Below are positions 1 through 64,000 of a DNA stretch of 64,000 nucleotides, piece after piece (the first letter of the stretch is position 1; each line of letters begins with the position of its first letter). The DNA is from Yuukianura sp. NJ FZ-2021 (taxonomy: Eukaryota). A program made the translations under genes and the position numbers. Below the pieces are notes generated by a model. It was not told the DNA's origin. It did no database searches and was given only the letters and a program-made list of their open reading frames with translations. Location: contig CM102285.1 of the NCBI GenBank assembly GCA_046563655.1, forward strand, positions 2,232,001-2,296,000, in the 5' to 3' direction.

Positions 1-18
1 GTTTAACATTTTTCCCAG

Positions 19-202
19 CATGGCCATTCTGTTTTTCTTCTTCGCTGGGCTCATGACCTTCGGCACTGCAATTTTCATTCTCCTCGGGTACAGTTACATA
101 CCACGTTCGATTCCCGAAGAAGCACCGACGACTCCGCCATCACGTAGGAGACCTGTTCGCAGAACGTCAATAGCAGAAGCAGTTGCAACTGGAATCAAGT
201 AA
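19..202 (+). CDS. Terminal exon of a membrane-protein gene that starts upstream of the window (transporter-like)
   Basis: Acceptor tttttcccag at 9-18, one hydrophobic TM segment (AILFFFFAGLMTFGTAIFILLGY), a basic tail, stop at 202 and AATAAA near 266. Confidence 0.55.
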
Positions 203-1120
203 ACTTTTAACTGAATTTTAACTACATACACGTCAAACGCAAGTATCACGTTTTTACTTTTTTAAAATAAACGATATCCGCACCCCTCATCGTAATACTG
301 AAATACGTTTGTGGAAAAGATTTCACCTTGAACTTCTGAAGTTCATGACGGCTATTGTAGTTATTTTACCGTCCAGTATTGACACATTTTTTCTCTTTCC
401 TTAGAAATCTCGTGTCGTCAAATGGATTGATTTCTTTTGACATCATTCTCAATACAAACTTCCATCAAATGAAAATAATTTCCTAATTGATTTAGATAAT
501 TCATTTTCAATGTCACTTGTGTAAATGGGATTTGGAAAAAAAAAATGTCGTTAGTTGAAATTGATTGATTAAAGTAGTCACTGACGATTGATCGATTACT
601 AATCGGCTAATCAATCAAACTCTACCTCCATGGATCTTCCCATCAATAGAATTGTCAATGGAATCACGAAAAAAAATTCAGTTTTGGGGATGTTGCTTCC
701 CAATTTTTTCGAAAAAAAAACTGAAATAAGAAAAGAAAATCTACTTGCTTTAAAACATTATAACTTCTTAAATTCTCAACCTGCCATTATTGGCAGGTGT
801 ATGTTTGTCTTTTATATTAAATTTATAAAACTATGCAGCAAATAAAAAAAAAAAGAATTGAAAGTTCAACAGTGTTTGGTATTATAAGGTCGACGGCCAA
901 CGAAGAAATGAAAGACAAAGCATTGGAAATTCACAAGACGAGGCAATTTGTGCTTTTTGAATGCTACAAATGACTCAGTCCGTTGTGCTCCTTCAATTAC
1001 ATCACCTTGCTTACATTTCATTTTAGCTGGAGCGTTAACCACTACACCAGGAGAACCCAGTTGGAAGACGAATGTGAAACTCGCGTTATTTCTGTGTAGT
1101 ACGGAAGCGTAAAAGGGACA

Positions 1121-1370
1121 TTGGGTTTCTCACTTCTTACACAACTTTCTCACTGCTTTGCACAACTTTCTCACATCTTAAAACTGGGTTTCTCACTTCT
1201 TCCACAACTTTCTCACTTCTTAAAACTGGGTTTCTCACTTCTTACGCAACTTTCTCACTTCTTAAAACTGGGTTTCTCACTTCTTACGCAACTTTCTCAC
1301 TTCTTAAAACTGGGTTTCTCACTTCTTACGCAACTTCCTCACTTCTCAAAACTGGGTTTCTCACTTCTTG
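1121..1370 (+). repeat. 42-bp tandem minisatellite (left arm of the foldback element)
   Basis: Unit aaactgggtttctcacttcttacgcaactttctcacttctta, about 6 copies. Confidence 0.9.
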
Positions 1371-1799
1371 AAACCCGGTGTATAGCTTTCATAATTGTAT
1401 CTGTCGCTGAAATACGTTTCAACTATAGTTATATTTGCCAGGTTAGGTTTCCAATCTCGCTTTAGCGACATAGTGCAACATATGACGAGATGATAATGGT
1501 CAAGTTTAAGCGTTTGTTGACAAAAAAAAAAACAACGTTTTTGGAACACAGCGGAGTTTTTTTTTTAAATATGCAACTGCCTGCATTCCGTTGGCCATTT
1601 TCATGCACTTTGAGTTACGACTCTGTACATTTGTACAGATGTGCAGAGTCGTACATAAATATGTACGAATCTGCTAATCGGATGGATTATGTTACCAGCG
1701 TACGTTACTTACGCTGCATTAGTGGTGGTGCATTCAGTACTTTTCTGGAACAGTACTTTAATTAGCCCAGTTTTACAAATAATCCCATTTCCAAAACTG

Positions 1800-2038
1800 G
1801 GTACCCAGTTCTACGAAGTGAGAAACCCAGTTTTAAGAAGTGAGAAAGTTGCGTAAGAAGTGAGAAACCCAGTTTTAAGAAGTGAGAAAGTTGTGGAAGA
1901 AGTGAGAAACCCAGTTTTAAGAAGTGAGAAAGTTGTGGAAGAAGTGAGAAGCCCAGTTTTAAGAACTGAGAAAGTTGTGGAAGAAGTGAGAAACCCAGTT
2001 TTAAGAAGTGAGAAAGTTGTCGAAGAAGTGAGAAACCC
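1800..2038 (-). repeat. 42-bp tandem minisatellite (right arm, inverted relative to 1121-1370)
   Basis: Unit taagaagtgagaaagttgtggaagaagtgagaaacccagttt is the reverse complement of the left array. Confidence 0.9.
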
Positions 2039-2674
2039 TAACCATCAACGACCAACTACGAAATAGATTCTAAACTGCGTAAAGCCACGTGTGTGGGGGC
2101 AGTTAGAATATTGTATAAAAAAAAAGCAAATCTTACTTATGAAAAATAAATAAACTTGAATTCTTAAAAAAAAAAAAAACCCAATGTCCCTTTTACGCTT
2201 CCGTAGTGTAGCGCCCTACTGTTTAAATCATGTTGAAACATCAACAAAGAAAAAAAAAAGAATCCAGAGAGGTGGTCTCGAACCTACACTCTTTACCTCT
2301 CTTCTTCCCCCAACTCTCTATCTTTAACCACACGGCCACACTCGCTGTTTTGTCTACTACTACTTCTTCCATTCCTGCTCTTAAGATTACGATGGACAGA
2401 TTCGCTTATTACCCAATTTCCCATAAGACTTATGGTGCACTTCCTGACTGATTGGTAAGACCCTCAGAAAAGTACGACCACACTTTTCGCATTAGCACAC
2501 GCTAATAAACAGCACACCTGACGATTATTTGACGAAAACAGGACCCTTCGCCAAGAAAACTTAGGTTTTCTGGAAGATGTTTCTGAAAAACCCGGGAAAA
2601 CCCCTAACGAATACTTATTATAGTTGTTGAGTTTATTTTTATGGTGCACCTGCATACTTTTATGTTCTTTAAAT

Positions 2675-2885
2675 TGTACAATTTCAAACTTTTCGGTTTT
2701 TGATGTTGCACAATTTCAAACTATTTAGCTTTTCAGATGCACAACCGGCCACTTTTTGGTTTTTCTGTTTGCACCAATTCCACCTTCTCGTTTTTTCCCT
2801 GCACAAATTCCTCTTTTTCGTTTTTCTCCTACACAAATTCCAGTTTTAGGTTTTACTTGCTGCACCATTCCAAACTTTTGCGATT
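2675..2885. repeat. Degenerate ~30-bp tandem repeat
   Basis: Recurring (tg)cacaaattc...ttttcgttttt units. Confidence 0.55.
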
Positions 2886-3514
2886 TCGTTTTGTTTTCAA
2901 CAATAATTTAAAACGTAGAATTGCTGTTGAAAACTAGCTACTATGGGAATTCCTTAGATTTTGACAATGAAATTAAATTATTCAATCCAAAGTGACTAAC
3001 TTCATTGACAAAACTTTATGATACCCAGCCCCCTGCAAATGGCGCCCTTGGCAACCAACAGAATTTTTTGTTTGTGACGTCACCAGCTGAAAAATACCGT
3101 AATCGTCAAATTGGAACCCTCTGGCATTTATGTAAACAAGATGTGTCTTACGGGTTTCTATAGGACACCACCAATAATTGGCAGAATTCCGGTATTTTCA
3201 GCGGGTGACGTCATTTTTTTTCCACATGGCAACCAAACAAACTTTCCATTCGCACTACCTAGTAGTATTCTATTTACCTTGTATGATACCTACGTTTTAC
3301 AACATTACCAAAATTTGACACGCCCTTCCTCATCGTATAATGGTTGTTGTGTCAAATTTTCTTGATGTTGTAATGTATAATTCACCAATTTTTTGTGGGG
3401 CCCAAATCACAACCAAAACCGTAACCTTCCTTGATTGTTTGGATCAATTTGATTACCGTTGCGTAAATCAACACTCGGTGCTGAACATATTCACAACCAT
3501 AAATATGAAAAGTG

Positions 3515-3720
3515 TTACTTTTGTCACTGGCAATCCACAAAAGTTATTCACTTGGAAAATCAGTTTATAGTCCAGTGGCGTTGGGCGCATGGGCAATGGT
3601 TTTGCTTGGTATTGGAGTGACTCTGGGAATGACCTGCGCCGTATGTCAACAATATTCGCACGTAGTGACTTCAGGTTCGCCTGTATCACACAAGTTGTGT
3701 GGTGCACCTTGGACTTACTA
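3515..3720 (+). pseudogene. Ionotropic receptor relic (S1/TM1 region)
   Basis: Aligns by eye to the intact IR at ~8757-8945 (TFVTGNPQKLFTWK / SVYSPVALGAWAMVLLGIGVT), with a +1 frameshift (tggaaaatc vs tggaaatc). Confidence 0.85.
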
Positions 3721-4347
3721 CTATACTGGTAGAATGGAATACACTCCGGATGTACTAAATATTATCTTACAAATATTTTTATATCTTTCATGCGAAAATA
3801 TTTGTTTGGAAAAAGAAACGCGTTTCATTTTTCGTTTGAATCATATAGACAACTAAAAATTTAGCTAGAAATTGAAGTCAATTTTTTTTATTGTGTTTGT
3901 GTGAACTCAGATTCATAAAAGCCTGACACTTTTTTGCACTATTTAGGACCTATTCTTTTGTTACATTTGTTTGTTGATGCAGAAAGACTGTTATTTTTAT
4001 CGGAATCCTGTTTTGTAAGGGTCCACTGTTGTAAGGATCCACTTTTGTAGGTATCCACTTTTGAAGGTTACGAATTTGTAAAGTAGGATTTGTAAAATAT
4101 CCACTTTTGTCTATCCACTTCTGTCGGCGGATCGTTTTTGGTTATATTTGCATCACAATGGTAGCTTTATTACCTATTTGTATGAAGATATAATGCTAAT
4201 TTTTTTGAAAACTCAGCTGCCATATGCCAGTTTCCGTAAAATTCCAGACTTCGGCGAGCCTATAAATTTTTCGTTTTCGTCGCGCATTGATAGAATCTCG
4301 AAAAAAAAGAAAAGAAATAAAGCTATAGCAGAATCCAAGTGGAAACC

Positions 4348-5061
4348 ATGGAGCCGAAACTTATGTTTTTGACATTTGCTGCAACACTTTTCTGTGTCGG
4401 TTTCTGCGCCAACTCCAGGTCGGCGTACAAGCTGACGCCAGGCGTCCTGAAGAAGCAGTGTACACAATGTCGTTGTACAGGAAATGAACCACTAGATCCA
4501 GGCAGTATCCATCATCTGTTGAAACAACCACGCTCTATTCAGTACTCCAGCAAATTGCGACTTCAGTACATCTCACTGGTTACAACTGGCAAACCCTTGG
4601 AAGACGATGACGCTTTTGAGCGGCTCTTTTGTCCTGGACACATGACGATGAAGCTGCGGCTCAGAACCAAATCCATACTCACATTCAAACTGGATGGGAA
4701 GCCGGATGTAGCCAGTCGTTGCAAACATGACAAGCGTCGGTTTGAATGTCAATGGCCACGACTTGGATTGCTCTTCAAAAACTCAACCAATCAAATGCTT
4801 AAATCCGCGGCAGACTCACTCTTGGGCGACTACATAACAAAGACGCACTACGTTTGGGCAGATGACACTGCGGTACTGTATACGACTTGTACTGGCACGG
4901 AAGGATACAGTGGATGGCAAGTGAATTCAACTAAAGAAAAACTGAGTAAGCAACAAAGGAAAATGATCAAAAATATAGTAAAAGAACTGGGATTCAAACA
5001 GTCGGACACAATAAACGTAAGAAAGATGTGTAATAAAATTAAGAAACGTGGAGCAATCTAA
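4348..5061 (+). CDS. Secreted basic lipocalin-like protein, paralog 1 (intronless)
   Basis: Signal peptide and CTQCRC motif. The C-terminal YVWADD...C...GWQV-S-...L...K-I-KELGF resembles lipocalin SCR2/SCR3 plus the helix. The gene is clear but the fold is inferred. Confidence 0.8.
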   Translation: MEPKLMFLTFAATLFCVGFCANSRSAYKLTPGVLKKQCTQCRCTGNEPLDPGSIHHLLKQPRSIQYSSKLRLQYISLVTTGKPLEDDDAFERLFCPGHMTMKLRLRTKSILTFKLDGKPDVASRCKHDKRRFECQWPRLGLLFKNSTNQMLKSAADSLLGDYITKTHYVWADDTAVLYTTCTGTEGYSGWQVNSTKEKLSKQQRKMIKNIVKELGFKQSDTINVRKMCNKIKKRGAI

Positions 5062-5762
5062 TGTATTGTAGTACTAAATATGATTTGAAATAAATAAAAC
5101 GCCCCATAATTTGAAAATCATCACAGTTTACCTTACTCCAAAACTATAAAGGGTTTATTTAGGTGCGAAAGCTGCTTTTTATGAATCTACCTTGGCTGTC
5201 TGGCCGCAGGAAAAGTTTGATGCTCGTGATGTTAAGTGCGGAAGTGGAACTTTTGAAGTAATTTAAGAATAGTTCTGAAAAAGTTCGATTTTTTTTTATC
5301 TCGCGCAAATCATTTGTCAGTTTGGATACTATTTTAAGAATTACGACGAAGTTTTTTTTTAGTATGTTTCACTGTTTCATGGAATTTGAGTGGCACTTTT
5401 TGTTGAGTGTGACTTCACACTTACACTCCTAAACTATAAATAATTTATAAATTATACTACCACTTAATTATGTTTTCGCCGATTTTTTCTGAAACTATTT
5501 TGTTTTTACGTCGACCTTTGCATTGACTTTTTTTAAGACGACTTTTCAGTTGCTGTAAAAAAATTAAGTCGACATAGCAATTTTTTTTGTTGCAGATTTT
5601 TTCAAATGCTTTTGCTAATTGCTTATATTTGCATGACAAAGCAAAAATGAATATGCAATGATAACCACATTCATATTAAAACGTAATAATAATTTTTTTG
5701 ACAGAAAATTTGATAAACTTTGAGGGGCTGGTAACCATATGCCAATTTTCATAAAATGCCAG

Positions 5763-6140
5763 TAGAGCTTCAATATTTGAATACGAATATTCGATTATTC
5801 GAATACGAAGCCTCTTCTTAATTCGAATACCAACGGGATATATTCGAATAGTTGGGTGGGAATTGATTGGATATGGGTGAGTGTTCCTTTTAGAATCAGG
5901 AACAAATAATTCACCGTTTTAAACTAAATAAAATTGAAAAAATATAAATTATAAATAATAATAAAAACAAAAAACATATAGCTAGAATAAAAATGTGTTA
6001 AAATCAAATAGGAATTACACATCCATCCTTGAAAATTTATGCGTAAATTCGTATTCGTTATTCGAATATTCCGGTTTTCCTATTCGAATACCTATTTGCT
6101 ATTCGAATATTGAGCATAGTGTTCGAATATTGAAGCTCTA
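5763..6140. mobile_element. hAT-type MITE upstream of paralog 2
   Basis: TIR tagagcttcaatatt / aatattgaagctcta, 8-bp TSD aatgccag (5755-5762, 6141-6148), internal attcgaat repeats, and an empty site in the paralogous flank at ~12809-12816. Confidence 0.92.
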
Positions 6141-6277
6141 AATGCCAGACTCCGACAAGCCTATAAATATCTCCTTTTCGTCGTGAATTATGTGAAAGAC
6201 GAAATAGTTAGAATAGCAAAATTAGGAGAATCTCGAAAGAGAAAAGAAATAACACTTTCTCCGTAGAAGAAAGAACT

Positions 6278-6994
6278 ATGAAGCCGAAAATTATGTTCCT
6301 GACATTTGTTACAACACTTTTCTGTGTTGTTTTCTGCGCAAACTCACGGTTGTCGTACGAGTTAACGCCAGGCATGCTAGAAAAGCAGTGTACACAGTGT
6401 CGTTGTACAGGAAATGAACCACTAGATCCAAAGAGTGTCAATTCCCGAGTGCGAACACCACGCTCAATGCACTACGCTAGCAAATTAAGGCTTCAGTTCC
6501 TGTCACTCGTCTCAAGTGGCAAACCCTTGGGAGATGAAGACGATTTTGAGCGGATCTTTTGTGATGGAAATACCACAGTGAAAATGCGGCCAAGAAACAA
6601 ATCTATCGTGACATGGGCAGAGCGTGAGAGGCCTGATGTAAAAATTCGTTGCAAACATGTCCAGCATCGGTTTCAATGTAAATGGCCAAGAGTCGGATTA
6701 CTCTACAAAAATTCTACCAATCCCATGCTTAAATCCATCGCTGAATCTATTTTGGGCAACCACAAGACAAATAAGTTTCAATACGTTTGGGCAGATGACA
6801 CGACGATGCTCATTACGACTTGCTGTGGAAAGGAAGGATACAGTGGATGGCAAGTGAGTTCAACAAAAGAACGACTGGGTAAGCAACAATGGAAAACGAT
6901 CAAAAAAATATTAATAGAACTCGGATTCAAAAATTCCAACACGGTAAACGTGAAAAAGAGATGTAATAAAATTAAGAAACTTAAAGCAATGTAA
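6278..6994 (+). CDS. Secreted basic lipocalin-like protein, paralog 2
   Basis: Intact 238-aa ORF with signal peptide and the same motifs. Nearly identical to paralog 4. Confidence 0.8.
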   Translation: MKPKIMFLTFVTTLFCVVFCANSRLSYELTPGMLEKQCTQCRCTGNEPLDPKSVNSRVRTPRSMHYASKLRLQFLSLVSSGKPLGDEDDFERIFCDGNTTVKMRPRNKSIVTWAERERPDVKIRCKHVQHRFQCKWPRVGLLYKNSTNPMLKSIAESILGNHKTNKFQYVWADDTTMLITTCCGKEGYSGWQVSSTKERLGKQQWKTIKKILIELGFKNSNTVNVKKRCNKIKKLKAM

Positions 6995-7780
6995 CGTGTT
7001 ACACAGATAAATAAATGAATAAAAAGTTCCCGAATTTGAAGATCATTAAACTCCGAAACTATAAATACTTTATTTTTGCGAAAGCTACTTTATGAATATA
7101 ATGGATGTCTGGCCGGCCTCTGTCAGCAGCGTGTGGCCTTGATAATTTGGATCAATCCAATTAACTTTTGCGTAAATCACAATTCGGGTCTGAAAAATTT
7201 TGCAATCATATGTGAAAAGTTACTCTCATCACATGAAAACATCACAATTAAATCAAATTCATTTTTCTACTAGAACCTTGTTTGGAATTCCCGCAAAACC
7301 GTTTAACGCTGACCTTGAAAACGTGTTCGAAATTTTCTTCAGTCAAACTGAGGTAGAGACTATCGGTGACCTTGAACGTTTGACATTCATGTTGTGTAGA
7401 AAAAAAACCATTTGAACAACATCTCCATTACAGCATTCACTTTTGCTCAATCCAAGAATGTCCTTCTTACACTAGAGCAAAACCCGGGATTTACCGTGGA
7501 AAAAGTTTGATGCTCGTGATTTTACGCGCAGAAGTCGAACTTTTGAAGTAATTGAAGAATAATCCTGAAGAGAAATTTAATTTATTAGCACGCGCATATC
7601 ATTCGTCAGTTTGGATAATATTTCAAGCATATTACCACCAAGTTGGTTTTTCATGTTTTACTGTCACGGGATTTGAGTGGCACTTTGTTGAGTGTGACTT
7701 CACACTTAAAGTAATTAAAAAAAATAAGGTGACGGGCTTCCAGAATTTTGTGCTGCAGAACCAAGCCATCAACTACGAAA

Positions 7781-9727
7781 ATGCAACGGTGCTGCAACAT
7801 GTTCGACGTCGCACTTGCTGTGATCTTCTTCCTCAGAATCACTGCGGGATCATTTCAAAGTGACATTCAAAATTTTAATCAACAACAAGACAGAGTTCTT
7901 CAAAAAATGTCAAAAGTAAAAATATTCTTGTTGGAAATGGTTGCAAGACAGCCTTGTTCCGTTACTCTACTGATCAATCCCTATCGTGTAAATGTTGGAC
8001 TGCTGTCGTGGCAGTCGCTGGCACAAAATTTGGAATGGCTGAAATCGCTTCAAGGAATTTCGTTAGTTACAGCCAACAACATTTGGGAATCAAAAACTCC
8101 CGCCCAGAAAAGAAATAACTGCCTCGTGATTTTGACCACGCTGGGAGAAACTTCGGAAGAATTTGACCTTTCAGAAGGTTATCGACAGCAAAATGTTTAC
8201 TTTGTATTTCTGTCAAGGACTTTCCTAGACTATGATTGGTTGAAGTCCCACCAACCACAACTTAAGCACAAACTTTACTTAAGTTTCGAATACCACAAAT
8301 TGATTGCGACTTCAACGTTTTGTAGTCCAGGAAAAAATGGAATCTTCGTGACTTACTCAATTAATTCCGAAAATTCTCCAAAATTAAATCTTCGTTTTAA
8401 CGAAATCTTCCCAGATTATTTTGAAATTGGCGGATTTTTTGGCAGTTCCATTACCGTTACGGTTGCAACGCTTGCAACATGGGTGATAGAACTCCAGTTG
8501 TCACAGGATGGGGCCTGGACGTTTCGGCGCGGACCGGACAAAGAACTGTTTCCACTGCTCATGCGTCGGTTCAACTTTACCGCCACGTTACAACCGTCTT
8601 CTGGAGGCGGAGCTACCGGTCGTGAAATCAACGGAACGTGGAACGGAGCTGTAGGTGACGTCTACGCAGGTCGAGCTGACATGGGAACTTCCGTTGGCAT
8701 GACGCCAGATCGAGCATCTGTCCTTTCCATAACTCAACCTAACAGCTACGCCCGCCTTACTTTTGTCACAGACAATCCACAAAAGTTCTTCACTTGGAAA
8801 TCAGTTTATAGTCCACTGGCTTTGTGCGCATGGACAATGGTTTTTCTTGGCATTGGGGTTACCATTTCCATAGCCTGCGCCATAAGTCAACAATATTCGC
8901 TCGTAGTGAGTGTATATTCACTTGCGTGGTACACTTTGGACATACTTCTAGAAAAAGGTTCTCCATACGTGACGTCCAAGATTACCGGTTCGCATTTCCG
9001 CTTGTATTTTTCTATGTGGTTTATTTTTTCAATCGTCATGACGACTGCTTACCGTTCAAAAATTATTGGATTTTTGATGTTTCCTGAAATGACGACACTA
9101 CCTACAACGTTTGAAGAACTGGCAGCATCCGACTACAAATTGGTTCTTCAGTACATTGGAGGATTGGGGTATGAAAAATTAAGAATTTCAACTAATCCAA
9201 GTCACCGAGAAATATTCAAAAAACTTCACAAGGAAAAAGACGTCGTGAAATGCATAGAGGATACATTTGATTCCAGAACTGTCTGTATTGTGTGGAACCA
9301 AATTGTGGAGTACTTGAAGCATTCTTTTTCAGACAGATATGGACGGCTGGCTTTTACGCCTGCGCCGGCGGCAATCTTTTTCACGCCTGTTGGAATCCCT
9401 TTGCCCAAAGACTCTCATATTGTGGCAAGCCTGGATAAATTCGTGGGATATGCAACCAGTATGGGCTTGTTTAACAAATGGCTTCACATGGACCACAGTT
9501 TCATCCGGCGGGAAAGTTTGAAAAATTTAAATTCAACTGATGCTGCTCGTATTCCGCTTGAAGGAAACACCAATGTGCTAAGTTTAAGTCATTTACAGGG
9601 AGCATTCTATGTGCTTCTGAGTGGACTAATCGTTTCAAGTTGCACCTTTGCCCTATCCACTTTTTTTATTTTGTGTTCTCACAGGAAAGTCTTCCTGAAA
9701 GAAAGGCACGTAAAAAGCAAAATATGA
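7781..9727 (+). CDS. Divergent ionotropic receptor (IR, iGluR family), intronless
   Basis: S1 motif NGTWNGAVGDVYAGRADMG, TM1, TM2 with TTAYRSKIIGFL, S2 with GLFNKW, and TM3 LSLSHLQGAFYVLLSG. Start is ATG 7781 or 7799. Confidence 0.92.
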   Translation: MQRCCNMFDVALAVIFFLRITAGSFQSDIQNFNQQQDRVLQKMSKVKIFLLEMVARQPCSVTLLINPYRVNVGLLSWQSLAQNLEWLKSLQGISLVTANNIWESKTPAQKRNNCLVILTTLGETSEEFDLSEGYRQQNVYFVFLSRTFLDYDWLKSHQPQLKHKLYLSFEYHKLIATSTFCSPGKNGIFVTYSINSENSPKLNLRFNEIFPDYFEIGGFFGSSITVTVATLATWVIELQLSQDGAWTFRRGPDKELFPLLMRRFNFTATLQPSSGGGATGREINGTWNGAVGDVYAGRADMGTSVGMTPDRASVLSITQPNSYARLTFVTDNPQKFFTWKSVYSPLALCAWTMVFLGIGVTISIACAISQQYSLVVSVYSLAWYTLDILLEKGSPYVTSKITGSHFRLYFSMWFIFSIVMTTAYRSKIIGFLMFPEMTTLPTTFEELAASDYKLVLQYIGGLGYEKLRISTNPSHREIFKKLHKEKDVVKCIEDTFDSRTVCIVWNQIVEYLKHSFSDRYGRLAFTPAPAAIFFTPVGIPLPKDSHIVASLDKFVGYATSMGLFNKWLHMDHSFIRRESLKNLNSTDAARIPLEGNTNVLSLSHLQGAFYVLLSGLIVSSCTFALSTFFILCSHRKVFLKERHVKSKI

Positions 9728-10162
9728 ATTTAGCATTTCGAATTTCGCTGCAAACTTCGGTGCGATGGGGCATGAGCATACCCTAGGAAAAGCTTCCCAA
9801 AAAGGAATGCAAAGCAATACAATAAAATTGAAAGAACTCGGATTCCGAAATTAGAGACATATTGTATTTTTATTGTGTTTGTGAAGATTCATAAAGTCCG
9901 ACACTCTTTTTTACGCTATTTGGGACATACTTTGTTCAATTTGTCTATTGATGCTAATAGACTGTTTTTGGTTATATTTGCATCACAATGGTAGTTATTT
10001 CCAATTCGTATGAACACTTAATACTAATTTTTTAAAAACTCAGGTAGCCATTTGCCAGTTTCCATAAAATTCCAGACTTCGGCGAGGCCATAAATATCTC
10101 ATTTTCGTCGTGAATTAATACCATCTAAAGATAACATTCTCTTTAGAGTCAAAGCGAGAACC

Positions 10163-10852
10163 ATGAAGCCGAAAATTATATTCCTAGCATTAGTTACAAC
10201 ACTCTTCTGCGTCGGTTTCTGCGCAAACTCCCGGTCGTCGTACGAGATGACGCCAAGAGTCCTGGAGAAGCAGTGTACACAGTGCCGTTGTACAGGAAAT
10301 CAACCATTAGATACAGGAAGGATCAATTCTCTAGTGTCACAACCACGCTCAATTCACTACATGAGCAAATTGATGCTTCAGTACATGTCACTGGTCACAA
10401 CTGGCAAGTTCTTGGGAGACAATGGCGATCTTCAGCAGACCTTTTGTCCTGGAAGGATTTCGTACAAAGTGAGGTCCAGGACCAAATCCATCCTCAAATT
10501 AAAACCGCATGGGATGTCTGATGTGACTTCTCGTTGCAAACATGTTGGTCATCAGTGTTTATGCAAATGGCCAAGAATCAGAACGCTTTACAAAAATTTT
10601 ACTAATCCAGTGCTTAAATCTACCGCTGACTCTATCTTGGGCAACTACGTAACAGAGGCGCGCTATGTTTGGGCAGATGACACTACAGTAATCGCTACCA
10701 CTTGTTTTGGGACGGAAGGATACAGCGGTTGGCTGGTGAGCTCAACAAAAGAAAGACTGAGTAAGCAACAGAGGAAAACGGTCAAACAAATATTAAAAGA
10801 ACTCGGATTCAAAAAGTCCGACACCGTAAACGTAACAAAGAGATGTGCTTAA
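10163..10852 (+). CDS. Secreted basic lipocalin-like protein, paralog 3
   Basis: 229-aa ORF of the same family with a slightly earlier stop. Confidence 0.8.
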   Translation: MKPKIIFLALVTTLFCVGFCANSRSSYEMTPRVLEKQCTQCRCTGNQPLDTGRINSLVSQPRSIHYMSKLMLQYMSLVTTGKFLGDNGDLQQTFCPGRISYKVRSRTKSILKLKPHGMSDVTSRCKHVGHQCLCKWPRIRTLYKNFTNPVLKSTADSILGNYVTEARYVWADDTTVIATTCFGTEGYSGWLVSSTKERLSKQQRKTVKQILKELGFKKSDTVNVTKRCA

Positions 10853-11625
10853 ATAAGAAATCCAAAGTAATCTAAGTAATCAGTATATAGACATGCAATA
10901 AAAAAAATACAAAAAAAAACGCTCCGTAATTTGAAAATCGCCATAGTTTTTCCAGATTGCAAAACTATAAATTACTGTTTTAAGTAGCGAAAGCTACTTT
11001 ATGTGTCTGCCCTGTCTGTCAGGCCGGCCGGCCATCCGTATTAGCAATTACTTGAAGCTTGAATTCGAAGCTTTGACAAAAACGCTCGCGGAGTGAACGT
11101 TATTGATGTAAGAAAATAGTTTTCTTGAAAAAGTACGAGGTTTTGGTAATTTTTGGATTTTCTTTGAAAGCTTGAAAAAGAAATGCTGAAACATATTTTT
11201 TCCAAACATTCCATATTTTATAATATAAGAATACAAGAAGTACATTGTGTAATTTAATAATTTTTTGTATTGCTAGAAAACGAAAGCAGTTTTTTTTAAA
11301 TTGTGTTTGTGTGAACTCGGTCCGGCTCCGGAGAGCGAATTTACTATTTTATGCTATTTGCAACTTTTCTTTGTTCTATTTGTTTGTTGGTGTAGAAAGC
11401 CTTTTGTTTTTTTCTGGTCATATTTGCATGACAATGGTAGCTTATTATCAACTTGTATGCAGAAATAATGATAGTTGTTCGAAATCGAGTCGGCGGGTAA
11501 CCATATGCCAGTTTCCATAAAATTTCAGACTTCAGGGAGCCCATAAATATCTCATTTTCGTAGTCAATTAACAGAATCTCGAAAAAAGAAAAGAAATAAA
11601 GCTTTAGTGGATCCAAGTCGAAACT

Positions 11626-12342
11626 ATGAAGCCGAAAATTATGTTCCTGATATTTGTTACAACACTTTTCTGTGTTGTTTTCTGCGCAAACTCACGGTCG
11701 TCGTACGAGGTAACGCCAGGCTTGCTAGAAAAGCAGTGTACACAGTGTCGTTGTATAGGAAATGAACCACTGGATCCAAGTAGTGTCAATTCCCGAGTGC
11801 GACAACCACGCTCAATTCACTACGCTAGCAAATTAAGGCTTCAGTTCCTGTCACTCGTCTCAAGTGGCAAACCCTTGGGAGATGAAGACGATTTTGAGCG
11901 GATCTTTTGTGATGGAAATACCACAGTGAAAATGCGGCCAAGAAACAAATCTATCGTGACATGGGCAGAGCGTGAGAAGCCTGATGTAAAAATTCGTTGC
12001 AAACATGTCCAGCATCGGTTTCAATGTAAATGGCCAAGAGTCGGATTACTCTACAAAAATTCTACCAATCCCATGCTTAAATCCATCGCTGAATCTATTT
12101 TGGGCAACCACAAGACAAATAAGTTTCAATACGTTTGGGCAGATGACACGACGATGCTCATTACGACTTGCTGTGGAAAGGAAGGATACAGTGGATGGCA
12201 AGTGAGTTCAACAAAAGAACGACTGAGTAAGCAACAATGGAAAACGATCAAAAAAATATTAATAGAACTCGGATTCAAAAATTCCGACACGGTAAACGTA
12301 AAAAAGAGATGTAATGAAATTGTGAAACTTAAAGCAATCTAA
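11626..12342 (+). CDS. Secreted basic lipocalin-like protein, paralog 4
   Basis: Intact 238-aa ORF of the same family. Confidence 0.8.
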   Translation: MKPKIMFLIFVTTLFCVVFCANSRSSYEVTPGLLEKQCTQCRCIGNEPLDPSSVNSRVRQPRSIHYASKLRLQFLSLVSSGKPLGDEDDFERIFCDGNTTVKMRPRNKSIVTWAEREKPDVKIRCKHVQHRFQCKWPRVGLLYKNSTNPMLKSIAESILGNHKTNKFQYVWADDTTMLITTCCGKEGYSGWQVSSTKERLSKQQWKTIKKILIELGFKNSDTVNVKKRCNEIVKLKAI

Positions 12343-12938
12343 TGTATTTCATAAATATGAAATAAAAACAAGTCCCTTTAATTTGAAAATCATCACAGTT
12401 TGCTAGACTCCAAAAGGATAAATAAAATACTTTAAAAAATATGCGACACCTCAATTATATTTTCGCCGATTCTTTTTGGAACTATTTTTTTTCTACGTCG
12501 AACTATTTTGCATTGAATTTTTTTTTTGCGACGACTTTGCAGTGGCTGTGAAAAACTAAGTCTACGAGCAAATTTTTTTCGTTGCAGCTTTTTTCAAATG
12601 CTTTTGCTAGCGATATATCTCCGCATAGGTTATTGCTTATATTTGCATGACAATGCAAAAATGAATATGCAGTGATAACCAAATTCATATGAAAACGTAA
12701 TAATAATTTTTTTGACTATAAATAAAATGAAACTATGAATAAAATAAAACTATGAATAAAAATTTGAAAAACGTCAAGGGGTTGGTAACCATACGCCAAT
12801 TTTCATAAAATGCCAGACTTCGACAAACCTATAAATATCTCATTTGCGTCGTAAATTATGTGAAAGACGAAATAGAATAGTAAAATTAGTAGAATCTCGA
12901 AAGAGAAAAGAAATAACACTTTCTCAGTAGACGAAACT

Positions 12939-13652
12939 ATGACGCCGAAAATTATGTTCCTGATATTTGTGACAACACTTTTCTGCGTGGGTTTCTGCGC
13001 CATCTCCCGGTCGTCGTACGAGTTAACGCCAGGCTTGCTAGAAAAGCAGTGTACACAGTGTCGTTGTATAGGAAATGAACCATTGGATCCAAGGAGCGTC
13101 ATTTCCCGAGTGTAGCAACCACGCTCAATTCACTACACCAGCAAATTGAGACTTCAGTTCCTGTCACTCACCTCAATTGGCAAACCCTTAGAAGACGATG
13201 ATGATTTTGAGCGTACCTTTTGTCGTGGAAATACCGCAATGAAAATGCGGCCAAGAAACAAATCTATCGTGACATGGGCAGAGCGTGAGAAGCCTGATGT
13301 AAAAATTCGTTGCAAACATGTCCAGCATCGGTTTCAATGTAAATGGTCAAGAGTCGGATTACTCTACAAAAATTCTACTAATCCCATGCTTAAATCCACC
13401 GCTGACTCTATCTTGGGTAACTACAAGACAAATTGGCAATACGTTTGGGCAGATGACACCACGATGCTGATTACGAGTTGCTTTGGAAAGGAAGGATACA
13501 GTGGATGGCAAGTGAGTTCAACAAAAGAACGACTGAGTAAGCAACAATGGAAAACGATCAAAAAAATATTAAAAGAACTCGGATTCGAAAAATCAGAAAC
13601 CGTGAAAATAAAAAAGAGGTGTAATGAAATTAAGAGAATTAAAACAATTTAA
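12939..13652 (+). pseudogene. Lipocalin-like paralog 5 with a single in-frame TAG
   Basis: ATG at 12939 (MTPKIMFLIF...), TAG at 13113-13115, and the same frame continues intact to 13652. Confidence 0.85.
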
Positions 13653-15718
13653 CATGTATTACAAATATGAAATTAAAAAAACGCTCCTGAATTTTAAAAT
13701 CATCACAGTTTGCTACCAAAACTGTAAGTAACTTCAAAAGTAGAGAAAGCTACTTCACGCATCCATCTTGTCTGTCTGGTCGCCAGTCCGTCCGCAGCGT
13801 CTCTCATTTTCGTTCAGTGGTAGGTTAGGTAAATTTTGAGTTAATGCGCGGGAAACAATTCGTGGGTTCTAGCTCATGCGCAGTTCTCAACCATATAAAA
13901 GCACATAGCATATGCATATGTATTATGTATAGCACTGTGTGGCGAACCAAGGATGTTTTCAAAACAAGTATTTCCTGACTTGTTTCGTGATTGGATAGTT
14001 TCGTGAGGAACATTGTCCTAGGACAATTTAAATTCAAAACCGGTTCGTTTGGTTCCCAAAACGGCAAATCCCAATTCACCACATTTAATTTTTTTCCACA
14101 AAAATTTGCTACCTTAGGAGGAAGAAGGCAAGTCTAACTCTTAAGTAAACACTATGCTCCCAAATTCCTATTTTCATTGCTATCATAAGCATAAGGTCAC
14201 TTCAATTTTTAAGTCATTTTGTATGCAAAGCAAACAACATACAAAACAAATATAATATAACACATTGCGGATTTTTTTTTATTCAGAAACTTCCTACTTA
14301 TAGCAAACTGGTAACTAGTTATACACTAAAAATGCAAATTTGAGGACAAACAAATTTGCGGGAAGGGATTAATCTAACTGTGCTGATTATTTTGCGGCAT
14401 TAAGCCGTACTTGTCACATGACTTAGAATTTTGAAATCACCTTAGAATTTGTCCCGCATTTGACCTTTTATGAAAAAATTGAACTCATTGAATGGTACAA
14501 GAAAAAACAGAAAATTTCCATGTTAGATACGTTTGCAAATACTCGATGAAAAAGTTTTCCTAAGAAATGACCTCGTGGCTCCTCTTAAATCGATTAGTTC
14601 ATGGAGTGCAAACGAATATGAATTGATTTATTTGCTACTTGAAAATGATACAAGGAATCACGAGGCTTGCGTTTGAGAATGAAAATAATTTTAATAGCCA
14701 CTCAAAATCGCTTAATATTTCTGAAAACCACTTGAAGATATGCTCGTCCACTTGCAAATGTAACCGAGTTAAGATTATTTAACGCCGGACTTTACGTTAT
14801 GCAGAAAAAACGAATTGAAAATTTTAACCAGAATTAAGTAGGAAGATTTCCAAATGTTACTTAATGATTTCAACCTAATAACTCAGAATAGAAGCGCTTA
14901 CAAACATTGCTCATTCACAAATTCTATTCTTTTTTTTTTGTAAAGAACTAATTTTTAGTTCAATTTCATTAAAAAGTTACAAGAAATGAGCAAAATTGGA
15001 ATGTTGACGTTGGAGGTGACAATGGACTGTTTCTGGAAATGTTGTCGCCTCAACCTAAGTTGGCCAAGGCTGAAAACAAAATTGAAAAAACCTTAATCAA
15101 ACTAGAACTGACCAAAACACGACACAAAAGTCAATGAACATCAAAAATGAAAAGATGCTTAAACTCCAAAATGCACAAAAGATTTTGTATAACCAAAACG
15201 TCCTTGCCTCTGCGCATGTTTTTGACAGTTAGAGGCCGTTTTGTTGTTAAAAATGGGAACGTCTCCAACTAAGTCGTGATTTCCATTTGTTGCTCAACAA
15301 TTAGCGTGTTCACACCTAATGTTAGGGATGGTTCAGTTGCAGTTCTTGGAAGAACTAGAAGGTAGAAGTAGTGTGGGGATGAGGGGGAGTTAACAACCCC
15401 CTCTTCATTGTACTAAACATCATCATCACTTTCTACTGTGGATTTGCATTAGCATTGTTGTTGGATTTGATTTGTGGTACAAGTGCCTCAACCACTTAAC
15501 TTCTTAACGCAGTCTCTATTTGCAACTTCTGCAATCAAGTTGGCTCAAAATTTGCATTTCCAAATCATGTAACAAACCTGGAAGTTTTCTCTGTGATTTG
15601 CAAAAAAGTCATTTGAATCTTTAATCTTCTATACTGAAAGTGACTCTACTTCCTTTCTTTCACTCTAAATTAGCGTCAAAAATTTGGCGGAATTTTTTTT
15701 CGAAAAAAGTTTTCAAAA

Positions 15719-18700
15719 ATGTCGACAGGAAAAAGTTATTTTGGTGCCATCGACTATGTAGCGGTGGGTCTGACGCTTTTGATTTCCCTTGGAATTGGTT
15801 TGTACCATGCTGTCCGTGGTGGCGGTAAAGAAACGAGTGAAGATCTATTGATGGGCGGTCGAAAAATGAAAGCGTTGCCCATTGCAATGTCAATGCTCGT
15901 CACATACTTTTCAGCAATTTCGATAATTGGTAATTAAGAACCTTGTATGACTTTTTGTAATTGATTTTGAAATTTTTAATTCCAAACTTTGAAATTGAAA
16001 TTCTTAGGCTACCCTGCGGAAATTTATGCCAATGGAATTCAAATATTTTGGATCCATGTTCTCCTAACGTTCATCTGTATCCCGATGGCGGCATTTGTGT
16101 TCATGTCGGTCCTCTACAAACTAAAATTAACAAGCGCCTACGAGGTAATTACAAAAGTCAATTAACTAACAAAAGTCTATTAAGAATTTATGACGTCATA
16201 ATAAATTTTATTAATCCATTGTTGTGACCTTCAGTGTGCATGAATTTTCGCCGACTGTCAGAAGGTGACCCATTAACAATGCACAATTGTTGTCTCATTG
16301 TCAAAAACCAAAAAAATGAAAAATACTCGTTTTATGTCGATGCTGTGCATACAAAATTAAAAATGGTTTTTCAAAATCTAGACACTAAAACGCTAAAACA
16401 ATATATGCATTTTTAATAGGCGTAAAAAAAAAACAATGGCTAAAGTTTTATTCGTTACTGTCATTGCCATTTTTTGCAACATTTGAAACTCCTTAAGACA
16501 ATATTACGAAAAAACTTAACATTTTGGAAACGTTCTAACTTGAAAGTTTTGTTCGCAAATTGCATCCGCCAACTTTTGTAATTCCAGAAAATCAAAATAC
16601 TTTTAATTGAAATAAAAATCCCACTGAAAAAAAAATTGACAAAGTTTGAAAGTCCAATTATTAGCCGGAAATTTTCTAGACGATAAAAAAAAAAGCATAA
16701 TTATGGGTGGAACTGCGTTCCTGGAAATATTTAAAAACTAAAATCATATTGCTTGGGTTAAATTTTTTACACATTTTTTTTTAATTTGATGAAATTTGCA
16801 GTACCTGGAGCTCCGGTTCGATTCTGTAACTGTACGTCGTTTTGCTTCCGGAATATTCATTTTGCAAATGACGATTCTCACGGGCGTGGCTCTCTATGCA
16901 CCTTCAATTGCCCTGGAAGCATTCCTTGGCCTGCCAACATGGGTTTCCATTGTAGGAATTGGAATTTGTGGAACAATTTACACATCAGTTGTAAGTTTCC
17001 CATTTTACATGAGCATGAAAAATACAAAGCACACCAAAATGACACATGACATTGTTAGCTTCAAAGTAAAATTTTGGAACTACATGGCAAACCATGACCT
17101 CGAACTTCAATTATCAACTTGACATGTCCAATGACCATTGTTGTATAACCTGCCCATTGTTGTTCTAGAGATGTCCATTGTTAAAAAAAATTCTGTTAAA
17201 AAAAAACTTCATTTGAATTGAATGCAGGGCGGCCTAAAAGCAGTAGTCTGGACAGACGTATTTCAGTTTTTCCTCATCATCATCGGAATGGTCACAATTG
17301 TCACGCGAGGATTTCTCACGGCAGGAGGCATTGAAGAAGCGTTCATGCGCGCCTATGAACATGGACGACTCGAACTGTTCAAGTACTAAACAATATATTG
17401 AACTTCACATGTTCGAAAACTATTTAAACTGGCGCGCATGTACGAACGCATGGTTGATTTTACACGTTTTACACCTAGTTGGACAGTGGATCCATTTGAG
17501 CGGTACAACACTCTGAACTTTGTCCTTGGCTATGGAATGGCCATTGTTTGTTTTTATGGAACGCATCAGCCGAATGTCCAAAGATACTCCAGTCTCCCAA
17601 CATTCAAGGACGCTCTTAAGTAATAACATTTTAATTAAGCATTCTTTATAACGAGGTGCGTGCAAAATAAGCATTAATAAACTTGTTTATCATGCTAACT
17701 TGTTGTATTTTTGTGAACGACAGAGCCATGGCCTGGAACTCCGTCTTTAAAGAACTGATGAACATCCTGATCATTTGTACAGGCGTGTCAATTTTTGCTA
17801 CTTATGCGACATGCGATCCAATCAGACTCGGGGAAATCAAAAAATCGGATCAAATTGTGCCTTACTTTTTCATTAAAGAGTTGTCATGGATTCCTGGCAT
17901 GATGGGACTGTTCACTTCATGCATTTTCAGTGCAGTCTTGAGGTAGTAAAAAAAAAACCTCCAAAAATGTAATGAAATTTTTGTCTCCTAAGATATATTC
18001 AAGTGAAAAAAAAACAGAAGTACGAATTTTGACAAGTACGATTTATATTTTCAATAGCACGTTATCTTCTGCTTTGAACTCTCTGGCAGCAGTCACATGG
18101 CAAGATTTTCTTTCACGGATGACGTACTTTAGGGACATGACAACAGTGGAGAAAGGCAGAGTGACCTGCGTCTTATGTAAGTTTGGGATACTGCGCATGC
18201 GTAGTGCTGTTTTTATTTTTTCAGTATTGAAAGTTTATCTAATTCGCACAAAAAAAATAAATATAAACAATATTTTTGAGTAGCTTGTGCGTTTAATACA
18301 GTCAACATAAGGTATTTCTCTTTAATTAAAGAAAAATTAATTTTACCTGAAATTTGCACAGACAATATGAAACAATATAGCATATCGAAGATGAGTTTTT
18401 TTTTTAAATTGTTGATCTATTTTTTTTTAAATTTTTTAGCATTTCATTTAGAATTTGTTTTTTTTTTTTTTGCAGCCGGACTTTATGGAATTGCCACCAT
18501 TGGCCTTGCATTTGTGGCCGGTCAATTCGGGTCAATTTTTCAAGTAACCATTACTGTTATTGGAGCCTTTGGAGGAGCTCTGGGTGGTACCTTTATCATG
18601 GGCATTTTCTTGCCATGCGTCAACAAAGTCGGCGCATGCGTAGGAATGGTCCTAGGCCTCTTCAGTACTGCATTCCTAACCTACCAAGCGTTTATTCTCA

Positions 18701-19234
18701 AAGTTCCTTATGCCACTCTGCCTACATCTATTGAAGGATGCCCGGCAGATTCAAATTTTACAATGGTAGCAAATGCCACGCAGATGCCAGAATAGTAAGT
18801 TCAACATCCAAAGCAAAATATTTCATACTTCAAAGAAAACAGAAGAAAAGTGTTAAGTTGGCTAATTTTTTTTCTCTTTTTGCAGTGAATGGCCAACTAA
18901 AATTTATACAGTTTCGTACATTTTGTACCCATTCATCGGTTCCATGGTGACGATTGTAATTGGAGTGCTGGTCAGTTTACTCAGCAAGTGCTTTATTGAA
19001 TCACCACCAGATTCCTGCTACGACTACGTTCATCCTGTAATCAAAACACTATGTGGTATCAGCCCATCCGAAGAAAAACCAAAACTGGGGCCGATGAGCA
19101 ACGGAAAAACAGTCAGTCATTTGTGCAAAAAACCAACTGAAAATTATGGACTTCCTTGTTACGAATTTGGAGATCCGAATGTCATGGGTCTTAAAATAAT
19201 TCGGAGGGGGTCTTTAGAGAGAAATAAAGTATAA
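15719..19234 (+). CDS. SLC5 sodium:solute symporter (SMVT/SMCT-like), 9 exons
   Basis: Exons 15719-15929, 16008-16144, 16802-16990, 17228-17382, 17479-17619, 17724-17942, 18058-18176, 18476-18794, 18886-19234, all GT-AG. Motifs GGRKMKALPIAMS, YEYLELRF, GGLKAVVWTD, QPNVQRY, STLSSALNSLA. Confidence 0.93.
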
Positions 19235-19679
19235 ATTAATAAAATAATGAAATGCAAATACATTAATATAATGCATTACGCAATAATCACCTGCTACACT
19301 GTGGTTGACGTCACGGCAAAAGATTGAGTATCAGACTTTGGGTCAGCAAACATTCAATTTTACGCATGAAACTAATCGGCACGTTGGCAAAATATTTATT
19401 AAGTCCGCGCTTTTAGATCATACAGTAAGAGTGAAGAACTAAATAAACAATATGCATGAGTGGATTTAACAATTTGTGTTGCACAAGGCAAAAATGAGTT
19501 GAATTTTGCAACAACTTCCACTAGTACTAAACGTCATGTTTACAACGTAGTACAAAATTTTACAAAAATCTACTTTTCTGGCACATAGGTACATTTTCCA
19601 AGTTCAACCTGCATTAAACTTCAAAATGAAGCATAGGACACAAGAAATTATCATTCTTTGGTAATTTAAAAAAAAAAGT

Positions 19680-22420
19680 TTATATTTCATAAACCACAGG
19701 CGCTGGTATAATCACTGCGTCGTGGTACTTCATCATGATTTCGCGGTATTGCTTCACCTGAAATTATAATATTATTTTTGTACAATTAAATTTATATCGT
19801 CGTCCATTGGCAGGCAGTGCATTATTTAGCATAATTTTGTTTGAATTAATAACTGAACTACATGTTGAAAGTGAAATGAGCAATCACTCACTTCGTCAAA
19901 GCGTATAAAACTGAATTCCATTCTTTGAAGCTGTCGTAGTTGTCCAGCATACATGAAAACCTCCCATTGAAGTTAGTTGGGGAGACCCCCCTGGGCCGAA
20001 GGCCCAGGGGGAGACCCCCGACCTAAAAAATTTCCCCCGACCCTCTGATCACCTAAATTTGACCTCCGACAAACCGGGTCCTCACCTAAATTTGACCTCC
20101 GACAAACCGGGAGGTCTCCCAAATCGCTTCTTTTTGTGCCAATCTTCAAAATTTTCTCGCGCCTTCGGCGCGATTGCTACTTTCCGGTGAAATCTGAGGG
20201 TCTCCGCTTCGTTTTTGCCTTCCTAATTTCAAAAATTTTTGGCGCCTACGGCGCAAATCAATGTCACCAATGAAATCTAAGGGTCTCCGCTTCGTTTTTG
20301 CCTCCCTAATTTCAAAATTTTCTGGCGCCTACGGCGCAAATCATTGTCACCAATGAAATCTAAGGGTCTCCGCTTCGTTTTAGCCTCTCTAAATTCAAAA
20401 TTTTCTGGCGCCTACGGCGCAAATCAGCGTCACCAATGAAACTAAAGGGTCTCCGCATCGTTTTCACCATCCCAGATTAAAAATTTGCTCGCGCCATAGG
20501 CGCGAATATTGCGTCCCCACAACACACTGTGCTGTGACTTAGTGACTGTGATTTTTTGGCGTGTGCTTCCAAAAAATGAGGAATTATCGCAAACCAATGT
20601 CGTTTTGCCGGCCGCAGGCCGGCAAATCGACAAAAAAAATGGGAGACCCCCCTTGGGCGGGGTCGGGAGACCCCCTTGAGTACTAGGGAGGTTTTCATGT
20701 ATGTTGTCCAGTTCTGCTAGCGTAAATAACTCCCTTCCAACACTCAATGTTTTCCCCGGAAAATTTCAAATGTGTCAATACTAAAACATAAACCAACACG
20801 TTATTAAATTAATCATATCAATACTATTATACTATATAAATAAATTAATACTAAAGAAATGAAGGTTTACACGGCAACTCTCGGAAGGATTCCATCGAAT
20901 CCGATGTTTCCTGTATTCCTAGCTCAACATTGCAAATTTCGTTGTTTGGTACATATTTAGTTCCGCCTGTTAGGTTGTTCCAGTGATCTATTGCAACATG
21001 GTCCTGGCTCTCCGAATGAGAAATGCAAATGTGCAGTTTGGTTAACTTTGAAAATCGAAAAATCCCCTTCAAAGTTTCAGAAACAACTTCCAAGTCTTGA
21101 ACATTTGGTAGTATTAATGGCCACTGTTGAACCTCTTCTGCAGATTTTAAACTGATGCTTGCACATTTGACATTTGGAAAAATGCATCCGGAAAAACTGA
21201 GTTGATTGGTCATGTTACAACTCCTGCAATCCAGAGTGGTGAGATATGGAAATTTGGTCGGTTGAATATTTTGCTGTTGAACTACAGGACAGTGCAAATA
21301 ATGAACCTTCAAACAACGCAAACGTGCTATAGAATGAAGCGGAATGGCTATCGGCACACCATACTGCCGGTAACGATTAACGTCTATAATCCAGTAGCGT
21401 TGGACTACGACAGAAAGTTTGCGCAAAAACGCCAGTTTCTCAATCCATTTTGTCAGTATGTCCAGTGTTGGTAATTGTTCTAAGCAGGCTCCTCCCGGAA
21501 TTAACACCAACTTCAATTCTACAATTCCGAGTTTTGTTGAAATTGCGACCAAGGTCTTTAGCTCATCTATACTCTTCACCGGTATGAAAAGTGTCAGCGA
21601 CAACTTTTTTATGTGAACGGTGCCGTTGGTTCTTCTGTGTAGCAGATTTAAAAGGCTTGTCACAGGTTTAAGTGGTCCAAATTTACATTTCCGACTTTTA
21701 ATTGTAACACTACGGAGATTTGGAGCCTTTTGAAGAATTTGATCAAGAAGAGGAAGGAAGTCGGGATTGGCTGGTTCGCCGAAGTATGTAATGTTGATCG
21801 TCTTTAAATAGATAAGACTAGGAACATTCATAAACTTGCCAATTTCCTCTTCAAAAATGGAGTGGCTGAGTTCTTCCACATTTTTGCAGTTTTCGAATAG
21901 GATCTTAATGTTTTTTGAAACGGAATTTTGTAATAGTGGTTTCGGCAAATTGTCGTACAGTATTTTCCACGCTTTAACAAACTTTCCGAACTTGACACAA
22001 AACTGCTTCAAATGCTTCGAGGTCGGATACGCAAAAAGACTTTCATTAAACCCAAATTTATGAAATGGAATATCTGTTTCGTTTTGCTCAAATGTTGAAA
22101 AAAATTTATCAATGTCACAGGCATTCTTAAGGTCCACTTGAAACCACTTTTGCATGATCGTCGTTGCTAGTTGATTGAAACGCTTACTCACTAGACGTAT
22201 GTGTCCAATATCGATCTTGTTCAAATAACCGATTATATGGAGTAGTACCTAAGAGACAAGTTCTTAAAGAATTATCACATCAATTAATAAGAAGTCATGT
22301 GCCTTGTATTTAAGATCGTCGCGTTTTAGCTAGATAAGTTTAAAGATACGACTTTACAATATCAAACTTCAAATTCTGATTTATTGGTGTTGGGCTTACC
22401 TCATTTGGGATGTCGTCCAT
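19680..22420 (-). pseudogene. F-box/LRR-like gene A, exon 3 interrupted by a MITE
   Basis: Exons 22420-22400, 22248-20871, 20780-19892 (split by the insertion) and 19757-19680. F-box MDDIPNEVLLHIIGYLNKIDIGHIRLVSKRFNQLA. The insertion introduces TGA two codons in. Confidence 0.85.
19948..20703. mobile_element. MITE with 8-bp TSD (P- or hAT-like) and internal ~81-bp tandem repeats
   Basis: Perfect 18-bp TIR catacatgaaaacctccc and TSD ttgtccag (19940-19947, 20704-20711). Paralogous exons lack the insertion. Confidence 0.93.
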
Positions 22421-22810
22421 GTCTTGACTGACTTCAATAAAATGTCGCAACTGATTTGGATTTAGTTACATTTACTTTAAATCTTTATCTTTCGAGATGT
22501 TCTTGCTGGAAGTTCAACCCTGTAACTACATAGCATATATAAAGTTCAGGAGGCTTTGTTAAAAAAAATTAGAAAACGACGACAGTGACAATAACAATTG
22601 GCACCAAGCAGTTGCAATATCTTTTAATAATTTGTTTCCTTTCATCTGATTTCCGGTATCACTAATCCTGAGAAGCTGCAGAAATCAGTTGTGGTTTACG
22701 GTAAGTTTCAAAATTGTACCCTTCAACCAACGCTGAGTTCAAATGCCAAATCTCCTTTATCAGTCTGCCACAGTGACTCAAAAGCAATGGAACCCCTATC
22801 TAACACATAT

Positions 22811-23090
22811 GCTACTTTATGTTTATGCCAATGCCTGTCTGTCTGTCCTTCCCTCCGTCCGTATGCCTGTCTACGCGCCTCTATAACTCTGAAACCGCTG
22901 GACCGATTTTCATTCTGTCTGCACAGCTGAACTTTGCATCATTTTGGGGGATGATTAATTTGTTTTCGGCGTGAACGGAACAGGACAACTTCCGGGTCAA
23001 AGGTCAAGGCGAAGTACTTTCTTGACTGAAATCGAAAAAGTGAGGTTTATTATCCGAGTGCAAGTAGTAAGTTGTAATTTTGAAAACAGA
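22811..23090 (+). mobile_element. Truncated Helentron-associated element (HINE/DINE-1-like)
   Basis: gctacttta start, GTCY microsatellite, and aaccgctggaccgattt and cttccgggtcaaa blocks shared with 23800-24660. Confidence 0.55.
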
Positions 23091-23164
23091 AAATGTCGTA
23101 GGTCACCCATTTTTAAAGTTTTTGGTTTCTATTGCCTTTTTGACTCAGAATTGTTTGTTTACAG

Positions 23165-23370
23165 GAGTCGACTCGAAGTATACGAAAAAGCATGTGCCGT
23201 GGATAGTGTTACACGGAAGTGTGCTGGGCCAACATCTCACTGTCGAAATGCCACCGTGGGAATCCTGGGCACAGTTCTCAAAAAGTCCTGTGCATGCAAC
23301 GGAACTGACTACAATCAACTGTATGACTGTCTGGGATGGCAACGAATCCTCTGGGTCAATCCTTGTGTCC
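23165..23370 (+). other. Isolated exon encoding a GDNF-receptor/GAS1 (GFR-alpha-like) Cys-rich domain
   Basis: tttacag acceptor and gtaagt donor. The translation SRLEVYEKACAVDSVTRKC...CRNA...GILGT...CAC...C...ILWVNPCV has the GDNF/GAS1 cysteine pattern. Confidence 0.8.
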
Positions 23371-23799
23371 GTAAGTTCCTTTTTTTTCTCAATCGGTAAA
23401 CCACCAGCTCCAGTCATCTCATGACTGGAGCTGGTGGTTTACTGGCTCCTGTAATTTCAGGCTCTTTGTATGACCTTTGTGGATTTTCGAATACATTGTT
23501 GTTTATTGTTGCAACACATTCAACACTGGTGTGTTTCAAAAACTCGTTCCTTTAAATTGTTAAATCTACAAAAGTTGTTCACTACATGGAGTTAAGCAAC
23601 TTTTTTTACAGGTTACCTTGACCCTTCACTTACAGTTTCGGAGGTATAGTCGCCAAACGTTGCTAAATTGCGTTGTTCCTGCTATGTGCATCTTTAAGTA
23701 TGGAATCACTGGACCGATTATACAAAAGTGGACAGTTTCCGCGCTATGCAACTCGTTTTTGTTTCGCTACTTACAGAGGTTTACTATTTACCATTTATT

Positions 23800-24660
23800 A
23801 AGTAGCTTTAGCTACTTTATAAAAGCGTTTTCGTCCGTCATCGCGTTTTCCGTCCTAGACCCATAAGGAAAGCCTGTCCGTCATCGCGTTTTCCGTCCTA
23901 GCATAGGGATCACCATTGTAAACGTGGTGAAAATGTGAGACAAATTATCTCGGAAACTACTGGATCGATTTTGCTCCAGTTTTTTCTAGTGACTATCTCA
24001 TGACCCGGACATGGTCACTATTGAATATTATCCCGGTGTGTCGACTCCTTCCGGGTCAAAATCTATTTCAAAGGTCACGTGAATTTATGCATTGAGGAAG
24101 TGTGGGTAAAAAAACGCTGCTTGTGAGACTGGAAATGCAATTGGCATGGGAGTTGGTTCTCTGCTGAGCAAAAAATCTATTACGCAGTTGACTACATACT
24201 CATGCACTGTGTCCAGTGTCCATTCCTTCCATCCGTTTCTTCTGCTGTTGCGTCGTCCGTAACCCACCTCCACATCTGTCACTTGTCACACCTCACTTGT
24301 CACCTGTCACACTTCATCTGTCACCTGTCACATTTCACCCGTCACATGTCACGCGTCACCAGTCACACGGGAAAGTGGGGGGAACAACCACCCCCTCTCC
24401 CCCGGGGCACCCACCCCCTCTCCCCCGGGGCACCCACCCCCGCGCTCCCTGGGGTGCGGAGCGAAAAAGTGGGGGAACACTCCCACTCCCCCCGGAGGGG
24501 CGGGAAAGTGGCGTAACACACCCCCGCGCTCCCTGGGGTGCGGAGCGAAAAAGTGGGGGAACATACCCCCACTCCCCCTGGGCGCTGATTAAGTCCTGTT
24601 TGTTTAAAAAAAACACCCAAACGCTAAAGCTACTTTTTTATGTGCGGTTTACAACCGGTT
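23800..24660 (+). mobile_element. Helentron-associated element (HINE/DINE-1-like)
   Basis: 13-bp subterminal inverted repeats aagtagctttagc (23800-23812) / gctaaagctactt (24623-24635), a 5' palindrome, GTCC repeats, internal tgtcac and GC-rich repeats, a 3' stem-loop cggtttacaaccg and T-rich flanks. Confidence 0.75.
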
Positions 24661-25353
24661 TATTTATTTGTCACTGATAATCTGCTAAAATAATTGTTGT
24701 ATGGTTGGTAGGGAAAAAGTACTTCGTGAAATTATTGATGTATTGGATGATGTGTTGACGATTTTAAGTTAGTTTAAGTTAAGATCTCTAAAGTGTAATT
24801 AACAAATTGAGAGGGCAGAGGATAATTAAGTAGAATTCGTAAAATTGTTAAGATTTTTAAAATTGCTAAGAGTTAAGTCAAACTTTACACCACTGAATAA
24901 TGCTTAATCAGTGGTGTATAGTTAATTAATTTGAAAATTTGTCTTCGGGTAAAAATGGACTCATAAATTTGACCTCATGTTCTGTTACAAATTGAGTTAA
25001 AAATTTGAATTCCAAGAACTGTTCACAGTCTATTTTTGCATTATTTATATATATTTGCTTATTTCAAGGCAATTATACATATTGTGAGAAAAACCTTGGT
25101 CGTTCTGGTTCTTAGAACTATTTTTTTGTTATTTTCGTAAATTTATCGGAAAACTGAGCCGTTTTAACCAAAACTTATAACCATGACCTTCCAACTGCCA
25201 AACTCTGAAACACGAGGCAAAGATGAATAGTTACAGGTGCGAGAAACCAATAAAGTTTTTCATTCTATATAAATTGGATAACTTTAGGTGATACAATCGT
25301 ATAACTTTTTTGAAATGCTACGGGAAACCATACCTAAACATAGCGCTTAAAGC

Positions 25354-26568
25354 ATGGTTAAGACTTCCGTTTACGTTGTAGCAGGCCTCATCACTTTGGT
25401 CAAAGCACCCTACGTTACTGAAAAAGGTAACTATAGTGTGTCTCTTGCATACTTTGTATATTTTATTGCGAATATTTTAGCGTGTATAACTTTTTGAATT
25501 GATTCCCAGATGAGTTGCCTTTGGAATATTATGGACCGGTTGAATTTCCCTTAGCTCCAAAGTTGTTTGAGTATCCACAGGAGAGAGCTGTAGTGCTAGG
25601 CAAACAAGCCATTCCTGGAGGAAGTAAACGTTGGGCAAATGGCGTTATGCCGTATGTCTTTGACAAGAAATATTGTAAGAAAGTTTTTCATTTTAAGAAG
25701 TTTTCAATATTTAAAAAAAAAGTTGTTTTGCAGCCAGCGCAGATATCGACGTAATCAAAAAAGGCATGTCGCTTATTTCCAGCAGAACATGTATCACCTT
25801 CAAGCCAAGGACGAACGAAAGGCAAATTTGTACAAAAAATTTTTTTTTTGAATTTAAAGAAAAATAATTTACGAGTTGTTTTGATTTTGTATATCCAGGG
25901 ACTATATTTATTTTGAAGATTACGGATGCGCTGCTTATGTTGGTAAAACTGGTTCTGGAAAAACTACTGTATGGATGAGCAAAGCTAAAGAGCATTACTG
26001 TCTCATTCCGGAAGTGGTTGCTCATGAACTCATCCATGCAATTGGCCTGCATCATGAGCAACAACGGCCTGATAGAGATGACTACATCTTTGTCAATTGG
26101 GACAACATCGACCAATCAAGTAATTCAAAAAAAAAATTATACTGTACGCTTTCCTAAAAATAGAGCATAAAAAATATAAAAAAAAAAAGAGATCGCGCGC
26201 GCGCAAAAAAAAAATCTCCCACCACAAATGACTATTTTTTTTGCCCGCGATCTCTTTTACAAACTTTTTTTTTTACTTGGTACTAACTTGGAATTTTGTA
26301 AAAATAATTCTCCCAATTGTTATTTCTTTCAGATAAAAATTGGATTCATAACATTTATGAAAAAATGCCTGATAGTTGGTCGACGTTTGGAGTGCCCTAT
26401 GACCTCGACAGTATAATGCACTATCCGCAAGGTATTCTGGCTTTGAACTACAGCAAGCCCACAATGATTTCGAAAATCCCCGGGAAAGAAGTTCCAACGA
26501 GACGTTTGAATGACAAGCTCACAGAAAATGATGCAGAAAAAATTCGTCGGATGTATAGATGCAAATAA
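25354..26568 (+). CDS. Astacin-family (M12A) zinc metalloprotease, 5 exons
   Basis: Exons 25354-25426, 25510-25674, 25734-25821, 25899-26119, 26333-26568. Signal peptide, [19 protein letters not shown] and Met-turn SIMHY. Intron 3 is GC-AG. Confidence 0.93.
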
Positions 26569-27096
26569 AATTTATTCGGAAGACCAAAATCAAAATTTAA
26601 CCTTGAATAAAGTGTTACTTTCAAAATATACATAACTGTGTCATTTGGAATTAATTGACTCCATCTGTCATACAAACCGCACTGACCCCTAATTGTCCAA
26701 GGATGATTGATTTGTTTTCATTTATTCATTCATTTTTTTTCTATCCGCAAATTTATTTCATTGCGAGTGCGGACAAGTCATTAAAGAATTAATGTGGCTC
26801 ATCTGCAAACACTTACCAGTTGTACCGTTCGACAATTTCACAAGGCCATACCAGCACACCTCACGGTTATACTATACCAACGAATCAGCAGATGTGTTCT
26901 TAAACATAAAAATAGTATGCGAGTTTAACTTGCTTAGTAAATTCAAATCTATTTCAAGGTTGAAATATAAAATTATTTTATGTTATCAAAACATTAGAGC
27001 ACATAGATGATAGTATCCGTTTGGTTAATATGTTTTGCTGTATTTCCAATATATCCGTGGCACGGAAACAAATTAAAAAAAAATCTATCCAATTTT

Positions 27097-29184
27097 TTAA
27101 GTATTCGAATTCCAATAATCAAGGAAGCTGGAGGACTTAGGGATTGAAATTGTCACTGCGTCGTGGTCCTGCATCAATACATCGCGGTAATGCTTCTCCT
27201 GAAATAGTAAAGTCTCATTATAACTACATTAATCGAAATTCCTTTTCGCATTTCGAAAAATAAGTATAATGCAAATCAAAATAATTTCCTGGGCTTTTGA
27301 AATTGTTAAACTGCTCATTCAGATCGGAGCATGTTGTAAGTATACCTAGTGAATTATACCTTGAACTTTCAGGCACTTACCTCATCAAAATTATGAAAAC
27401 TGAAAACCAGTCTTTGGAGACGTCGTAATTGACCAGTTCTACTTGCATAAATAACTCCCTTCCAGCACTCAATCTTTTCTCCAGAAAACTTCAGTTCTGT
27501 CAACACTAAAAAACAGTAAACAAAAACTGGATTATTTTATGTTGGATTTTAAAAATCAGAGATCATTGAATTCCAAATATCTTTTAATAAACACAAATTA
27601 ATTGTTCATTGATTAAGAATATATAAAGGACTTTGCGTGTGACTCTTACGTGGTAAATTCCGAAAAGAATCAGAGGTGTGGTGAGCCTGTAGCGGGAAAT
27701 TGCAAATCATTTCTCTCGAGACATATTTCGCTCCGCCCGTTAAATACTTCCAGTGCAAACGCGGTTTAGCAATATATTCAAATGGTGAATCAATCTTCAA
27801 CTTCAGTTTTCTTAACTTTGAAAATTGAAATATCCCCCGTAAAGTGTGAGAATTTACTTCCAAGTTTTCAACGTTTGGAAGTATGAGTGGCCACTTCTCA
27901 CGTTCTTCTTTCGTTTTGAAACTAATGTTTGCAAATTTCACATTTGGAAAAACACATCCGGAAAAGCTGAACTTGTGGGTCAGTATGCAACTTCTGTAAG
28001 TGAGGCTGGTTAGAGTTGGAAATTCTATTGTGTTAGTGTCTACTGCAGGCGTGTGCAGAAAACAAACCTGCAAAAACTGCAAGTTCGCTAAAGAATTGAA
28101 TGGTATCGGTATCACAATTGGATCGCCTTCGTACCGGTACCTCATGTGACCAGGGATTAGGTAACGTTCGACTTTCAGAGTGAGTTTGCGTACAAACGTC
28201 AGTTTTCCAATCCATTTTGAAAAAGCGGAAAGAGTTTGATCATATTCTGCTGATTTGCCGTCCGATGGAATTAGAACCAAATTCAATTCAATAATTTTAA
28301 ACTGACTTAAAATTGCAACCAAATCGTTTAACTCATCAGTGTAGTCCGGCAATAGCAGATACTTTAGCGGGATCGAAAAAATCAGACCCAACTTTTGCAA
28401 GTAAACACTTGGTTTGGTTATGTGCAGTTGATTTAAGAGCTTTGCCACAGACGTTGGTGGTTGTTGATAATCACATTTCCGGTATTCAATTGAAACGTTA
28501 CGGAGGTTTGGTGATTTTTGAAGAACTTGGTCCAAAAGAGGAAAGGATTCAAACTTTTCTGTATACTTGGAAAACATTATGTTGATAGTCTTCAAACTAT
28601 TAAGCATAGGAATTGCTGGAAATTCTCCACTTTCTTGGTATAAAATGTAGTAACTCATTTCTTCTACGTTTGTACAATTTTCCAGTAGTAGTTTGACGTT
28701 TTCAAAAAACAAAGTCTTTTGGGGCTCGAATGCCCAGGAATTACGGTGATACAAAATTTCCCAGAGTTTCACAAATTTTCCAAACTTGACGCAAAACTTG
28801 TCCAATGAGTCAGAATACCGCAGCAGATTTTCATCAAACCCGAATTTGTGAAAGGGGAAAGCTGTTTGGTTTTGTTTGAATGTTTCAACAAATTTTGAAA
28901 TATCATCGTCTTTCTTCAAGTTCACTTGAAATAATTTTTGCACAAATGATGTTGCAAGGTGATTGTATCTCTTACTCACGAGACGTATACATGGAATGTC
29001 ACTCTTCTTCAGATAGCTGATGATATGAAACAGTACCTTGAAGACAAGTTTAATACTCATAATTATATCAGTTAAGAAACAAGACTGTGTACTTACACCG
29101 TAATAATAAGTGTCAAGTTCATAATTTTAAATTATATAAATACAACTATGAAGTTAAGCTTACCTCATTTGAAATACCATCCAT
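27097..29184 (-). CDS. F-box/LRR-like gene B, 4 exons
   Basis: Exons 29184-29164, 29036-27650, 27505-27381, 27198-27097. N-terminal F-box and LxxLxL-type repeats. Confidence 0.85.
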
Positions 29185-29704
29185 GACTGCCACGAAGGTT
29201 TCGTAACTTACTGACTGGTTCAAATGACAACTGAAAATTAGCTGTTGTGTGTATGTTTTTTTTTTTTTCGAAAATTGAGTACGCTTTTGAAAGTTTTGTT
29301 TGAAAAGAGGATTTGGCTGTCTACAAAAAATAGAAAACATGAATGAAAGCGGTGGTACCAAGTACGCAGCAGGCAGCAAGGGGCACTTTATCCTCGGTTG
29401 CTGGGTTTGTTATGGCACGAAGCTTACCTTTTAGCATAGCAATAGCAACACACTTGATGAGTGTTGTTGGGTGGTGCGGCGAATCCTAAGACACAGCAGA
29501 AGCGACTGACTTCTGACTTCAAACGGGCATTTTAGTTTAAAATTTTGTTACTCTGACGAAATGAAATATTCTACTACATGGTTGAGGCGTATGAAATTTA
29601 AATATATTAAACTACAGAAATAATTATAAATACATCGTAAGTATCAAAATATCAAATTTGTAAGAGAGTTATATAGGTGATGTTATCAGAGTTATCAGAA
29701 TCAG

Positions 29705-31770
29705 CTACGCTATTGTACAACAGTGGTTTGAAGTAGACCTATCTTGTATTGGATGTGGATCCCGCTGGTTTATGCCATTCACACTGTCATGGGATGGATT
29801 GCACTGGGTTATGCCATTCACGCTGTCATGGGATGGATTGCACTGGGTTATGCCATTCACACTGTCATGGTATTGCAGTAACACTTCCTGGTATTGATTT
29901 TTCTGAAAAAAAAGTATAAATATATTACCTGTAACTTTGTACAATTTAATTTGTTTCATTTTTGATTTATGTTCGCAAGTGAAATGTAACAGTGTAAAAA
30001 AAGTAATTTCACTAACTCAAACAGTGATCTATTAGCATATAGATTATGTCACTCACCAAATCAAATTGGTCAAAATTGAAATCCAGTCTTCGAAGACGGC
30101 GTAGTGTCCCAGTTCTACTTGCATAAATTACACCTTTCCAGCATTCAATGTTCTCCAACGAAAATGACAACTCCGACAAAACTATAAAATTGAAAGAAAA
30201 AAATTAAATTAAAATTTGAAAATACTTAAACCACCACTTAAAATGTCAGTAAAAAATAATTAAATGCTTACGTGGTAAGTTCCGGAAAGAATCCATAGGA
30301 CATAAAGTTTTGTGAACTATAACCGGGGAATTGCAAATTTCGTTACTCGGAATGTATTTTGCTCCGCCAGTTAGATACTTCCAATGTAACCGATGAACAG
30401 CACCGTTTGTATTACTGGCACGAATGGTAATATCAAGTTTCCGTAATTTTGAAAATACAAAAATGCCCTCTAGTGATTCAGATGTAATTTTTAAGTCTTC
30501 AACATTTGGTAGCATGAATGGCCACTTCACAATTTCTTCGTCAGTTGTTAAGTTAATTTCTGCACATTTTACATTTGGGAAGATACATCCCAAAAAGCTT
30601 GAGTTGTTGGTTATTGCGAAATTTTGACAACTGACGATGAGTTTAACAAGCACGGGAAAATACGCCTGTTTACATTTGACCCCTTGAATTTGGAATCCAA
30701 AAACTTCCAAAATTTGCAACTTTGCTAAGGAATGCAGTGGCAGCGAAATTGGATAAGCTACAGGCTCATCACGAAGCGAACGGATCCCGTCGTCGCGCTT
30801 GACCATAACAGCAAGCTTGCGCACAAATGTCAATTTTTCTAACCATTTTTCTAAAATGTGAAGTGTTTGGTATACCGATTCTGCGCCGATGTCGGTATCT
30901 CGAGCGTACATCTCCAACTTTAGCTCAAAAATTTTAAGTTGTTTTGAAATTGTGGCAAAATTTTTGACATCATCGATCGCCCGAGGAGGAACCCTAGTGC
31001 TCACACTTAACTTTACATGTACATTTGGTTTTATCTTTAGCACTTGGTCTAACAAAGTTGCTACCAACAGTAAGTCCACTTGCGAACCATCGACTGAAAT
31101 AGCATGTAGATTTGGCGCTAATTTTAAAAACTGAACCAGTAGTGGAAAGCAGTCGTCTGGATAAGAATATCTTGTCATGTATCTATATATAAACGTAATG
31201 TTGATTCTACGTAGGTTATTGAGAACTGGCATTGTTGCATGTTCACCCATCTCAACTTCATAAATGTAGTGACTGAATTCCTCTACATTTTGGCAGTTTT
31301 CCAACAACGTTTGGACGTTTCTGGAAAAGGCATGTCGTCTTATTACTGAAAAGTCAAACTCCAGAATATCCCACGTTTTAACAAATTTTCCAAATTCAGA
31401 ACAAAACGTATTCAGTGGCTGCCGTAACATTGTTTCGTAGAGGAGGTCACCTTTGAAACCAAACTTGTGAAAAATAAAACCGGTTTGACTTTGTTTAAAC
31501 ACTGTAACGTAATTGACGACATCACGGACTTTGTGAAAGTCTACTCTAAAATACGTTTGAACAAATGGTGTTGCCAGTTGATTGAAACGGTGACTCACGA
31601 GACGTAATTTTGGAATGTCGTTTTTGTCCAAAAAACTTATGATTATCTCCAGTACCTAAGAAACATTAGTTGATAAGAAAGTCAAAGAAAAACGGTTTAT
31701 TTAGTTTTAAGAAAGTTTCTGAAACATATTTTTCCGAGTTTAAACTTACATCATAGGGAACAGATTCCAT
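29705..31770 (-). CDS. F-box/LRR-like gene C, 4 exons, with a C-terminal 13-aa repeat
   Basis: Exons 31770-31750, 31655-30272, 30181-30057, 29902-29705. F-box MESVPYDVLEIIISFLDKNDIPKLRLVSHRF. Confidence 0.85.
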
Positions 31771-31814
31771 GGTTATCGTAAAAATAGCACCAAACTGCTA
31801 GTAATCCAAAGGAA

Positions 31815-31871
31815 GACTGAATCATTCAGTGAATGATTCAGTCATCATCAGAGTGACTGACGTTCACTCTG
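31815..31871. promoter_or_regulatory. Paired palindromes upstream of F-box gene C, containing TGAnTCA motifs
   Basis: gactgaatcattca-g-tgaatgattcagtc followed by cagagtga...tcactctg, ~45 bp upstream of the ATG and conserved at 49329-49394. Confidence 0.45.
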
Positions 31872-32293
31872 TTTTGGAAATATTATTATCTTCGGTTTTA
31901 ATCAATCGATAATTATCTGTTAAACTTTAGTCATTATTGTTTTGCAGTGCATTTTAGTAGCTATTAGCAAACATCGTCACGTAAACTTGTGTACGCTGAG
32001 CCAATATGAACGCGCAAAATCGTTTTTCCGCTATCGTACGACGTCGGGGTCACATTATGGTTGCCCCGTTCCGTCGATGACTCAGTTTCCATGTGAATCC
32101 AACAAGTACACTGTCATTGAACTCCATCAATACTTCCGGGTATCGCTCCATCTGAAACAGCAGTTATCTTTGTTATATCTAATTTACTTTATACTGCAAA
32201 ATTATTACGACCGGAACTTACATACAACCCGTAGACCCAAAAAGTATGTATATTTTTTATCTTGTGTATAACAAGAAATTTTATAATAAAGTA

Positions 32294-32507
32294 CAGTAAT
32301 GGACCTCACTTAGAAACTCCTCTGATTGGCTCTTCTCATTTCAGTCCTCCCACGGTTACCGTAAAACTTCGAGTAATGTGCAAAACTCTTACATTGAGTT
32401 GAGTTTTGACAATTTCTCTACCCGGCTTCTCTCCACTAGTTGGAAGTTGGCCGTATAAGAGGAGGGAGAAAGAGGCATAGCGTGGTTTCTAAGATTGGTC
32501 CATTACG
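32294..32507. mobile_element. Tc1/mariner-like MITE with TA TSD
   Basis: Imperfect ~24-bp TIR (cagtaatggacc...cttagaaac) with TA on both sides. The empty site aaagtattccgg is present in the duplicate block at ~49817-49828. Confidence 0.85.
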
Positions 32508-32840
32508 TATTCCGGTCCATCTACATTCTACAGAGTTTTTGTGACGTAGAGATGCTAGACTCACTGCTTCCGTAGGAATAGGAACGCCGATCTTATTTTG
32601 CATGTTAGGTTTAACCTTGTGTAAGCAAGTCGGGATTGGTTGGTTCGCCGAAATATGTAATGTTGATCGTCTTTAATCGGAGATACACCAGTTGTGCTTT
32701 TACATTTAAATTCTTTATTTAAAAAGACATGCCTTTGGAAATAAATTCCGCACGTCTTCAGGGATAACACTTTTAGAAAAAATATTTGTTTTTATTTTGT
32801 TGACATCGGCTTTAATGTCAACGGTGGTGGTCCATTTCAA

Positions 32841-33975
32841 CCTGGGCCCAATTATGATTCAGAGTGACAGTTGGGGTATTTTTGGGGTAATACCGTAACC
32901 CCTCGATTACTCTTCAAGTTACCCCCGATTACGAACTTTTTTGGAGTAATTTTGGAAAGTGTAAATTTGGGGTTTCGACTTTACACTTTCTATACTCCGC
33001 GGTAACTCCAAATTTCAAAAACATAAACAAACCAACCACATTCAAACTTCAAATCAAATAAGTCCCGACCAGCTGTTTTTGATTTGATTGCTTAGAACAT
33101 CATTTCTACTATCCACTTAATGTGTAAATGACAACTAAATGATAGCATGACATGATGTACCAGAATCACGACACGCCGTAGGCGTTGCCACTGCCCGTGG
33201 GGCAGGGGTTGACACTACGGTGTATTTATGACTACCAACTACGTTTAGTTCCTAAGGTTAGTTGCTTTGCATAGTTATAGTTACTAAGTCCTCATGTGAA
33301 TGCATTCCAATCATATTTTGAAGTACATGTGTCATAATTAGTATGAACGATAGCACCCACGATACCATACCGGGGCCCGTTTGGAAATATGTCAAAGTTC
33401 AGACTAAGTAGTTCCAGACGACCACCGAAATGACCCAAATGTGACTGACATGTCAAAATGATGGCCTTACTAAAATGAACAACTTTATAAATGCAAATTT
33501 TTTGGTCATACGTACGTACCGAATCTGAACTTTGACATCTTTGCAAAACAGGGTCTTGTAAGTGATAACGTTGGACCTCACATTGTCCATGACCCTGCGG
33601 CGTTGACACAGCTTCACTGGCATTGACACGCAGGGTTCAATATTGGAATATGTACCTAAACCGATTGCGAAGCGATGAATTCGTAATGGTTTTGGGACTT
33701 TACCCGCAATAAACCCTCTCAAGAGCAGGATAACTTTTCGGGTCATTTTAGAGTATGATGATCCGAATCATAATCAACACTGACAGAAAAGGGTTAAAAT
33801 AGTGTGAGTTTGGGGTTCCGATAGGGTGTATCTGGAGTTTCGTCGGAGTATGCAGGGGTAACTGTGGAGTTGGGGTGAACTCTCAATCGTAGTTAGAGTA
33901 AGGGAATTTGGAGTTAGGAAAGTGTTACTTTGGAGTAACTTTTCCTTTCACTCCAAATCATAATTCCGTCCCTGG
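32841..33975. mobile_element. Degenerate hAT-like non-autonomous element with a probable nested insertion
   Basis: Imperfect TIR cctggg...aattatgatt...gagtga / tcactc...aatcataatt...ccctgg with ggagtaac/ggggta subterminal repeats. The TSD is degenerate. Confidence 0.5.
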
Positions 33976-35022
33976 ATGCAACAACATTACTGAAGGTAAA
34001 ATCATTTAATTCTCAAATCAAGCAAAGCTCTGATTCCTTTGAAAATATTCCAACTTACGTGATTTCTTTCTACAGTATACTGCGCACATGACAAGGCTCT
34101 AATTTACTTCGCCGAATCCATCACTAGGAATGACCTAATTGCTGAGCAACTTTGTCTGCTTTGTTTTGTGGCAAGCTCAGAGGTCACGTTTGGAGAACAT
34201 TGCCCCCCGGGGTAACCGTAGTAAATAACGTCAACAGATATAATTCAGGAGCCAACTTAAAAACCCAACCGTTGGAAATCATAAAAACATATTCTGCTTT
34301 TAATCATTTCAGAAGTACTGGACTATACGAAATCAACATAATTTAAATCGACTTGTGAGTGACCTAAACACTAATGCGTAAAAGGGAAACTGTAAAACAA
34401 TGAAAATGACTCCTAACCTTGACATGGTTACATTTGAAGAATTATAAAATTCTCAAAATATTCCAATTTTTGTTAAACGATTTTTCAGATAAATTCCGAA
34501 TTTGTTTCAACTTTGTTTCCAAATACCCGTTTCGTGTATTTCAAGCACAATTGAAATCAACTATGGAGAAGCCGGGTCAAATGAATTCCTGACAGAAACC
34601 TATCGAAGATGTCACAAATTATTAAAACCCTAAATCCTGTAAAGTAAAAAAGAAATCAAATAAACACAACTTCTGAATTTGGACATTTTATAAGCATTAC
34701 ACAAGTCGTCCAAACGTTCATTTTAAACCACAAGTTTACTTTTTGCTTTAGTTAAACTAAAACACATTCAAATTTAGGGTAGTATAAAAACTTTCCAGAC
34801 TTGAATCAATTCAATTTCGTTTTGACGGAACCTTAACATGATTCTTTTGACGTGACATGGTTAAAGTAATCTAGATTCTTACAAGGTTCTGAGAATTGTG
34901 TAGGCTATTTATCCATCACGGAAAACTGTTATTCAGACAAGCGTCGTTGAGCAACATCAATGTACATTTTAAAGAATACAAAATAAGTAGAAAAAAAATT
35001 ATCTAACTTTCTTTCTTGAAAA

Positions 35023-36663
35023 ATGCTTAAGCGAACGTACTTAATTTCAATGAGTATCTTTCTCGTATTGGGCTTAAAAACATACCAATCTTCTGGCCAA
35101 GACTGCTTGGAACAGGGCTCTTGTACTAGAGCAGCTACAGCTCCACCTGCTGATGTTGGTAAGAACCATGTCTAGCATGAATCGAGTTTTCTAATAAAAA
35201 AAAAATAGTAATTAAACTCTTAAAGTGAACATAAAGCGCGTATTAGCCGATCAAAAAGAGGTAGGGCGATGCTCAAGGGTTGAGTATAGGTTTTCTGGAG
35301 GGAGTTGACAATTGACATGACTTGCATCAGTCGCAAAACCCTTGAACAAAACGAAATCATTTCCACGAGTCATTAACCAGAAGTAAGGTTGCTATAGCAG
35401 CGAATTATATTTGCTTACAACAGGTTGTCCAGTAACTCGGGGTTTGTAGAAATCTTCCTGCAAACAATTTTCTTCCCCAATTTCCCACCAATTCCTATTA
35501 AAATCTAAATCATTACCATGGAAAGGCAGGGCGCCGCAAGCTTTGCAAATTATTTGAGAAAATTAAAAACGTCGAGTTATTAGACAACCTGGCGTAGATT
35601 TGTTTGTTTACGAACCTTGAACCGGAAGTGTCGCTCAAAACTTTCAGTGCGGATATAGGGGCGTTTTTGTGCACGACTGCGATGGGGCTTATGTTTCAGT
35701 TTAGAGGGTTCTAAAAAATGTGACGGACGTGACGGACAAAGTCGTATCAATAGTCTTCTTCAGCATGTCTACGACATGCTTCTCCAGAAGACTAAAACAG
35801 GAAATGGTCATAAAAGTTTAAGATAGAAATTTGTTTAAAAAAAAATGATAATATTTTTAATTTAAAAAATATAAGTTAAATTATTATATTTTTGGAACAA
35901 TTAAGTTTCAAGATTATAATTTATTTTAGAATATAGGATTGACGTTCAAATTGGAAAATTATCAAATATTTACTTTCAATAACCAACGAAGTATGGCCGC
36001 AATTTTTTGAAAAAAAAAGTTTTTTGTACAATACACAGTTTGAGCTTCTATCTCTAGTGCTGGTTTAGTTACAATTTAAATAAATTTTGCCATTTACGCT
36101 CGACTGTACAGCGGTTTTTCATTTGCAAACAAATGTGAATTGGTGTACCAATCCATAGTTGATTTTCACCCAATCTGTACTTAACGTTTCTAATTTTGTT
36201 TTGTTGTATGTTTTTGAAAAAAAGTTTTATCTTTCAGCAAAATTCCAATGTAACAAGTCAACTTTCACAATGACTCCTTCAAAGATCATCATGGACGGAA
36301 CTAAATCCCAACACTGCTTTGTATTTGTTTATTCTTATACAAACGATTTTGACCCCATTAAAACCGGAACAGCACAAGTGAACTTTGAATTCATGGACAA
36401 GAAGAACAAAGCTTTTCCTGCTTCTTCAGTTATTACTTATTCGTGTGTTGGCGATGACAAGAAAAAAAAGACAAAAACGTTAAGATTTTGTGTAAATTTT
36501 CAAGCAGAACAGAGCAACGGATATGTAAATTAAGAACATTTATTATAATTTTAATTGACGAGTGAAATAACTTAAAATTTATTTCCAGGTCAAATTAAGA
36601 GCCTACATTGGAGAGCCGTATCTTAAGAGGGACAGCTTTATTTGCAACTTGGAGAATATCTAA
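35023..36663 (+). CDS. Unknown secreted Cys-containing protein, 165 aa, 3 exons
   Basis: Exons 35023-35158, 36238-36524, 36589-36663 join in frame with GT-AG sites. Signal peptide MLKRTYLISMSIFLVLGL and AATAAA at ~36692. Confidence 0.75.
35260..35797 (-). mobile_element. HINE/DINE-1-like element (second family) in intron 1 of the secreted-protein gene
   Basis: subTIRs ttctggag/ctccagaa, hairpins gcatgtc-tac-gacatgc and atgctcaa-ggg-ttgagtat, and gacggac repeats. The ends match 41863-42346 in the opposite orientation. Confidence 0.7.
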
Positions 36664-37319
36664 TACCAAAAATAACGTTCGAAAAACTTTCAATAAATTA
36701 CCGATTGGCTTGTACCGTAAGAAATGTAAAAGTAAATTTTCTCTTGGTTTTTTCGTTAAATAAAAGAGAGTTTTAATTATTCAACAGGATTTATCTAACT
36801 TCGTACAACATAGGCACATAAAAGTATACACTTCTAATTGGTTGCTAGTGGTTACAGGTCCTGGATAACCGACTTTCCCTTGGAAAGTTGAAAGTTGGAC
36901 CATGAATTTTTACTTTGCTTGGACTTAACCATGATTCCAAACTCATAAAACTTCAATTTCTTGACCATACCCAGTCAAATTCCGCAAAATAAACAAGTTG
37001 TTTATTGTTGAAGTGTATACTTTTACGTGCCACACCTTGTATAATTTCGTTGTTATTTTTAAGACTCGAGATTCTAATGTCAAAGCATTCTAAATTATTC
37101 ATGCATATTCAATTGTTAACAACCTCAAGAACGATTCATACAAACATGAACGAATTTAATAAACGGACATTAGAGGAAATTATAATCGTTTTTCTACAAA
37201 ATTGAAATGTACTAGTGCTTTTTTTAATAAGAGTCGAGATGCGGATGGTTGAAAACTAGGATTTTAGCGATATACGACACGCATAGTACAGGAGTTCATC
37301 GTCGAGTCAACTAGCTTAA

Positions 37320-37695
37320 TTATCTTTCGTCCAGAGTCCTTGATCGCGACCTTGGTCTGGATGACCTGCTATCATCAGACGTATGCGCAGAGTGGCCATG
37401 TCTTCTCTCCCGTTCCCGGCAAGTAGGTTTGAATTTCAAAATAAGTAATACTTGTCTTTTTTTTTCTCAGTAAAGCTAACCTTTTTCCGTGCCGGATTGA
37501 AATTTCGCGTAACGTCACTTCTCGATCCAGTCTTTCCTGTTCTAGTCTCTCGAGTCGCTGTTTCTCGAAGTCCTTGTCAGTCTTCAACTGCTTGTTCAGT
37601 GCCATCTGCATTCGACGCTTGAGTCTCTCTTGAGGTGTGAGTGTCTTCGAATCTAGTCCATTCCCAACAATCCTCCGGGAACCTGTGGCGGAATC
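37320..37695 (-). pseudogene. CLASRP: 3' fragment (two exons) of CLK4-associating SR-rich splicing factor
   Basis: Exon 37695-37481 encodes LTPQERLKRRMQMALNKQLKTDK...EQERLDRE..LRE, matching the CLASRP C-terminus as recalled. The next exon 37416-37320 (RERERR...RSRSR) has acceptor CCG instead of CAG. No upstream exons are visible. Confidence 0.75.
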
Positions 37696-38487
37696 CTGGC
37701 AAATATTTAAACAGAATTTGAAAAAGTTGAATTAGGGAATACGTATTAGCAAGGTCCTCAACCCACCCGTAGAGATTTTTCATAACCAAGAAAAATGTAG
37801 AACTATGCCCTCGCGCTCCACTTTTTAATCTAAAAAAAACTTGGGCGCGAAAATTTGAAATACGAAAATCGAAAACTACTACAGTAACACTTTGAAATGA
37901 TTTGCCTGGGCGAAATAATGAGCTTACTGACTTTGGACCAAGACTTTGTTGTCACATGTTCACCACCACCACATGATTCAAAATCTGAGGATCATGAACT
38001 AGTTGTTTTTGGTATGTTTACTCGAGCAGTTGATACCTATAATAACACTGTTAAAATCTCTTTTTTAGTATTTCTCATTGACAAAACAGTCATGTGCTAT
38101 AGGATTGTGGTAAGACGGAACAGACTTAAACCACCTAGTCAAACATTTTTTTTGGAATTCACAACATATTGCTTTAGTCAAATAAACTTATAAAATACAA
38201 AATCCGGATCCTTTTTAAATCTCAATTGTGAATCTTTATTTCCAATTATGAATAAGGTCTTTATTTCCAAACGCTTAAAATTGAATTTCAAATTTAGTCT
38301 AAATCTCTAAAATCCAGAAAGTTTTCCTAGTCGATTATGTTTAAACAATTTAATGGCTTATTAGCGGAAAAAGGGTTAAACTCGTTTTGAATTTTTGATT
38401 TCTCACGGTAACCGAAAATTAGGCATTAGAATTAGCACACTTGTAAACAACTGTTTAAAAATGTTTTAAAAATCGGAAACTACCGAT

Positions 38488-41400
38488 TTACTTCGGTAGT
38501 TTAACCCTTTTTCCGCTGAACCATTCAATTTTCCACAAAGCGTTGTTACCGATGTCAACATCATCATTGCGAAGGTTTGTATTTCCGTCTGCTTTAACTG
38601 CATTACCACTAGCCACATGGATGATAATGAAGGCCGTTTTATATTCCACAAAACGAAAATACTCGTAGCCAAGTGCATTTTTATTCGAAGCTTTCAAGTT
38701 CACGGGAGTTGGATTTGCAGTAACAACGAGAGAAGTTGCTTCATTCCTGATAGCGTAGTACTGGAACGGGTTGTCGCCCACAATTTTTTCAAATTTAAAA
38801 GTTGTTGCCTGTCCTACAGTTTCGTTGGCCATCAGTTCCTTAGTGGTACTTAGAACGGTCACATATTTGTTCGACCCCACGTTAACAAGTTTCCCAGAAG
38901 CTGGAACGTCTGGTTCAGGCGCCTGTGGTGCGTCATCTGTTGGTATTAATTTATACTTTGAAAGTTGGCCATTGTTGACAAGCTGTCCACTAGGTTGGGT
39001 TTGAACAGTAGTTTTTATATGCATTGCCATAAGTGCATATGTTCCATCTTTGTTATCAATCCAACGAAACGTTTCTTGTGTACTAGCAATATCCTTGTTC
39101 GCATTTAAGCTAGATTTACTTGAGCCTGCATTGACGTATTGGCCATTTTGAAGGGATTTGATATATCCGCCACCAGGCTTAAAATTCAGTTCAAATTTTG
39201 AACCCAGTTCTACAATTTTAAATTTTGCCAGCAAAACAGATAGACCGGTGACGTATCTTCCAGTAGCGACATCTTGAATGTAAAAGAAGCCCACCGGTGA
39301 ATTCGTCATATCTCCCGTACAGATTTGTTCAGCACTCGGTTGTGTCGAAGTGAAATACAGCTGATTTGTCGCTGTGTGGCCACCACCCCAATCAGCAACC
39401 AAAAGAGAATACTTATACGCCTCTCGTGGATTCACGCTTGCGTAAGCGGCGTATATAACTGAATTTTTTTTTAGAAAGTTTAGCTCCTTTGGATATACGA
39501 CAGTAAAAGTTTTACACTTACCACAATAGAAGTCATCTCCATCGGGCAACGCTTTTATATATGGTAGAACGTAAGGCAAAACTCCCTCCATCCATTCTTT
39601 ATCATATAAATTTTCGCCCATTGGAGACACTGGAAGGGTGACAATTGAAATCACTTGAACTTTGTTTTGAGGACTTCCAAAAAGAGGAAATGATCCTGCT
39701 TTTCCAGCGTATATGTTTGCAAATGTCGTCAAATCTCGAACATCTTGTTCAGGGTATGGTGTCAAATTCCCTTTTCTTTTCGGATACAAGTGCCAGTATT
39801 CTTGTGCTCCTGCAATTTCCATTGCAAGAAGCATACGGGCCCAATCCGTGAACTCAGGGTTGTTACTAATGATTCCATACAATTGTAGTGCGTAGTATCC
39901 ATTGATTGCTTCACTAACACTTTCCTGGTTCCTGGGACCCCCACTTTGAGCAATTCCACTTGCCCAAGAGTGGCCATGGAAGAAATCCATGTGACGGGCC
40001 GACGGGTAGTAAGGATCCGCCGGCGATGGATTTCCGATGTCTCGAGCAATGCTAAAAAAGCAAGTAAAGTGTAAGTGCAAAAAGCACAAAAAAAAAGTAC
40101 AAAAAAGTGTAATTTAAATTAAATTTTATTTATTATTATTAATTTAAATTAAATTAAAAAGAATTGTGCAAACAAATGTAAGATTATTAGCTTACTTAGT
40201 TGCCAAATCGTTGTGTGTCTTATACCACTCCGGATCGAATTTAGCAATCACCGAAATGCCATAAAGCAAGTAGCCAAAGATAAGATGATGGTCATTGTAA
40301 TGCATCTAGAATAAAAATAATTAACAACGCAATATTCTGGGAGAAAAAAATCCTTACGTTGTTGCAGCCATATGGACTAACAAATCCGCCCCAGCCCGTT
40401 TCATATGCAACTCGTATCCTATACGTATCAACATAGAAGTATTCCACACTTTGCTTTATCACATCCAGTACTTTGGCGACAAGGTCCATTCGATCCAACT
40501 TTTCAGCAATTAGTGCCAATTGAGCTCTTGCGGCAAAATTTCCTCCCCAATGATACAATTCGCCTGGTGGGTTCACGTAAAGATGGTTGACTTCATACTC
40601 CAGTAGCTTTATGAGCTCCAGAAGGCATGATGCCTGTGGTTTGAAGGCGGGATACCAAGTAGTTGTTGTAAGACGGTGTTTTTGAACCCAAACGTTTCCA
40701 ACTACTCCACGCATTTCACCTTTTATTGTCGAGTAGACAATGTCTTTATAGGTCGGTTTCTGCAAGACTCTCCTGAAATCCCATCAAAAAAATTTCTTCA
40801 TGTATACTGATTTGCAGTAGTCTAAAATTATTTTACATACCGATGATGTGGCCAACTCAATACAAGCAAATTCTTTGGCTCCCCTACCACATCCCATGTC
40901 CATATCTGTGTGCTCTCGTTTCCTGTCACGCTGTATCTCATGGTCAAACCAGTGGGATATGTTTGCGCATGCGCATCCAAGACAGATTTGTCTTTTGATT
41001 GGAGAACTCTTGCTATTCGAATCGTGGCGGTAGTTGGCTGTGTTGATGTTATATTATCTTTGCTTATGACGAAATCATTAACTGTGCCCTCAACTACGTA
41101 CAGTCTATGCTCCACGTTTGTGTTTCCACTAATCAATGTTCCAAGCTTTCCTAGAAAACAGAAAATAAGCAAAATATAATTTTCTTCGAATCTTCAGAGG
41201 TGGCAGCCAGCAACATTTTTTCCGGTTTGCACTGCTGCCGCCCATGTCCGCCCGCCTGCAGCTTTGGCTATTTTGCACGGATGCAGCCTGCACAGGTTTA
41301 CTGTTAGGCTACCACCTCTGCTTCGATTGCAAAAGAATTTCCCTCTTAGATTACCTTTCTGCAGCCAAGTAAAGTTTTGCACCACTGCATTGTATCCATT

Positions 41401-42659
41401 ATTGATGGCTTTTATAACAACCTTGGCTTTGTTAAACTTAAAAGTCATGTAAGGAGATCCATGTGTGAGGGTTGTATCCATCGTAGCTCCATCTGGACCC
41501 ATGTATCTTAAACTTACAGTTTGGGTGTCCCATGTCAAAGCTTTGCGGTTGGTCACTTTGACTTCAAGACCATCAATGGTCACACGAAGGTCTAACTGCT
41601 CTGCAACTACTAGGGAAGTTTTACTTTCAAACTTCCGGTTAGTTCCAATCCCAAACTCAAATCCAGTGTCTCTGGTCCTCGATTGATATGGAAAAGGACC
41701 AGCAAGAGTACTAAATACAATATAATTTATTATTACGTATCTCTATGAAATATTTTTTTATTCAATTTATAATTTATTTTTACTTTTCTTGATTCTTCAA
41801 TGTCAATCCTTGCCACCCTAAAAATTATACTTTTTAAAATAGATTTTTATATTTTTATGCTACTTTTAATCTTCTGGAGACGCATGTCTACGACCAGGGT
41901 TCGTAAAATACCGTATTTTTCGGAAAAAATACAATACATACGTATTTTATGTATCTGATTTTAATGTAAACAATCATTATTTTAATCAGCGATCAGTGTG
42001 AAACAGGCTAAAGAAACCATCTTTTTTCCTTGGTGACGTGATAATTTTTGGTTTCAAAACAATCAGGCTTATTTCCCTTCTAGTCTTAAGAAAAATTAAA
42101 ATTCTTTGATTTTGATGCAAAGGTTTTTTTTAACATTTTCGTTAAAAACGTTTTGAAACGGTTCTTTACCATCTTGGCGCAATTCGTGCACAAGAAGCCC
42201 CCGTTCCGCACTGAACATTATGAGCGACATTTCGTTGCATGTGTTTTAATCGTTTAAACGGCTTTGCGAGTGCGACTGATACAAGTTATATTAATTGTCA
42301 ACTACCTCCAGAAGACCTATGCTCAACCCTTGAGCATCGCGCTACCTTGTTTAATCCTGGCTTACATCTGTTTGTAGGATAAGGTGGTTTGAAGTCTGCA
42401 AAGAATGTGCCAGGTAAGGAATCACCTATAATTCCATTACCCCCAGGTAGATTTGGTTTACTAGTTGGAAGCAACGCATGGCCTGGACCTTTATCTGAAA
42501 TGAGTCAAACACGTTCTGGATTTCTAGATTATCACAAATATGTAAAAAAAATGAATTTATCGCATCACGATTACCTCCACCTTGAGCGTATACATATGCG
42601 TTGAAAAATAAAAGGAAATAAGGACCCAACAGAAAAATCAGAACTAATACTGATTTCAT
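38488..42659 (-). CDS. GH81 endo-1,3-beta-glucanase with signal peptide and C-terminal fascin-like beta-trefoil domains, 9 exons
   Basis: Exons 42659-42575, 42494-42366, 41817-41784, 41710-41355, 41150-40841, 40772-40358, 40305-40196, 40051-39522, 39458-38488. Motifs YPTNRWW, GSPYMT, TIKGEM, WGG, YNDHH, DFFHGHSWASG and NQESVSEAINGY. Confidence 0.92.
41863..42346 (+). mobile_element. HINE-like element in GH81 intron 2
   Basis: 5' tcttctggaga-gcatgtc and 3' ctccagaagacctatgctcaacccttgagcatcgc match the ends of 35260-35797. Confidence 0.7.
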
Positions 42660-43521
42660 TTCAGTTGCCTTAACCTAAGCTAACAGGGATTATTTCAATT
42701 TAATATTTAAAATTTAATGCCTGCAGGGTTTTAAATTTTTTAGGAAAACATTAGTTTGGAAAAACTAGTTTGGAATTTTTCGTAGTACTGATTATTTTTA
42801 GGAAATGTTCTGTATACTTATAATACCATAATCCTTATTTAGGAATTAATTGAATCCTTAAACTGGGTTTTTAGGTTTCAGACGACGTGTGTTTCGTGGC
42901 GGTTTGACGATGTGAATTATTTCAAATAATTTTCTCCTTCAAACAAAGCACGTAATTTAACTTTGCTGTCCTCAATAAATTTCCAACCTTGTATTTCACC
43001 TTGTCTTACTTAAAGACACAAATGCTTGGAATAAGGTTGTAGACTTTGTGATTTTAACTGATTGACGAAAGGAGAGGTGCTGGAAATAATAAGGTTGATT
43101 CGATTAAATTGGACATTCGTTCTGACGGATGATTTCTTACGCAGTCCTGGTGAAAATAAAAATGGAAAGGTTTTATACAAATGAAGAGTGACCACATGAC
43201 CTACGACCAGTTGAACGGAGATGTCTAATTGAGTCACTTGTTATCTATGCCATACTTTGTTGAAACTTAAAATTAAATTATGTACAAAAACGAAGTGCAT
43301 AGCAAAGCATTGACCACAGTTAAATTATTGGCTCAAACATAACCTTTGAATTGAAATTTATTAATTTCAAAATATAGTGTATCTTTTAATATTACTTATT
43401 TAAATTTAAACTAAAAGTTAAAAATAGCTTTAAAACTTTAAGGTTACTATTAGTTTTTAACATTGCTGTTCTAAAAAAAGGCTAAGTTCAAAACTTTAAC
43501 ACGTTATCCATTTTTTTATAG

Positions 43522-44102
43522 GACCTTCCAACACAAGAGCTTGATTCGCTTATTTGTGCCTTGGGTGCCCAAATATTTTTCAAGAGTGTCTGGTTTTCAC
43601 AAAGTTCGTGACAAATGTCGCTAAGCAGTACAAGTTAATTCAGAGTTTTGTTGATGCGCATGTACCAACTCTCTAGATAGGCCAACCAGGTGACCTAGTA
43701 GATGTCTTTCTTGAGCAAAATCAAAATTGTACCATTCCTGAATCAGCATTTTATGGATCCGTAGGAAGTAATGCTCAATTTAAAGTGAAATTAACTTAAA
43801 CTAACAATCTAATCCTAACTTTTTTTTTTAGCTGCTGCAGTTGTTGCAACTGCAAGTTATGCTGGCAGTGTTTCGTGATCTGTTCACTACTGGAACTGAC
43901 TGACACAACAAGCACCGCCTTGGCATTTTGTTTCATGTACTTGTCAGCATTTCCAGAAGTGCAAGAGAAAATGTTTTTAGAAATTGACAAGGTCATCGGT
44001 AGGTCACGCCTGCCCTCACTTAATGACAGAATTCAATTGCTTTACACTGAAGCAGTGATGTTAGAGACCTTTCGACTTTCTTCCTTTGTTCCCCTGGGGG
44101 TA
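43522..44102 (+). pseudogene. Cytochrome P450 (CYP2 clan-like) internal fragment
   Basis: I-helix DLFTTGT-DTTSTAL with a 4-bp actg duplication frameshift, PEVQEK, RLPSLNDR, K-helix ETFR and PLGV. Stops in the upstream exon (..DLVDVFL..). No heme motif is visible. Confidence 0.88.
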
Positions 44103-44670
44103 CTAAACTTTGAACACTTGAAATCGCATAGGAATTAAATAAAAGAGGGAAATAGGTTAAGAATTGTGATATAAATGGTGGTGAAATTTAACCAGTTTGT
44201 TTTTTGAAAATTTTGGCAAAAAATAGAAATGCCCGAGTTACTGGTCAACCTGGTGTGGAAACTACGTTTTCTATTGCTTATGAACCTTTAAATATATGCT
44301 GTATTTTAGCTAAAGCAGATATCAACGTTAGTCGAAAAAGGCATGGCGGTCATTTCCAACCAATGCAACTGTGCTACTAAACTTAAAGAAAATGCAGAAG
44401 TCAACTCATCGTTGTCTATTATGTTCTTAAATGTACAATAATATGCACGTTTATTTGCTTAAGACCATTACACGTAAATATAAAAAGTAGATTTTATGTT
44501 ATAAAAACGTTACAGCACATGCATGTGCTACAATGCTATTAACCAAACCGATACTACCAATGGGCAGTATCCGTTAGGTTAATACGTTCAGTAGCTTGAA
44601 TTCCGATATACTCGAGGCACACAGCCTCTGGGGAAAAAAAATTCTATACAATTTTTTGAACGTTTAAATA

Positions 44671-46781
44671 TTAAAAATCAAATACGCAGGAGGACTTCGG
44701 CGTGGAAATAGTCACAATGTTGTGGTCCTTCACCAATACTTTGCGGTATTGCCTCACCTGAAATAGCAAAGTCTTCTTAAAACTACATAATCCAATTTCC
44801 TTTTCGCATTACCAACAATACGTTAACATTGTAAATCAAAAAAAATTCCTGAGCAAACGCTGAAATGGGGCAACTGCTCATTCTGAATGTCGTTCAAAAT
44901 AAATATAATGACATTGCATGTCATAATACCCAATGAATTATACACTTAACTGTCAGGCGCTTACCTCGTCAAACTTGTGAAAACTGAAAACAAGTCTTTG
45001 AAGGCGTCCTAATTGACCAGTTCTACTTGCATAAATAACTCCCTTCCAGCACTCAATATTTTCCCCAGAAAACGTCAGTTCTCTCAATACTAAAAAACAA
45101 TAAACAAAAGCTGTTAACTTACAATTAGTTATTTTTTGTTGCATTTTCATAAATCAGAGATCAGTGAATTCGAAGTATATTTTAATAAAAACGAATTGGT
45201 AAAGACTACTATTCAAGCATTTGAAGAGTTAGTGACTCTTACGTGGCAAATTGCGAAAAGAATCAGTGGTCTCGTGAATCTGTAGCGGGAAATTGCAAAT
45301 CACTTCATTCGAAATATAGTTCGCTCCGCCTGTTAAATAGTTCCAGTGCAAACGCCTTTGATAACGCCTATTTGACCTAGATTTATATTGTGAATCAATC
45401 CTCAACTTCAGTTTTCTTAATTTTGAAAATTGAAAAATTCCCTGTAAAGTGTCAGAATCAATTTCCAAGTTTTCAACATTTGGTAGGATGAGTGGCCACT
45501 TTTCACGCTCTTGTTTTGTATTGAAACTGATACTTGCAGATTTCACATTTGGAAAAATATATCCGGAAAAGCTGAGTTTTTGGGTCATTTTGGAATTTCT
45601 GTAACTGAGGCTGGTGAGAACTGGAAATTCCATTGTGTCAGTCTCTACTGCAGGCGTGTGCAGAAAATAAACCTTCAAAAACTGCAAATTGGTTAGAGAA
45701 TTGAACGGTATCGGTATCTCAATTGGATATGGATAGCCTCCGTACCCGTAACTCATGCCATCAGGGCTAAGGTCACGGGTGACGCCCAAAGTCAATTTGC
45801 GTACAAATGTTAGTTTTTCAATCCAATTTGAAAAAATGTCCAGTGTTTCTGCTGAATTTGCGCCACGTGGAATTAAAAGCAAATTCAATTCAACAATTTT
45901 AAATTGGCTTGAAATTGTAATCAAATTGTTTAACTCATTGTCTGCCGATAGCAGATTGTTCAACGGCACGCCAAGTGTCAGATTCAACTTTTGCAAGTAA
46001 ACAGTTGGATTGGTTATGTTCAGTTGATTTAAGAGGTTTGTTACAGCAGTTGGCGGTTGTTGACATTCGCATTTCCGATATTCAATTGACACGTTACGGA
46101 GGTTTGGTGATTTTCGAAGAACTTGGTCCAACAGAGGAAAAGATTCGAACTTTTCTGTATACTTGGAAAATGTTATATTGATAGTTTTTAAATTAGTAAG
46201 CACTGGAATTATTGGAAATTGTCCACTTTCTTTATATAAAATGTAGTAACTCATTTCTTCCACATTTGCACAATTTTCCAGTAGTAGATTGACGTTTCCA
46301 AAAAACAAAGTCTTCTCGAGCTCGGATGCCGAGGAACCAAGGTCATACAAAATTTCCCACAGTTTTACAAATTTTCCAAACTTGATGCAAAACTTGTCGA
46401 ATGACTTAAAATACCGCAGCACATTTTCGTCAAACCCAAATTTATGGAATGGGAAAACTGATTTGCTTTTTTCGAATGTTTCAACAAATTTTGCAATATC
46501 ATAGTCTTTCTTGAAGTTCACTTTAAACAATTTTTGAACAAATGACGTCGCAAGGTGATCGAATCGCTTACTCACGAGACGCAAAGATGGAATGTCACTC
46601 TTCTTCAGATAGCTGATGATATGAAACAGTACCTGGAAGGCAAGTTTAATTACTCATAAACATATCAGTTAGTAAACAACGTGTACTTAATAAATAATAC
46701 GTGTCAAGTTCATAAATTAAAAAAACATAAATACTAGTACAACTATGAAGCTGAGTTTACCTCGTTTGAACAACTATCCAT
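44671..46781 (-). CDS. F-box/LRR-like gene D (duplicate of B), 4 exons
   Basis: Exons 46781-46761, 46632-45243, 45089-44965, 44757-44671. Confidence 0.85.
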
Positions 46782-47228
46782 GACTACCACGAAGGTTTTG
46801 TAACTTGCTAAATAACGTGACTGGTTATGGTGAAAACTGAAAATTATAATATGTCACGTTTTTCTTTTCAAAATTGAGTACTTTTTTGTAAGCTTTGTTT
46901 GAAAAGGTGAATTTGGCTGTTTAGGACAACAGGAAAACACGAATGAAAGCAGTAGCACGTAAGTTTAGCATAGCCAGTTGCTGAGACTTGTTGGGTGGTG
47001 TGGCGAATCCTAAGAGACAGCAGAAGCGACTGACTTTTGACATTGAACGGGCATTTTAGTTTAAAATTTTGTTACTCTGACGAAATAAAATATTCTACTA
47101 CATGGTTGAGGCGTATGATATTAAAATATATTAAACTACAGAAATAAGTGTAAATACATCGTAAGAATCAAAATATCAAATTTGTAAGAGAGTTATATAG
47201 GTAATGTTATCAGAGTTGTCAGAATCTT

Positions 47229-49287
47229 CTACGCTATTGTACAACAGTGGTTTGAAGTAGACCTATGTTGTATTGGATGTGGATTCCGCTGGTTTATGCC
47301 ATTCACACGGTCACGGTATGGATTCCACTGGTTTATGCCATTCATACTGTTACGGTGTGGATTCGACTGGTTTATGCCATTCACACTGTCATGGTATTGC
47401 AGTAACACTTCCTGGTATTGATTTTTCTGAAAAAAAGTATAAATATATTACCTGTAACTTTGTACAATTTAATTTGTTTCATTTTTGATTTATGTTCGCA
47501 AGTGAAATGTAACAGTGTAAAAAAGGTAATTTCACTAACTCAAACAGTGATCTATTAGCATATAGATTATGTCACTCACCAAATCAAGTTGGTCAAAATT
47601 GAAATCCAGTCTTCGAAGACGGCGTAGTGTCCCAGTTCTACTTGCATAAATTACACCTTCCCAGCATTCCCAGCTCGCCAACGAAAATGACAACTCCGAC
47701 AAAACTATAAAATTGAAAGAAAACAATTAAATTTAAATCTGAAAATACTTAAACGACAACTTAAAATATCAGTACAAAATATTGAAATGATTACGTGGTA
47801 AGTTCCGGAAAGAATTCATAGGACATAAAGTTTTGTGAACTATAACCGGGGAATTGCAAATTTCGTAGCTCGGAATGTATTTTGCTCCGCCAGTTAGATA
47901 CTTCCAATGTAACCGATGAACAGCACCGTTTGTATTACTGGCACCAATGGTAATATCAAGTTTCCGTAATTTTGAAAATCCAAAAATACCCTCCAGTGAT
48001 TCAGATGTAATTTTTAAGTCTTCAACATTTGGTAGCATGAATGGCCACTTCTTAATTTCTTCGTCAGTTGTTAAGTTAATTTGTGCACATTTTACATTTG
48101 GGAAGATACATCCGAAAAAGCTTGAGTTGTTGGTTGTTGCGCAATTTTGACAACTGAGTTTAACAAGCACGGGAAAATACGCCTGTTTACATTTGACCCC
48201 TTGAATTCGGAATCCAAAAACTTCCAAAGTTTGCAACTTTGCTAGGGAATGCAGTGGCAGCGAAATTGGATAACCTACAGGCTCATCACGAAGCGAACGG
48301 ATCCCGTCGTCGCGCTTGACCATAACAGCAAGCTTGCGCACAAATGTCAATTTTTCTAACCATGTGTCCAAAATGTGAAGTGTTTGGTATACCGATCCTG
48401 CGCCGATGTCGGTATCTCGAGCGTACATCTCAAACTTTAACTCAAAAATTTTAAGTTGTTTTGAAATTGTGGCAAACTTTTTGACATCATCGATCGCACG
48501 AGGAGGAACCCTAGTGCTCACACTTAACTTTACATGTACTTCTGGTTTTATCTTTAGCACTTGGTCTAACAAAGCTGTTACCAATAGTAAGTCCACTTGC
48601 GAACCATCGACTGAAATAGCACGTAGATTTGGCGCTAATTTTAAAAACTGAACCAGTAGTGGAAAGCAGTCGTCTGGATAAGAAGACCTTGTCATGCATG
48701 TATATATAAACGTAATGTTAATTCTACGTAGGTTATTGAGAACTGGCATTGTTACATGTTCACCCATCTCAACTTCAGAGATGTAGTGACTGAATTCCTC
48801 TACATTTTGGCAGTTTTCCAACAACGTTTGGACGTTTCTGTAAAAGATAGGTAGTCTTATTCCTGAAAAATTAAACTCCAGAATATCCCACGTTTTAACA
48901 AATTTTCCAAATTCAGAACAAAACGTATTCAGTGACTGCCGCAACATTGTTTCGTAGAGGAGGTCACCTTTGAAACCAAACTTGTGAAAAATAAGACCCG
49001 TTTGACTTTGTTTAAACACTGTAACGTAATTGACGACATCACGGACTTCTTGAAAGTCTACTCTAAAATACGTTTGAACAAATGGTGTTGCCAGTTGATT
49101 GAAACGGTGACTCACGAGACGTAATTTTGGAATGTCGTTTTTGTCCAAAAAACTTATGATTATCTCCAGTACCTAAGAAACATTAGTTGATAAGAAAATC
49201 AAAGAAAAACGATTTATTTAATTTTAAGAAAGTTTCTGAAACATATTTTTCCGAGTTTAAACTTACTTCATAGGGAACAGATTCCAT
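47229..49287 (-). CDS. F-box/LRR-like gene E (duplicate of C), 4 exons
   Basis: Exons 49287-49267, 49172-47795, 47704-47580, 47426-47229. Confidence 0.85.
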
Positions 49288-49964
49288 GGTTGTCGTAAAA
49301 ATAGCACCAAACTGCTGGTAATCCAAAGGATGACTGAATCATTCAGTGAATGATTCAGTCATCCTCATCATCAGAGTGAATGACATTCACTCTGTTTTAC
49401 AAATATTATTATCTTCGTTTTTAATCAATCGCAAAATTATCTGTTAAACTTTAATTATTATTGTTTTGCAGTGCATTTTTAGTAGCTATTAGCAAATATC
49501 GTCACGTAAACTTGTGGACGCTGAACCTATAAGGACTCGCAGAATCGTTCTTCCGCTATCGTACGACGTCGGGGTCGCATTATAGTTGCCCCGTTCCGTC
49601 GATGACTCAGTTTCCATGGGTATCCAACAAGTACACTGTCGTTGAACGCCATCAATACTTCCGGGTATCGCTCCATCTGAAATAGCAGTTATCTTCGTTA
49701 TATCTAACTTCGTTTACTTCATACCGCAAAATTATTACGACCGGAACTTACATACAACCCATAGGCCCAAAAAGTATGTATATTTTTTATCTTGCGTATA
49801 CAAGAAATTTTATAATAAAGTATTCCGGTCCATCTACATTCTACAGAGTTTTTGTGACGTAGAGATGCTAGACTCACTGCCTCCGTAGGAAGGAATAGAA
49901 ACACCAATCTTTTTTTGCATGTTATGTATGAGGGGAGAAAACCCGCAATATTCCTCGACAGAAT

Positions 49965-50225
49965 TACATCTGGATTTCCTGATGTGTCAAATTCGACACA
50001 TCTGAAATAACAAAAACGCAACAGAAATCCAGATATGTGAAATTAAACACGTCTCAAATCACAAAAAGACAACAGGAATCCTGATGTGTCAAATTTGAGA
50101 TGTGTGAAAATAAAAATAGAACACAAATCCTAACATGTCAATTTGAGATGTATCTCGCCTTTTCAGATGTGTGAAATTGAGGCGTCTCAATTCCTCATGT
50201 CTCATGTGTCAATTTGAGATGTGTT
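49965..50225. repeat. Cluster of gatgtgtcaaatttgag-like repeats in both orientations (decayed MITE or satellite)
   Basis: Repeated gatgtgtcaaatt, aatttgagatgt and cgtctcaa motifs. Confidence 0.5.
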
Positions 50226-50332
50226 TTTGTTGCATGTGGTTGAGCTAAGCCACAGTGGAATACGTTGTATACACCCAGTTCGTTTACCCTCACCACTAGT
50301 AAAAAATCGCCCCGAATTATGTATATATATAC

Positions 50333-50462
50333 GGTATATACTTAAAATATATATGGTATATATTTAAAATACATATGGTATATATTTAAAATACATATGG
50401 TATATATTTAAAATACATATGGTATATATTTAAAATATATATGGTATATATTTAAAATATAT
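50333..50462. repeat. 22-bp AT-rich minisatellite, ~6 copies
   Basis: Unit ggtatatatttaaaatacatat. Confidence 0.92.
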
Positions 50463-50526
50463 CATATCATAAAAGGCTTGTCCTTTGTTTCCCCTTTATC
50501 CCTCTCCCTAGTCCTGACAGTTATCT

Positions 50527-51118
50527 CAGAGTCCGGATAAGTACGCTTAATGCTTATTACCACTTATTTTGCTTTTATAAGTTTTAAAAACTTATTTTGC
50601 TATTAAAACTTAAAAACTTCTTTTTGAACTTATTTTTCTATAAAATGTGATAAAATGTTAATTTATATGCAAATATTATGCAAAGCTGCCCAAATTTGTG
50701 ATTTGCACCCAGAATTGGTAGATGCTGGTACGTTTTTGCTCATTTGAGAGCTAGCAGCACGAAAACCTCCTAAAATATCTTGTTTGGCCCGGCAAGCTTT
50801 GGTTAATTTTCGATTGATATTCAATATATCAGTCATAGGTAGAAATTCATTGACCGAAAAAAAATCTATTTCAATCTACTTCTATCAAAATATGACTGTG
50901 GAAAAATTTAAAACGACTTTGGTTTTCCCGTTTCGAACTAGCAACTTCAATTTTTGAACAATTATTCATAATAAGCTCATTTTTGTCACTTCTCATGAAT
51001 TCTTTGTTTGAGTTTAGCACAGTTTTTAGCACTTATTTAACGACTTATTTGGCGTTTTTTAGAGATTATTTAAGCACTTAAAACGCCTTTTTTTTCTAAC
51101 GTACTTATCCGGCCTGTG
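50527..51118. mobile_element. hAT-like MITE
   Basis: 19-bp TIR cagagtccggataagtacg / cgtacttatccggcctgtg with 2 mismatches, flanked by gttatc on both sides, with acttattt subterminal repeats. Confidence 0.75.
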
Positions 51119-51840
51119 GTTATCATTCATTCTCTTCATTCAACAAGTAACACACATTTTATTTGCAAAATTCCCACTAGTTTGATTTTAAAAAATATAA
51201 ATGCGCCTTACGTTACGTCGGATTACTATACAAACAGACAGAAGTCGTTCAGTATATATCCTAATAGAATACAAAAAGTATTTTTCACCAAGTCCTCAGC
51301 ATGCCTCATAAAATATTAACTTTGTTTGTGAAGTTGGCTTCTAAGGAAACTGGTTGCCACTTCAGAACCCCAGTTGTGATCTAACTAACCGTTTGACTCC
51401 ATTGTTTATTTCGAAAGTATTTAATTATTACGCACGTTTTACTTGGTGACTTAGAAATGGGAGGAAAGAGAAAATTTTCTTGAAAATTGAATATTAAGTA
51501 ATTCTTATGAGTGAAATCGGAACTAAACTAAATTTTTATTAAAGAGAATCTAACAGCAAAAAGAAAATTAATTTTTTTGTAAGTTCTACTTGTAATTAAC
51601 CTAACCTTATCTTTAAATTAGTATAACCTTATTTATTTGTGTTTATATTGCTCAATTCCTTTAATAAATTTACAAAGCCGCCTACAGGGATCAAACAAAA
51701 GGAGGTTGTTACAATATTTATTAAAGGCTCAATTTAAGGTGAAAGTTTAAAACGCAACGCGAAGGTCAATGACATTTTGATGAACGATGTCTCAGTAGAC
51801 TGTTAGCGGCAGTGCTAGTATTGGCCAACATACCATAAAT

Positions 51841-53224
51841 TTAGAACATAACTAGCAGGTCAATAACGTTTTTTAGCACGATTTCTCCGTAGAGTGTGAG
51901 GAGGTAGGCTTTTGAGTCCAAGACAAACAAGCGCCCAACTCTAATGTTAATAAGTTGCCTTGAACGCCAAAATTTACGGTGATACTTCCTGTTGCGCAGG
52001 TTGTGAATTCCGGCCAATCTACAGTTTATGGAATTCTGGTGGCAAAGTGCTGCTAGATTCACAGCCTCCGTCAGAATAAAAACTATAACGGTAGTCGACA
52101 AGATAACCATTTGAAGCATGACAATGTACTTTCCTTTGAACAATTTGAGTAAACTATATATAAATAAAATTAAAATGATTTCGCAGTAGCATATCGCATA
52201 TGAAACCACATTCGCAAAGACACAGTTTATATGCTTGTTGATAACTTGAAGGTATATGTAGGTTTGTGCCCGCTTCTTCGGCGTGTCATCATTCATTCGT
52301 TCCCTTCAATAAAAAACACAAATTTTCATATCAAAATGCCCACAAGTTTGATTTTTTGAAGCATATTTGATGAACCAGGGTAGTCTACCTAACCTACATA
52401 TATTACCGCCAGCCTTATTGTTTTGAAATTATTTTCACCGCACTTACGTTAAATGTTGAAGCCACAGTCGCGTTGTGTTTGTGTACATTAAAGCGCTATG
52501 GGTAAACACAAATAATGCGAAGACGGCATTTATAATCGCCCATGCAAAAAGTATTTGTGTTATTATTATTGTACCGCCAACTATTAACCAGTTGTCCACA
52601 GCAAAGCAGCGCCAAAAAACTCCTCTATACACAATGTGTGCTGCCCGGCTTATATTTGTATCGGAAAATAAAATAAATGACACCATTGCTGGTGCAATAA
52701 AAATGCGTGTGTATGAAAATGCCGCATCCGTAACTCTTAGTGCTGGTTCATATCCGTCTTTTTCTTTTGAAATCACCGGTAATCCATGGCTTGTATCTGA
52801 AAAAGTGGAAAAAGTATTAATTGATATTGACTCTGTCAAAGTTCACAAAATTGATAACGTAAATGAAATTACGGAGTTGATTGTTGAATTTGAAGAAAGT
52901 TGAGACGACGCTGTAAATTTTATCTTCAAATACAAAGTACCATAACTGCATTCCAGTGAAAAACGAGGTAAGTAAGATAATACCAGAAAAGAAAATGAAC
53001 TCTCTGTAGTTATTTCGAATCAGAAACGCCATAGCAAAGTCTAGGACAATACCAATGAAATTTAAGACAATACAAATAGCTGTAACTAGTCTGGCCGAGT
53101 AATAGTTGCGTTTCTGTGAAACGATTTCACCATTATCAACAATTAGTTGAAACGTGCACAACCTCCAACGGGAACCATCGTTGAACACTTTCAATAAGTA
53201 CTTCCAAGAAATTTCAGACAACAT
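51841..53224 (-). CDS. Divergent multi-TM chemoreceptor-like protein (GR/OR superfamily-like), 3 exons, ~337 aa
   Basis: Exons 53224-52873, 52796-52448, 52153-51841 join in frame. Multiple TM segments and C-terminus INIRVGRLFVL...IVLKNVIDLLVMF. The family assignment is inferred. Confidence 0.65.
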
Positions 53225-53698
53225 ATTGTAAAAGGAATGTCTGACAAAGTTGGTAACGCGAACGTAGGTAATTTAATGCTGCCTTATCTTCACAGAAATG
53301 GCAAAAAAGCAGGGAGTCACCTAAAGTAACCTGATTAGTAGTTCTTGTTACTAATTGTTTTTTATAACCAGCTAAACTCACAACTTTGGCCTGTACGTTG
53401 TGTCTCCATTCGAGGGTTTTGTAAAATTCCTTAAATAAAACAGAGTATGTCCACGTGCTGGAATTCGCTTCTAGTGAATTTCGTTATTCTTAAGTACTGG
53501 TATATTAATAAAATGGGTGTAAGACGGAGTGTATAAAAGTAGCGAACGATAGCCCTGCATAAAGCCCATAGCTGCATAGCCCTGCCCCGTACATAAAACA
53601 CACCAGGGTGAATAATAAAGCGCTCTATTTATGAACGGTAAAAAAAAAGGTTGGGTTTTGGGTTGTGAGCCGCCACTTAGGGTTAAACAACATACACA

Positions 53699-54017
53699 GG
53701 TTCTATGCCATTTCAACGAATTAATTACCACGAAGTGAGAATTACCCCGAATGAACTTCACCGAAACCAATTTCAACGGAAGTTGAATTACAACGAACTT
53801 AAACAATAGAACCTAATGACGTAATCACGAGTGCGTGCTTCACCAAACCTTTCGCCGCGCCTTAGTCGCAGTAAACCATGCTAAGTTAGCCGCAATTCAT
53901 GGGCTTTCGTAGTGATTCAGTTTTCGTGGTATTCAACTTTCGTTGAAATTGGTTTCGGGGGAATTCATTAGGGGTAACTCACTTCGTGGTAATTTATTCG
54001 ATGAAATGGCGTGCTCC
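53699..54017. mobile_element. Long-TIR MITE (Mutator-like)
   Basis: ~90-bp imperfect inverted arms gccatttcaacgaattaattaccacgaagtgag... / ...ctcacttcgtggtaatttattcgatgaaatggc. No TSD is evident. Confidence 0.7.
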
Positions 54018-55205
54018 CTTACCGCCAAAGGTTGGATAAATAGAAAGATAAATAGACGGACAGACAGAAGGTCGTAATATACATTCCCTCGAATTGAAGA
54101 AGGGTTTGTAAGAAAGTGCTAAATATATTCCTCTTAAATTAGTAACTTTGTTGCGAAATCGACTTCTATAGATACTGGTTGCCATTTCAAAGCTCCAGAT
54201 GCGACATACATAACGCTTGGCTGCATGGCTATGTTTATTTGAAAAGTATTTAATTATTACAAAAGTTTTACCAGGTCGATTTTAGGCTTAGAAGAAAAAA
54301 ACAAAAAATGTTGAAAATTGAATGCTAACAGCCTATTTTCTAGCCTATGAGACGCTGTCGCGTGTAAGACGCACCCCTAAATTCTTCAAAATACCCGGGT
54401 AGAGCGAAAATGTAAAGTTTATAGTTTCTTTACTTTTTGCCCGGCTAACTAAATAGGTAGTGGAGTTAATTTCTACATATTTAACGCTTAAGTTTTTCGC
54501 AATGAATGTGAAAGTAAAACCCAAAGCCATTCAAAAATCAGACACAGCAGAATATGTACTAATTGGAATCCCGTGGGGTATGGAAAATCAAATCTCGTAC
54601 CTCCAACTTACTGCTACAATATCAATGTCTTAGGTTCAAACTTACGTTATGTCCATACAAATGTCAAACTCAGCATTGATAATTTTCTGATCGAAAGCAA
54701 AGCGAAGGGATTCGTCCAAATTGACTTGATATATCGCTGCAAAGAAGTTTCTTAGTACAATTCCCTCAAAACAGATTTTCAATGTGGACGAAATTTTGTG
54801 TCAATTTGAATTGTTAAGACCCCCAACCATAACAAAAGTGGCGGATTTGATTAACTACAATTAGCTTAAAACCATTTCAATTAGAGTTTAGCGCGTTTGC
54901 CGACCATCGTCAGTTTTTAGCGAAAAATTTGTTTTTCCTTCCAAATTTCTCCGAATTGTCAGTAGTAAGGATAGTGCAGCATTTGTAAATCCCGCCCTAT
55001 GTAAACAGACTTGAGCACTTGTCAACACCTTTTCTTAAGAAACCACTTGCCAACACCTTTACCTAAGAACACCAGACCACTTGTCAATACTTTCTCTCAG
55101 GCCACTTCTCAACAGTTTAATCAACTGTCATTAGAGAAGTTCTATATTAGAATATAAATGAGATCTACAAATGAGGAATGCTTTCATTTCTACTCCACCC
55201 ACAGA

Positions 55206-56657
55206 ATGGATAACTTTTACGTTCACCTGCAAAGCGATTCATCCCAAGGATTTTATCCTTCAAACACTATTTCTAATTTCCGTAATCATCTCAGTCGACC
55301 AATCACATTAGACGACAATGCATACGAAGTAGCACTAGCAGAGTGTAGCTACACCTTCAAAAACCCTACAATAGGCACAAACCAACATGTACTTAGTATT
55401 AGATCAATCCACGGAATCGAAAACCCAGATCCAGAAAATGGTGAAAAAATTTATACCAATTTACCGAACCACGGAATTGATAGTTCTGGAGTTCTCTATG
55501 TTGACAAAGAAAAAAAGTTAATTTCGTCTATTCTGTGGGACTTTTGTGCTTTACATGGATGCGACCTCCAGTATGGTACAACACTTTTCAATCAAGAAAA
55601 TAAAGACTTTGGGAAGCTAAATATGATTGTTAGTGTAACACAAACAAAGCTGGCTGCGAGACAAAAAATCACAAATATTCATGATTTGTGCAAAGAACTT
55701 ACCAGTTTACTTAAACCATTTGCGATAACAGTGCAGACAGATGAAGTTCAGTTTAATAAAAATATTCTCACAGTTAGAATAATATATGAAAAACCACACA
55801 CCCAAGAAACAATAGTGTTTGCAAGCAAAATATATGAAATTTTAGGTCTACATGGAAGTGGAATTAGTCACAAAGATAAAAAAATTGTTAATCTTATGCA
55901 TACAATTGATATGCCAATTAATATCGAACAATATGACCAAATGCTTTCTGTTAATGTGATTGATCATGCACTCAGATTATATCATCTAGAACCATTGAAA
56001 CATTTAAAATCAGATAACAAATTTAAAATGTCAAATAAAATGTTTTGGAAAAGTGTTGCTAAATCTTCCCCTGTCCCACTAAACATAAGTGATTATGAAT
56101 CAGACAAAATGGTAACATACTCTATGAAAGCGGAGCACGTCTACCTAGCAGCTAAATGCAGCTCAATTGAAGACATGATAGCTGCAATAAATAGTACAGC
56201 AGTTGGATATAAATTTCAACTCAATGAAAATAATGTAACATACACCATTGACAATGCCAAATTCAAGGGTGAAGACATTCAGATCAACAGCTACTGTGCA
56301 GCTGTTTTGGGTTTAACCCACACTAAAGTAAAAACTGATGATGAAGGAAATAAAGTTTTCGTTGGAGAATACGTTCCAGCTTTCAACTATGGTAAAACAC
56401 GAATGTTTATCTACACTGATATCGTTGAAAATCAGTTTGTAGGTCACCAGATGGCTCCATTACTAAGAATCGCCAACTATGAAGGAGAAAATAACAAAGT
56501 TGCCACAATTGATTTTGCACACTTGCAATACATTCCTGTTAGAAAAACATACATTGAATCCATCCATGCATTTATAAGAAGTGAATCTGGAGATACTTTG
56601 CCATTTGATACTGGTACCTTCTCAGCTACACTTCACTTTCGTCAGAGAAGATTCTAG
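55206..56657 (+). CDS. Polinton minor capsid protein (penton, PX) with a large central insertion
   Basis: N-terminal FYVHLQSDSS..YPSN..SNF..L...YEVALAE and C-terminal FIYTDIV...VG...PLLR...YIPV...I...G..LPF..G....LHFR. An upstream ATG at 55158 is possible. Confidence 0.85.
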   Translation: MDNFYVHLQSDSSQGFYPSNTISNFRNHLSRPITLDDNAYEVALAECSYTFKNPTIGTNQHVLSIRSIHGIENPDPENGEKIYTNLPNHGIDSSGVLYVDKEKKLISSILWDFCALHGCDLQYGTTLFNQENKDFGKLNMIVSVTQTKLAARQKITNIHDLCKELTSLLKPFAITVQTDEVQFNKNILTVRIIYEKPHTQETIVFASKIYEILGLHGSGISHKDKKIVNLMHTIDMPINIEQYDQMLSVNVIDHALRLYHLEPLKHLKSDNKFKMSNKMFWKSVAKSSPVPLNISDYESDKMVTYSMKAEHVYLAAKCSSIEDMIAAINSTAVGYKFQLNENNVTYTIDNAKFKGEDIQINSYCAAVLGLTHTKVKTDDEGNKVFVGEYVPAFNYGKTRMFIYTDIVENQFVGHQMAPLLRIANYEGENNKVATIDFAHLQYIPVRKTYIESIHAFIRSESGDTLPFDTGTFSATLHFRQRRF

Positions 56658-56658
56658 T

Positions 56659-57090
56659 ATGGAGCGTCATACTGTTGATGACTTTTACCAAGTATTTCAA
56701 CCACAAACTGGAGGTAGTGATATTTCTGGAAGACTACTTTTCTACAATCCAAACTTTGTGCGCCAGAAAGGTGCTGGCTTTGGATCATTCTTGTTGAATA
56801 TTGGAAGAAAGTTGATCCCGATAGCTAAGAAGTATATTTTACCACACGCTACAACTGCACTGAAAAATGTTGCTAATGACGTTTTAAACAATAATAGTAA
56901 TTTAGTTGATAGCCTAAAATCCAATGTCAAACAAGCCATAAAAGGAGTTGGAAACGATATTTTGAACCAGTCTGGAAGTGGCAGTGGAAGTGTAATAAAG
57001 TCAAGAAAACGAAAAATACATAAAAATTCTTTTAAGTGTTTTCAGAGAAAAAAAGCTAAAAAGTCAAAAGTTCATAACATTTTCAAATAA
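56659..57090 (+). CDS. Polinton basic virion core-like protein with QxGxG motifs
   Basis: QTGG, QKGAG and QSGSG motifs (putative protease sites), an amphipathic helix and a K/R-rich tail. Lies between penton and MCP. Confidence 0.75.
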   Translation: MERHTVDDFYQVFQPQTGGSDISGRLLFYNPNFVRQKGAGFGSFLLNIGRKLIPIAKKYILPHATTALKNVANDVLNNNSNLVDSLKSNVKQAIKGVGNDILNQSGSGSGSVIKSRKRKIHKNSFKCFQRKKAKKSKVHNIFK

Positions 57091-58418
57091 TGTCTAAACG
57101 ATATCGAGAAAACCCTAGAGTTGACTTTTTACGCAGTGAAACTGATTTATTCACAGAACCAGGATACGATATCTCAATACAACATTCAACAAGTGTTGAA
57201 TACTTTCCATTAAATAATATAAGTGATAAAACGGCGCCGCTCACATTTTTTATTCAAGGAAATGATTTACAATACCTCGACTTTGCAGAATCCAAACTTT
57301 ACATCCGCTGTAAACTTACGAAAGAAAACGGAACAGATTTGGAAAAAGTAACAGACGCTGCTGTGCTTACATACGCACCAATTAACAACTTTTTACATTC
57401 AATGTTTGACAAGGTTACGATACACTTGAATGAAATGGAAATAACAAGTAAATGTAGCTACTATCCTCAGAGAGCCTACATTGAAAGCTTCTTGGGATAT
57501 AGCAAAAATTATAAAAAATCGATAGGAGAAGCTGCAATGCTAACAAAGACGGAATCGGAACTGAACACAACTGACAAAGGATTTTTGAAACGGAAGGACT
57601 TGGTTGATGGTAGTAAAGTTTTTGAAGTTGCAGGAAAATTACACACAGAACTTTTTAGCCAACCACGATTTCTGATTCCTGGAATTGACGTGAGAATTCA
57701 ACTACATAAATCAAGCGATGCATTTTGTTTACAATGCGTAGGCTCAGCCAAGCAAAACATAAAGTTTGCAATGTTGGAGGCCAAAATGATTGTCCGAAAA
57801 CATCAATTATTACCATCCATTCAGCTTGCACATTTAAAACATATGGAAAACGGCCATCCGGTAGTATATCCAAATCGATTTGTGGATATGAAGTCGTATA
57901 CTCTCCCGAGTGGAACTTTGTTTAATACAAATGAAAACATTCTGACTGGTCAAATCCCAAATCGTCTTATTTTGGGGTTAGTATCAAGCACTTCATTACA
58001 TGGAACTTACGAAACAAATCCTCTGGCATTTAGTCATTTTGACGTTAGTCAAATTAATGTAAAAGTCAACGGAGAGAATATTGCGGAACATGTTGTTGAG
58101 ATGGATTCAGCAGAAAACAGGAATGTGTTAGCCTACTTGTCACTATTTGAAAATTTAGGCCTAGCCAATTGTGATGCTGGAGTTGACATAAAGTTAGACG
58201 AGTACAAAAACGGCAAAGTTTTACATGTTTTTAATTTAAGAAATATAAAAGATACGTTTTGCCTTCCAAAATTTGGAAACGTAGCAATAACGATAAGATT
58301 TAAGGCCGCTACAACTGAATCAATCACCGCAATTGTTTATGCAGAGTACGAGTCAACACTATACATTAATCGAGAAAAACAAATTTATCTTAAAGATTAT
58401 ACAAAGGAATCAATATGA
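57090..58418 (+). CDS. Polinton major capsid protein (double jelly-roll, PY/hexon-like)
   Basis: SETDLF, YLDFAESKLY, APINNFLHSMF, YPQRAYIE, LHTELFSQPRFLIPGID, PNRLILGLV and NPLAF motifs. Confidence 0.92.
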   Translation: MSKRYRENPRVDFLRSETDLFTEPGYDISIQHSTSVEYFPLNNISDKTAPLTFFIQGNDLQYLDFAESKLYIRCKLTKENGTDLEKVTDAAVLTYAPINNFLHSMFDKVTIHLNEMEITSKCSYYPQRAYIESFLGYSKNYKKSIGEAAMLTKTESELNTTDKGFLKRKDLVDGSKVFEVAGKLHTELFSQPRFLIPGIDVRIQLHKSSDAFCLQCVGSAKQNIKFAMLEAKMIVRKHQLLPSIQLAHLKHMENGHPVVYPNRFVDMKSYTLPSGTLFNTNENILTGQIPNRLILGLVSSTSLHGTYETNPLAFSHFDVSQINVKVNGENIAEHVVEMDSAENRNVLAYLSLFENLGLANCDAGVDIKLDEYKNGKVLHVFNLRNIKDTFCLPKFGNVAITIRFKAATTESITAIVYAEYESTLYINREKQIYLKDYTKESI

Positions 58419-58939
58419 TGAATACGGTAGAGTTGATGTATTGTTTAACAAGAATCATGAAACGGCAAAAAGGACAATACGATGTGTTACCATGTGACAA
58501 ACTAAAACATTACAAAATTCAGAGTTATCCGTTGTTATTAATTATCAATAGTGATGAGAGTCACCTGGAAGGAAAACACTGGGTAGGGATCTATGTCAAA
58601 CGTTATGGATCCGAAGTCGAATTCTTTTGCAGTTATGGAAGAAGCATATATCAATATTCACACTATTTTATCGAATTTGCTATTCGTTTAAAATCAAACA
58701 TTCTGGAAAGCCAGCAGCGAGTACAAAGTGCATACACAACCACTTGCGGAAACCATGTGCTATTTTTCTTGCACAAAAGACTAGTGGGATGTCCACGGAG
58801 TACATTTTATCGTGTATTTAATAATGATTATGTTAAAAATGATAAAATAGTATTGAAGTTTGTAAACAAGATATTTAGAAAAAAATTTATTCCATCTCAT
58901 AAAAACAATCAATGTTGTCAATGTGAAAATAGCAAATAA
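58415..58939 (+). CDS. Polinton adenain-like cysteine protease
   Basis: IINSD...GKHWV, EFFCSYG and Q.....TCGNH motifs. Confidence 0.9.
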   Translation: MMNTVELMYCLTRIMKRQKGQYDVLPCDKLKHYKIQSYPLLLIINSDESHLEGKHWVGIYVKRYGSEVEFFCSYGRSIYQYSHYFIEFAIRLKSNILESQQRVQSAYTTTCGNHVLFFLHKRLVGCPRSTFYRVFNNDYVKNDKIVLKFVNKIFRKKFIPSHKNNQCCQCENSK

Positions 58940-58942
58940 AAA

Positions 58943-59512
58943 TTAAACTCGTAACCATTTAATTTTTTGTGATCTTGTTTTCATTTTGGATTTTGTTGGA
59001 GATGACTCTTCTCTTTTTCTCTTGGCGCTACTAACTACTCGATGTGTAGCTTCATCCTGATTTGGTGGTGAAGAAACACGTGATGAATCCAATTCAGAAC
59101 CAAGGTCGTCTGGTCTAGGTTCAAGTGCTAATTGTTCGTCTCCAGATTGTTGGTTTTCCATTTGAAAAAGGTTTGACTTTGGAGAACGTTGTACATCTTT
59201 TGTAGCGTCATCTTTTTTAACAATCAACGTCTTCAAATAATTGATAATTGTCATCAAGTTTGGATCGTCTGATACTTTTCTATCATCCACGTTTTTTACA
59301 AGAATAGGCGTCTTTTTGGTTAGATTATGTATATTTTGAAGTTCACGATTGGCTTGTTGGAATAATAAAACTTTGACGTCATCACTCAAATTTGAATTTA
59401 GGGCAGTTTTCTTATCGACTTCAACCTTTTCGTCCGTGGTTTGATTATATTTTGCGAGTTGTACTAATCTATTAAAAAAGCTCTCAGGAACTAATTTCAT
59501 TTTTCTATCCAT
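58943..59512 (-). CDS. Polinton protein of unknown function
   Basis: KMKLVP...LSDDVKVLLFQQ N-terminus, low-complexity basic C-terminus ending KWLRV, tightly packed with its neighbours. Confidence 0.7.
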   Translation of the reverse strand: MDRKMKLVPESFFNRLVQLAKYNQTTDEKVEVDKKTALNSNLSDDVKVLLFQQANRELQNIHNLTKKTPILVKNVDDRKVSDDPNLMTIINYLKTLIVKKDDATKDVQRSPKSNLFQMENQQSGDEQLALEPRPDDLGSELDSSRVSSPPNQDEATHRVVSSAKRKREESSPTKSKMKTRSQKIKWLRV

Positions 59513-59514
59513 GT

Positions 59515-59841
59515 CTATTTTATTAGTTGTGACGCTATAAATGTGAGTACTGGAGGAATTAGAGCACCCAAGAATCCTCCCTTTTGAATAATCAATTTTT
59601 TGCTTAGCTTGTCAGAAGGATTTGAAAAGGCTAGACGAGTTAGTACGGATTTGTAACGTTTCAATTTGCCAAATACTTTTTTACGAATTGGAATATTTTT
59701 TCTTGCCACATTTAGAATTGACTCTCTAATAGACTTAATCTGCTCGGAATTGGCTTTACGAATGAGTGCTTTTCGCTTTTGCACTCCAGCTTTAAGAAGT
59801 TTTTTTAAAAAAGATTTTTGGCGAACAACTCGGTTGACCAT
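59515..59841 (-). CDS. Polinton small basic protein with QKGGFL motif (putative core or membrane-active protein)
   Basis: K/R-rich with E..LN...NIP and QKGGFLGALIPPVL. ATG 59841 is preferred. Confidence 0.8.
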   Translation of the reverse strand: MVNRVVRQKSFLKKLLKAGVQKRKALIRKANSEQIKSIRESILNVARKNIPIRKKVFGKLKRYKSVLTRLAFSNPSDKLSKKLIIQKGGFLGALIPPVLTFIASQLIK

Positions 59842-59931
59842 TCTGATGAAGGTGCAAAAGCAAAATGCAAAGAATACACAATGTATTAAACATAAATACA
59901 TTTGTTGGTAATACGTTAGTAGGTATTTGGT

Positions 59932-60849
59932 ATGGAGCAGGAAATATTGAATTCCTATACTGATACAAAAAATGTTGGCTCATTTACTGGTGCTGATAAT
60001 TTTTACAAAACAAATAAATTTGCTGGAAAAAAAAAGATTGCAAACATACTGCTAGGAGCGAAAGGCTATAGGCTCCACCATCCTGCAAAAAAATTTGTGC
60101 GTAGAATTGTTTATTGTCCAGCATTGTACGACCAAGTAGGAGTAGATTTAATTGATATACAAAAATACAAAAAGTCAAACTATGGAAAACGTTACATTTT
60201 AGTGGTGGTAGACTGCTTTAGTAAAATGGCATTTATGGAAGCATTAAAAGATAAAAAATGTGAAACAGTACGTTTGGCAATGGAAAACATACTTGATCGT
60301 AACAAAATAAAATTTTCATACTGTCAAAGTGATGGTGGAAGTGAATTTGTAGGAAAAGTTATGAAAAAATGGTACCTAGATAATAATATTACACATTTTG
60401 TAACTTCCAGTCCTATTAAAGTTAGCTATGTTGAGCGATTCATTCGTACCATATTTTCTCAAATATCACGCTATATGACGCAGAATAACACAAAACGTTT
60501 TGTACACAAACTAAGAGATTTTGAGCATTCATACCAAAATTCTTATCATCGTTCCATTGGTACAACACCGGCTTCAGTGACCAAAAATAATGAGTGTGAA
60601 ATTTGGGAAAAATTGTATGGAAAAGTACGGAAAATAAAAAAATCAAAGATCTTCAAAGTAGGAAACAAAGTAAATATTAAAATTACGAAAAAAAAATTTA
60701 GCAAAGGTTATTCTCCAAACTTTGAAGACAAGGTGTATAACATAACCAGAGTCATACAAACAAATCCTGTGACGTATGAGGTTTCAGATGAAAAGAATAG
60801 TATATTAAGTAGAAAATTTTATCAACAAGAGTTAGTTTTAATTGGATAA
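59932..60849 (+). CDS. Polinton retroviral-like DDE integrase
   Basis: VDLID, VVDCFSK, SDGGSEF, VERFIRT, YHRSIG, FKVGNKV, FSKGY and FYQQEL. The DDE triad is intact. Confidence 0.95.
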   Translation: MEQEILNSYTDTKNVGSFTGADNFYKTNKFAGKKKIANILLGAKGYRLHHPAKKFVRRIVYCPALYDQVGVDLIDIQKYKKSNYGKRYILVVVDCFSKMAFMEALKDKKCETVRLAMENILDRNKIKFSYCQSDGGSEFVGKVMKKWYLDNNITHFVTSSPIKVSYVERFIRTIFSQISRYMTQNNTKRFVHKLRDFEHSYQNSYHRSIGTTPASVTKNNECEIWEKLYGKVRKIKKSKIFKVGNKVNIKITKKKFSKGYSPNFEDKVYNITRVIQTNPVTYEVSDEKNSILSRKFYQQELVLIG

Positions 60850-61097
60850 CACTGGTAATGTGTGCTTTGAAAGACTGGTTCATGTCACTATTTTCCTGTA
60901 GAAATTCGATAAAATGTAATCAAATACAAATCTCTTGCACGGATGAGTCAATTAAGATAAACATTGGATCCAAGAACATTGTTTTGGAAAAGCAGCAATT
61001 AATCCAATGTATTGAACAACTTCAGAAGCTAGTATAAAAACTCGAATTGTGCAAGATTTTCATTTGTATTCACTTTCTAGCCGAGTAAACATCTACA

Positions 61098-61376
61098 ATG
61101 GTGAAAATCAGGAGCGACAACTTGAATCCTCTATTTATTTATTTGAAGAATCAATTTGGAACCTTAACTGTAAATTTGAAGAGAAAGCACTACTTGTTAA
61201 AAATTTATCCAAACGAATTTGAAGGAACAATCAAAACATTAATTCATTATCACATTGCTACTGGAGGTTCATCTGAATTCTTTGACGATTTGGATCAAAT
61301 AATATCAAAAGCAAAGGAGAAACATGAGGAATTTGAATCTCGCCGAATTTGGAATGAAGATTGTGATATTAAATAA
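61098..61376 (+). CDS. Polinton small unknown protein (possible distant member of the YLNF family)
   Basis: 92-aa ORF with a TATAAAA box at ~61034 and AATAAA at ~61382. Confidence 0.6.
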   Translation: MVKIRSDNLNPLFIYLKNQFGTLTVNLKRKHYLLKIYPNEFEGTIKTLIHYHIATGGSSEFFDDLDQIISKAKEKHEEFESRRIWNEDCDIK

Positions 61377-61427
61377 TTCAAAATAAAAACTGACTCAATA
61401 AAAATCAACAATTTTATTTACATTTTC

Positions 61428-61838
61428 TTAAACATTTAGTTTACAATTTGGTTGACACTTTTCAAACTTTTCTGTTAGACGTCCATGCACGACAAGTCTT
61501 TTCAAATAGTAGACAACTTCATCCAAATCCTCCACTGAAAGTCCAGCATCTTTCCATTGTGTAGCAATTTGCTTAATCAAAGTTTTCCCATTGTCCTTCA
61601 CGTTAAAGTTGAGATAGGAGCTTTCTCCATTGGAAGTTTCACAAACCAAATGAGCAATCAGAGTAGAATTAATTGACGATTTTGTAAAACCAATCTTGAG
61701 ACGCTTTCGTAACGTTTCATCAGAAAAATCCAAAGTCTTTCCATCTCTAATTTCTTGGATTTGTAGTGGTAAAAGTTCAGTCAATAAAGGCTGAACAATA
61801 TTGAACAAATTCTTAATATGTATGTTTGACTCCATCAT
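61428..61838 (-). CDS. Polinton unknown protein, YLNF-domain paralog
   Basis: Clear paralog of 61930-62301, with its own TATA box at ~61875-61882. Confidence 0.75.
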   Translation of the reverse strand: MMESNIHIKNLFNIVQPLLTELLPLQIQEIRDGKTLDFSDETLRKRLKIGFTKSSINSTLIAHLVCETSNGESSYLNFNVKDNGKTLIKQIATQWKDAGLSVEDLDEVVYYLKRLVVHGRLTEKFEKCQPNCKLNV

Positions 61839-61929
61839 AAAAGTAAATGAAAAAGAATCAACTTGCTACTCGTCTTTTATACCTTCAACTAATCATCAAT
61901 GACAAATTTATTCAATGTTTGAAATAAAT

Positions 61930-62301
61930 TTAATTCTTTGCAAGCCTACCATGGTAAGCAAGCGACTTGATGTAAGTAGCCACGTTGTCCATATCATCTG
62001 GTGAGAAGCCCGCAAAAATCCATTGAGCAGCAATTTCTTTAATCAGTGCCTTGCCCTCCAATCCAACATTAAAATTCAAATAGTATTCTTGTACTCCTTT
62101 ACTTGACTCCTTTGGTTTCCTGTTCAAGTGAGCCATCAGCGGCGAGCTTGAAGTAGACTTTGAAAACGAAATCTTCAATCGATGAGTTGAATCTGTTTTC
62201 AAAATGTTGACATCAGGGTCACCAGTCACCACTTCTCCATAAGATGCAGTTGGTTGTTCCCCCTCAGCAGTTGGTGTCTCAGGAATAGTTGAAGAATCCA
62301 T
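61930..62301 (-). CDS. Polinton unknown protein, YLNF-domain paralog
   Basis: LKISFSKS...LMAHL...YLNFNV...GKALIKEIAAQW..AG, with a TATA box at ~62351-62358. Confidence 0.75.
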   Translation of the reverse strand: MDSSTIPETPTAEGEQPTASYGEVVTGDPDVNILKTDSTHRLKISFSKSTSSSPLMAHLNRKPKESSKGVQEYYLNFNVGLEGKALIKEIAAQWIFAGFSPDDMDNVATYIKSLAYHGRLAKN

Positions 62302-62572
62302 TTTTTTTGTTTTCGAAAAGATGTGATAAAGTTGTCATTTTTTGTTCCACTTTATATACCAAAAATTACATGACTTGGAAACATTAACAAGAGTTGTTAA
62401 TTTGTTCGTAATTACTCTAATTAAGAGTATCAATGTTATTAGTTAAATGGAAACTAATTACCCTCATTAACCTTGACACTTTTTTCAAACTCAGAAACAT
62501 CATTTTTGAAAACCAAATATAAACCTTTCAAAATTGAAATTGGTTATAACATTTTTTTCCAAAAGTTGAGCA

Positions 62573-63681
62573 ATGACAGAAGCAAGCATTGTAACAGAAA
62601 TTAACTCTCAATTCCAAAATGGAACTGAGAGGCCAAGAACTTGTCCAGGTTTCAAACTTTTTAAAAAAAGGAGTAACAAGTCGGAAAAATTTCCAGTTTT
62701 GTTTCGAGATTTTGGTTTAAACAAGTTACCATTTACTAAACTTTGTAACCATAATCCGTGTGAGCCACAAGCAGAATACGAATATTACTTAACTAAACTC
62801 GTAGCAAATGAGTTTTTGAATGGAAGCCAGTGGGAAAGTCTTCGACCAATGACTTGGAGGGAATTTTACAGTGGTGTAACTGGTCCTCCAACTCCAGTTT
62901 TTGCAGAGCTTAGTGAAATTGATTGGGATCATTGCCATGGTTTTTTATTAGACAAGGGACCATTGGCTTTGTCTGAAGGTCAAAGTGCTACAAACATGTA
63001 TCCTGGTGTAAATTGGATCCCCACGAATAACGTACCATATACAAAGGCGTGTCCCCACGGTGGTCACTGCGATAAAAGCGTAGTGGCCAAATTCTCAATA
63101 ATTCGCGCCTATGCATGCGGAGTTTTGCCTGGCTTCGACCCTGATACGGTGAGTGCATTGGGTCCTCTGGAGACAATTCAAGAAACTGCAAGTACTAGCT
63201 ATCTGAACCAAGTCACAGATGGTGGCATTGGATTGAGAACAGCAATAATAAACTTGCTGAATGAGACGGATACTCCAGAATCACCAAAGTGGCATCCCTC
63301 AAGTCTTGTAATTGCTGATCCAAATTTGGAACCCTTTGCCTTTCGTACATTGGTTTGGACACAGCAAAGCACTTGGAATGGTACTGAAAGTACAATGGTA
63401 CACATGGAAAGAAAGCCAAGAGTTTCAACAAGGCCAGACACAAAGGAAATGTACCTCAACTTTAGTTTACACGAAAGTCCTGGTGTAATTTCAGAATTGG
63501 TTCGACATTGTATTCTCGGAGGTTTAGACGATGAATTGAAACCAGTTTTTGGTATCCTCAAGGAAAAGTTTCAACGGAGGTAAGTTTTTTTTACAACTTT
63601 TTTTTTCTGGATTTTTCAATTTTTTTTTTTTGCAGATCCGGGGGAGGGAGGGGGAGACGCCGCGCCGCCGCCCCCATATGA
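62573..63681 (+). CDS. Polinton unknown protein with two C-x-H-x(2-3)-C motifs and a C-terminal YLNF domain, probably spliced
   Basis: ORF 62573-63583. A candidate intron at 63580-63635 adds exon 63636-63681. Confidence 0.7.
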
Positions 63682-63784
63682 AGCCTATGGCTTCATAACA
63701 TATGCGAATAACGCATAGGATATGCCCTTTGGGCATAAAATATGCCCCTATGGGGCATAAGGAGCCTTATGCGAATAACGCATA
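63677..63784. repeat. Array of five TATG...CATA-closed hairpins
   Basis: Hairpins at 63677-63697, 63701-63717, 63721-63737, 63741-63759 and 63768-63784. Confidence 0.9.
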
Positions 63785-63841
63785 GAAATTGAATAAAATG
63801 AGAGTCATGGGCGGAAATGTAGTGTAGTTTTGTTTTTGACT

Positions 63842-64000
63842 ATGGAGTGTCCAGACTTTGATTTTCGTCTTTTAACACCATTTTGTATGACAATTTCTGG
63901 TCCATCTCAATCTGGAAAGTCTACAATTTGTAAACAAATTTTGAAGAGAAGGCATGAGTTGCTAGATTGTTGCATAGATGAAGTTTTATATTGTTATTCA
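63842..64000 (+). CDS. Polinton packaging ATPase (FtsK/A32-like), 5' part
   Basis: MECPDFDFRLLTPFCMTISGPSQSGKSTICKQIL...EVLYCYS with Walker A GPSQSGKS. Runs off the window and is absent from the ORF track. Confidence 0.9.
   Translation, partial: MECPDFDFRLLTPFCMTISGPSQSGKSTICKQILKRRHELLDCCIDEVLYCYS

Follow-up and report, generated by a model that had tools for sequence, protein, structure and literature searches.

A putative cis element of five tandem hairpins at one gene end in a Polinton/adintovirus-like lineage

Polintons (Mavericks) are regarded both as transposons and as viruses, and in the Polinton and adintovirus literature that we searched no cis-acting signal is described besides the terminal inverted repeats. 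Arrays of short structured units are known from other systems. The 3'UTR of the transferrin-receptor mRNA carries five iron-responsive elements (IREs), defined by a CAGUGN loop and a C bulge, whilst baculovirus hrs are imperfect palindromes of ~30 bp with a shared sequence, which lie at several dispersed loci and serve as enhancers and origins. Bacterial REP/BIME elements, which RAYT transposases mobilise, occur as hundreds of scattered copies, with roles proposed at both the RNA and the DNA level. In phages, small DNA hairpins with a 3-nt loop on a 5-7 bp stem serve as promoters of the N4 virion RNA polymerase, and Ff has a set of five intergenic hairpins (A-E); such structures function in packaging, priming or transcription when the DNA is single-stranded or extruded. 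Adenovirus packaging A-repeats (TTTG-N8-CG) lie in several copies near the genome end and act with an IVa2-type ATPase. Finally, one report describes a 'hairpin rule' for 3'-end formation in Mimiviridae, by which palindromes lie past gene ends and any folding sequence serves (PMC4402537), and another places such palindromes at 16 genes of the Sputnik virophage (PMC6723459).

We analysed a window of 64,000 nucleotides from Yuukianura sp. NJ FZ-2021 (contig CM102285.1), which holds part of a Polinton-like element. Reading of the sequence, together with repeat and hairpin scans, revealed five short perfect hairpins in tandem over ~108 nt (63677-63784), separated by spacers of 3, 3, 3 and 8 nt and all closed by TATG...CATA (5/5), which reproduces the description given by an earlier sequence-only reading of this DNA. 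The window contains 144 distinct perfect hairpins (stem of at least 6, loop 3-5); the densest non-overlapping set per 110 nt reaches five at the array only, with a maximum of two in the rest of the window. Across 100 dinucleotide-preserving shuffles this maximum was 2 in 83, 3 in 15, 4 in one and 1 in one, and was five in none. The hairpin scan detected no TATG...CATA-closed perfect hairpin elsewhere in the window, which also lacks a second copy of the array, and the window's element part has no other G+C-rich perfect hairpin outside 63677-63784. The array is real, and its occurrence by chance is excluded. When folded as single-stranded DNA, the minimum-energy structure consists of the five hairpins on both strands (z = -8.0 for the + strand, -6.2 for the - strand). 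In the minimum-energy RNA fold hairpin 2 pairs with hairpin 5, which we take for a by-product of their being identical, as the two related arrays described below have no such duplicate. TRF recovered only two copies of a 22-nt period over 63720-63760, and a repeat search returned a family with 20-nt spacing; hairpins 2 and 5 are the same, whilst the remaining units have inner stems of differing sequence and length. Elsewhere in the window, a repeat at 19950-20700 is composed of tandem units also bearing short G+C palindromes.

Table 1. Coordinates of the array and its neighbouring features in the window
Feature	Position	Strand	Description	Basis
Exon 1, upstream gene (P0001 family)	62574..63579	+	40% identical to the L013 protein (350 aa) across 348 aligned positions	ORF
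Candidate intron, 56 nt	63580..63635	+	GTAAGT...TTTTGCAG; predicted splicing	sequence reading
Candidate exon 2	63636..63681	+	15 codons, G+C-rich; basic Gly/Arg/Ala tail; TGA 63679-63681	sequence reading
Hairpin 1	63677..63697	.	9-bp stem, 3-nt loop (tat)	repeat and hairpin scans
Hairpin 2	63701..63717	.	6-bp stem, 5-nt loop (aataa)	repeat and hairpin scans
Hairpin 3	63721..63737	.	7-bp stem, 3-nt loop (ttt); same sequence as L013 hairpin 4 (3118-3134)	
Hairpin 4	63741..63759	.	8-bp stem, 3-nt loop (tat)	repeat and hairpin scans
Hairpin 5	63768..63784	.	6-bp stem, 5-nt loop (aataa); exact duplicate of hairpin 2, preceded by the 8-nt spacer	
AATAAA box	63792..63797	+	7 nt 3' of the array; putative function	sequence reading
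Packaging ATPase gene, 5' part	63842..64000 (continues past window)	+		weak P-loop matches; likeness to L013 ATPase

The array follows a gene whose product (P0001) displays two Cys...Cys-x-His-x2-3-Cys modules, a C-terminal 'YLNF' region and a weak internal repeat (E = 0.001). Without splicing, its ORF would end at TAA 63581-63583, 94 nt 5' of the array; if the candidate intron is spliced, the TGA that closes exon 2 sits within hairpin 1. The claim that the array begins at the stop codon of a spliced gene agrees with the TGA, on a splice that is itself predicted. Candidate exon 2 corresponds to the G-rich/C-rich tract previously noted in front of the array. A full HMMER search with P0001 returned 36 remote homologues, copies in springtail genomes among them, and a word-indexed protein search gave no match at near lengths. 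When 16 of the 36 were scanned with Pfam, 15 were without a match and one contained zf-CCHC; a PDB profile search with the family alignment gave chance-level matches only (best E = 0.72), and a search of IMG/VR with the upstream protein found no relative. A 'YLNF' likeness seen by eye between a minus-strand ORF of L013 and a P0001 homologue was unsupported by BLASTP (E = 10). The upstream gene may be a counterpart of the 'puORF' of nematode Polintons, for which it is a candidate.

Two metagenome contigs, L013 and L014, encode homologues of the upstream protein (40-41% identity), both with Arg-rich C-terminal tails that are likewise encoded by G+C-rich DNA. Each contig carries five hairpins from the homologue's stop codon on, spanning 106 nt and 105 nt respectively; the comparison thus covers three elements, of which L013 and L014 share one metagenome. 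The stop codon lies within hairpin 1 in 3/3 (TGA in the window, if spliced; TAG 3052-54 in L013; TAG 1066-68 in L014). Readthrough of this stop was considered and rejected, as the frame continues past it for a short, unrelated stretch in each case (9 codons for the window, 13 for L013). In all three elements, which are A+T-rich, the array forms a local G+C-rich island, and in L013 it provides the only G+C-rich perfect hairpins with a stem of at least 6 (3052-3157). One array was found per element part, in ~9 kb of the window's element and in 5.25 kb of L013. A second L013 junction, from the stop at 3793 to the ATG at 3847, displays AATAAA and TATAAAA boxes without G+C-rich hairpins, suggesting that the array is specific to one gene and is not a general gene-end signal. 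In L019, a more distant relative whose ATPase is 37% identical, both the upstream gene and the array are missing; this was the sole, distant locus recovered from IMG/VR with an ATPase profile, and a search of IMG/VR with the L013 ATPase gave no close relative. P0004 matched a single stretch there, with no locus recovered. A two-unit TATGC...GCATA pattern matched 12 IMG/VR loci, with complementary inner parts in 0/12. The exact 17-nt hairpin 3 matched four loci, all judged unrelated: L015/L017 and L016 from their flanking sequence only, and L018 as a G+C-rich contig with prokaryote-type ORFs.

Downstream, the AATAAA box may provide the upstream gene with its poly(A) signal or act as a TATA-like box of the ATPase gene, and could do both. 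L013 contains TATAAATA at 3190-3197, 32 nt beyond its array, such that an A(A/T)TAAA-type box lies 3' of the array in 2/3 elements; within the 67 nt left after the L014 array there is no A(A/T)TAAA or TATA-like box. The packaging ATPase gene that had been placed just downstream of the array was recovered, with its ATG 57 nt past the array and, over 53 aa, a start that shares 64% identity with the L013 ATPase, whose homologues match Pfam PF04665 (14/26) or PF02456 (2/26). In L013 the corresponding distance is 690 nt, with small ORFs in between; in both elements where the gene is visible, it lies on the same side of the array. The window also encodes an integrase (rve match, E = 3.1e-9, above the cut-off) and a candidate adenain-like protease, recognised by eye only from its HW...CG motifs. 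No Pfam or PDB match to a capsid protein or pPolB was found in the window, beyond which lies the right half of the element, and two other window ORFs had no match in PDB. The element parts examined showed no gene for RNase III or a poly(A) polymerase. At least 8.5 kb separate the array from the window's left-most Polinton gene.

We then compared the 15 hairpins of the three elements. Watson-Crick pairs occupy 111/113 stem positions, with no G-T pair and two mismatches, both in one hairpin. The base of every stem follows the rule T-A, A-T, N-N', G-C, positions 1 and 2 being invariant (15/15) and position 4 nearly so (14/15), and the loop-closing pair is C-G in 13/15. The inner stems vary among the elements, the inner distance from TATG to CATA ranges over 7-13 nt, and loops and spacers are unconserved; the module as a whole measures 105-108 nt, with stems of 6-9 bp, loops of 3-5 nt, spacers of mostly 2-3 nt and units of 16-23 nt. 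In a three-way alignment, 5/29 pairs changed two-sidedly and none one-sidedly, with 96.4% of cells pairing. The observed pairing was matched by 0/500 shuffles, and slid alignments paired at 18-48%. Transversion swaps, from C-G to G-C or to A-T, make up three of the five two-sided changes, and no wobble intermediate is possible for these. In a simulation of neutral decay at 10% change per site, 4 of 20000 runs kept 39/39 pairs. The array is also at least as well conserved as the adjoining coding DNA, both between the window and L013 (77.8% vs 63.8%) and between L013 and L014 (80.4% vs 75.4%). The best window-L013 sequence alignment is shifted by one unit, which indicates that units are gained and lost. 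The proposal that structure is conserved over sequence is thereby supported, the relatives carrying five hairpins in the same place whose inner stems differ yet pair; the two closest keep the array, and decay is confined to mismatches at two positions in 1/15 hairpins. At the level of the three sequences compared, pairing is shown to be kept via two-sided changes while the sequence drifts. As judged by comparative analysis, the array is a conserved cis element of one Polinton/adintovirus-like lineage, tied to the P0001-family gene; its presence in L013 and L014 at a homologous gene end argues for such an element, and against a MITE or chance repeat.

The array is not described in the published Polinton/adintovirus literature searched, in line with the earlier view that it is a new feature. 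It resembles the transferrin-receptor IREs, which form a multivalent protein platform controlling an mRNA, in being a tandem of short hairpins in what would be one gene's 3'UTR with conserved structure, but its loops vary and its stem base is conserved. A cmscan of 63300-64000 against Rfam (E <= 10) produced four weak matches, none of them an IRE or the histone 3' stem-loop (RF00032) and none meaningful; unlike the latter, which has a 6-bp stem, a 4-nt loop and conserved flanks, the array has loops of 3 or 5 nt. Inspection by eye revealed neither an A box nor a B box, and a Pol III or VA-like gene was accordingly discarded. The hairpin rule shares with the array palindromes at a gene end, in a virus group (Mimiviridae/Sputnik) related to Polintons. 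It consists, however, of one hairpin at most genes, handled by giant-virus enzymes, whereas the array places five at one gene of an element with candidate nuclear-type introns and AATAAA/TATA boxes. As with hrs, which are protein-binding cis elements, the array is a set of palindromes in an invertebrate dsDNA virus-like setting, yet its units are 16-23 nt long and perfect, differ in inner sequence, and occur as one array per element part. REP/BIME elements are likewise clustered short G+C-rich palindromes with a conserved stem base directly past stop codons; the array, in contrast, occupies one fixed place in a eukaryotic virus-like element. The N4 and Ff hairpins are phage structures of defined conserved sequence, and enzymes homologous to those that act on them were not seen in the array's element parts. 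The A-repeats resemble the array as several short repeated units but are non-palindromic, and 8 nt beyond the sole TTTG of the array (63728-63731) the sequence reads AT where CG would be required.

We tentatively favour a reading of the array as a structured 3'UTR of the P0001-family gene, serving as a multivalent protein-binding platform. Since a poly(A) signal cannot precede it, the array would be transcribed as nearly the entire 3'UTR. The five stem-loops would fold on the mRNA of the upstream gene, where a protein could read their shared stem base multivalently and so set the stability, translation or 3' end of that mRNA; the P0001-family product itself, which bears Cys/His modules and a basic tail, is a candidate binder by linkage only. 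Consistent with this, the array is fixed to the upstream stop while its downstream neighbour changes between elements. Several observations point the other way. There are zero G-U pairs and zero one-sided changes, and because RNA stems usually tolerate G-U, this two-sided symmetry suits a DNA-level constraint or template copying better. Moreover, both strands fold equally well, the loops vary when most known hairpin-binding RNA proteins read loops, and L014 is without an A(A/T)TAAA box in its 67 nt past the array.

The symmetry of the pairing fits a DNA-level cis signal, a possible reading that we hold to be somewhat doubtful, in which the palindromes act as single-stranded DNA hairpins (for example on a strand displaced in protein-primed replication) or as hairpins extruded by supercoiling. 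They would mark the genome once, for encapsidation by the A32/IVa2-type ATPase, for control of replication or pausing, or for partition or tethering. Such a signal would fit the lack of any wobble among 113 positions, the 5/5 variable pairs that changed two-sidedly, the equal folding of both strands, the single array per element part within a G+C-rich island, and the constant side of the ATPase gene. The variable spacing of TATG and CATA (7-13 nt) favours a folded form over recognition of B-DNA. Cis sites often adjoin the gene of their binder, and the binder could therefore be the product of the adjacent gene, which has Cys/His modules and a basic tail, with zf-CCHC knuckles in 1/16 homologues. 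Stems of 6-9 bp are however short for cruciform extrusion, and terminal-protein replication requires no internal origin. By analogy with adenovirus a packaging signal is expected near the genome end, but the array is set back by at least 8.5 kb from the left-most such gene of the Polinton; it also adjoins the upstream stop in 3/3, yet its spacing from the ATPase is variable (57 to 690 nt). The sequence-only reading had offered a packaging signal, an ssDNA replication element, a hairpin-directed 3' end or a 3'UTR operator, and whilst the data do not decide among these, packaging as argued from proximity to the ATPase is weakened, because the array is linked to the upstream stop and the ATPase is 690 nt off in L013. 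We regard as unlikely the specific version in which a DNA-hairpin platform, read at its T-A/A-T/N/G-C base by the neighbouring protein, marks the genome for A32/IVa2-type ATPase encapsidation or for maintenance.

Hairpin-directed formation of transcript 3' ends, with termination or insulation before the next promoter as in Mimiviridae/Sputnik, seems to us improbable. The array does lie at a gene end, directly 5' of the next gene's TATA-like box, and the two reports on giant-virus signals present sequence-variable, always-folding palindromes as their hallmark (PMC4402537; PMC6723459), but it occurs at one gene end per element, the other L013 junction being free of G+C-rich hairpins, and comprises five hairpins where one would do for that rule. 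The candidate introns and AATAAA/TATAAA boxes are moreover typical of nuclear Pol II genes, and neither RNase III nor a poly(A) polymerase was seen in the element parts examined. A functionless tandem duplication of a ~20-nt palindromic unit, its arms held complementary through hairpin-templated repair or template switching together with inter-unit conversion, is similarly hard to credit, although such copying would yield the Watson-Crick-only, two-sided changes observed. The 22-nt TRF period, the repeat family with 20-nt spacing, the identity of hairpins 5 and 2 and the one-unit offset between the window and L013 all agree with it, and the window repeat at 19950-20700 likewise holds short G+C palindromes in tandem. 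Self-templating leaves unexplained the invariant stem base (T-A and A-T 15/15, G-C 14/15); five units, lengths of 108/106/105 nt and a start at the stop codon persist at 40% identity of the neighbouring protein, and the array is more conserved than the adjoining coding DNA. Least credible of all is a dsDNA promoter or enhancer, in which the repeated GCATA-N2-3-TATGC junctions would be dimer sites driving the downstream gene or genes. These inverted repeats are centred on the spacers with a nearly constant gap of 2-3 nt, and a TATA-like box lies 3' of the array in the window and L013; a protein bound there would not read the inner stems, whose two-sided compensation is left unexplained, the downstream gene is not the same across elements, and L014 lacks a TATA-like box in the 67 nt past its array.

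Short, sharply bounded and compensated on both sides of its stems at 40% identity of the adjacent protein, the array offers a concrete experimental handle, usable in reporters, as bait for binding proteins and as a marker of its lineage, and through it a conserved but uncharacterised gene is linked with a particular nucleic-acid structure. A signal that acts on RNA would be a 3'UTR operator of unusual, multi-hairpin form within a DNA virus-like element; one that acts on DNA would bear on genome packaging or maintenance in Polinton-like elements. As a DNA platform, the array would be the first cis signal acting at genome level to be identified among animal Polintons/adintovirus-like elements, and gene and array would then form a linked protein-site pair comparable to small terminase/pac or ParB/parS.

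A host satellite or MITE had been raised as another origin of the array. Dispersed copies were not found, and every visible copy lies 3' of the same kind of gene end, both in the relatives and in short sequencing-run contigs. The latter derive from two organisms (five rows), and in them the array is joined at 63672-63675 to G-rich sequence unlike that of the window. Two of these five, short contigs only, were translated by hand and are open in the same TGA frame.

Direct reading of 63000-64000 and repeat scans confirmed, exactly as the sequence-only reading had described, an array of five perfect inverted repeats, all five closed by TATG...CATA and separated by 3, 3, 3 and 8 nt. The repeat scan shows hairpins 2 and 5 to be identical. 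Of 144 distinct perfect hairpins in the window (stem ≥6, loop 3-5), five non-overlapping ones fall within 110 nt only in the array, the maximum elsewhere being 2; across 100 dinucleotide-preserving shuffles this maximum was 2 in 83, 3 in 15, 4 in 1 and 1 in 1. A hairpin scan of the whole window found no perfect TATG...CATA-closed hairpin outside the array. The predicted ssDNA minimum-energy structure consists of five separate hairpins on both strands (z = -8.0 and -6.2). As RNA, 63636-63830 gave z = -4.4; its minimum-energy fold pairs hairpin 2 with hairpin 5, a pairing set aside as not meaningful, both hairpins being identical. No Rfam family gave a meaningful match to the array region.

Coordinates of the hairpins and neighbouring features (window positions unless a contig is named; stem bp/loop nt)
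Feature	Position	Detail
Hairpin 1	63677-63697	9/3
Hairpin 2	63701-63717	6/5
Hairpin 3	63721-63737	7/3
Hairpin 4	63741-63759	8/3
Hairpin 5	63768-63784	6/5
L013 hairpin 1	3052-3070	8/3
L013 hairpin 2	3073-3095	9/5
L013 hairpin 3	3099-3115	7/3
L013 hairpin 4	3118-3134	7/3
L013 hairpin 5	3137-3157	8/5
L014 hairpin 1	1066-1082	7/3
L014 hairpin 2	1085-1107	9 positions with 2 internal mismatches, 5-nt loop
L014 hairpin 3	1111-1127	7/3
L014 hairpin 4	1130-1145	6/4
L014 hairpin 5	1148-1170	9/5
ORF with adenain-like HW...CG motifs	58394-58939	by eye
rve integrase	59923-60849	
Two ORFs	61428-62334	minus strand
Upstream gene (P0001)	62574-63579	
Candidate intron	63580-63635	56 nt, GTAAGT...TTTTGCAG
AATAAA	63792-63797	7 nt past array
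A32/IVa2-type packaging ATPase	63842 (start)	downstream of array
Hairpin pairs at ~17.52-kb offset (examples)	29529/47053, 30027/47550, 31620/49137, 31815/49327	

The element that carries the array appears to be of Polinton type and continues past the window edge; neither a capsid gene nor pPolB could be confirmed in the part within the window. The host may be nematode-like, judging from F-box genes at 45-49 kb and from introns in the style GTAAGT...TTTTGCAG. Splicing of the candidate intron would add to the upstream gene a 15-codon G+C-rich exon, encoding a Gly/Arg/Ala tail and ending at a TGA (63679-63681) inside hairpin 1, while the unspliced ORF stops at 63581-63583. If spliced, the G-rich/C-rich tract noted earlier from the sequence is this tail-coding exon.

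A word-indexed search returned no relatives of P0001, the protein of this gene, whereas full HMMER returned 36, including metagenome proteins and unnamed springtail proteins; a Pfam scan of 16 homologues left 15 without a match and assigned zf-CCHC knuckles to one. Members carry the module C-P-G-F...P-(F/Y)-T-x-x-C-x-H-x2-3-C twice per protein, as seen in the window and in the metagenome contig L013, and the two halves match each other by BLASTP (E = 0.001). A further conserved stretch of the family reads KPRVSTR...EMY(L/I)NF, and the tail is Arg-rich. By eye, I-L-G-G-L near the C-terminus of the window protein resembles an adenain cleavage motif. A YLNF-like stretch was likewise seen by eye in small minus-strand ORFs (window 61428-61865 and 61930-62334; L013 1190-1669); these are divergent from the upstream gene, and BLASTP gave no support for homology between the L013 ORF and the P0001 homologue of that contig (E = 10).

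Searching with a three-sequence P0001-family alignment retrieved two metagenome contigs, L013 (5250 nt), with an intronless 350-aa homologue at 2002-3054 that is 40% identical to P0001, and L014 (1237 nt), with a homologue 41% identical. Both carry five hairpins, the first on the TAG stop codon of the homologue, and both arrays are predicted to fold into five hairpins on either strand (z -5.6 to -6.2). L013 and the window share the order minus-strand YLNF ORF, P0001 homologue, array and ATPase, with two small ORFs (3224-3793) separating array from ATPase (3847-4491) in L013. In the more distant IMG/VR contig L019, whose ATPase is 37% identical and directly preceded by a 943-aa ORF, neither a P0001-type gene nor an array was found. 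A locus search also reported one IMG/VR stretch encoding a P0004 relative, which may represent a fourth, more distant element. L013 further contains an ORF (227-808) whose C-terminus shows a RING-like Cys pattern and whose N-terminal region looks BIR-like by eye (IAP-like); DNA viruses of insects and invertebrates typically carry such a gene.

Across the 15 hairpins of the three arrays, 111 of 113 stem positions form Watson-Crick pairs and none G-T, the 2 mismatches both lying in L014 hairpin 2. Every stem begins with T-A at position 1 and A-T at position 2 (15/15); at position 3, 10 hairpins have T-A, 2 G-C, 2 C-G and one A-A, and at position 4 G-C is found in 14/15. Further in, the pairs vary among C-G, G-C, A-T and T-A, and 13/15 loops are closed by a C-G pair. 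The best sequence alignment sets window hairpins 1-4 opposite hairpins 2-5 of L013 and L014, and between window and L013 a ~26-nt stretch differs by a single 1-nt indel. In this three-way alignment 96.4% of cells pair, with two-sided changes at 5 of 29 pairs, three of them transversion swaps without a wobble intermediate, and one-sided changes at none (0/29). As descriptive controls on three sequences, 0/500 shuffles reached the pairing/covariation score, and sliding partners paired at 18-48%. When neutral decay was simulated from L013, all 39 pairs survived a change of 10% per site in 4/20000 runs and one of 18% in 0/20000; coding DNA next to the array differs by 25-38% between elements. Judged by identity, the array is conserved at least as well as adjacent coding DNA (77.8% vs 63.8%, window-L013; 80.4% vs 75.4%, L013-L014). 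All three arrays have 5 units, total lengths of 108, 106 and 105 nt and the loop-size order 3, 5, 3, 3 or 4, 5, despite the one-unit shift of the best register, although this order match alone could be chance (~1 in 32 per comparison, n = 3). Taken together, these comparisons show a conserved hairpin-palindrome module whose stem base is conserved and whose pairing is selected for or maintained.

Contigs from public runs of two organisms were compared with 62570-64000, depth sums not being taken as copy numbers. An organism B contig (record 20) spans 63506-63776, differing in 4 letters and carrying 29 gap letters, and X4 record 31 covers 63674-63761, where it differs in 1 letter and has 1 gap. 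Five contig rows (X1, X2, X3) join the array at 63672-63675 to non-window upstream sequence, all G-rich; both stretches translated by hand (2/2) have no earlier stop codon in the reading frame that ends at this same TGA. The sole indel listed within the array is loss of one A from the spacer run at 63737. Within the reach of these short contigs, the array recurs where similar but diverged gene tails end, and none of them places it in an unrelated context.

The array is thus a real, conserved cis element that keeps its place at one gene's 3' end and is present once per element part seen; at another gene junction in L013 it was absent. Since there is no place for a poly(A) signal ahead of it, we infer that it is transcribed as nearly the entire 3'UTR of the upstream gene. 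Because of this, and of an A(A/T)TAAA-type box 7-32 nt past the array in 2/3 elements, we tentatively favour a gene-specific RNA role, in which the transcript would include the five hairpins as its 3'UTR and these would serve as a putative protein-binding platform. A signal acting on single-stranded or extruded DNA is the main rival, possible but rather unlikely: the complete absence of wobble pairs is its strongest argument, joined by the transversion swaps; hairpin-templated copying that keeps the arms identical would give the same pattern. Hairpin-directed 3'-end formation is improbable given an array at one gene only, and just as improbable is a functionless, self-maintaining tandem palindrome, since base motif, number of units and position are all conserved. 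Least probable of all is a double-stranded enhancer, which would leave the complementary inner stems unexplained. The mechanism is directly testable.

Arrays of hairpins with conserved structure are a known kind of feature in mobile elements, and this array is one of them. Functionally it comes closest to the five IREs in the 3'UTR of the transferrin receptor, REP/BIME clusters, baculovirus hrs, phage N4 hairpin promoters and adenovirus A-repeats, yet it is a member of none of the systems compared, where defining features could be tested. The accessible text of two papers documents a hairpin rule for giant viruses and Sputnik (PMC4402537; PMC6723459). The terms hairpin, palindrom and stem-loop had 0 occurrences in the accessible text of the adintovirus paper (PMC8502044) and of nematode Polinton preprints; in the portions available, the Halocafeteria preprint mentions terminal palindromes only and the cryptophyte PLV paper only Rfam histone stem-loops. 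The sequence-only reading had not recognised the array as a described Polinton feature, and full-text searches, covering the main text of openly accessible papers, likewise returned no description.

Other repeats occur in the window. An A+T-rich tandem repeat just left of the Polinton genes (50324-50466; 22-nt unit TATGG...ACATA, ~4 copies) fits a loose TATG...CATA pattern and is not a perfect palindrome. A foldback, MITE-like element at 19950-20700, unrelated in sequence to the array, has inverted ends that share the motif catacatgaaaacctccc...gggagaccccc and enclose ~5 tandem units of ~60-65 nt, each with a short G+C palindrome (GGCGCC-tac-GGCGC type), together with G+C hairpins of greater length (19987-20011, 20604-20626). 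The longest palindrome in the window is perfect and 47 nt long (23396-23442; 22-bp stem, 3-nt loop). Because identical hairpins recur between ~29500-31850 and ~47050-49400 at a constant offset, the sequence indicates a putative direct segmental duplication including the F-box-type ORFs at 45229-46653 and 47769-49172. Of one palindrome in it, the copy at 49327-49365 has 18 bp and the shorter one at 31815-31843 has 13 bp.
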